A stretch of 64,000 nt of DNA, from positions 248,001 to 312,000 of the forward strand of contig JBODTK010000127.1 in the NCBI GenBank assembly GCA_050613775.1. Reading direction: 5' to 3'. Below are positions 1 through 64,000 of the stretch, in pieces. The notes below the pieces were generated by a model, which was not told the origin of the DNA, ran no database searches, and worked only from the letters and a program-made list of their open reading frames with translations. Every line of letters starts with the position of its first letter. Position 1 is the first letter of the stretch. The position numbers and the translations under genes were made by a program. Source of the stretch: Neocallimastix sp. 'constans' (taxonomy: Eukaryota).

Positions 1-583
1 AAAATTTTATATTCAAAAGAAAAAAAAATTTATTCTTTATTACACTATATTAATAAATAATAATATTATTGATTATCTATATATAATCCTATAATATTAT
101 TATTCTTCCCTTTTTTATTTTTTTTATAACTTTATTTTATTTTTTTTTATAAAATTTTTCTTCCCCCTTTTCCAAAAAAAAAAAAAAAAATATTTTTTTT
201 TCTATTTGTATATTATTTTTTTTATTATATATATAATGTTTATAATTTATTTTTAAGAACATATTTCATATTTTTAAATAATTTTATATACTTTAATTAC
301 ATATTAATTAAAAATAATAATTTTATACTTTAAATATAACTTAGAAATTTTTAACTATTTAATTTACTATTTACAATAATAATAATAATAATATTATTTT
401 TTTTTTTTTTATAACTAGAAATATAATTTAATTTAATAATTTAATTGTTTGTTGATAAAATTTTATTAATTTGTTTGCTTTAGATTGTTTTAATTAAAAC
501 CTAAATAATTTTTTTTTTTTTAATTAATTAATTTCTTTCCGAAAATTTTAGGAATTTCATATTTTTCTGAACACAACGTTCCA
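1..583 (-). repeat. 3' LTR of Gypsy element 1 (truncated by window edge)
   Basis: Matches 5375-5963; identity ends at AACGTTCCA (583); adjacent to the polypurine tract. Confidence 0.9.
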
Positions 584-636
584 AGACGTCCCCCTCTAGA
601 AGAAGGCTTCGTCCCTTGAAGTCCACGTTAATCAGC

Positions 637-773
637 TATAATCTAGAAAAATAGGGGATAACGTTCTTTAAATGAACATTCCTTTCCGCAATTTCTCCTG
701 AAATGGGATCACAAACTGTAATTGTATTAAACTCCTTCTTGACTATTTTTAGCGGTCCAGTGAAATATGGATC
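637..773 (-). pseudogene. Integrase C-terminus (GPY/F-like region)
   Basis: Minus strand reads DPYFTGPLKIVKKEFNTITVCDPISGEIAERNVHLKNVIPYFSRL*, homologous to the end of the integrase at 11704-12441. Confidence 0.85.
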
Positions 774-1864
774 TCTTCTCAGGCTACCACCAAGTACCGA
801 TGTACACAGAAGACCAAGATATAACTTGCTTTACGACGCTCTATGGAAATTATAATTTCAAAGTCATGCCCTTCGGATTGTGTAACGCACCTGCGACCTT
901 CCAAAGGGAGATGAATAGAATTTTCTTCGACCTAATTGGAGAATGTGTTTTTATCTATATTGATGATTTAGTAGTATTTTCGCCCTCTTATGAACAACAC
1001 ATTAGGGATCTTGCAAACGTTTTCACTGTACTTTAAGAAAACGGATTAAAATTAAATTTAGAAAAATGTCATTTCTTCCAAGAGGAAGTGGAACTGCTAG
1101 GCCATATCCTATCTACTAAAGGTATTAAGCCTATACCAGAGAAGGTAAAGACAATTTTTCATTGGCTTCCCCCGAATAATGTATCTAAGCTTCATTCATT
1201 TTTAGGAGCGGTGGGATACTACCGGAAGCTTATTAAGGACTTCGCCCAAATCGCAAACCCTCTCTTTAAACTGTTAAAGAAAAATTCAACGTTCGAGTGG
1301 ACTTCGGAAGCCGACTTAGCTTTTAAGACTTTGAAGGAACGATTAGTACAAACTCCAATCTTGGTACCACCTGATTTTGGTAAGCCATTCATTATAAGGA
1401 ATGATGCCTCTCGGAGTGGAATAGGAGGTGTCATTATGCAAAAGGATGATAAGGGAGTTGAAAGACCAATCCATTATATCAGTCGAGCGCTTAAGAAAGC
1501 CGAGAACAAATATAGTGTCACTGACTTAGAGGGGACTGCAGCCTTGTATTGCATCAAGAAATTTAAGCATTACATATTAGGGAACAATTTTGGTACTACC
1601 TTGTTAACTGATCACAAGCCATTAGTTGGGATCTGTAATAACACGGAGCCTTCCAATAATCGACATGCAAAGTGGATAACCACATTAAGTGCGCTTCAGG
1701 TTAAAGTTCGATTTGAGGAAGGAAAGAAAAATGTAATTGCGGATGCACTATCTAGGATGGAAACCAAAAATATGATTGTGGAAGAATTGGAGAAAGAGAA
1801 CAACGAAGTGGTATTGATTTCTCAAAATATTGAAGACTTTATTAATCAAAGAATTATAGAGATC
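770..1864 (+). pseudogene. pol fragment: RT core and RNase H (inverted relative to the element)
   Basis: DLFSGYHQ, MPFGLCNAPATFQ, YIDD, DASRSGIGG, TDHKPL, ADALSR; one in-frame stop at 1034-1036. Confidence 0.95.
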
Positions 1865-2595
1865 TTCTCCTGTTTTAGCTTCTCTTAGTTCTTTAAGCCG
1901 CTCTACTTTATTTCTCTGTTTGACTGGTTCTATTCTTTTCTCGGCTAAATACGATAGATCTAAGTGATCCAACCGCGAAGTATTGGAATGGTTATTTTGA
2001 TTTATTGGTTTTTCTTGTTCTTCCAGATTCATTTCTATATCCGCTGTTTCCTGAGATTCTGCCAATCTATTTGGTTGTTCATTACTACTTTTAACTTCCT
2101 TACTTTTCTTATCTTCTTTAACACTTCGGTTTTCTCTCTGGAGTGACACGTTATGTGCCATAGCGGGAGTTGATATTTGGTACTGGATTGATTTTTAAAT
2201 TAGATTCCTTCATAGAGTTTGGCTTGATATAAGGATTAGTTTTCTTCATCTTAAGAGTAGCTTTCTTCACTGCAGGGATAGCGGCTTCCTTGTTAGATGT
2301 TGTAGTGCTTTGAACTTGGTCAAAGGACTCCCGATTAGTGGATAATATAGTGGTTTGGTTACTGGAAGTTTTCCTTCTCCCAATTCCTAATTTAAAAGTC
2401 CCTTTTCTTCCATCTCAGCTAATATTCCTTAAAGGAGTATGGACATTCTGGTGACTTATGACCGAGTTGTTTGCATCTAAAACACCTAATGGCTTTAGCT
2501 TTCCTAGAAGATGCGTCTGTTACTTTCTGATCATTAATAGCCAGAGTCTCCCTTTTTGAAATATTTTTAATAAGATTATTCTTATTTTCTGGATC
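1861..2595 (-). pseudogene. Displaced gag C-terminal fragment with CCHC zinc knuckle
   Basis: CFRCKQLGHKSPEC on the minus strand; bounded by GATC at both ends; interrupts the RNase H-integrase frame. Confidence 0.85.
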
Positions 2596-3562
2596 GATGA
2601 GGAAAATTTTTATAAAAAAAACGGAAGATTTAGAAAGATAGTTAAAGATGAAAAAGAGAGGTTTCAACTAATAGAAATTGCTCATGCAGTTGGGCACGAG
2701 GGAATATATAAAACTTATCATAGATTGAAACCCAACTACTATTGGAAAGGAATGAACAGAGACATAAGACTGTATATTAAATGTTGCCCCAAATGACAGA
2801 TGTATAAAAAACAAAAACAAAATGAGAACGTAGAAAATCTACCAACAAAACCAGGATATCCATTCTCCAGAGTCGGGCTAGATACTGTCGGGCAGTTACC
2901 AAGAACAAGAACCGGAAATAAGTACATAATAGTCTTGGTAAACTATTTAACTAAATGGGTTGAGGCCGAACCTTTGAAGGAAATTGGTTCAAATGATGTG
3001 GTGAAATTTTTAAAGAAAGTCTTTGCTCGACATGGTGTTCCTGAGCTGTTAATAACGGATAATGGACCACAATTTATTTCGGATAAAACTATAGCTTTCC
3101 TTGACCTGCATGATGTGTATGTACATTATGCAACAACTTACTATCCTTCCACCAACGGAGAAGTAGAGAATAGAAATAAGGAAATTATTAAATATCTTAA
3201 ATTATTAGCTAAACAAGAAGATGATTGGGACGAAGTTCTACCTAGTGCTTTATGGGCCTTAAGAACATGTAAGAATGAGAAGACGAAGTTTAGTAGCTTT
3301 GAATTACTATATGGACGTCAGGATTTACAACCGCTGGAATTAACATTAAATAAAGACGGACGAAATGAATATGAAAGTAAGGAAGAATTTTGGCTCCAGA
3401 AGTTTATAAAACATCACAAGTGGATAAGAGAAGCAATAGACAATATTGAAATCGCAAATAAATTATGGAGTGATCGACGCAAACAAATTCGAAGAATGCG
3501 TTCGGAATATAAACCCGGGGATCTTGTTTTAGTTAAGGTCTTTAATAGAAGGAAGCTTGATC
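2592..3562 (+). pseudogene. Integrase HHCC and DDE core (inverted relative to the element)
   Basis: HAVGH...CCPK, GLDTVG, ITDNGPQF, NGEVENRN; ends RRKLD at GATC 3559. Confidence 0.95.
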
Positions 3563-4186
3563 AATTGTAGACAAAACCTGATTCTTACCAATATAACTAA
3601 GAATATCATCAATAAGTGGTAATGAGTATGCATCTTTCTCCGTTAAATCATTAACTCTTCGATAGTCTACACACATTCGGTATTGCCCATTCTTCTTTAA
3701 AACCAAAACTACTGGTGAGGACCAAGGAGAGTGTGATAGTTCTAACAGCCTATTGTTTATCAACTTTTCTAGCTCCTTCTTTAACACAATTACCTGTACC
3801 TTGGATAAACGATAAGCCCTTTGTTTAACGGGAGTAGCTCCTGGCTTTAGGATAATCCTGTGTGGTAGAAGTTTAGTAGGTTTTAAATCATCCGTTTTCA
3901 TTTCTAATACTTCCCAAAAATTTTTAAACAACTTGGTAACCGGATCTTTTACTAGATCTGGTATTAGTTTGATAATTTTCTCCACTCGAGTTTCTTTGGT
4001 ATCTAATGGTTCTTTATTTGTAATACATAAGGATACTGTTATATTTACTTGCTTACTTGCATCTATATCGACTACATCTTGTACTTTGTCGTTCTCTTCG
4101 TCAACACTCGAACGGAGGTCATAATACATAGGTGCAAGCTTTATTGGAAGGTTATTAATGTCTATAGTATTGTAACGTGCTTCTAT
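3559..4186 (-). pseudogene. pol fragment: post-protease linker and RT N-terminus
   Basis: PVKQRAYRLS, SPWSSPVVLV, RMCVDYRRVN; ends ...VLSTID at GATC 3559. Confidence 0.92.
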
Positions 4187-4738
4187 TGTAACGGCGGGAC
4201 GTAGTATAGAAACACAGAAAGGAGAAAACTCAATAGGTTTACACTATCTATATAAATAATTCGTTTTATTAAAAAATATTTTTTATTAATTATAAATTTT
4301 AAAATAATTATTAATATTAATCAACAGGGTAATATTTCGAATTATACGTTAATTATTATTAATAAAAGCACGAAGAAAAATATTTTCATTCGTGAAGTTC
4401 GCACTATTTATACTTTTAACGGAAAAACAGTTTTAACATGTAAAAATAATTTTAAAGAAATATTTAGAAATATGTTTGTAATAATTAATAATGTAAAGTT
4501 TCTAGAATATAGATTTTAATTGATGAAAATGAATCTTATCAAAAAAGAATAAAATAATTTATATAATAAGAATTTCTAAATTCATTTTGGTTGAATTACG
4601 AACCGAAATATTCTTTAACTTTCTATAATTTATACAGAAAGAATATTCACGAAGATATTATTAATAATTAATAAAATAATTATTTATGCAAAATGAGTTG
4701 AGGTGTGAGTCGAACCCATGAAGTATTGGTCATGTTCA
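4187..4738. mobile_element. Solo LTR replacing the gag-protease interval
   Basis: 552-bp AT-rich non-coding block bounded by TGTAAC...GTTCA. Reading frames stop exactly at both edges. Flanks TCTAT and GTAAG are not a TSD. Confidence 0.65.
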
Positions 4739-5221
4739 GTAAGCTTTTTGTAATGTATCTACTTTAGCAATAGAAACCTGGGAACATGGAAAAATCCTAG
4801 TTCTAATGGCCTCCTTATACTCCTTGACTGTTATTAGCTTCTGATAGTCCCTACTAAGATTACGGTATAACTTTTTGTAACGATGGATAAACTGTCTTAG
4901 TGATTCTCCTTCTGTTATAATAAGATTCCTCAGAACTGCCCACTTATCTCCCTCTGTTATCTCTAGATGAGTTTCAACAGCCTTTTGAATTTCAATAAAC
5001 TTAGGATAACGCTCTTCATTATTTTTTTTTGTAGCCAAAGCACGGATTACATCCTTGACATCGTCCTCCACTGCGGCCAATACCCAAGTGAATACTTTCC
5101 TTGGTTCCGTTATATCATAGAGGAGTAGGTATTCTTTTAAGTCCTCTACCCATTCTAGAACATTCTTCTTATAATCTTCCAAACGTGGAAGATCTCTCTT
5201 AATCTTGGCGGCGTCTAACAT
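4739..5221 (-). pseudogene. gag N-terminal part of Gypsy element 1
   Basis: ORF MLDAAKIKRDLP... starts downstream of the PBS and is cut at the solo LTR boundary. Confidence 0.75.
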
Positions 5222-5325
5222 AGGTAGCTTAAAGTTTTTTTTTTTTTTTTTTTGTTTTTATTTGTATATTATTATTATTATATATATTTTTCTTTTAATT
5301 TTCATAAAATTTTACAGAACACTCT

Positions 5326-5341
5326 CCCGGATTCTCCACCA
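5326..5341 (-). promoter_or_regulatory. Primer binding site, probably tRNA-Ala
   Basis: TGGTGGAGAATCCGGG lies just inside the 5' LTR and is complementary to a tRNA 3' end ...CTCCACCA. The tRNA identity is inferred. Confidence 0.7.
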
Positions 5342-5348
5342 AAAAGTT

Positions 5349-5963
5349 TGGGACGTAATGTTCTTATAAATTATAAAATTTTATATTCAAAAGAAAAAAA
5401 AATTTATTCTTTATTACACTATATTAATAAATAATAATATTATTGATTATCTATATATAATCCTATAATATTATTATTCTTCCCTTTTTTATTTTTTTTT
5501 TATAACTTTATTTTATTTTTTTTTATAAAATTTTTCTTCCCCCTTTTCCAAAAAAAAAAAAAATTTTTTTTTCTATTTATATATTATTTTTTTATATATA
5601 TATATATAATGTTTATAATTTATTTTTAAGAACATATTTCATATTTTTAAATAATTTTATATACTTTAATTACATATTAATTAAAAATAATAATTTTATA
5701 CTTTAAATATAACTTAGAAATTTTTAACTATTTAATTTACTATTTACAATAATAATAATAATAATAATAATTTTTTTTTTTTTTTTTTTTAGAGCTAGAA
5801 ATATAATTTAATTTAATAATTTAATTGTTTGTTGATAAAATTTTATTAATTTGTTTGCTTTAGATTGTTTTAATTAAAACCTAAATAATTTTTTTTTTTT
5901 TAATTAATTAATTTCTTTCCGAAAATTTTAGGAATTTCATATTTTTCTGAACGCAACGTTCCA
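5349..5963 (-). repeat. 5' LTR of Gypsy element 1
   Basis: Termini TGGGACGT...ACGTTCCA form an imperfect 8-bp inverted repeat; 7 nt from the PBS. Confidence 0.88.
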
Positions 5964-7033
5964 GAATCTGATGAAGAATGAAATTATAAAATCAAATATT
6001 ATAATAAAATTTATTTATAAATTAAATTTTAACCTTAAATAAGATTAAATTATCTGAACCTTAAATAATTCTGCTTTAATAAAATTAAAATTAAAAATCA
6101 ATCATGATCTTCTAGAAAAATTGTGTTTCTAGAAAAAAGAAAAATATTATAATAATTTTAAAAGATAACTTTTAATAATCTTGTTTTTATCAACGATATA
6201 ATTTCTTTATTTTCTTTATTGTTATTCTTTTATTTCTTTATTATTCTTTTATTTCTATAATAAAATATAATTATTCTTTTATTTCTTTTAATATAATATA
6301 TTTATTATTTTATTTCTTTTAATATAAAAAAATATTTATTCTTTTATTTCTTTTCTTACTAAAATTATAAATACCTTAAATTCGTGTAAAAATATAAATA
6401 CTTGTAAATATTTCTTTTAATTATTCTTCGTTGTTATTAAATTATTAAATTAATAAAATAATAAATAATAACCAAAATAAATAAATAAAATAAATTAGAT
6501 AATTATTTAATAAAAATTAATAAAGATAAATAATAATTATTTTACATTATAATTAAATAAAAAAAATAAAATGAAATAGTTTAATAAAATTATAGATTTT
6601 AGTTATAATTTAGAATAGTTTAGTAATATTAGAATAGATTAATAGTAAAAATAATTTATTCTTTAAAATTATTATAATAAATAATTAATAATTAATAAAA
6701 ACTTATTTTATATAAAATTATTATAAATAAAGTTAATAATAAAAATCTAATAGTAAAAATTTAATAAAATATGAAAATTGATAATTCATTTAGTGTATAA
6801 TTAAATAATTATTAATTTAGTTAATAAAAATAATTTATAATTATTATAATAGTTATTAAACTAGGAAATAATAATAAATAATAATAAAAAGTAATAAATA
6901 ATAACGAATAATAATAAGTAATAATAAATAATCATAGATAATAATTAATAAATAATATGGTATAAAATACTTTTGATAAGCAATTACCACTTTTAGGACA
7001 ATTTCTAAATTAAGGTAATTGTTACATTTTATC

Positions 7034-8369
7034 AATATATTATAGATATTTTATTATTAAATAAAATAAATAAATTTAAAATCAAATTAATTTGATAATT
7101 CTAATTATCAAAGTTTATTATAAATAAAATTTTATTAAACTAAACATTTAAATATTTATTATTATTATTATATATTTATATAGTATATTACTATATAGAC
7201 ATATCGACTTAGTGAATATTTTTAATAAAACATATTATTTTATTTAAATTTAAACTATAAATTATATCAAAATCTTAACATAATCTAAAAACTTATTTTT
7301 CTTCTTCTCTTTTTATCCAATTTATGGTACTGTAACGAATCTTAATAATAATTAACTTGTCTTAGTTGTTAGTAACTAAGTCACTGATTTGAACTTCTCG
7401 AGTTTAAACCCGCATAACTTCTTTTTATAAAAAATTTATTTTAAAAGTTCTTATCTTATCAAAAAAATTTTTTTATCTTATCAAAAGTTTTATCAAATTA
7501 TTTTAATTGGTTTAAATTTACATCATAAAAAATTCTTTTTGAAAATTTTTTGTATAAATAAGAGTGAATTTTTCTTCAAAAGAATTTTTTAAAAATGTTT
7601 TTTTTATTGTAACGTGAATTCGGGGCGTAACCCAAAATAATTAACACCACTAGGTTTGTATAAAAAAATGAATAATAAGTAAATAGTTTTTTAATAAAAA
7701 AGAATTTATTATTTTTTAAAAGTTAAAATTTTTTTTTTATTATTTATTTATTAGTTATTAATTAAAAATTTGTAATTAAATTACTTATTAAATAATTAAT
7801 AAAAAACACAATTTTTTAAAAATTCTTTTGAAGAAAAATTCACTCGTATTTATACAAAAAATTTTCAAAAGGAATTTTTTTATGATGTAAATTTAAACCA
7901 ATTAAAATAATTTGATAAAACTTTTGATAAGATAAAAAAAATTTTTTGATAAGATAAGAACTTTTAAAATAAATTTTTTATAAAAAGAAGTTATGCGGGT
8001 TTAAACTCGAGAAGTTCAAATCAGTGACTTAGTTACTAACAACTAAGACAAGTTAATTATTATTAAGATTCGTTACAGTACCATAAATTGGATAAAAAGA
8101 GAAGAAGAAAAATAAGTTTTTAGATTATGTTAAGATTTTGATATAATTTATAGTTTAAATTTAAATAAAATAATATGTTTTATTAAAAATATTCACTAAG
8201 TCGATATGTCTATATAGTAATATACTATATAGATATATAATAATAATAATAAATATTTAAATGTTTAATAAAATTTTATTTATAATAAACTTTGATAATT
8301 AGAATTATCAAATTAATTTGATTTTAAATTTATTTATTTTATTTAATAATAAAATATCTATAATATATT
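7034..8369. repeat. Long inverted repeat (arms about 7034-7608 and 7798-8369)
   Basis: About 570-bp arms that are reverse complements with a few substitutions and indels; spacer about 190 bp. Confidence 0.92.
7608..8077. mobile_element. Solo LTR
   Basis: TGTAACG...CGTTACA termini, non-coding; start resembles the LTR at 4187. Confidence 0.65.
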
Positions 8370-8839
8370 ACTATTAAGGTAATTTTACAATAACCTTACA
8401 AAGAACATAAAAGAGAGATTTTTACATCTTTCTTTTATACTTTGTAAGTTACATAATAATAATATTTAATTATAAGATATTAATAATATAGTAATATAAA
8501 TAATAATAAAATATAAGGATAAATTTAATTATATAATTAATTTGAATAATTGAATTTAATATAGATATGTTGTAAACATATATAAAAACATAATATAAAT
8601 AGAATACACGTGACGTCAAATGTATCATTGAAATTAATTATTAATATAAACCTTATTTATTAATATTCTCAGAATTATTAGGCCTAAGATAACTCTTTAA
8701 ATATTAAACAAGAATTTATATTAATTATTAATTATTTAAATATATATATTATTTATAATTAAATAAATAATATTTTTAATTATTGAAATGTAAATAACTG
8801 AAATTGAGATTTCAATTCAGTTATTATTTCAACAGATTA

Positions 8840-11800
8840 TGCAGATTCCTTAACCAATAATCCTGACGCATGGAGAAAGGTTATGCTTAAAGACCATTTT
8901 TCTATTACCAAAGTAATCACTATAGCTGAAAAAGTTGATCGTTTATCTATTAAAAATAGTATTGAATATTATGATAAGACTGGTTACAATTTCCTTAACT
9001 CTAAAAGTAATTTTAAGAAGAACATTTCAAATGATTTTAACAAACCAAAAACCCACAAAAATATATCAATAGAAAATCTCACTAACAAGATGAAAGAAAT
9101 GAAAATTAGTACTTGCTGGTTTTGTAGTAATGAAGGACATACTAAACGAAACTGTCCTAAATTAAATTCTATATTGGAAAATAACAGCAAGAAGTATTAT
9201 GAAAAACACTTAAACCACTAAAAGGGAGTAGAATCACTCCCATCGTCAAAAAAAATTGCTTCAGTCTGCCATCGTCCTATAACAGTTGACTTAAAAGAAG
9301 ATGATGATTATTAAGAAACTGCTGACTTCCAAGAAGGTACTACTATGGATTATTATGAATATTTTGATAATGAGTCAGATGGTTCGAAAGAATTGGATTA
9401 CTTAGTAAACGTTATAAAGAGAAAAGCAAATCATAAAGATGAAGAGACTAGTAACTAAAGAGGAAAGAGGGTTCACCGTAGTTTAAGAGATGATCCTAAG
9501 CCAATAGTTACTCTAGGTTTACAAAAATAAAATAAAAAGGAAATCAATTAAGGGGAACATCGCGACCAGTCAAAAAGCCAACAACTCAATTACATCCTTC
9601 GATTATGGCTCAACCCAGAATAGAGAAAGAAAAGATAATTGAGAAAGAGCAAAGAGATAAGGAAAGAGCTAGTACTAGTACTTCTGTGGAAAATAATAAA
9701 AATAGTAATATAAATATTATTAATGAAGAAACTTCTCAAGAAGGGAATAATTCTAAACAAACCTTAAATAAATTGATTTAAGAAAAATCATCAGAAAAGT
9801 CAATTGAAATTAAACCAACTAGAATCTCAAGAAGAATACAAATGCAAACTGATTGTGATAGTTATGACGTGATCAAAGATTTAAACTCAAGTAATTGCAA
9901 TATTACATTAGGACAATTATTGGACGTTGCTCCAAAGATATGGTCTCAAGTATCTCAAGGACTTAAATTAGAAAAGAATAATACTAAAATTTCAAGTGCA
10001 GCTGATAATATGTGCACTACTACAATAATAACGAACAATATAGATCATATACATATATAAGTAAACATCATGAACCACAAGAAGATGACATTACTATGGT
10101 TGATGTAATAGTAGATGGAGTTCGTGGTAAGGCTTTAATAAATTCATGTAGCAACTTAAATATTATCACAAAACAATTTTTAGATAAATTACCTTATCAG
10201 AATGAGCCTATAGGAGTTAGTGCAGGACGAATACGTTTAGCAACGATGAATGATGATTACTCAGAATAATTGTTAATCAAAGTTTCCAGTAAAAATTAAT
10301 GAACTAGAACTACTTGCTACGTGTAGAATTATAGATAGGGAGGATCCATTCTATGACATATTAATCAATCTCAATACTCAAATTAATAACCAGTTATTTA
10401 TACATCCAATTAGATATAGTCATTGGAAAACAAAGTTAAAGCTATTAAAGAATGGAATGTTCCCTCTAACATTAATGAACTTCGATCATTTTTAGGAGCC
10501 ATTGGATATTATAGAAATTTCATTAAGAACTTGGCAAAAGTTACTGCTTCCCTCTGTTCATTATTAAGAAAAGGTGTTAAGTTTGAATAGAAAAAGGAAC
10601 AAGAAGAAAGTTTTAAAATTCTTAAGGAAAGATTAATCAATGACCCAATATTAAGATTTCCAAGATTTTCATGTTTCATTATTTGAACCTTACTATGAAA
10701 ACGAATTTAAAGATAGGAGAAATTGCAAAAGAAAAAATATACGTTTAACAACTGATTATGAAGAAAAAATTCTGGAAAGAATTAACGACATGAAGAGATT
10801 TAATGGAAAGAACTTTTACCTTGTTTCTTTGATTTATAAAATAATAAATAAAGTAAATAAATCATATGAACTAAATTTTTGAATTATATTCCTTAAGCCA
10901 CAAGACAAACTTTTAATGTAACAATTTTCGTAAAAAATTAATTCTGAGAAAATTATTGTTTTACAATAATTTAAATGAATTGATTAAAGTTTAAAACAAA
11001 ATAAATTAATAATTTATTTTGTGAAAATTAAGTTTCAAAATTTAATCATGACTCTTTTAACATTGTTTTTAAATTGAAAATAAATAAAGATTTTACTTAT
11101 AATATTAAAATAATAAATATATAATAAATATACTTAATTTAAATTATTTAGTATTTAGTTTAATTAATAAATATTTTTTTTTTAAATTTAGCTATAGTTT
11201 ATAAATTTATTATTTAATTAAATTCATTAGGATAGTTTTATATTAAAATATATGTAATTTAAATAAAATAATATATTATCAATGTATTTAGGAAAAGTAT
11301 AAATAGAAGATATATTAATAATTATATAATATTAAGAAAAAATATTTTTAATAAAAAATTTTAATAAAATAAAAACTTATTGTGTTGTTATTGTAATCTA
11401 TTTTGGTGTTTCTTTTACAGATGGTGATTCTCTTTGAAAAATAATCTCAGATGAGCATGAAAAGTTTCAATTGATTCTGAAGCAACACCAGGTGGGACAT
11501 GAAGGTTGGACTAAGACTTATGAGCGTTTAAAGAAGTCTGTTTATTGGAAGAACGTGACGACGGATGTTAAGAGATTAATAGAAAAATGCTAAACTTGTA
11601 AATTAAATAGAAGTATGAAATACCCTGAGCCTCTTGAACGCTATCCAACAGCAATACAAGATCCGTTCACTCATGTTGGACTTGATATTATTGAACTAAG
11701 TGGGTGGAAGCAGAGCCACTTAGTTCCATTACCTCTCAAGATGTGGTAAATTTTTTAATTATTAAGGTATTCTCTAGACATGGTGCTCAGGAAATCATAA

Positions 11801-12944
11801 CTACGGATAATGGAGTCCAATTTACTTCAGACTTTACTAAAATTTTTCGAGATCTTTATGATGTGTACGTAAAGTTTACAAATACATACCATCACGAATC
11901 CAATGGCCTCACAGAAAATAGGAACAAGAAATTAAGTAAGTATTTAAGGCTTTTAGGAAAAGAAAATGAAGATTGGGACCAAATACTACCTGTGGCATTA
12001 TGGGCCTTAAGAACTGCAAAGAACACTACTACCAAACATTCAAGCTTTGAACTTCTGTATGGACGCCTTGACCATCAACCTTTTGAGTTGTTGATTACAA
12101 GAAATGTTACTCCTACAACTAATAAATCCCAGGATGAAATTCTTATAGAAAAATTTGTGGATCATTATAAGTGGATTAAGGAAACTTGTGAAAATGTTAA
12201 GAATGCAAACGAATATTGGGCCACAAGAAGAAGCGAAAAGAATTCTATGAATGAAACCAAGAACATGAGACCAGGTGATAAGGTATATGTGAGGAACTTT
12301 TCAAGAACTAAGCTACAATCATATTTTGTGGGCTCCTTTGAAGTAGTAAAAATTCAATTTAATGCAGCCACCTTATCAGATCCTAATACTAGTGAGCTGG
12401 TGAAAAGGAATATACATTTTAAAAATTTAATAAAAGAATAACTTGTCTAAAGCCAAGTTTTTAAGGAGGACATCTTGTTAAGGAATGGAAATAAAAACAT
12501 AATTCAAAGTGAATTTTTATTTTTATTCTTATAACCTTTTGTAATATATTTTATTTACTATTAATAAAGTTAATAATTAGTATTATATTCCTTTATTCTT
12601 TATTTGTATATATCAAACTTTGTTTATAGTTTAAATTAATTTAGTTTACTTTAATTTTAATTATAGTTAGTTTTAGTCATATTATTAAGATAAATTTATT
12701 TTTTTATTTCTTAAAATAAACATTATGATTATTTTATTATTAAAAATAATTCTTATTATATTTTTATAATAAAAATATTATATTTCCGATAGTTAATTAA
12801 ATAGTTTAATTATAAAAATTATTATAAAAATAAGTAATTTTTCCTTGTAAAGTAATTATCGAAAAATCATAATTAATTATTAATAAAGAAAATCAAAATA
12901 AAATAAAACATTATATATATATATAAGTAATTATTATTTTTACA
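8840..12944 (+). mobile_element. Degenerate Ty3/Gypsy element 2 (gag, protease, RT/RH remnant, integrase, PPT, 3' LTR)
   Basis: Zinc knuckle CWFCSNEGHTKRNC (8883-9221); degenerate protease motif [20 protein letters not shown] near 10480; integrase 11420-12441; PPT AAGGAGGA then TGTTA at 12476. The LTR right end is uncertain. Confidence 0.85.
10667..11419 (+). mobile_element. Nested chromovirus-type 3' fragment plus LTR
   Basis: FHVSLFEPY followed by a chromodomain-like start (ERINDMKRFNGKNFYLVS); then a TGTAAC...TTTACA block at 10917-11419, after which element 2 resumes. Confidence 0.6.
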
Positions 12945-13042
12945 ACCCGACTTTACCATTAAATTTTTGTTTTGAATGTTTATTGAAAAATTTAACTAAA
13001 TATTAAAATTTTAAAAATAATAAAATAACTATATAATAATTA

Positions 13043-13185
13043 TATCGCGTAGGATGCTTCTATAGTTTCTTTGCTTATGAGGAGTTTAGAGCGCCGACAC
13101 CATACCGGTATGGTGGTTAATCATACATCCATATTTATATATGGAGGAAACAAAAGTCTTCAGTCCATAAAAAAAAAAAAAAAAA
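13043..13185 (+). mobile_element. Possible 5'-truncated LINE 3' end
   Basis: GC-richer island with a frame ending ...PYRYGG*, two hairpins (perfect palindrome CACCATACCGGTATGGTG) and a poly(A) run. Confidence 0.35.
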
Positions 13186-15121
13186 TTGTCAAAATGATAT
13201 GGTAAGGAGTTTCCATTACTAGTCCTTCAAGTATGTCTTATACATATAGTAATAATTATTCTTCACTCAATATAAGAATTGAATCTCTAAGTTTAGTGGA
13301 AAACATACTATAATCATAAATATACATTAATTCTTTATTATATTAAATATATTTTGATAAAATGATTTCAATACTTAAAAAATTCGCTTTATTTTCTTTG
13401 TATTATATAACTTTATTTTTAATAAAATTTAATTTTTTATTATTCTATTCCATTTACTCATTTTTTTTATTTATATTTTTATATGATAATATATTTATAA
13501 TGTATTTTTCATTTACAATGTATATAATATATTAATATTAGTTATTATTTAATAAACCAATGAAAAGTATATTCTTTTCATTGTATAATAATATTAGTTG
13601 TTGTTGTTGTTGTAATAGTAATTGTTGTAGTTGTAGTTGTCGTAATAGTAATTGTTGTAGTTGTAGTTGTTGTAGTAGTGTAAAGTTTGCGGACTGAAAC
13701 ATTCCATATATATATATATATATATATATTTGGCAAATACTTTTATAATAATAATTCAAAAAAAAAAAAAAAAAATATTTATGAAATAAAAAATTTAAAT
13801 TTAATTTTAATAATGAAAGTCTTTTATAAATTTAAGATATAAATATATTAATAATTAAATTTTTTATTATAATAAAATATCATAATAAATTCTTATAACA
13901 TATATATCATAAGACATATAAAGTAATTATAATCATAAACATATTTATATATGTAAATATTAATTTTTCTTATTCGGATTTCGGAAAAGACATTATTTTA
14001 ATAATTAATTACTACTATATAAAAATATAAAAAAAAAAAGATTGTAAACTTTAAAATGTATTATTCCAATAGGAAATAATATAAAAAATTAAGAAATTAA
14101 GAATACTTTTTGTAAATTACTTTGACAATAAAAACTATTAATTGTTTTATAAGTGTTATGAAAGTATACTTAATTTTATATTTTAAAAAAATTTAATAAT
14201 TTATGTATATAAAATATTACATATTATAATAATATGTAAAAATTTTTTTTTTTTACAATTATAATTTTTAATAATATTATACAATTTAATATATTGATAC
14301 ATATATTATTAAATTAAATACTAATTCTAATTTTTATTTCAATAAGATTTATTTTATAGTAATTAATCTTTTATTTTTTTTAGTATTAATTATTTTCTTT
14401 AAAAAATAATAGTATTTAAGAAAAATTGAAAAGTAAAAAATAAAAGATACAAGTTTTTTCTATAATTTTTTAATTTAATGTAATATCTCTATAAAAAATT
14501 TTTTTATTTAAATATAAATTTTATGAAATAAAGGATAGAATAGAAATTTATAATTTTAATATATTTGAATAATGAATAATGAATCATTACTTCATAATTA
14601 TTTGTTGAAGCATTTATATATTTATCTTTTAATTATTAGTAAAATAGTAAAATAAGAAGTTGTTAATAATATAAGTAGTTTTAATATCATTATTAATATC
14701 ATTATTAATATCATTGATATCATTATTAATTAAATTACTATTATTGATTTAGCATATAAATTTGAAATTTATATTTTTTAAAAAAATTATAAATAATAAA
14801 TTACACAGTGTTTAATATTAAAGTCAAAATGATTTTTATTAAAAATAAATAATTGATTAATTAATTAATAAATTAATCATTTTTTATTTATTTTATTTTA
14901 AAATTTTAAAATTTTTTGAAATGAATAATTTACAATAACACAAAATATTTAAAATATTTTTTATTTCTATATACATAAATTCGAAGAGTATTATTAATTA
15001 TTCCTAATATAAGTAATTCATTTTAATAAACATTAAAATTTATATGAAGTCAGAAATATAAGTATATAAAATTTCTATTTTAATAAACATTCTATTTATA
15101 TATATGCATATTTAGTAAATA

Positions 15122-16868
15122 ATGCAATTTCTTGCAAGTAAATTTCGAAGTCAACCTGTCGCTCAACCAACAGGGGCAGAATTAGTTGATAAATATTGTG
15201 ATAGAGCTACACATGCAACATTAATAGAAGATAGGAGAGCTGCAGTTCTTGGTTTAAAAGGATTAGCTCATGAATATAAACTTGTAAAATATAAATTAAA
15301 TAGATATAATATAAATATGATAGTATTAACTTCAAATTTAATATATTAATGATAGGATGTAGGTATAAAAGGAATGTCGGTTTTACTAGATATATTAAAA
15401 CAAGATATTATGGATTCAGAAATTACAAAAGCTGTTCTGGAAGCATTAACCATTTTATGTTCACCTGAAGTAAATTACAATTATATATATTAATTTAATT
15501 TTTTAAACATATATATTTATTTTTTTTTTACTTTTTATTTTTCTTTTTTACTTTTTATTTTTATTTTTATTTTCTTCTTTATCATTGTTTTACATTTTAA
15601 TTTTATTTTAATTTATCTTATTTTATTTTATTTTATATTATTTTGTTTATTAATTTATTTTTTTATTTATTATTTTTATTATATTTTATTTGGTTTTATT
15701 TTATTTTATTTTATTTTATTTTATTTTATTTTATTTTATTTTATTTTATTTTATTTTATTTTATTTTATTTTATTTTATTTTATTTTATTTTATTTTATT
15801 TTATTTTATTTTATTTTATTTTATTTTATTTTATTTTATTTTATTTTATTTTATTTTATTTTATTTTATTTTATTTTATTTTATTTTATTTTATTTTATT
15901 TTATTTTATTTTATTTTATTTTATTATTATTTTATTATTATTATTATTTTTTTTTTTTTTATTATTTTTTTTTTTTTTGTTTGTTTGTTTGTTTTGTTTT
16001 GTTTTGTTTTTTGTTTTTTGTTTTTTATTTTTTTGATAAAATAAATAAGTCAATTAAATATAATTTTGATTTTAAATTAAGATTAAACTAAATATAATAA
16101 TATTTATATGTACATAATGAATAAATTAAAGGATTCAGATGAAAAAGAAGAAACAGAAACAAAAAATAAAGAAAAGGATGACCTTAGCATTCAATTCACT
16201 GAAATTTTAATAAAAGTACTTTTATTAATATATCTGTTAACATTTTTATTTTTATATAAGTTAATTATTTAAATTATTTTATTAAAATATAATTAATTAT
16301 AAAAAACTAATGTATATTATTTATTTTAAGGATCCAAAAAATGTTACAACTTTACTTCAAGCTCTAGAAGGAAATGATTTTTATGTAAGATATTTTACAA
16401 TTCAACTTTTAAATGCTCTAATGAACAATAAGCCAAATCAACTTCAAACATGTATTTTAACAAGTCCAATGGGTGTTTCAAGATTAATAGATTTATTAGA
16501 TGATAAAAGAGAAATTATAAGAAATGGTAATTTTTAATCAATATCAAAAAAAAATAAAAACTAAAAATAAGAAAAACTTGAATAAAAAAAAAATTGATTA
16601 ATATTACTTTTACGTTAATTCTTTATTTAATAATTTAATAATTAAATAAATATATATAGAGGGACTTTTGCTTTTAATTTCATTATCAAGATCTAATGCT
16701 GAAATTCAAAAAATCATTGCATTTGAGAATGCATTTGAAAAATTATTAAGTATTATTTTACAAGAAGGTGTAACAGATGGTGGTATTGTTGTCCAGGATT
16801 GTTTACAATTAACACATAATCTTTTAAGATATAATGTTTCAAACCAGGTATTCAAATTATTATATATG

Positions 16869-16902
<34 letters not shown>

Positions 16903-16934
16903 CTGTGAAGTGAAATAAGTAAAATAATTATATA

Positions 16935-16980
<46 letters not shown>

Positions 16981-18618
16981 GAATTTATTTAGAGAAAGTA
17001 GTTGTATTCAAGTTTTACCAAAGTTATTGGTTTCAAGAGTTCAAGGACCTAAAAATACACTTAGAGAAATTAGTTTAATTGACCCAGAAAATGAATGGAC
17101 GGATCAAAAAATTATTAATGCAACTTTAATATTAGGTCTCATTAGAATTTTAGTTGTGCCAAATAATCCAAATACAACTGTTAATCAGGTAATAAAAATA
17201 AATAAAAGATATGCAATGTTTTTTTTTTTTTTTAATACATATAATAATTTTATACATATATATAATTATTACATTAATTATGTTATTTAGAATGTAATGT
17301 TTCAATGTAAAATTATGGATATATTAATCGATCTTGCATTTTGTCCAAGAATTCCAAATAAATTAAAGTGTCAGGCATTTTATGCTATAGCAGATATTAT
17401 TAGAGGAAACACCACAAATCAAGATTCATTTGCAAAACATGTTATAAGAAGTGGCGAAGTTATTGATCCAACTTCACCGGTTATTACCTCACCTCGTAGA
17501 ACAAGATCTCAAAGTAAATTTGATTTAGCTCCACCACCATTACCAATACTTTTAATATTAGTTCAGATAATATTAACTCCATCAAAAAATGATGAATTTT
17601 CGATTAGAGCAGCAGCGGCTTATACTTTTCAAGTAAATATAAATACTATAATATTATACACAAATAAAAGTTTATTAATTATATTTCATTAATATTTAAC
17701 AAAAAAAATTTTAAATATTATCGAATCTATAGTGTTATGTTAATAATAATCCTGATGGACAGTTGGCATTACTTACTACATTAATGCCACCACCAGAAGA
17801 TAATCCAAATGATGAAATAAATGGTAAAATTTTAATATTATTTAATTAATCAAATTAAATATTTATTTATTTTTATTTATTATTTATTTATTTTATTCAT
17901 TTGTTTATTATTTATTTCTTTTTTTTTTTTTTTTCTTTAAGATAAACCCCAAACCCCCGGTACTATTATATTATCATCATTATTAGAATGGAATACAACA
18001 AGAAAAGATCCATATAAAACATGGTTTGCAGCTGTTTTATTATCTCATATTTTAATGAAAAATGAACAATGCAAATTAATGGCATTAAAACTAAATTTAT
18101 ACGAATATGGTATATTAATAATTTTATAATTTAACCTTCTTTGAATAAATTTAATAATAAATAATAACATATATATATATATATATTGAATTCTTTTTGC
18201 AGATGAACAAATTTCATTATTGCATAAATGTATGTATTCATATATTACAGCAACTAAAGAGAATGTTGACGTCCGTGTTCTTATTGGATTTTTATGTCTT
18301 ATTGCAGTATGGCTTTATGATTGTCCAAAAGCGGTTAGTGAGTTTTTAAAAGAAGATGCTCATATATCCATTCTCATTGAAGAAATTATTCAAAGTTCTG
18401 ACATTGATATTGCAGTTCAAGGTTTAGCAGCCTTTTTATTCGGAATCTGTTATGAATTTAATGATGGATCAGAACCGTCATTTTCTAGGTAATAATCTTA
18501 TAGAAATACTAATACTATATATGACGTTATTAGCAAAACTTTTATAATAGTAATAATATTAATATTAATATTAATAATATTATTATTATATTATTTTATT
18601 TTATTTAATTAATTAATT

Positions 18619-18691
<73 letters not shown>

Positions 18692-20781
18692 TAATATATA
18701 TCATTAATTAAATATTTTATGTTTATATGTTAGGGAAAAAATCCAACCAATTGTATTAAATAGAATTGGTGCTGATGTTTTTATATCAAGATTTGAACGA
18801 TTAAAAGAATCTGAATATATTGAAAAAGTTTCACCATATTTACAAATAATTGTAATATAGCCTATTTTATATATATATTATAATTAAATTTATAATAAAT
18901 TATTAATGTCAATAAATTCTATTTATTTAATTTAATATAATAAAAGGCAAAAGATGTTACTTCAAAAGATAATTTACCAAATTTATATTTTGATTATTCA
19001 TTTATAGAGTTATTTAAATCGGCATATGGTAGTTAAGATATTTCAAATATTAATAATAATGATTATTAATGAAATTTTATTATATGATTAATTATATTAA
19101 TATACATATTTATTTGTATTTAATTTGACTAAAGGTAATATTTCAAGATCTATTATTGAACCTAACAAAGAAGGTGATTATTAATATATTCTGTGATTAA
19201 ATTATTCTTAAGTTAAAAATAATTATTGGACTGCTAATTCATATATTAACATTCTACTTATCAATATTTTATTTTTTAGAACCTGATACTGTAGCTATTG
19301 CAATGTTAAAAAATAAAATAGAGGAACTAGAGAAGAAGATAACAACATTAAATAAGGAATCTGAAGAAAAAGACAAGAAATATGAAGAACTTGTAAAAGA
19401 TGTATGAAATATAAGTACATTCAATTAAATGTACTTATATTAGTTTTATATACATAATTATTATTTGTTAAATTATAATTATTAATATGTATTAATGTGT
19501 AAACCTTTATATATATAAAGAATGAAAATTATCAATCAATAATTAATAAACAGAACGATGAGTTAAAACAAAAGAGTGAAATGATTTCAAGTTTAGAAAA
19601 AAAATTATTAGATCAAAATGTACAATCTTCAAATAATATTCAAGAATTAGAAAATAATCTTAAAACAAAACAAGATCATATTAATCAACAAAAAAATAAT
19701 CAAAGATCTCAACAAATTGAATCTGAAAATTATTCTTCAAATCTTCAATTAATTGAATTAACAAATAAGAATAATGAATTAATAAAACAATTAGAAAAAC
19801 AAAAACTACAATATAAAGAATTAGAACAAGAACAAGATGATTTATTAGTTTGCCTTGCAGAACATGATTTAGAAATTAAAAAATTGAAATTGAAATTAAT
19901 TGATTACGGGGAAAAAGATATCATTATTGATGATGATGACAGTGATGATGATGAAAATAATGAAGAACAAAATAACAATGATGAAAATAATGAACAAAAT
20001 AACAATGATGAAAATAATGAAGAACAAAATATCAATAATATTTCTGAAATTAATCAAGAATCAAATAAAATTGGTAAGTGTAATGTATAGATATAATTTT
20101 TTCTTTTTTTTTCATCTCTTAATTTAATCATATTTTAATTTAATCTATAATAAAGAAAATACAAAAGTTAATACAGAGGCCGAATTAACTATGGATAAAA
20201 CTAATGCTAATGATATTAATCAAACTAATAATGTTTTAGAATCACCAGTCAATTATAATAATGGTAATAATAATAATAATAATAATAGTAATAATAATTT
20301 TTCTGTTCAGTCAGAAATTGAAAATCAAAAAAATATAAATCAAAGTGAATCATTTGTAGGCAGCAACATAATTAATACTAATCCTTCACATGTGTTATCA
20401 CCACAAAATGTAAATCCTTCTATATATTTGCCAACTGATTCTCTATTAACACCACAGAATGTACCAATTAATAATATTAATAGTGAGAGTCCACATCCAT
20501 CCTTAAATTCATCATTAGCATCACCTCATTTAAATACTTTTACACCACCACCATTAGCAAGTATACAACAAACTGAATTTAATAGTTCATCATCGTCACC
20601 AAAAACAAATAATAGCCTTCCTCCTCCGCCAAACGATTTACTTATACAACAGCAAGGTGGATATAATTATAATTCTCGTCGTCATAATCGTCATCAATAT
20701 GCAAACTATGTTCCAAATGTGTCTTTCTTACCTCAAACACAATTTAATAATAATAATAGTATTAATAATAATGAAAATTAG
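15122..20781 (+). CDS. USO1: Uso1/p115 vesicle tethering protein (multi-exon)
   Basis: EDRRAAVLGLK, DFYVRYFTIQLL, PMGVSRLIDLLDDKREIIRN, IQKIIAFENAFE, DGGIVVQDCL, C-terminal coiled coil EQDDLLVCL and an acidic stretch; GT-AG introns. Confidence 0.93.
15693..15925. repeat. (TTTTA)n microsatellite in USO1 intron
   Basis: Read directly from the sequence. Confidence 0.95.
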
Positions 20782-20859
20782 TATATATAATATATTTCTT
20801 TTGTAAATTTAAATTATTAACATGATAAATAATTTATTTTTGCAAAAGAAACATACTAA

Positions 20860-20898
<39 letters not shown>

Positions 20899-21104
20899 CG
20901 ATGTTATTTAATAAAACAAATAACAAATAAATAAATATAAAAATATAATATGAAATTAAAGAATAATAATATATTTAGAAAATATATTTATATTATAAAA
21001 TAGTAATAAAATAAAAAAAATAATATAATAATATAATAATATAATATGATATAATTTAAATAATATATATTGTAAAAAAGAAAAACAACCAAACAAACAA
21101 GCCA

Positions 21105-21151
<47 letters not shown>

Positions 21152-21429
21152 ATTAAATATATGAACTAAAAAATTATAAATTTTTGATATATCTCATAGA
21201 GAAAATGAAATATTAATATTATTCATGACTATATTAAAAGAAATGATAATAATAATAATAATAATAAAATAAAATAAAATAAAATAATTATTAAAGCATA
21301 TACAACTAAATTAAAATGACTAAAATATTTAATTAAAATTGATTTTTTATTTAATTGTTTATTTAATTTTTACTTTTTCCTTTATTACTTTATTAATAAT
21401 TATTATAAAATTACTAAAGAATATTATTA

Positions 21430-22181
21430 TTCTCTATTAGATTTATTATTGTCTTAATAATTCATAATTTGCAAATGGTACTGAATCTTTATATTTCTCT
21501 TTTTGTAAAATTATCTTTTTAACATTTCTTCAACTGTTCCAGTTTAATTTATAATTCCCTTAATCTTAGATCTTTTATTCTTTTTGGATGTACCTATACA
21601 TAATATTTTTATTGATTAAAATAAAATATTTTACAATATAAAAATATAAAATTATTTTTACCGATGTTTTCATATATGTATATTAATTTGGAAATTTTGG
21701 AAGATATTTTAGTAAATATTTTGGAAAATTGTTTAGTTTTTAGTAGGTCTAACTATTAGTACATCAATTTCTTTTATACTTTGGCATAGTATTGTTTCTA
21801 TAAATTTTTATTATTTAATTTTAATTATTTGAGATATTTAGGTAAGATTATTATTATGTAATTGAATTGTAATTAAATCCTTAATGTTATTATCATTAAT
21901 ATCCTTAAATCATAAAAACTAGTCATACATCATCCAATTAATTATTATTAATATTATTAGTATTAGTATTAGTTTTATTATAATATTTTTGAAAAATACA
22001 TGGTATAAAAATATCCCAAGAATATGCTAACACACTTTCTGAAATTTACTTATCCTATTGAATTGTATATTTTTACAGCTATATTTTTATTATAACAACT
22101 TATATGGTCAAATGAAGATTGATTATTATTAAAATTTATATCATTATTTATATTGTTTGAATTATTTTTAATGAATGTCAT
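21430..22181 (-). pseudogene. TAF8-like (TFIID subunit 8) pseudogene retaining introns
   Basis: PKYLLKYLPKFPN*YTY, then a GT-AG intron, then VHPKRIKDLR...VEEMLKR, resembling the TAF8 C-terminal domain; many stops and frameshifts. Confidence 0.5.
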
Positions 22182-22872
22182 TTTTATATATATTAGTTTA
22201 AAATTTAATAATGCTTATTTTCAAATTAAAAATAAAAAATAAAAAATAAAAAAAAAAAAAATAAAATAAAATAAAATAAAATAAAATAAAAAATAACATT
22301 ATTTGCATTATTATTATTAGTATTAGTATTATCAGTATTAGTATTAGTATTAGTATTATTATTATTATTATGATTATGATTATGATTATTATAATTATTA
22401 TGATTATGATTATGATTATGATTATGATTATGATTATGATTATGATTATGATTATGATTATGATTATGATTATTAAAATAATAATTAAACGAAATAAAAT
22501 AATAAATATTTATGTAATAAAAATAGGTATATTTAATAATAAAAAAAATATTAATTATTAATTTTTTTTAAGATTACATATATAAAAATTTTTTAATTTA
22601 GTATGTTGAAATAATTTTATGAATAAAATATATATATATATATAATTGTTGAATTTTCATTTTTTAAACAATTTAAATTTTAATTAAACATTTCATGGGT
22701 ATTTTTATTTATTGAAAAATAACTATAATTATATAACAATAATAACTATTTTTATTATTACTATTTAAAAAAAAAAATGAAAAATAATTCATATTAAACT
22801 AAATATATATAGTAATATATATATTTAGTTAATTTATATTATTATATATATTTAAAATAATCTTTATAATAT

Positions 22873-24413
<1,541 letters not shown>

Positions 24414-25062
24414 TTTTAGTGAGTTTTTACTAGTTCTACTTATTATAGTACAAAAATTATAATTATACGTCAGAAATAATATATATAAAATTTTCTTTTT
24501 AAAAAAAAAATAAATAACATAATACATATATAATTTTATAATTTATATAATTATATAATATATTAATTATTAATTTTAATTATTATTTTTTTTTCGGAGT
24601 TATGTATTATTAAATAATTAACAATAGTTATATAAAAATTTAAATAAATAGTTTTTTTATCATTACAAAGAATTTATAGTAAATTCAGGAAATTAAATTT
24701 TATACAGTAAATAGATTATGGTATTATTGAATTGTAAACTTATTTTATGAAATTCATAATGACACTAAAATTTAAAGAAAAAAGATATTAATTTATTATT
24801 TATTGAATGCATATTAAATTTTATACATACCCAAATAGTATTAAGATATTAAGCCTTCGTTTAAAGTAAATTAATATAATTTAATTATAATTATTGTTTT
24901 ATAATTTAAAAACCAAATATTTTATATATTTTGTATATCTTAAAAAATAATAGATAAAATTCATTTTTTTAATAATTTCTGTCAGCTTTCCCATTATTCA
25001 TTTTAAATATGTTATTTTATAATGCATTTCATTATTAAAATTTAATTATTAAAGGTAATATT

Positions 25063-25095
<33 letters not shown>

Positions 25096-26001
25096 TAGCA
25101 GTAATAAATATATTTATTTAATGGTATTTTGAATAAAGTTGATAACTATTCCAATTTTTTAAGTTACCTTTATTAATTTATTTTTAATTTAAAGAAAAAT
25201 AAATAATACAAACAAAAAAAAAGAAAAAACTTCCAATAAAACACATGACGCTTTAAATATCTCTTACTAGATAAAGATTAAAATAATTATTTTATAGAAT
25301 TATTTATTTCTTATTATGACCTCCATTAATAACAATAATAATTATATAAACTTTATATATATTAAATTTATGTCATGTGATGTACATATTTTTATGATAT
25401 TTTATAACATCCAAAATCCAAAACTGGTATAAAATAAGCTATGCAATTTAAATAGTATTTCAACATAAACATCTAAACATTATACAAATCAAATAATGAT
25501 TTCCTTCTTTTATATTAATATATTTTAATATATAATTTATTTTTTATTTTCTAAAAATATATTTTTTAAATTTCGCTAGACTCTAATACTCTATATTTAT
25601 AAAAAGGAATTAAATGAAATAATACAATCTTTAAATATCCTTATGAAATTCATTTAATATTTATATAAAATGTGCAAATTATTTATCATTTATTATCATA
25701 TGATGTATAGTAATAATATTAATTTAAAAATAATTAATTTATAATCATTATTATATTTAAAATATTATTATATTCTCTTTTGTATCAAATAATACTAAAT
25801 ATACATTTTAAAAAATAAATAAATTTAAATCAATACTAAATTTTAGATATATAATTTAAAACTTGATTTAATTTAAACATCAAAGCTTTATTTATTATTT
25901 TTTTTTTTTAAAAAAAGGTGATTTAATAAAATAGAAAAAAAATTTCTATTTTATTAAATCACCTTCTTTAAAATATCTTTAAACGTTTAATTATTAATAA
26001 T

Positions 26002-26052
<51 letters not shown>

Positions 26053-26449
26053 CTATTTATTATTTATTATTACTTATTTATTTATTTACTATTTATTATT
26101 TATTATTACTTATTTATTTATTTACTATTTATTATTATTTATTATTTATTTAGTTATTATTATTTATTTAGTTACTTATTTAATTATTCATTAAATTAAC
26201 TTCTAAATAAAATAAAATCAACAATCTTTAAAAAAATAAACATTTTATATTTATTTAAAAAAAATTTTTTAAAATTTATCAAATTTTTATATTCATCACC
26301 AACTAGTTTTTTTTTTAAAAAAAAAAAATATAAAAAAAAAATCACAAACTAGTAATAAAAACAATTAATAATAATCTTTTAATTAGTTTTAATTGCTTTT
26401 AATTTTAAATAATATTTTCTTATAGTTTTTTTAATTGTTATTTATTATT

Positions 26450-26745
26450 TTTATTTATTATTTATTAATTATAATTTATATTTATTATTTATTATTTATT
26501 ATTTATTATTTATTATTTATTATTTATTATTTATTATTCAATTATTATTTATTATTTATTATTTATTATTTATTATTTATTATTTATTATTTATTATTTA
26601 TTATTTATTATTTATTATTTATTATTTATTATTTATTATTTATTATTTATTATTTATTATTTATTATTTATTATTTATTATTTATTACTTATTATTTATT
26701 ATTTATTATTTATTATTTATTATTTATTATTTATTATTTATTATA
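26450..26745. repeat. TTATTTA-type simple repeat
   Basis: Read directly from the sequence. Confidence 0.85.
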
Positions 26746-27230
26746 TTTTTAACATATATAATTTTTTAACTTAAATATAAATTTAATATTATAAATTAAA
26801 ATTAATAAATAAAATTAACATTCCATATATATCTATAATTAATTTTAAAAAAGATATTAATATTTTTCCTAATAAACATTTTGCTTTTTTTTTTGAAGTC
26901 TCTATTTTATTTTTAATTATCACTTTATTATTATTAATCGCCTTATAATTTTTGACAAAAATGTTTTAATGCTTATAATAAAAGTTATAATTATATAAAT
27001 TAAGAATTAAGATAATGTAATAATTATTTATAGCGTATTTTAAATTAAAATATTATTAATATATTATAATAATATTAATCATTTAAATTAATCATTTTAT
27101 ATTTTTTTTGTTTTTTATATATCTTATTCAATAAAATTATGAAAATATTAATTTAAAAAAAATACGATAATATTAAAAGAAATAAAAATAAAAATAAAAT
27201 AGGATATAATATTTATATATATTATATATT

Positions 27231-27269
<39 letters not shown>

Positions 27270-27331
27270 TATTGAATAAATAGCGTAAGAATTATAAATT
27301 TCAAAATTAATATATATAAAATTAATTTATT

Positions 27332-31287
<3,956 letters not shown>

Positions 31288-31359
31288 ATTTATAACAACA
31301 TAAATAGTTATAAATTATAATGAATTAAAATAGTTTTTTTTTTAAAAAAATATAAAAAA

Positions 31360-31424
<65 letters not shown>

Positions 31425-31871
31425 ATAAAAAATAAGAAAATATGAATAGCAATACTAAACAATTTTTATTATTTCAATATACTTTAATAAATTATATATA
31501 TAATACTCATAGTTTAATATATATATTAAGCTTCATTAATACTTTTTATAGTATTTATAATATATAATTTATAATAATTATATTTAAATTATATTTAATT
31601 ATTTAAAAACCAATTACATTTTATAATTGTAATTATATGTTAATAAAAAAGAAACATTTAAAAGAAATAAATATATATATTTAATAATAAAAATTTTAAT
31701 TAATATATCTTAATTTTTTTTCAAATTTACAGTATAAGAATTTTAAATATTAATTTAATTTAATTAATATTTAAAATTCTTATTAATTATAATAGAATTA
31801 TTACTTCTTAATGATTATTTCTTCGAAACTTTTTAAATATTTAGATTTTACTATAATTATATTCAAAATCG

Positions 31872-32095
31872 TTATTTAATTTAACTAGGATTTTTCTATG
31901 ATTAAATTATAATTCTATAATTTTATTGGCATTAAAAATATTAAATTTATTATCATTTTTATTAGTAGTATTAGTATTATTAAGTATTATTTAATTTAAC
32001 TAGGATTTTTCTATGATTAAATTATAATTCTATAATTTTATTGGCATTAAAAATATTAAATTTATTATCATTTTTATTGGTAGTATTAGTATTAT
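31872..32095. repeat. Tandem duplication, unit about 116 bp
   Basis: TTATTTAATTTAACTAGGATTTTTCTATG... occurs twice in tandem. Confidence 0.85.
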
Positions 32096-32580
32096 AATTA
32101 TTATATTTATTACTATTAATAATATTATTAAATATGATTATAATTAAAAATATAAAAATAATAATAATAATAATAATTATTAAATTTTAACTTATTTTCA
32201 TACTTTTAATTGTACAAATAATTTTATTAATAATAAATCATAATCTGTATTATATGATACACTTTTAATTAAATGAAATTATATCATCATAAATTAATAA
32301 AATGAAAAGGTTAAAGTAAAAATAGTAAATTGTATTATTAGTGGTTTAATCTACTAAAAATAATCTTATTAAATAATTTTAAAATTCAAGTGATCCATAA
32401 TATCTTCATAAATTTTTATAACGATTATATTGAATTTGAAATTTTAAAAAGTTAAAGCCTGTAAATAATAAAATTATTGAAACTATAATGTTACTAATTA
32501 ATAATTAATAAATATAATTTTTAATTATAATTAAAAATGCTATAATTATAATATATATAAATGATATTTCATTTATTATT

Positions 32581-32628
<48 letters not shown>

Positions 32629-32803
32629 ATAAAAAGAATTGTATTCTCTTTATTTTTAAAATTATTAGTATTATATTTATTAAATATAATATAATATACC
32701 ACTTAAAAAATATTTTTTTTAAGAAAAAAAAATTAAATTTTTAAGAAACTCACTAATAAAGATTTTATATTATTATTATAATATAAAATATTAACTAAAA
32801 AAA

Positions 32804-35593
32804 ATGGCAAAAGGAAAGTATTCTTCAAAGTTTGGCAATGTAACTGCTGAACTTTTTAATGATTATTATGAAGATACCAATGCTGTTATTAGAAGGAAAA
32901 TTACTAATAATGCAAATTCTCAAGCTAAGAGCAATGGTGTAAATACCAAACAAAAAAAAGTATTAAAGAAAGAAAGTAATGAAACAAGTAAGAAGGTTAT
33001 TACTAATGCCTTAAAACAAACCGCTAGTTTTCTTAATAACCAAAAATTGTATCAACAAGAATTCCCAACTCTTGGACAATCATATAAATCTACTGTTCAA
33101 AAGCCACAACAACAAATTAAACAAAAGCAACAACAATTAAAGAAGCAACCTCAAAAAATTGATAGTAAATCAATTGCTCCCAGAACATATAGATCCCCAG
33201 CAAATTACACTACAAAACAAACTGAAGAACTTCTTCGTGAATTTTACTCACTCTGCAAAAGTTATGATGGAATGACATACTTCGGTAAAGCTGCTTTCCA
33301 AACAAATTCATGGTCAAAGAATCGTTTAGGACAGTGGGTTAATTCTTGTTCTATCATTTCATCAAGAAATGCTCCAGTTGTACGTAAAATGCAACGTCAA
33401 GCTCCAGTTAAGAAACAACCAATTAAGCAAGTACAACAAGCTCCAGTTAAGAAGCAACCAGTTAAACAATTAAGTAAACAATCAGAAGCTAATTTAATTC
33501 GTGAATTTAATAATATTTGCCAATGCTTCGATGGAATGAATTATTTCGGAAAATCTTCTTTCCAAAAGAATTCATGGTCAAAGAACCGTTCAGGACAGTG
33601 GGTTAATTCTTGTTCTATCATTTCATCAAGAAATGCTCCAGTTGTACGTAAAATGCAACGTCAAGCTCCAGTTAAGAAACAACCAATTAAGCAAGTACAA
33701 CAAGCTCCAGTTAAGAAGCAACCAGTTAAACAATTAAGTAAACAATCAGAAGCTAATTTAATTCGTGAATTTAATAATATTTGCCAATGCTTCGATGGAA
33801 TGAATTATTTCGGAAAATCTTCTTTCCAAAAGAATTCATGGTCAAAGAACCGTTTAGGACAATGGGTTAATTCTTGTTCTATCATTTCATCAAGAAATGC
33901 TCCAGTTGTACGTAAAATGCAACGTCAAGCTCCAGTTAAGAAACAACCAATTAAACAAGTACAACAAGCTCCAGTTAAGAAACAATCAGTTCAACAAAGA
34001 AAAATGAAAATGCAAAATCATAGTATGAAACCAATTATAAACAGTTCAATTACAAAGGAACAACAACAAATGAACCAGAAGTGTATTGTTGCACAGCAAA
34101 ATGCTTCTATGAAATTAAAAAACAAGATCCTTAAACAATTCAGAGAAAAGCAAGAACAGTTAGAAAAAAAAAAGAAAATTGAAGAACAACAAAAAATAAA
34201 GAGACAACAACAAATGAAAATTCAACAAAAAAACACTGAAAGAAAATTGAAACAACAATCAATAAAACAAACAGTTAAGCAACCATCAAGTATTAAGAAG
34301 CAACAAATGCAAAAAGAAAAAATAAGAGTTCAAAAAGCTCTTAAGAATAATGAAAGGACAAATGTTTCAAAAAGAAACACTAGAAGACAATCTGATATGA
34401 CCAGAAGTCAAGAAAAGAAAATTCGTAAGAAGCAGAACTTAATTAGAGCTATTAATAAAAGAATTAGTGAATTAAACGCTGAAAAGAATGAAAACAAAAT
34501 CTTCAATAAAATGGTTAAGCAAAAGACTGAACATATATTAAGACAAAAACAAAAAATTGAAATGCAAAATAAAATTTCAGTTGCTAAAGAACAATCTCAA
34601 TCAAAATTGCGTGAAAAAGAAGCTTATGATAATCAACAAAAACGTATCCAAAGAAAGCTTGCTAAGCAAAAGAAACAGATAAGAAATAAGGTTAATCAAA
34701 ATTCAAGTTTAGAAGCTCAAAAAAAGAGACAATTAGCTGAATTAAAGAACAAATTAACACCAGAACAATACAGTAAGATTCAAAACATTATGCAGCAAAA
34801 AGGTAATCAATCAAAGGAACAAAATGCCAGGCAATTACAATCTGAACAAGCAAAGAAGAGCTGGCAAGAACAAGTTAAAAAGATGAAGGCTAGACAACAA
34901 GATATTCAACAAAAACAACAAAAACAAAATTTAGTAAAGAGAAGATTCGAAAGTATTAAGAGAAAATTAACACCCAAACAACAAGAAAATTTAATGAAAC
35001 AACTCAAAATGAAAGAACAACAAAAGAAAGATGAATTCAAGAACCATCAACCAAGAGCTAACAACAACAAAGGATTTGTTAAGAAACAAAATATTCAAAA
35101 ACAAATTACAAAGCAACAACCAATTAGACAAATGAAACAATCTATTAACAAGAAGCAAATGACAAAGAAGACTGAAATTTGGACATTTGTCAGTAACAAA
35201 AAAAATACAAAGACACAAATGCCAGTACAAAAGCAAATTAAGAAAACTGTTCAAAAGCAAGTTCAACAAAAAGCTAATAAAGGTACAAAGAGTACCATTA
35301 ACACTAGACCAATAAATTCTTCAGAAATTAAAATCTTCAACAATGAATTTGCTGATTTGTGTAACATGTTTGAAATCTCTAAATACTTAACCTACTCTAA
35401 CTATAAGACCTGGAGCAAGAATAAGTCTGGAAAGTACGTTTCTAATGCTTCTGTTATTGCTGCTAGAAACGCCCCAAGAATGACAAGGGGTTTATCTAAG
35501 CAAATGAACTTCAGTAAAAACAATACTAAGAAGACTCAAAATGCCAAACCCCAACAAGTCAGAAACAACAAGAATAATAAATCCAGATTTTAA
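32804..35593 (+). CDS. Uncharacterised 929-aa basic Gln/Lys-rich protein with four copies of an approximately 55-aa aromatic/Cys motif
   Basis: 2.8-kb uninterrupted ORF, A-rich start context, coding-like composition, internal 264-bp tandem repeats. Confidence 0.9.
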   Translation: MAKGKYSSKFGNVTAELFNDYYEDTNAVIRRKITNNANSQAKSNGVNTKQKKVLKKESNETSKKVITNALKQTASFLNNQKLYQQEFPTLGQSYKSTVQKPQQQIKQKQQQLKKQPQKIDSKSIAPRTYRSPANYTTKQTEELLREFYSLCKSYDGMTYFGKAAFQTNSWSKNRLGQWVNSCSIISSRNAPVVRKMQRQAPVKKQPIKQVQQAPVKKQPVKQLSKQSEANLIREFNNICQCFDGMNYFGKSSFQKNSWSKNRSGQWVNSCSIISSRNAPVVRKMQRQAPVKKQPIKQVQQAPVKKQPVKQLSKQSEANLIREFNNICQCFDGMNYFGKSSFQKNSWSKNRLGQWVNSCSIISSRNAPVVRKMQRQAPVKKQPIKQVQQAPVKKQSVQQRKMKMQNHSMKPIINSSITKEQQQMNQKCIVAQQNASMKLKNKILKQFREKQEQLEKKKKIEEQQKIKRQQQMKIQQKNTERKLKQQSIKQTVKQPSSIKKQQMQKEKIRVQKALKNNERTNVSKRNTRRQSDMTRSQEKKIRKKQNLIRAINKRISELNAEKNENKIFNKMVKQKTEHILRQKQKIEMQNKISVAKEQSQSKLREKEAYDNQQKRIQRKLAKQKKQIRNKVNQNSSLEAQKKRQLAELKNKLTPEQYSKIQNIMQQKGNQSKEQNARQLQSEQAKKSWQEQVKKMKARQQDIQQKQQKQNLVKRRFESIKRKLTPKQQENLMKQLKMKEQQKKDEFKNHQPRANNNKGFVKKQNIQKQITKQQPIRQMKQSINKKQMTKKTEIWTFVSNKKNTKTQMPVQKQIKKTVQKQVQQKANKGTKSTINTRPINSSEIKIFNNEFADLCNMFEISKYLTYSNYKTWSKNKSGKYVSNASVIAARNAPRMTRGLSKQMNFSKNNTKKTQNAKPQQVRNNKNNKSRF

Positions 35594-35758
35594 ATAGTTT
35601 AAAATTGTATTTTATGTAAAAAAAATTTATATTAGTTATAAATTAAAAACAAAAAATATTTTTAAAAAATTATGTGTTATTAAATTGTTATTAACCTAAT
35701 CGATATTAAATTGTTATTAATATAATTGATATTATTTTTTTACAAAAAAAAATACAAA

Positions 35759-35790
<32 letters not shown>

Positions 35791-36858
35791 AATTTTATAT
35801 TGAATAAAATTTTTTAAAAACAATTATTTTTATATTTATATATGTGTATAATAAATGTAAAAAATTTAAAGATTTATATTTTTTTCTTATTTTTACAACG
35901 AAGTTTTGTATCTTTATTTGATATAAAAATTTAAAGATTTATATTTTTTTCTTATTTTTACAACGAAGTTTTGTATCTTTATTTGATATGATATTATGCA
36001 TAGTATCTATATTGTATTTTGAAATAATATACATAGGTAAATTTTTAATATTTTATAAATATATTATATGAATATACATATATTAATATTACATTAGTAT
36101 TAAATAATGATAATGATTAATTTATTAATAATATAATATAATTATGACCTTCTTTATTGAATTTTTTCTTAAAACTAAAAAATTTTAATAAAAAAATTAT
36201 AGAAAAATAAAATATTGAAAATAAAATAAAAAAAAATACAATAAAAATATAAAGTAATAAATAATAAAAATTAAAATTAAAATTAAAATAATTATACTAT
36301 ATTCACTTTTATATAACTTATATATTAGATATTTGACACAAAAACCAAAATTTTATAAATATTTAAAATAGTTTATACAATATTATTATCTTTAAGTTTT
36401 AATAGATTAATACTCTAAAAACTATTAGCATTAAAACCAAAAATAAATATAATTATATAAATATTAATTATTCATTATAAAAAATTTATGAAATCTTAAT
36501 AATAAATTATTTATAAATAAATTGTGAAACTAAAAAATTTTAATAAAAAAAATTATAGAAAAATAAAATATTGAAAATAAAATAAAAAAAACACAATAAA
36601 AATATAAGGTAATAATAAAAAAAAAAATTACTACAAAAATAATTTTAAAAATTTTTTAAAATAAAAATTTTTTTTTGTAAATAACAATTTATTATATAAT
36701 ATATTAAAAGATTATTTATTCATATATTTATTTGAAAAATTATTGATTATTATTTTTCTAGCCAATCAAATCGTAGTTAATTTTTTGAAAAGAAATTAAG
36801 ATTTCTGCAAAAATATTTTTCTTTCTCTCACATTTTTGCACGTAGAAATTGTATTAAA

Positions 36859-37405
36859 ATGGTATATATATGAGTTTTGAAATATTGAATGAATGAATTA
36901 ATAATGTTATAGTTAATACTAATGAATTTTTTTTTTTTTTTTCGATTCATCCATCAAAATAATTTTGTATTATTATTTAATATATTTAAATTTGTTGTTG
37001 ATAATTAAAAGCCAAAGCAAGTCAAAGAAATCAAGGATTTCCTTATCATTGCCAGACGCAAGGACGCCCAATGTAATTTTTAAAAACTACATATTTATTT
37101 TTAATTTAATATAAAATTATAATTTTTTTAAATTACTAATAAAATTTATTTAAAATGACAATAAATAGCTGTTAAGATTAAAAAGAACAACAGACAAACC
37201 AAATTCAAGGTTAGATGTTCTAAGTATCTCTACACCCTTGTCGTCAACGACCAATCTAAAGTTAAAAAGCTTAGACAAAGCTTACCACCAGGTAATTTAT
37301 TAAAATTTAAATATAACTGTATTTTAAAAGTTAATTATTATTTATATTATATTAACTTTTTTTATTAAATTATACATTATAGAACTTAAGGTCATCAACA
37401 TTTAA
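36859..37405 (+). CDS. RPL38: 60S ribosomal protein eL38; exons 36859-36861, 37012-37072, 37169-37291, 37383-37405
   Basis: Spliced product [69 protein letters not shown]; missed by the ORF track. Confidence 0.95.
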
Positions 37406-39384
37406 AAAATTTGACTATATTTTTTTATTCTGGAAAACGTGCATTTAAATAAATAAAGTTATTTAAACCGTAAATCAATTTATTCAGTATACAGTGAATA
37501 ATAATGTGTATTGTTTCAATTTTATTTTTTTGGATGAATATATAAAGTAAAATTACAATTAAAATTTCAAATTTGGAATTATTTGGTATTATTTAATAGA
37601 AAAAGTTACAAAAGTGATAGATACAAATTAATAAAAGAAAATTTTTGAGTATAATTAAATTTTATTATTAAAATAATAAAATATAATGAATGTGTGTGAA
37701 ATATTGCAAGATATTTATTGAAAAATTAGCATTTATTGACAAAATTAGAAGTTTTGAAAAATAATTGAGCAAAAAGAAAATATTTTAGACTTAAGTATAT
37801 ATAATGTAATAATTTTTCTTTATTTAAAAAAGTATGTTTTTTTTTTATTTGTATTTAACAATTTATTTTAGATATTCAGAAATTATTAAATGATATAGAG
37901 TTTGGAACTCAGATACTTCAAATAATATAATCATAGTTTTGTTAAATATAAATGGTAATAATTAGAATTTATTTTATCATTTTGTAGTTACAATTGTTGA
38001 CATTTTAATTAAAAAATTTAACTTATATGCAGTTATTATTTTCTTAGGTTTATAGATTAATAGTTTTTTTATTTGGCCAAAATAATGAAATAATTCATTA
38101 AATATATTTATAGTAATATTGGTAATAATCTTTTTTTTTTTTTTGGTTATATTTTATATTATAATAATATAAAAAAATTATAATGTTAATTTATTTTAAA
38201 TTATTTTTTTTTAGCATTCAATGGATTATAAAAGATTTAATATATTTTTTATATCAGTTTCTATATTTTAATTTAGATATTAGCATACATTTGTGAATTT
38301 ATTTTTCACTAAAGATTATAGGAACTATATTCTTTTTTCTACTATTAATAAATATTCTAAATTATTGTGGATTTGAAACGGAGTTAATAATTAATATTAT
38401 AATAACTAATGAACCGTATCTCTCTGATATGACCTAAAAAATTAACTATTTCGATTAATTATATTTTAGAATATTTGATTAGATTATAAAAATTCTTTTT
38501 TTACTTAAAATAAGTTTGATGTTTTATAATGTTTAGTACTAATATCAATTAAATTCCGATTGTACATAATTCCATTATTTTCTACATTATAATTAATAAA
38601 TATATATGTACATAATAATAATTTTAATTCTCACATATACTAAAAATTATTAATAAAATTTACTAATTCAACATCTTTATATTATTTTTTATTATTATTA
38701 TTTTATTTTATTGCTATTGAATTTATTATAAATACTATTTTCTTATTTGCCTTTTTTTTTTTTACTATTTTTATTTTTTTTTTTATAAATTTATTTTATT
38801 TTATTATATTTTATTATTTTTATTATTATTCATCCTTTATACATAAATTACTAGAGTATATATTAAATATAAAATAGAATTAACATGAACACTACTCACA
38901 ACAAAAAATATACATGTATAGTATTTTATTCTTACCAAAATTATTATGAACCATTCTAATTTATGAAAAGGCGCGAAATAATTTTCATTATTTATTTTAA
39001 ACTGGATATGTAGTAACATTGGAGTTGTATAATCAATAATATCATGTAGTTTCTATATATTATTATTGTAATGAATCTATTGTATTTTTTACTTTAGCAT
39101 TATTCTGTAAATGTATTTTTCTAAAGTATTATATAAATATTTTTCTAAAGTATTATTTAAACTCTTATGTAGCTATTGTAAAAGGGAAATGAAGGAGACT
39201 GATTCACTCCAAAGCTTATGTTTAAGACATTATTTAACCGATGGGAATTTTTTCGTAGTCCTTCACTACTAACATTTTATTTACATTTTCATTTTAGTTT
39301 ATTTATGAGTACTATAGAGAAAATTATTTTATCAATCAAAGATTTACTAATCGAATAGAATTTCAGAAACTCAAAAGATAACAG

Positions 39385-39419
<35 letters not shown>

Positions 39420-39639
39420 ATCATTCATTACACCAAAATTCATAAATTGTTTAATTGTCTATTTTACTTAAATATTTATCAATTACTGCACAAAGAAAAA
39501 ACTTCATATTTTTATTATTTTAATTTTTTTATTCCATTTTTTTTTTTTTTTTTATTTTTTATGTATATTTATATTTCTTAGTTTTTAGTATTTTAGTTTT
39601 TATTAGTTTCGTTTTTCATCAATTGTAATTTATAGTTCA

Positions 39640-40941
39640 TTATGGAAAATATATTTCAACAAGGTTCTCACTGTTATGGAACATCTATTGACAGCATAAG
39701 ATTGATTTTTATCCGTAGTATATACTCATGGACCAATTCTAAAATGAAGGAATTTATTTATTCAAGATGCAAAAAATAAAATAATAAAGCTCCTAGCCCC
39801 GATGATATTACGATTGAATTTTTTAAAGCCTTCTTTAGTGAATCTGATTTATCCGATAATCAAAACGATTCTTCAGATGTTCACTACTCTGATTGTGCTA
39901 AATGTTAACTTTCATTATTTAAAAAAGTCTGAGATGGTGATTTCCCTGAAAAGTGAAATTCGGCTTCTATAATATAAATTCCAAAAAAAGGAGATCTTTC
40001 AGATTGTAATAATTATCGAGGTATTTCTCTTATTAATGTAGGCTTAAAAATCATTTCAAAAATTGTTACTAATAGAATTGCTAAATATGCTTTAGACCAT
40101 AAATTTGTTAGACCTGAACAATTTGGATTTAGAAATAAGGAAGAATGTATAAGTTTTTATATTTCAATTAAGGAAATATGTCACATTATTCATAGACTAA
40201 AGAATTAAAGACTTTAGATAAGAAATTAAATAGTAAAAAAACAAGTGAAATAATAAAGATTTATTGGGAAAGAGATGTCTTCAAACCCTCAAAAGCTAAA
40301 AAAGCAATTATTTACAAAGAGAATGATTTTGGATTTATTTCAAAAATCAAAGACTTAATATTTCAATATCCTAAGTATCATTTAGGATTCTTGTAGATTT
40401 CTCGAATTAGGTGTGGTTTTAAATTTGACATTAGTATTTCCATTAAAAGAAAAATAGTCTCAGAAGATTGCCCTAAATGTTGCCCATGTTATGGTGGTTG
40501 TGGTGTTAGTGTACCTAACTTTTCTCACTGGATCTTTGCCTGTAAAGAATTAGAAAATTACAGAAACAAATCTCTACCATTTCTAGATGATCTCTTTTTG
40601 AAGTTTTCAATGATAATTGAACAAAAATCCTTGGATGTTTCTTTAGATTCAGAAAATGATTATGATAATAATATTCATCACTTTATATTGAGTACTCTTC
40701 TTGGTGGGCGTTCAATATATGAAAAAATTAAACTTAATGAAGGGGAACAAAGACAATTAGTTGACAATATTTTTAAATAAAGTTCAACTTTGTCGACTGT
40801 TCCGTATTTTGTGGGGATTGCGGAGTTTCTAACAAATGTAATATCGTTAATTTGTTGATCTCTTATATTGATGATGAAATGGTATTTCGATGAATCTAAC
40901 GTTGCTAAGAGCGTCGACATCAAAATGATAAGGTATGGATC
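39640..40941 (+). mobile_element. Degenerate non-LTR (LINE) retrotransposon ORF2 fragment
   Basis: NKAPSPDDI, IPKKGDLSDCNNYRGISLIN, EQFGFR; internal deletion; C-terminal CPKCCPC...HWIFAC. Confidence 0.9.
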
Positions 40942-41432
40942 CAAAATAACAAGAAATATAAATAAAAAAAAAATACCTCCAGACGTAACAACATTTAATA
41001 CAATTCCGAATGAATCAGAATAGTATAAAACAGAAAGTAATGAAAATTTTATGATATTCAAAAATTCTAATATTAGTATTTTTTAGTCATCAATCCAAGC
41101 AAAATTATTTATATAATACAATATAAATATTTTTGCAGATGGTACATTTAAAATTGCATCAAAATGTGTTTATCAAGCGTTCATTACTAGAACTTATGTT
41201 AAGGAATTAAATAGTTTTACACAATTTCCTTTTCGATATTAAAAACTAAAGAACAAAGAACTTATGAAGTATTATTTGAATAAATAATGAAAAATTCCAA
41301 AATGAATAATAATATTATAATTACACCAAAAATTTTCATTGTGGTTTTGAAAAAGGTATATCTATGTTGCTAAAAAAGTGTTTCCTGATATAAATATCAA
41401 ATACCGTACTTGGCTTTATAAAAGAGCGTTAG

Positions 41433-41486
<54 letters not shown>

Positions 41487-42587
41487 AAATAAAATATGTC
41501 GTAAAGAAGTAGAAAATAATATTGATTTATATATTCATTATAAGTTTATTTCAAACTTTCCTTTTATAAACCCTGAATATATAAATGATATTTATAATAA
41601 ATTAAAATGAGTTTCTTAAACATAAATATAATAATTTTTTGGAATTTTTAGAACACTTTGAAATAACTTATTTAAAAGATTATGAAATTAAACATTGGAA
41701 TTATTATGATAATATTGAGCATGTAACAAATAATGCCTCAGAATCATTCAACAATTATTTAAACAATTTATTTCCAAAAAAGCCACATTTTTATAAATTT
41801 TTATTAACTTTACAAAAAGTAGATTCATTATTCAGTGACGATTATAAAATGAGAAAAAGTGAAGCTTGGGAAAAAAAAAAAAAAAAAAAAACCTAAAAAA
41901 AAATAAGACGAACTGATGAAATAAATGCAATGAATGCCTTAATTAAATATTACAAAAATATGGAAATTTCATTAAAAAAAGAAAAAAGAAAAAGAAATGA
42001 AATCGTTGAATTTTAATTGAAGTGTTTAAGAGATTTAAGCATTAAAATTATTAATTAAAAAATAAATAACTAGTATTTAACGAAAAAATGACCAAATGAA
42101 AATGATCAATAAAATTTGTCGAATTATAATTAATTAATAGTTAAAATAGTTCTTAATAAAAAAACCAGTGAATTGGATTTTTTAATTAACAACATAATTG
42201 TTTAATAATTTTAATATTTTTATATAAATAGGAATTTAAATATACATTATTATCTTAAAAGAAATAATAATATATTTTTTCAATTATATATTATTAAATA
42301 ATTATTTCAAAAGAAATTTATAATATATTTTTACAATTAATTATACGAACGTGTTGCAACTCTCCCGATTATTTTTAATATTTAATTATAAAAAATATAT
42401 TTATAATACTTATTTAATAATCAATATTATTTTAATACTATATATTTTTTTTAATATTTACTTTAAGAAAAAGAATAAATAAAATAAATATTATTAATAA
42501 TTTATTTTATTTATTTCTTCATAATAATTTTCAATTGCTGAAATTCAACATTATAATAATACGCCACTTGGCGAAATGCACCACTCC
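40938..42587 (+). mobile_element. 5'-truncated Mutator-like element (transposase pseudogene plus right TIR)
   Basis: FADGTF and TNNASESFN motifs; homologous to 44702-46136; ends GGCGAAATGCACCACTCC. Confidence 0.85.
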
Positions 42588-43251
42588 TGCATTTCGCAAT
42601 CGTGTATTTTGCAATATGGCTTATAAATATTTTAACATTTTAAAGATATTCTATACAATCATAAATATATAAATAATTTTTGCAATTAAATATTAATAAG
42701 TATTTCAAAAGAAATAATAATATATTCTATTAAAAAAGAATAATAAAAATTATTTTTGCAATTGAATATATAAAAAAGAATATTTATTATTTATTTAATA
42801 ATTATTTATTTAATTACTATTTATATAATTATTATTTATTTAATTATTATTTATTTAATTATTATTTATTTAATTATTATTTATTTAATTATTATTTATT
42901 TAATTATTATTTATTTAATTATTATTTATTTAATTATTATTTATTTAATTATTAAAAAACAAGCCACATTTTGAAATTCACGATTGAGAAATGAATGGGG
43001 AATTTCTCCAGGTTGTATTTCGCCAGTTTTTTGAAAGCATGTAGAGGGAGGTGTGTCATTTCGAAAATTTTTATTACATAAATTTGTATTTTGTTGTAGT
43101 GCATTTCGGAAAACATGGCGTATTATAATGTAATAAATAAATAAATGAATAAATAAATTATAAATGAATAAATAAATTTTTAAATAATAATAAAAATAAT
43201 TAAGACAAACGTTTATTATGACTAAAAAATTTTTTTTTAGAAAATCAAATA

Positions 43252-43289
<38 letters not shown>

Positions 43290-43390
43290 CTACATATATA
43301 AAATAATTATTATATTTTTTTTATTTTATTTTAAATATTATTAATTATTATTAATACATTAATACCTTGTTTATATTATCAACAGAAAAT

Positions 43391-44110
43391 ACAGATTGAA
43401 TAAAATGAAATAAAATGAAATAAAATGAAATAAATAGTAGAAACATAAATATAAGTACAGATTGAATAAAATAAAATAAAATGAAATAAAATGAAATGAA
43501 ATAAAAAGTAGAATATTAAATAAGAAAGTACAGATTGAATAAAATAAAAAGTAGAATATTAAATAAGAAAGTACAGATTGAATAAAATAAAAAGTAGAAT
43601 ATTAAATAAGAAAGTACAGATTGAATAAAATAAAAAGTAAAATATTAAATAAGAAAGTACAGATTGAATAAAATAAAAAGTAGAATATTAAATAAGAAAG
43701 TACAGATTGAATAAAATAAAATAAAATAAAATAAATAGTAGAAATATGAATATAAAGTACAGATTGAATAAAATAAAATAAAATAAATAGTAGAATATAA
43801 ATATAAGTACAGATTGAATAAAATAAAATAAAATAAAATAAAATAAAATAAAATAAAATAAAATAAAATAAAATAAAATAAAATAAAATAAAATAAATAG
43901 TAGAAACATAAATATAAGTACAGATTGAATAAAATAAAATAAAATAAAATAAAATAAAATAAAATAAAATAAAATAAAATAAAATAAAATAAATAGTAGA
44001 AACATAAATATAAGTACAGATTGAATAAAATAAAATAAAATAAAATAAAATAAAATAAAATAAAATAAAATAAAATAAAATAAAATAAAATAAAATAAAA
44101 TAAAATAAAA
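43391..44110. repeat. Minisatellite with core GTACAGATTGAATAAAAT and variable (TAAAA)n
   Basis: More than 10 copies of the core seen directly. Confidence 0.9.
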
Positions 44111-44701
44111 AAAAAAATTATAATAATTATTTTATATATATTGGAATCTTATATATTTTAATTTTTTTTCATTTATTTTTCTTAAAAAAAAAAATTAGTT
44201 ATAATAACGTTTGTCTTTTAATTATTATATTTTATTATAGTAAATAAAAAAATTTAAATGAAAAGTAAATAATTTTAATTATTTATAATTCATATTTTCA
44301 TAAACGATATATATATTTATATTAATTTAAATAATATAAGATTTAAAAATTAAAACAATAAGAGTTGAATAATTGATCCTATTAAAATAATTAATTATTT
44401 GCATAGTAATATTTATAATGTTTGATCAATATGAATCAATTATTATTAAAATATAATAATAACAATTAGAATTTTAATAAAATAATAAAAATCTTTTATT
44501 GAATTTAATAATTTTAATAACATAATTAATTTTGAAAAGTATATTGATATTAATAAAATTTTAACTAGTATCAAATAAATCGGTTTTAGTTATAAATTAC
44601 TTATTAAAAATAACTAAAGATAATTTCTATTAAGATTATTAAATAAACACAATAGGTAAATAAATTTGTGTTTTTCTAGCATTTTTTTAAATTAAGATTA
44701 T

Positions 44702-46136
44702 TTATTTTAAATTAATATTTATATCGTTTAAATCAATTAAACATTCTTTCCATAATTTAATTAATTCATTTCTGTTGCATCCATTATAAAATAAATTTAT
44801 TTCCTTACTTTTGTAATTTTCAATTAAAATTTTAATTTCATCAGTTGCACTAAATATTTTTTGCTTTTTTTTCCAATTTCCTTTAGTTCTCCTTTGATAA
44901 TCATTATAAGATAAGTTTTCTTCTTCTTTTAATATATATATTAATTTATAAAATAAAGGTTTATTTGGAAATATATTATTTAAGTAGCTATTATAAGATT
45001 CTGATGCATTGTTTGTTAAATACTCTATATTTTTATAATAATTCCAATTATTAACATTTTACTTTAGTAAATAATTTTTATTAAAATATTCTAAAAATTG
45101 CAGAAAATTATTATACTTTTTTTTGACAAATTCTTTTTATTATAATATAAATATCAAATATATAGTTAGGGTTTATAAACGGTAAGTTCGAAATAGCTTT
45201 ATAATAAATATATACATCATTATTATTCTTCACTTCATGATAACATAATATATTTTTTTGTTTTTCTAATGATCTTTTGTAATGCCAAACACAATATTTA
45301 ATATTTATATTGGGAAAAACTTTTTTTGCGGCATTAGATATACCTTGTTCAAAATCACAATGAAAATTAATTGTAGTAATTAATGTATTACTCCTAAATT
45401 TATTTGCATTTTTTTTTATTTCTTTAAATAATGTTTCATATGTATATTGTTTTTTACTTTTTAATATAGAAATGGAAGTAGTGTAAAACATATTAAATTC
45501 CCCAACATAAGTTCTTGTTATAAATAACTGATAACTAAATTTCGGTGCTGCATAAAATGTACCGTCCGCAAATATATTTTTATGATAATTCGAAAATAAA
45601 TATGCTTGGAATGGTGATTGAAAGATTATTAGATCAGTATTTTTAAATATCATAAAATTTTCATTTCTTTTCGTTTTATAATATTCTGATTCAATGGGAA
45701 TATCATCAAAACATTTTATGTTTGGAGGAAATTGTTTATTTATATTTCTTATTATTTGGGATCTAATTGTACTATATTCGGGATATATAAGTCCCATTTC
45801 TTGAGAAACAGCATTAAATATATGTTTAGGTTTTATATCCATAGGAATTGAATTTTTTTTAATTTCTTCCTTAATTTTATGCTCTGCTACTGATATAGAC
45901 ACATCAATTTCTTTTTCGAGATGGTTATGTAAACTTTCATATTTTAAAACCTCCTTTTTATCATTTAAAATAATTAAAGATTTACATTTATTTAAAGTCT
46001 TATATTCAGTGCATCTATAAATTTTTGATTTATCTTTCCTTTGTATTGAAATATTAAATTTGTGTTTTTTATTAATAATAATTCGTTCATTTCCTCGATT
46101 TGTTTCACTCATTTCAATTTCTATATTGTCTTCCAT
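44702..46136 (-). pseudogene. MULE transposase with a frameshift near 45120 and a stop near 45060
   Basis: YRC...C...HNH N-terminal zinc region, ADGTF, HCDFE, CVWH, TNNASESYN. Confidence 0.9.
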
Positions 46137-48348
46137 TAATAATTAAAATTTTTCAATAAAATATTTTAATAAATATACTCTTAAATGCTTTGAAACTTTT
46201 TTTTTTTTTTAATATTTAAAATAATAAACCTTTTTTTAATTAATTATATAATTATTTAAATAATTATTTAATTATTAATTATTTATTATTTCTTTATTTA
46301 CTATTTTATTTATTTATTTTTATTTTTATTTTTTATTTTTTATTTTATTTTATTTTTTTTATTTTTTAATGCTTAAAAAATAAATTTTTATTTATTTTTA
46401 TTTTATTTTTTAATGTTTAAAAAAGAAGTTTTCTTATTTCTTATTTTTTTTATTTTATTTTTTAAGCATTAAAAAATAAAATGTTTATTTATTTTTATTT
46501 TATTTTTCAATGTTTAAAAAAAAAGTTTTCTTATTTCTTATTTCTATTTTATTTTTTAAGCATTAAAAATTAAAATGTTTATTTATTTTTTATTTTATTT
46601 TTCAATGTTAAATAGAAATACCTAACCTAATTATTATTTATTGAAGTGTTGTATTTCGCCAAAAGTTGAATTTCGTCCAGTTGAATTTCGTCAAATTCTT
46701 GGTGGCTTATATATTTACGTCATAAAATATCACCATATTTATTATTCACGCCATATTGTGAATATATGGCTTTTTAAAAATTGTAGAAAAAAGCCACAAA
46801 TTATGATACAATTAGATATACGCCCCATGTAAGATTACGTGTTTGAAAATTTTTGAGAATTGTAATTTTATTTATTTATTTAATTAATTATTATTCATTA
46901 AATTTTTAATAAAATTAAGTGGCTTAAAATTAAAAAATATTTAAGCCATACAATAAAATACAAATTTTTGTAATAAAAATTTTCGAAATGCACACTCCCC
47001 CATGTAGAGTAATGAAAAACAAGCCACATATAAAAATACGCTACATTGCAAAATGGGGAGAGTTGCATTTCCCCAAATTGCATTTCGCCAGGTTGCATTT
47101 CCCCAAATGGCGTAGTATTAAAATGTTGCATTTCCCCAAGTTGCTTTTCGCCAGGTTGCATTTCGACTAGTAGAGTATTGATATAAATAAATGAATAAAT
47201 AAATAAATATTAATTCAAAATATATTTTTTTTAAAATTGTTTTTATGCGATATTAATAATAATTAATTTTATTTATTGATTTATTTATTTATTTAATAAT
47301 TTTCAATTTGGCGAAATGCAACTTGGCGAAATGCCACATTTTTTTAATACGCCACATGCTTTCAAAAAAATTGGCGAAACGCAACATGGCGAAATGTCCC
47401 ACACCCAAATGCATGATCCCCATACTTTAATAATAAAATATAACCCTTTAATTTTAAAACCTAATCATATAATTGATAAATAAAAAAAATTTTTTTTTCT
47501 TTACTTTGTATTAAGTAAATGTTAATTAAAAATTTAAACTAAAAGTACTAGTTTTATAACCTTCCCTTAAACAAAGTATTATTAAAGACTTTGTTCGCAA
47601 AATTATTTACTTGATTTTAACATCATTTTATTATTTTTTTCTAATATTTTAGTTTATATATAAACAAAAAGTAACAAATGTTTATTTAAGATTTCTCATT
47701 TATTAAAATAGAATTAATTAAATTTTTATGTGTTTTTTTAAATTATTTTAAATTAATAATTTGATTATATATTTTTTGGTTTTAAATTTTATTATTATTA
47801 TATATTATTATTATTGTAAAATAAAAATAATAAATGTTTTATACATAGAAATATACTTTACTATAAAAGTTTTTTTTTTTTTATTATTAAATTATCTTTT
47901 CATTTTATTTTATTTTATAGTATTAACAAAATTGACTAAAAATATATATATATATATATATCTTATTATTATTATTATTATTTTTATTTATTATTGTTTT
48001 TTTTTTTTATTTTTTTTAGTTTAAATATAAATAAAAAGTAACAAAAGTTTATTGAAGATTTCTCATTTATTAAAACGGATAAATCAAAAATTTATTTCTT
48101 TTTAAATAACTTTAAAATAATTTATCAAAGTTTTGATTTTATTATTTACTATTATTGATTATTATATATTTTTTGGTTGTTATATTATAAACAAAATGAA
48201 ATCATCTTATTTGAATTTTCAAGAATATATATTTTAATTTCAATCTATTTTCATATCAAAAAAGAAGAAGAAAATATTTAGAATTATATCCATAAAAGCT
48301 TTTAAATATAATATTTTCATGTAAAATAAATTTAAATAAATTGATAGG

Positions 48349-48641
48349 TGTTAAATTGGCCAGCACACTCAACGGCAATATGACACTACTTAGTAATATT
48401 TATTATTAGTTTAATATTTTATTTATTTATTTAATATTTTATTTATTTATTTAATATTTTATTTATTTATTTAATATTTTATTTATTTATTTTTCAACTC
48501 AGAATTTTTAATTTTAAATCTTTTCATTAATTATATAGAAAATTTATTTACATTAATTTTTACATAAAATTATAATTATATCATAATGTACAGTATTTTA
48601 CCATAAAACTTTAACATTCCCCCTACATTACGCATTATTAT

Positions 48642-48681
<40 letters not shown>

Positions 48682-51600
48682 TTTAATATTTTTTTTTTTT
48701 TTTTTTTTTTTTATTTTTCTTTAAAAATTAAGTCTGTGAATTTTGTCATTTTAATACCTGGAATACTTTTTGTTAATGGATCTGCTAACATATCTTCAGT
48801 ATTTATATATTCTAATACAATCTTATTGTTTACAATATCTTCTTGGATGAATTTATATCGAGTATCTATGTGTTTGCATCTACCTTTGGAATTTGTATCT
48901 TGAGCTATAGCAATACATGCTTTATTATCTACCATAATTTTTATTTTTATATCTTTATTTATCATTTCTTTAAATAAATTTCTAAACCACATTCCTTGCT
49001 TAACATATTCAGTTAAACTTACGTATTCTGCTTCGGCGGTTGATAAAGTTACTATTTTTTGTAATTGGGATTTCCATGAGATTGGGCTCTCGCCTAACAT
49101 AAATATATATCCACTAGTTGATCTTCTAGTTTTTTCATCGTTAGCAAAATCTGAGTCTGAATGACCTCTAAAATTATTATTTCTGTTATAATATATAGAT
49201 TTTGTTTTTGTTCCTTTTAAGTATTGTAAGATCTGTAATAAAGCTTTGTAATCAACTTCAGTAGGATTTTCACAAAATCTGGATGCCTGATTTACTGCAA
49301 AAGCTATATCAGGTCTTGATTTAATTGCAATATATAATAATGCACCTAGTAATGATTTATATTCTTTTACATTTACTGGTGATGAATTTTCTTGTTCTTT
49401 TAAGCTTATTTTTCTACATGGAGTTTTAATTTCTTTTGTTTTATTCATATTATATTTATTAATTATTTTATTAATATAATCAATTTGATTTATTTTATAT
49501 CCATTTTTTGTCTTATAAATATTAATTCCAATTATTTTGTTAGCTTCTGTATCTTTTGAAATTTTATATTTATTTTTAATGAAGTCACAAGTGTAGTTAA
49601 TTTCTTTGTCATAACCTGTTATTAAAATATCATCTACATATAGAGTTAGTAAACTTATTAATTTATTATTTTTATTATATTTGCCAAAAAGGCAATAATC
49701 TGTTAGATATCTTTTATACCCAATGCTGATAAGAAAATTTGAAATTTCTTTGTACCTCATCCTACCAGCTTGTTTTAAACCATAAAGTGCTTTCTTAAGT
49801 AGCCAAAATTTATTTTTATCTTTATAATTTTTATCTCCTTCAGGGATCTTAATATAAATTTTTTCTTCCAATTCTGCATTAAGGTAAGCGGCTTTTATAT
49901 CCATCTGTCTTAATTTCCAATTATTTATAGCAGCTATTGCTACAGTAAGTCTAAGACTATCAGCCTGAATTGTTGGAGAATATGTTTCTATGAAATCTTC
50001 ACCTGGAACTTGTTGAAAACCACGAGCAACCAATCTCGCTTTTCTTTTATTGTTTTCCTTTTTTGTAAATACCCATTTTGTATCTATGATATGAGCATTT
50101 TTAGGAATATTATTAACTATTTTCATAACTTTATTGTTATAAAGATTTGAAAGTTCTTCTTTTATCGCAATTTTCCATTCTTCAGCATCTTTTGAGTTAA
50201 CTGCTTGAGAATATGTATATGGTACATTTATACTAATATTTAAAATTTTATGTTTTTTATTGTTGTTTGTTAATTCTAATTTTCTTTATATAAGGGATTC
50301 ATTTTCTGAATCACTAGAATAATCATTTTCATTGTTTATATTCCTTTTTCTTTTAAAATTATTGTTATTGTTATTATTAACATAATTTCTAATTTTATTA
50401 TTATCAATATTATTATTCTTATTCTTGTTCAAATCATCATTTTCATAAATATAAGAATTATTTTTACAATCAACAATGTTATTATTATTACTATTATTAT
50501 TATCGTTACTATTATTATTTATATTCATCTTATTATTTTCAATGTTATTGTTAATATTTATTTTATTATTTTCATTTATACTATTGTTATAATTATTTAT
50601 TTTATTATTTTTATTTATACTATTATTATTATTTATTTTATTATTTTCATTTATACTATTATTATTATTTGAGTGATTTTTTAATTGTAAAATATTTTCA
50701 GTTAAATTATTATTTTGAGTATTTGAATTTTTATTTTGAATGTTATTATCATTGTTAGAATCAGGATTATAGTTGAATTTGTTAAAGTTAGAATTTATAT
50801 CAGGATTTTCCCCCTCAATTAACAAATCACGAAAATTAATAATTGAGTCAATATATTTATCACAGAAAAAGGTAGTATTAATTGTACCTGGCATGTCTTC
50901 AATAAAATAGACATCTCTTGCAGAGATAATGGAGTTAGTAGATATATCTAAAATTTTATATCCTAAAGAGTCATTAGCGTAACCAAGGAATATACCAGGT
51001 TTAGTATTATTATCAAATTTGTTGGTTTTGCGATTATTGTAGAAAAATGCTTTACAACCAAAAACCTTTAAATGTGATATATCAATTGGTTTATTGAAAA
51101 AGACCTCATCAGGTATTTTATTATGGATACATTGGTGAGGATTAATGTCATATAAATAAGAGGCACACAAAACAGCAGAATCCCAAAATTTTATAGAGAG
51201 TTTAGCAGAATTTAGAAGAGTAGTTGTACAATAATTTAAAGTTTGGTTTAAGCGTTCTGCACGGCCATTTTGTTGTGGATAACCAGGGACAGAATGAATG
51301 AAGTTTATTCCATTAGCCTTTAAATATTCAATAAGATTATGATTAATATATTCGGTTCCATTATCTGATTTCAAATTAATAATTTTATATGGAGTTGAAT
51401 TAGTAATAAGTTTGTGAAAATTAACAAATGTATTATAAACATCGCTTTTATTTTTAATTAAATAAACCCAACATTTTCTTGAAAAATCATCAAGGAAAGT
51501 AACATAATAATTATATCCATTGTATGAAGTTTCAAGCTTTCCAACTACGTCAGTGTGTATGAGTTCTAAAGGTTTTTCTGCATTGTTTGGAGAATTATAA

Positions 51601-53676
51601 AAAAGTTTTCTTTTTAATTTACTGATTTTGCATTGGTGACAGTCCTTATTATTATTATTGTAAGCATGTTCTATAACAAAGTTCTTAATATCCTTGTTGT
51701 TATAATGTCCCAATCTGGCATGCCATAGTGATGTGTCTATATCAGATATTTGATTGATTATATTAATATTGTTCGTTGGAGTAGTATTAAATGAAAATAA
51801 ATTTTTATCATCTGCATAAATATTTGCAATGATTTTATTATTTTTGAATATTTGTAATCTATCTTTGTTATTGATTTTTTCCATAATAATTTCGCATCCA
51901 TTATTGAGAATCGAGTGTGTTGAAATTAAATTATTTTTAATGTTTGACACATAGTATACGTCAGATAATGTAAATTTATTATTTTTAAAATTTCCTTCGT
52001 AGGTGCCAACATATTCAATAGTGTCTAGATTCCCATTTGGATACACAATACTTTTATTCTTTATATTCTTTATATTTTTTAAATTTTTATAACTGTTAGT
52101 TAGGTTGATACCAGTACCACTATCTATAATCCAATGAGTTGAATTTTTGTTATTAATGTTTTTTATATTGTTACAATTATTGATGACAGAAATGTTTCCT
52201 AAAAAATTTATATATGTTTCGTCATCATTAATATTTATATCCATAGTCTTTGCATTATCTTCATCACGATTTTCATTTCTTACTATATTAGTGTGATATT
52301 TATTTTTATAATTATTTCTTGAATTTGAATATCTTTTATTTTTATATTGATTCTGTTTAATATTGGTTTCTTCTTTATTCAGAAGGTTAAATTTACAATA
52401 GTCTGTTAAATAACCTTTTGTTTTGCAAATATGGCAATAATATTCTTTATTTTCTCTAATGTTAGTTTTATTAAAAATTTTATTATTTTCTTGTTTTTTA
52501 TTAATATTATTAACACTTTCCTCTTTGATATTGTTATTTGAAGATTTTAGTATATTAGCTTTTTCGAAAAAATCGTGTCTTTTATATAACTCAGTCACTA
52601 ATTCATCAAAAGTATTAAAATTATAAATAGGTGGTGAGTTAATACCGATTTTATATAACTCATGTATAGAGTATTGTAATTTTGTTTCTTCATCTAATGC
52701 TGTTATTTTTAATTTTTCACTTTCATTTTGATATTGGTCAAATAAATTATTTAATTCATTTATATATTGTATATAATCGTTATCAATAATTTTTAAATTA
52801 GCCATTTTTAGTTTTAGAGCATTAAGTAATGCTTGACCTGATTGATAGAAACGTTTTTGTAATCTTTCTATCATTTGGAAAGAAGTTCTACACCCTTTTA
52901 AGTAGATTTTTGAGGATTCATCAAGGCTGTTAATAATTATTGTTTGTACAGCACTATCAGACTTAATTTGTTCCCTTGACATTTCAGTACTTTTGATATT
53001 TTTATCTATATATGTGTCATAGTCAAGGGCAATTAAATGTCTTCTCAGGGGATTGTACCATGATAAAAAGTTTTCCTTAGTAAGTTTGAAATTTTTAATT
53101 TCAAAAACAGATTTGTTAACGTTTCCAAAATAATGAAATTTATTTATAATTATATTTTTGTCGTTTGAGGTAGATTCTTCGAAAGAGATAGATTCATTGT
53201 CCTTAATTTCGGTAGGAGATTCATTATCCTTGGTTTCTGTAGGAGTCGATGAATTTGAGCTCTCTTCGATAGACTTATCTACGTTTTTTCTTTTACTCAT
53301 TTTATAAAACATTAATTTTATATATAAGAATTTAATAAAAAAAAATTATTTAAATGTTAAGAAAAATTTTTGTTGTAGTGTATCGTTAGAGTGTTGAGAC
53401 TCTTAATCTGTTAAATTGGCCAGCACACTCAACGGCAATATGACACTACTTAGTAATATTTATTATTAGTTTAATATTTTATTTATTTATTTAATATTTT
53501 ATTTATTTATTTAATATTTTATTTATTTATTTAATATTTTATTTATTTATTTTCAACTCAGAATTTTTAATTTTAAATCTTTTCATTAATTATATAGAAA
53601 ATTTATTTACATTAATTTTTACATAAAATTATAATTATATCATAATGTACAGTATTTTTACCATAAAACTTTAACA
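48349..53676 (-). mobile_element. Ty1/Copia LTR retrotransposon, near-intact
   Basis: 268-bp LTRs 48349-48616 and 53409-53676 (TGTTAAA...TTTAACA), nearly identical; PPT AGGGGGAA; domain order gag-PR-IN-RT-RH. Confidence 0.97.
48711..53312 (-). pseudogene. Copia gag-pol polyprotein with one in-frame stop at 50286-50288
   Basis: WIIDSG, LWHARLGH, HTDVVG, SDNGTEY, KARLVARGF, LYVDD, SDSDFA, ADPLTK; the two ORFs share one frame. Confidence 0.92.
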
Positions 53677-54240
53677 TTTTAATATAATAAAATATTTATT
53701 TTAATTATTTATGTTTTAATTATATATTTTAATTATAATAATAATTATTAAGAAAAATATATCTTATTTTTTTTATAATTAATATCAATATTTGTTTTAT
53801 GTTTTATCGATTGTTAATTGATAATTTATTTTATTTTATTATATTTTATTTTTATTTTTATTTTTATTTTATTTTATTTTATTTAATTTTATTTAATTTA
53901 TTAAGTAAATTAACTATAAAAAATTGGATAATAAAAATATAAATAAATAAAATAATAATTATTAAAAATAAAATATTTTTAGATTTTATTTTATTTATAG
54001 TACATTAAATATTATGTATTTATTAATTACATCAAATATTATGAAATTTAATAAAATTTTTGATTAAATTTATCCAATATATTTATTGTTAATTCATTAA
54101 AATATATAAATATATACATATTTTTCAATATGCCTTTTTATTTTATTTTATTTTATTTTTTTTTTTTGCTTAATAATTTCTTTAAATTAATACAAAAAAT
54201 TATTTTCGAAAAAATTTAACCAAAAAAAAAAAAAAGAAGA

Positions 54241-54909
54241 ATGAGATTTAAAAATTTAATTTTATTAACTGTGGGTTTAACTTCAGCACTTTCTACGGCA
54301 ATCATTACACCATCAGGCATTGAGGTTCCAAACACACTATTGAAATATTTAACTTGTCCAATTGGTGATGTTATTTGTAAAAATGGACAAGATAGTATTT
54401 GTTCTGAAAACTATAATATATGTCAACAAAGCAATCCAAATATATTAGATGAATTACTAACTAAAAATGGACATAAAAAAGGAAACTTCACACCAAATGA
54501 ATATTGTAAAATTCATTTAGAAGTTTGTAAAATGATTATGAACTATGATCCTCCATTAACAAAGGATTATATTTACAATTTAGATCAATATTTGACTTGT
54601 GGAAAGGATGATTCTATTTGTCAATATGGCAAAAGTAATAGTTGTAGAGAAGTTCTTAAATTATGTTGGGGAAATTATCCAAAAGATGCTTGTATAAAAT
54701 TATCAGACACATGCAAAAAAATTAATAGTAATAGCAATATAACAAATATAACTACTAATAATACTTCATCCTACAAACAAGCATTAAAAAAAACAATAAA
54801 AAATGAAGTTAAAAAAGTAGACACTAAAAGAAAAACAACAAAAAGGATTTATAAAACTAAAAAAACTTCTAAAAGAGTTGTATTAAAGAAAAACAAAAAG
54901 GATTTATAA
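54241..54909 (+). CDS. Secreted cysteine-rich protein (12 Cys) with Lys-rich tail
   Basis: Signal-peptide-like N-terminus; paralogous to 59324-59860. Confidence 0.85.
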   Translation: MRFKNLILLTVGLTSALSTAIITPSGIEVPNTLLKYLTCPIGDVICKNGQDSICSENYNICQQSNPNILDELLTKNGHKKGNFTPNEYCKIHLEVCKMIMNYDPPLTKDYIYNLDQYLTCGKDDSICQYGKSNSCREVLKLCWGNYPKDACIKLSDTCKKINSNSNITNITTNNTSSYKQALKKTIKNEVKKVDTKRKTTKRIYKTKKTSKRVVLKKNKKDL

Positions 54910-55199
54910 AACTAAAAGAACTTCTAAAGAGTCGTATTAAAAAATACATTTAAAAATTCTTGATACAAATATATTTATATTTTTTTATTTAATATTTATT
55001 ATTATCCATTAAATTATATAAATAGTAATTACATTATAAAATTATAAAATATAAAATGCTAAACAATAATGTAAAATGTAATAGTGATAATCATCAAAAA
55101 TAATGATTAAAATATTATATTTAAAATTCATAAATATTTATGTATATTAATATATATATAAATAAAGTAAATTAATTTAATTTTGAATTTTTATATTAT

Positions 55200-55907
55200 A
55201 CTTTATATTTGCATATTTTCATATTTTCAATATTTATTTTATTTTTCTTCTATTATTCAAGCAGTTCTTTAAATATTTATATTTTGTTGTTTTCATTATA
55301 TTTTTTCTTTCAATTTCTTCATCTGTTCATTCATTATTTGTATTATTACTTCATTATCTATATTCATATTATTAATAAGATTATTATTCTTGATTTATAT
55401 AATTTAATCATAATTGTATTAAATATATTTTCTAAATCTTTTCTATGGTTTTCATATCTTTATTCATTAGTTTCTTGATTATGTTCTATTCATTTATTAG
55501 TAAAATCATTATTTATATTTAATATACTTTTATTTTCATTTGTAATTTTTAAACAATTTTTCTCATCTCGAAGAACATTATGAAATTGATAAATATAAGT
55601 CATTTTTATAAAGCTACTTTAATGATTACTTTAAAGCCTTCCTTATATTTTTCGGTATCATTTGACTAGTTAATTTTTTCCTTACTTAATTTACCCTAGA
55701 ACAGTCGATAGTTGTACTAAGTATTGAAGCATACAAAATATCATTAGAATCAGTATAACGTCTTCCTCTTTATATTTTATCGGTATCATTTAGCTATATG
55801 GCCATATGATTAATTTTTTCTTAACTTAATTAGCATAATTTTCATAATAAATTATATTCACGTATCAGTGAACGAATTCCATCATAAATTTTATTAGAAA
55901 TACTCAT
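55200..55907 (-). pseudogene. Degraded unknown coding sequence
   Basis: MSISNKIYDGIRSLIREYNLL* start and coding-like composition with many stops. Confidence 0.3.
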
Positions 55908-56719
55908 TTGATTAATTATTAAAATAAATAGAAAAGATTTCAAATTTTTAAGTTGAAATATTAGTTTTTTTTTTTTTTTTTCATTATTAAAAATTTAGCC
56001 TTTTTTTTTTTTTTTTTTTTCCTGTAGTTTCGATACCAAAGAATGAGATGAAATATTTAATTATATAAAACAATTCAATTTATTGTTAAATTAAAATCTA
56101 TTAGATCTTTCATTACAGATAAACGAAAATTTTAATTTCAAAAATATTTAAATTTTTATAAATTAATATCTTGGAGAGGAATATATTTTATTTTAATTAT
56201 TTATTTCTAAAATATATTTTTTAATTACTTTTATTTTTTAAACTTGAAATGTTTATATTTTATTTCTAAATTTATAATAAATATTAAATATTTTAAAATT
56301 AAATATAAATAATATTTATAAAATATTATTTTCATTAAAGTAGATTTAAAATTTCATACAATTATTTTTGAGTACTTTTATATTTCAAACAAGCACTTCT
56401 AGAAATTATTTATTATTGATAAATTCATTTATCAAATCTTTTTATTTATTTTATCAAAAAGATAAAAATAAAAAAGGATTAAATATAAAATAAAAACATT
56501 AAATATAAAATAAAATAATAAAATAACAATAATTAAATATATATAAGAAAATAATAAAATATTAGTCATTTTCAAAATACTTATTTTTTTTTATTGATAA
56601 TTTTGTTAGTTAGACCTGCAACACCAAAGCTACGGGTATCTGGTTCTTCATATATGACCACCATTTGGGGATTAATTATATATATATGTTTTTTTAAATT
56701 ACTTTTAAATTTTTAAAAG

Positions 56720-58458
56720 ACAAAAGTCCCATCAATAGGTACTTTTAAGTACAATTTATTCTTATGTATGTTTTTGGCAAAATAATCATTTAGAAATCAT
56801 TTCAAATGATCAAGGTAATTATACCATACATTTTTATGTAACTTTCACAGATTCAGAATACTTAATCAGTAATGCATCTAAGAATTAAGCCTTCATGAAT
56901 TCAATAAACATTGTTTTTGATGCTAAACGTCTAAACGATTGTCATTTTAATGATTTAGAAGTTCAATCTGATATGAAATATTTGCCTTTCAATGTTATCG
57001 AAAAATCAAGAAAGCCATATATTCAAGTTCAATTCAAAGGATAGACTAAAGATTTCACACTTGAAGAAATTTCAAGTTTGGTCCTTACAAAAATAAAAGA
57101 TACTGCTGATAGTTATTTAAGTGCTAAAATTAGTAATGCTATTCCTTCTTATTTAAATGATTATCAACATCAAAATACAAAGGATGCTGGTCTTATTTCT
57201 GGTCTTAATGTTCTTTAAATCATTAATGATGCAATTGCTGCTATTGCTTATTTCTGAAGTTAAAGTCATTGCTGGTGATACTCATTTAAGTGGTAAAGAT
57301 TTTGATAATCGTCTTGTGAATAATTTCATTCAAGTATTTAAAAGAAAGTATAAGAAAGATCTCTCAACTAATCTAAGATCATTGCGTTTTTAAGAACAGC
57401 ATATGAATGAGCTTAACGCATACTTTCTTCTTCAACTTAAACTTCAATTGAAATCGATTAATTTCTATATAATTTCTATATTATAGAAATTAATTCAGAT
57501 TTACTCAGAAAGGTAATCGGGCCAGTCAAAAAGGTTTTTAAAGATTCAATATTAGATAAATTAAGTATTAATGAAATTGTATAATAGGAGAATCTACTTG
57601 TATTCCAAAAATGCAGAGTTTATTTTCATTTTATTTCAATGGAAAAAAGCAAAATAAGTCAATAAACGAAGATGAAGCTGGCTTATGGTGCTGCCGTTCA
57701 AATTTCTATTTTATCAGGAGAAGCATCCGATAAACTCAAAATTTACTTTTATCAGATATTTCACCTCTTTTTTTTAGGTATTGAAAACGCTAGTGGAATA
57801 ATGACTATATTAATAAAAAAATAGCACTATTCCAACTAAGAAATCAAATATCATTACTACTAATTCTGATAATCAAACAAGTGTTTCTATTCAAATTTAT
57901 GAAAGAGAACATTCATTAGCTCATGATAATAATTATTAGGAAGATTCAATTTAATTCCGCCTATTCCTCGTGATGTTCCTCAAATTGAAGTTACATTCGA
58001 TATTGATGTTAATGGTATTTTGAATGTTTCAGCATTAGATAAAGCAACCGGTGGTTTTAATAAAATTACTATTACCAATAATAATGGAAGACTATGTAAG
58101 GAATAAATCAATTGTATGGTTAATGATGCTGAAAAGTATAAAGAAGAGGATGCTAAAGTAGCTTCAAAGTAGTTTCAAAGAACTGACTCGGAAGTTATGC
58201 TTATCAACTTCGTAATACTTTTCAAGATGAAAAAATTTCTTCAAAATTTATTAGTGAAGATAGATTGATCATAATCAAGAAGCCGGTAAGGAAGAATATG
58301 AAAATTGAAGAAAAGATTTTGAAAATATATCATATCTAATTATGACTAAGATGTATCAATTTGGAATGGGTAATGATATTAATATGAATATGAAAATATA
58401 TATAAATAATTGAGGTAATGATGGAAATAACTGACCAACAGTTGAAGAAATGTATTAA
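56720..58458 (+). pseudogene. Cytosolic HSP70 pseudogene
   Basis: [65 protein letters not shown] (degenerate EEVD); many stops, frameshifts and deletions. Confidence 0.93.
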
Positions 58459-58494
58459 ATTATTTAATTAAAAATCAAATTGAAATGAAAAATC

Positions 58495-58606
<112 letters not shown>

Positions 58607-58754
58607 TATAAATAAAAATAATAATAATAAATACTATAACAAAGTAAATATGAAAATTTAAAAGTAAATAATGTAAAATAAAACAAAATATATTAATTAT
58701 TTGCTCAATTTATTATATCTATTAAATTAAAACAAAAACATAATAAAAAACAAA

Positions 58755-58785
<31 letters not shown>

Positions 58786-58878
58786 CAAAACAAAACAAAA
58801 CAAAACAAAAAAAAAAAAAAAACTATTAAATTAAATTAAAATAAAACAATAATTTAAAAAAAAAAAAAAAAAAAAAAT

Positions 58879-58954
<76 letters not shown>

Positions 58955-59086
58955 TAATATTTATGACTAAAAATTAAATTATTTATAAAGAAAAAAAAAT
59001 TAATTATTTATTTTATATAAATAGTTTATAATATTTATTTAGTACGAATAAAATATTTTATTTCTATATTATAATATGTTATTAAA

Positions 59087-59117
<31 letters not shown>

Positions 59118-59323
59118 TTCATTTATCATATAAATTTTTATTATTTTACACAGTGGATTTCATATTAATTTATACTATTCTATTAAATTATCTTTCTTAA
59201 AATTATATGTCAATATATATATATATATTTACTTTTTTTATTATTATCTTTGTAATAATTTACTTTTTTTATTTCTTTTTTTTTTTTTTATAATTTCTAG
59301 TTCATCTTTTTTTTCTCTTTGGT

Positions 59324-59860
59324 TCATTCGTTACCTCCTTCAATTTTCATAAAAGAAGGCATATTATTACCATTAATACCACTGCAAACTAAAGATAACT
59401 TATTGCAATCTTCTTCTGGAAAACCACCATTACATTTTTTTAATACAGTACGACATATAGAAGTTTTTTTAATTTTGCACATAAGATCATCACTTTCACA
59501 TGTATAATACTTTCCAAAATTATAAACATCATCATCAGAAATTGGTGAATCATAATTGAAAATCATTTCACAAACTTCATTATAAATATTACAATATTCT
59601 TCAGCTGTCATATCACCTATATCAATTCCATTGTTTTCAAGTAATTCATCTAATATTAATGGGTTTCCATTACGGCATATCTTAGAATGTTTTATACAAT
59701 CTTTATTCTTATCATTTTTACATTTAACATCGCCAATAGGACAATCTAGATAATTTAATAGTGATTCTGGAATTTCCTTTCCTGATGGAGTTTGAACCGC
59801 ATTTACTATGCATGAACCTATTAATAAAAGAGTAAGTAATATAATGTTTTGATATTTCAT
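59324..59860 (-). CDS. Secreted cysteine-rich protein (12 mature Cys), acidic paralog
   Basis: Signal-peptide-like N-terminus; TPSG.E.P..LL.YL.CPIGDV.CK shared with 54241-54909. Confidence 0.85.
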   Translation of the reverse strand: MKYQNIILLTLLLIGSCIVNAVQTPSGKEIPESLLNYLDCPIGDVKCKNDKNKDCIKHSKICRNGNPLILDELLENNGIDIGDMTAEEYCNIYNEVCEMIFNYDSPISDDDVYNFGKYYTCESDDLMCKIKKTSICRTVLKKCNGGFPEEDCNKLSLVCSGINGNNMPSFMKIEGGNE

Positions 59861-61347
59861 CGTTTATTTTAAAATTAAAGAATTTATATATTTAAAAGTT
59901 GAAAGTTTTATAATAATAATATTTGTAAAAAGTTTTTATAAATATATATATATATATATATATATTATTTATTAAATCTTTATTTTATATAGAAATTAAA
60001 TTAACCAAAATAATATAGTTTTTTTTTTTTTTTTTAATAATTAATATAAAATTAGTTAAGATTAAAATTATAATTATTTATTTTAATAATATAAATATAT
60101 ATTCAATAAAAAAAAAATTCATACTTTAATTTAATAAATAAAAATTATATATATATATATATAAATAAGGGAAAAATTAAAAAAAAAATTTGTTTACCAT
60201 ATATTTTGAGATGAATGTAATAAATATCATTATGAACAGCAATAAATTATCATACAATAGAATAGATTATTTGCAAATAATAATACATTTTTTGAAGGGA
60301 GAAATTATTTCTTTTTTCATGAAACTTTATTAAATAAATAAAAATTTTTAAACCAATGTATTATATATTATATAATTGATATAAAAAATTTTATTTAATG
60401 AATTATTATATTTTTATAATATTTAAAGTTATTTAATTATACCAATAAATTATATGTTTTTTTTAGATTGGGATTAACGATAGGGAGGACAAAAGGACCT
60501 CTAGTATCTCCCCTAAACGTATCAGTTTCGTATTGAATTCTTTGACATATAGTTTCGGTGTCAACTCTAGGCAAGGTTAATATGAAAGATGTTCCATATA
60601 TACCGTTTTATACGACGGCTTCTTTTCAGGGATCTCTTGAAGCATCATCAAGGAGGAATAACTACACTAATTCTCTTATAATCAATTACACTCTACACTG
60701 GCTATTATATATTCTAAAAAACAGGCATACTTATTATATCGATCAAGCACCAATTTTGATTATAGGGAAAAACACCTTAGGAAAATGAAAATAATCCCAT
60801 TTAAATTCAAGAGGTAGTCGATTCAGAAACCTTATGTATGTTAGTCCGAAGTACTAGCACCAGGACAAAAACTGGAAAGACTATATGCAATAGGAATTAT
60901 AAAATTTTTATTATCTGTTTTTTTAAATAAAATCAAAAGAATAAGTTTACAAAATGAAATAATGAATAAATGAAAAAAGTACATATATATAGGTGATTCA
61001 AAAAACATTATAGATATAAACAAATAAATAAACAAATAAACAAATAAATAAATAAAAATATAAACTAAAAAAATGCAAAATATAATAAAATAAAAAAAAA
61101 AATTAAACAAATGAAAATGAAACTGAAACTGAAAAATGAAATGATTTACTTAAAACTATTTATAAAGATTAATTTATCTTTTAGGATTTAATTTGATTTT
61201 AGTTGTAAAATTGGTTAATTTATTACAATTTATACTAGAGAATTAATTAATGGGTGAATTACTACGCAAATAAATTAGAACATCAACTTCCATATAAGAT
61301 TTTATATGTTTATTAAATTGTATTATTAAAATACTTTATTATATTGT

Positions 61348-61398
<51 letters not shown>

Positions 61399-61542
61399 TT
61401 AAATTATAATTTGAAATATTTGTATTTATTTTAACACTTAAATAGATTATATATCCATTGATATCGTTAACAAGATATCACATTTATTATTTATTATTTC
61501 TCCAAAAACATCATTTTTTTTTTAGTTTTTTGTAATTTAGTT

Positions 61543-62323
61543 TTAGCAAGTTTTTTGATATAATGTCATATCACTTGTTTGAGTAATATAATTATTCATT
61601 GCTTTTTGTATATCTTGAGTATTCATATCCATACCTATATTAACATCGCTTGTAATTATATTTTTAGCAAAAACAGCACTTTCTTCTGGTGTCAATTCAT
61701 ATTCCTCCTTTCTATCATTTTCCTTTGAATCCTTATTATTATCAAAAGAACATTTATTGAACACACTTGATTTTAAAGATTTATTTTCTGGATTTTGTAA
61801 TGGAATTATAGATTCATCTTTCAGAATAAGTTTATTATCATTATTAACTTCTTCGATTAACGTTAAAGTCGATTTGAATGGTGGATAAATTTGACCATTC
61901 AACGGTGTATTTTTATTTTCTTCCTCATTATCATAAACATCATAATTACAATTAGCACCAATTAATACTGGAGAATTATTATCATTATTTGTAAAAGGAT
62001 TAATAGCGGGATATGAAGAAGTGCTATCTATATGATCTTCCTTTATATTTAATATTGGAGAATTATTATCATCATTTATAAATGGATTAATGGCAGGATA
62101 TGGAGAAGTGCTAGCTATATGACCTTCTTTTATATTAATATTACTACAATATATAGTATTTGATGAATTGCATACTTCTTGCAAAGTAGTTCCTACTGCT
62201 TAAAAATAATGAAATTCAAAATAAATGAATTATGTATGATAAATTAATACAAAAGATATAATTAAATTAAAATATATAATATAAAAAATATGATGATGAT
62301 GATGACATTATTATTATTATTAC

Positions 62324-62418
<95 letters not shown>

Positions 62419-63686
62419 CAATTACTATTATTATTATTATTAAAATATAAATACTATAGCACATTATTTAATTTTTAAATTTACTTACATGATTTTAAAT
62501 TTACTGGTATATTATTATTTAATTTAGTATTAATAATAGTCAACCAATCTTCCTATTAATTATTATTTAAATATTTATAAAAGACAATAAAATATTAAAT
62601 TTAAGTATACATAAATTATATATTTAATATATTTAAATCTATATATATATAAGTCAAAAATATGTATATAATATGGTGAAAATTAATATGAATACCAAAA
62701 TTTCTGAAGTATCAACACGTATCTGATAAACAATTTGAGATTTATTAGATTTATTTTTTTTTGATTTATTATAATTATTATTATTAGTGATATTGACATT
62801 AGTATTGCTTAGATTATTAGTTGAAATTTCATTTACTTCTGCTAATTCTGAGACAGGAGTTTTTGATACTACATCTGAAGTTGAAGTATTAACAATAATA
62901 CTAAATCTGTATTGTTCTTCATTATTTTTAATATAAGTCGAATTAACCGCAGTAATTCTTGGAGATCTCAGCTGAATACTAGTTTAATTGATTTTAATTT
63001 AATAATAAAAAATAAATAATAAAATAGAATTTCATTATATATTCAATATATATTAAATTTGTACATATATATAAATTAATATTTCTATTATTATGATAAA
63101 TATAAATTTTTATATAATATGTATATAAAATTAAATATTAAATAATATATATAATATATATACCTAAAACTAGTTTTTACTTTTTCAACATTTTTATATG
63201 TATCTTGACCTGCCCTAAATACTTCTTCTCCTGTGCTCTTTTTATGAATTGTATATTGTCTAATAATAGCCTTTGAAATATTTTTTATATTGAAGCAATG
63301 TAAATAACCGGTATCTATATCATTTTCATAATAAAATTTTTAAAATATTTATTATTAATAGTTTTCCATTATTAAAATAAATTTAAATAAAAACAATATA
63401 ATAATGCATTGTTATACATTAATAATGATTTAATTTAAATTCAAATTTCCTTACCAGTTAAAACAAGCCATGAAGGTTTCCAATTACTTGAAAAATAACT
63501 ACCTTGACGATAGACTACACCTTCTCTCAAAATATGAATATTTAATATTTTATAAACGAAATTATCTATTGTACGAGTCGTTGTCCATAAATTATTGGAA
63601 GCAATACTATATTTTTTAGTGAAATAAGAAAATGGTTTATTTGGTGTCATATTCATTATTTCATTGGAAACGTTTTGCAAATTTAT
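61543..63686 (-). CDS. PH-domain protein, possibly Slm1-like; 5' end not located
   Basis: Spliced LREGVVYRQGSYFSSNWKPSWLVLT-DTGYLHCF ... YQIRVDTSEIL-EDWLTIIN; intron phases consistent across five exons. Confidence 0.7.
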
Positions 63687-64000
63687 CTATTAATATAAAT
63701 ATAATTATTATATATATTAAGTATTTATATATATATATAATAAAAAGAAATTTATTCAAATTATATTATTAATATTAATTGACGGTAAAAAAAAATCTTT
63801 TTCTTTTATTAATTTTTGGTAAATATTTTATTCACTTAATATAAATTAAATCATAGAAAATCATTTTAATTTATATTTTTCTATATGTTTTTTAACTTTT
63901 ATTTGCTTTATTGAATTTTAATATATTTAATTTTTAATATAGAAGATATAGATAGATATATATCTTCTTCTAATTTTTAATCCAAATAATATTTAATCTT

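Follow-up and report, generated by a model that had tools for sequence, protein, structure and literature searches.

A Ty3/Gypsy retrotransposon of a gut fungus rearranged exactly at GATC sites, probably by partial cutting and precise end joining

In eukaryotes, restriction cutting with exact religation is known as an engineering trick. For light-activated MagMboI in yeast, the reported cases place GATC at all end-joined translocation breakpoints (five cases in 19 isolates), and neither deletions nor insertions occurred at these breakpoints (PMC11983132). As that account presents it, the approach, known as TAQing or MagTAQing, amounts to partial digestion inside a living fungus with loss-free end joining; it is engineered, and its products are mostly scattered translocations, conversions and aneuploidy. 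A natural route for a GATC cutter into a eukaryotic cell is described for viruses that infect eukaryotes and carry GATC restriction enzymes, namely CviAI of PBCV-1 and, probably, mel_015 in melbournevirus (PMC7253447), the latter as part of a mel_015/mel_016 system (PMC7253447, PMC7019647). Where these sources deal with the enzymes, those of chloroviruses are presumed to degrade host DNA in lytic infection, melbournevirus infection is stated not to have degraded it, and no heritable religation scar is described. Among the papers listed by our searches of the open-access literature and bioRxiv, there was no natural, inherited restriction-religation scar in a eukaryote.

Chromothripsis also rejoins clustered breaks in shuffled order and orientation. 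Its breakpoints, however, span far larger regions, show no preference for a single word and as a rule lose sequence. Chimeras from 3C, Pore-C and Sau3AI libraries resemble the locus described here in having joins on a single GATC and a partial-digest pattern. Such proximity-ligation joins are unique molecules, whereas the joins here are found again in several samples and years, at one-copy depth.

The locus is one Ty3/Gypsy element on the minus strand, filling bases 1-5963 of the window (the whole 64-kb stretch of Neocallimastix sp. 'constans' DNA that was analysed). Set against the products of TAQing, its scramble is natural, local, multi-fragment and contained within one retrotransposon. The window is AT-rich (GC 9-35% per 2 kb) and holds gene pieces of Uso1, IFT43, Pumilio and L38e; the relatives of its gag that have named sources are from Neocallimastix and Orpinomyces. 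Composition and relatives both fit an anaerobic gut fungus. In common with Ty3/Gypsy (Metaviridae) elements, it has LTRs, a primer-binding site, gag with a zinc knuckle, reverse transcriptase (RT), RNase H, integrase and a polypurine tract. The two LTRs are in direct orientation and, after re-ordering, pol runs RT-RNase H-integrase. It departs from the standard plan in that internal pieces are inverted or displaced at GATC and a high-copy repeat stands in place of protease and middle gag. The features, with the segments lettered, are these:

1..583, minus strand: 3' LTR, with 96.5% blastn identity to 5375-5963; the window begins inside this LTR.
584..773, minus strand: segment D, with the polypurine tract and the C-terminus of integrase (DPYFTGP...); its collinear continuation is the loose end behind 773.
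770..773: GATC junction 1, from D to the inverted RT/RNase H; exact 56-nt contig 744-799.
770..1864, plus strand: segment B (1091 bp net), holding the RT C-half and RNase H in the opposite sense to the element; Pfam RVT_1 and RT_RNaseH_2.
1861..1864: GATC junction 2, from B to the gag/pol fragment; exact 84-nt contig 1835-1918, and a read-through protein on 9 contigs.
1861..2595, minus strand: segment G (731 bp net), a displaced piece with the end of gag, including its zinc knuckle, and the pol N-terminus; Pfam zf-CCHC.
2592..2595: GATC junction 3, from G to integrase; contigs 2366-2647 (X6, X9) and 2393-2647 (X4), and read-through protein P0162.
2592..3562, plus strand: segment C (967 bp net), holding integrase, likewise in the opposite sense to the element; Pfam Integrase_H2C2 and rve.
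3559..3562: GATC junction 4, from integrase to the RT N-half; 20 and 7 public contigs carry proteins that read exactly through it.
3559..4170, minus strand: segment A', post-protease linker and RT N-half (...VLSTID), from translation and from proteins P0019-P0021 and P0024-P0026.
4171..4738: very high-copy TG...CA repeat, occupying the place of the missing middle gag and protease.
4739..5221, minus strand: gag N-terminal 161 codons, 81-86% identical to P0001-P0004.
5324..5341, minus strand: putative primer-binding site, its TGG start just inside the 5' LTR, assigned from its position.
5375..5963, minus strand: 5' LTR, its inner edge probably reaching out to about 5345-5360.

Read in the sense of the element, the present order is LTR, gag N-half, repeat, A', C inverted, G, B inverted, D and LTR. 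The LTRs differ by 5 substitutions and 16 gap columns in 594, and the scrambled copy carries stops and frameshifts. Segment G keeps the sense of the element (minus strand) and aligns to about residues 270-332 of the gag protein P0002 and to P0006/P0007. In other assemblies, the proteins P0019-P0021 and P0024-P0026 have protease joined upstream of segment A'. The repeat at 4171-4738 has a summed depth that rises to about 34,000, where single-copy pieces have about 50, and so exists in hundreds of copies; it is probably the solo LTR of another, dominant family. Its flanks form no duplication and its ends are not GATC. An Rfam search of 4100-5400 gave no match. Among metagenomes, a scan for relatives of the element returned only six distant loci, 31-41% identical, and no close copy; a scan of viral contigs returned no relative, and no virus with a GATC system was found here.

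The joins are precise. A sequence-only reading of the window had placed flips of the coding strand on GATC at 770, 1861, 2592 and 3559, and the sequence, the Pfam domains and the strands bear this out: all four visible joins fall on a single GATC. The domains lie on the strands it gave for an inverted RT/RNase H and an inverted integrase with a GATC-bounded gag fragment between them, with RT C-half and RNase H on plus (764-1885), zinc knuckle on minus (2422-2667) and integrase on plus (2560-3567). The RT N-half, on minus (3545-4243), had no Pfam match and was read from translation. Rejoining at GATC does restore a continuous pol, as had been proposed. After a script had restored the order of the element, the sequences across the joins were VLSTI-D-LFSGY, RIIEI-D-EENF and NRRKL-D-PYFTG, all in frame, and A'-B-C-D is collinear with the Ty3 pol of L001-L005 (five of the six loci compared). 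The sequence shared at a join is exactly 4 bp. At 770 and 3559, where the partners of the inversion had been said to share only the palindrome, this holds for both sides; at 1861 and 2592 it holds for the one comparable side.

A collinear copy of the element, considered further below, allows the joins to be compared on DNA. Its loose ends, ahead of 770 and past 773 and 1864, were compared by eye with the partner segments of the window. Over 30 letters they differ by 1, 1 and 2 substitutions and no gap; these three cuts therefore lost no base. The earlier claim of no base loss at four junctions thus stands for the three joins that can be compared in this way, each with zero loss or gain. At the 3' end of the gag fragment, P0033 continues TGED-QEKDLAERV, and P0029, P0031, P0032, P0034 and P0035 read K-I-K in the +1 frame. 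Both the former and the frameshifted proteins require GATC, which makes this end a fourth native site. The 5' end of the fragment, up to which the relative P0134 aligns, is compatible with a native GATC. Thus, where five cuts had been proposed, three are found on DNA and a fourth from proteins, and the fifth would lie at this 5' end. In this the locus resembles TAQing, with breakpoints on a native palindrome (4/4 joins; 4/5 inferred cut sites) and no loss (3/3 joins).

Sites that escaped mis-joining comprise 9 of the 12 GATC in the re-ordered internal region and 3 more inside the gag fragment, in keeping with the earlier remark on a partial digest (one site placed at about 2530 lies at 2529). 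By eye, over 8 bases on each side, the cut sites share no motif wider than GATC. The chance of three cuts on GATC is 4e-8 and that of three cuts on any one palindromic 4-mer is 4e-6; under a generous null (reciprocal 4-bp inverted microhomology granted; palindrome plus third cut on the same word) it is 7e-4. These are single-locus values, uncorrected for the scan of some 250,000 windows from which the locus came. Judging from site frequency, the fourth native GATC would lower the figures further, roughly 300-fold for 7e-4.

Public sequencing runs hold both arrangements. Nineteen runs contain the stretch or part of it, and seven were examined, all as assembled contigs and not as raw reads. The contig across junction 770 (744-799) is exact in 3 of 4 runs, at depths of 47 (X1), 29.1 (X2) and 11.9 (X8), as is the contig across junction 1861 (1835-1918), at 46.5 (X1), 31 (X2) and 14.9 (X8). 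The arms of the allele bubble in X1 have depths of 49.1 and 47.5, and the collinear joins in X8 have 12.1 and 13.1. We interpret these similar depths to indicate that scrambled and collinear copies are present at about 1:1. Junction 2592 is crossed by contigs in 3 of 4 runs (X4, X6 and X9), with 52 letters on the short side; the X1 piece stops at 2583. This is the only junction to pass the 31-letter bridging bar, since the short side of the 56- and 84-nt contigs is 26+4 letters. The collinear join 1860-2592 is present in 4 of 4 runs (X1, X4, X6 and X9).

Overall, six runs from five samples contain scrambled joins, each at about one-copy depth; X1 and X6 are one sample, which may be the source of the window, and the 2018 runs may represent a single campaign and strain. 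In X14, which carries another organism label, the pieces shown have the collinear form only, an absence that is weak at its shallow depth of about 7-8, and its alleles resemble those of the collinear copy. The scrambled copy has private alleles, for example a stop at 1034-1036. For junction 3559, exact read-through proteins ending RKLDQL and STIDQASFY occur on 20 and 7 JGI/IMG or ENA contigs. These contigs are at most 5095 bases long and hence do not lie on this 64-kb sequence. Among the best 32 of 1064 pieces, no DNA contig crosses 3559 (pieces end at 3551 and start at 3565). Two of six exact look-ups, those of the ORFs 706-852 (across 770) and 1088-1885 (across 1861), gave no match; the latter may have been missed owing to its GTG start. 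Taken together, the element is rearranged in the organism's own DNA, a real and inherited scramble with zero loss at the three comparable joins.

The collinear copy has peculiarities of its own. It carries a 377-bp integrase deletion (window 2755-3131; X1, X4, X6 and X9) flanked by 4 shared letters that are not GATC. Separately, gag N-half 4772-5257 is at one-copy depth, so the collinear copy may lack it. On whether the repeat 4171-4738 is common to both copies the evidence conflicts: contigs running to 4206 suggest it, and the protease-contiguous proteins speak against it. P0020 and P0023 mix alleles of both copies and were treated as assembly mosaics. The copies diverge by about 1-1.5% (counted by eye). 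Divergence between the LTRs and between the copies is too alike to separate allele from paralogue, or cDNA from chromosome.

The scramble is probably the work of a putative GATC-specific nuclease that cut the element partially, followed by exact end joining. About five GATC sites in one copy would have been cut by a candidate nuclease of the MboI, DpnII, Sau3AI or DpnI kind. Compatible ends, either 5' GATC overhangs or blunt GA/TC, would then have been ligated in shuffled order after the partial digest, with 4-5 of some 17 GATC sites presumably mis-joined. The order of the element changed from LTR-gag-[G]-protease-A'-B-C-D-LTR to LTR-gag5'...A'-C(inverted)-G-B(inverted)-D-LTR. Segment G would most simply derive from the same molecule. 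Its excision would have left a fifth join, later removed when the high-copy repeat replaced middle gag and protease. The substrate may have been unintegrated cDNA or the chromosome. Sticky GATC cuts and blunt GA/TC cuts leave the same join, and enzymes that are blocked by methylation are thus not distinguishable from those directed by it.

Rumen prokaryotes are a possible source of a GATC nuclease, and anaerobic gut fungi take up bacterial genes. The enzyme could have come from a rumen bacterium or archaeon, from a large DNA virus or from a horizontally acquired gene of the host. Among 5 longer gag homologs and 114 representatives we found no gag-pol fusion of the kind predicted at the lost fifth join, an absence that is weak, and look-ups for native sequence upstream of the gag fragment gave no match. 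Counting against a nuclease, it takes some local cause to place several cuts in about 4 kb while the host genes alongside stay intact. Given that GATC is not depleted and that neighbouring elements are collinear, we favour a brief exposure to the nuclease over a standing system. The sequence-only reading had offered an in vivo GATC nuclease with end joining as a possible defence or rearrangement process; the exact joins sustain the chemistry, whereas a single locus and the lack of GATC depletion do not sustain a general process.

A standing defence is unlikely. It would hold that gut fungi have a GATC nuclease, derived from bacteria or viruses, that cuts unprotected retrotransposon DNA, and that end joining reseals this DNA scrambled with no base lost, which would kill the element. 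Equally unlikely, as part of that reading, is its proposed target: naked cDNA, or repeats without the ApT 6mA that marks genes. Neocallimastigomycota are reported to be among the phyla with high 6mA (PMC11258239), and such methylation would let a methyl-blocked enzyme spare some genes. In the 64-kb window, GATC is over-represented (85 observed against 64 expected, a ratio of 1.33), which is not the site avoidance of a restriction-modification system. Neither of the two neighbouring LTR elements is scrambled: one is a Ty3 remnant (8808-12480), the other a Copia element (48349-53678), and both are collinear. An insensitive search for antisense chimeras among 133 related proteins found only this copy's own P0027, P0028 and P0030. 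The claim made here covers one locus and probably one strain lineage. If the defence reading were true, this would be the first fossil left by restriction-modification in a eukaryote directed at its own transposons.

It is rather improbable that ordinary microhomology-mediated repair, or template switching by a polymerase or RT, made the joins and that GATC is there by chance, picked out by a very large scan. Such repair does occur in this family, as the 377-bp deletion with its 4-bp non-GATC microhomology illustrates, and the scan was indeed large. Yet microhomology repair usually loses or gains bases, and here three sites are reciprocal without loss. The chance remains 7e-4 even when a reciprocal 4-bp inversion is granted, and would fall about 300-fold with the fourth native GATC.

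Just as improbable is another staggered cutter, whether topoisomerase II with subunit exchange, a piggyBac-like transposase that excises precisely from a 4-bp site or a site-specific recombinase, of whose ends only those with compatible GATC were rejoined. Fungi encode such enzymes, which leave short overhangs and can rejoin them without loss. The joins show no transposon ends, remnants, extended site or inverted motif, however, and a cutter of weak specificity would not return to a single 4-mer for all four or five cuts.

We strongly doubt that cutting and religation of the element took place away from the fungal nucleus, inside a bacterium or free in rumen fluid, and that the product re-entered by homologous recombination through its LTRs or flanks. 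This route would explain why the shuffling is confined to one stretch of a few kb, and it draws on the uptake of bacterial genes by gut fungi. Against it, digestion, multi-fragment ligation, uptake and replacement would be needed in series, and there is no foreign DNA at any join.

Least probable of all is the earlier suggestion of a library or assembly artefact from Hi-C, Pore-C, 3C or Sau3AI co-ligation, which we consider very unlikely: sticky-end ligation would yield these single-GATC joins with their partial-digest pattern, the runs' library methods are not on record, the 2018 runs are perhaps one campaign seen as contigs only and two junction contigs fall below the 31-letter bar, but random ligation products are one-off molecules that do not recur identically at one-copy depth, whereas these joins recur letter for letter in 2018 and 2024 runs, at about 1:1 with a collinear copy, with private alleles in the scrambled copy and read-through proteins on up to 20 separate contigs.

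If verified, cutting by a GATC-specific nuclease with exact end joining would mean that a nuclease of prokaryotic type had gained access to the DNA of a eukaryote and that this eukaryote survived. Structural variation in rumen fungi would then have a new source, and the bacterial genes that they carry a possible way in. Counting precise rearrangement joins by 4-mer offers a cheap genome-wide test, and the locus warns against taking every GATC join in an assembly for a Hi-C artefact.

Other repeats and genes lie in the rest of the window. Beyond the scrambled element, a 1.3-kb AT-rich inverted repeat at 7034-8369, with arms 91% alike, is possibly foldback or MITE-like. The Ty3/Gypsy remnant at 8808-12480 (plus strand) is older and has RT deletions and an AT-rich insertion; by eye, its breaks are not on GATC. 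The Copia element at 48349-53678 is young, with LTRs 99.3% identical and 4 GATC in its ORFs, and its pol is split by one in-frame stop (50286-50288). Inverted copies of a MULE-type transposase, 70% alike, lie at 40938-42069 and 44698-46142, with MULE and FLYWCH domains in 45114-46142. Their match starts at a GATC (40938/45760) and reflects a paralogous motif rather than a join. A 932-codon ORF at 32795-35590, which had no Pfam match and no usable ESM Atlas match, contains tandem repeats of about 261 bp at 33215-33997. Finally, two small inverted paralogous genes at 54220-54906 (plus strand) and 59327-59863 (minus strand), without a Pfam match, have signal-peptide-like starts and cysteine-rich bodies.
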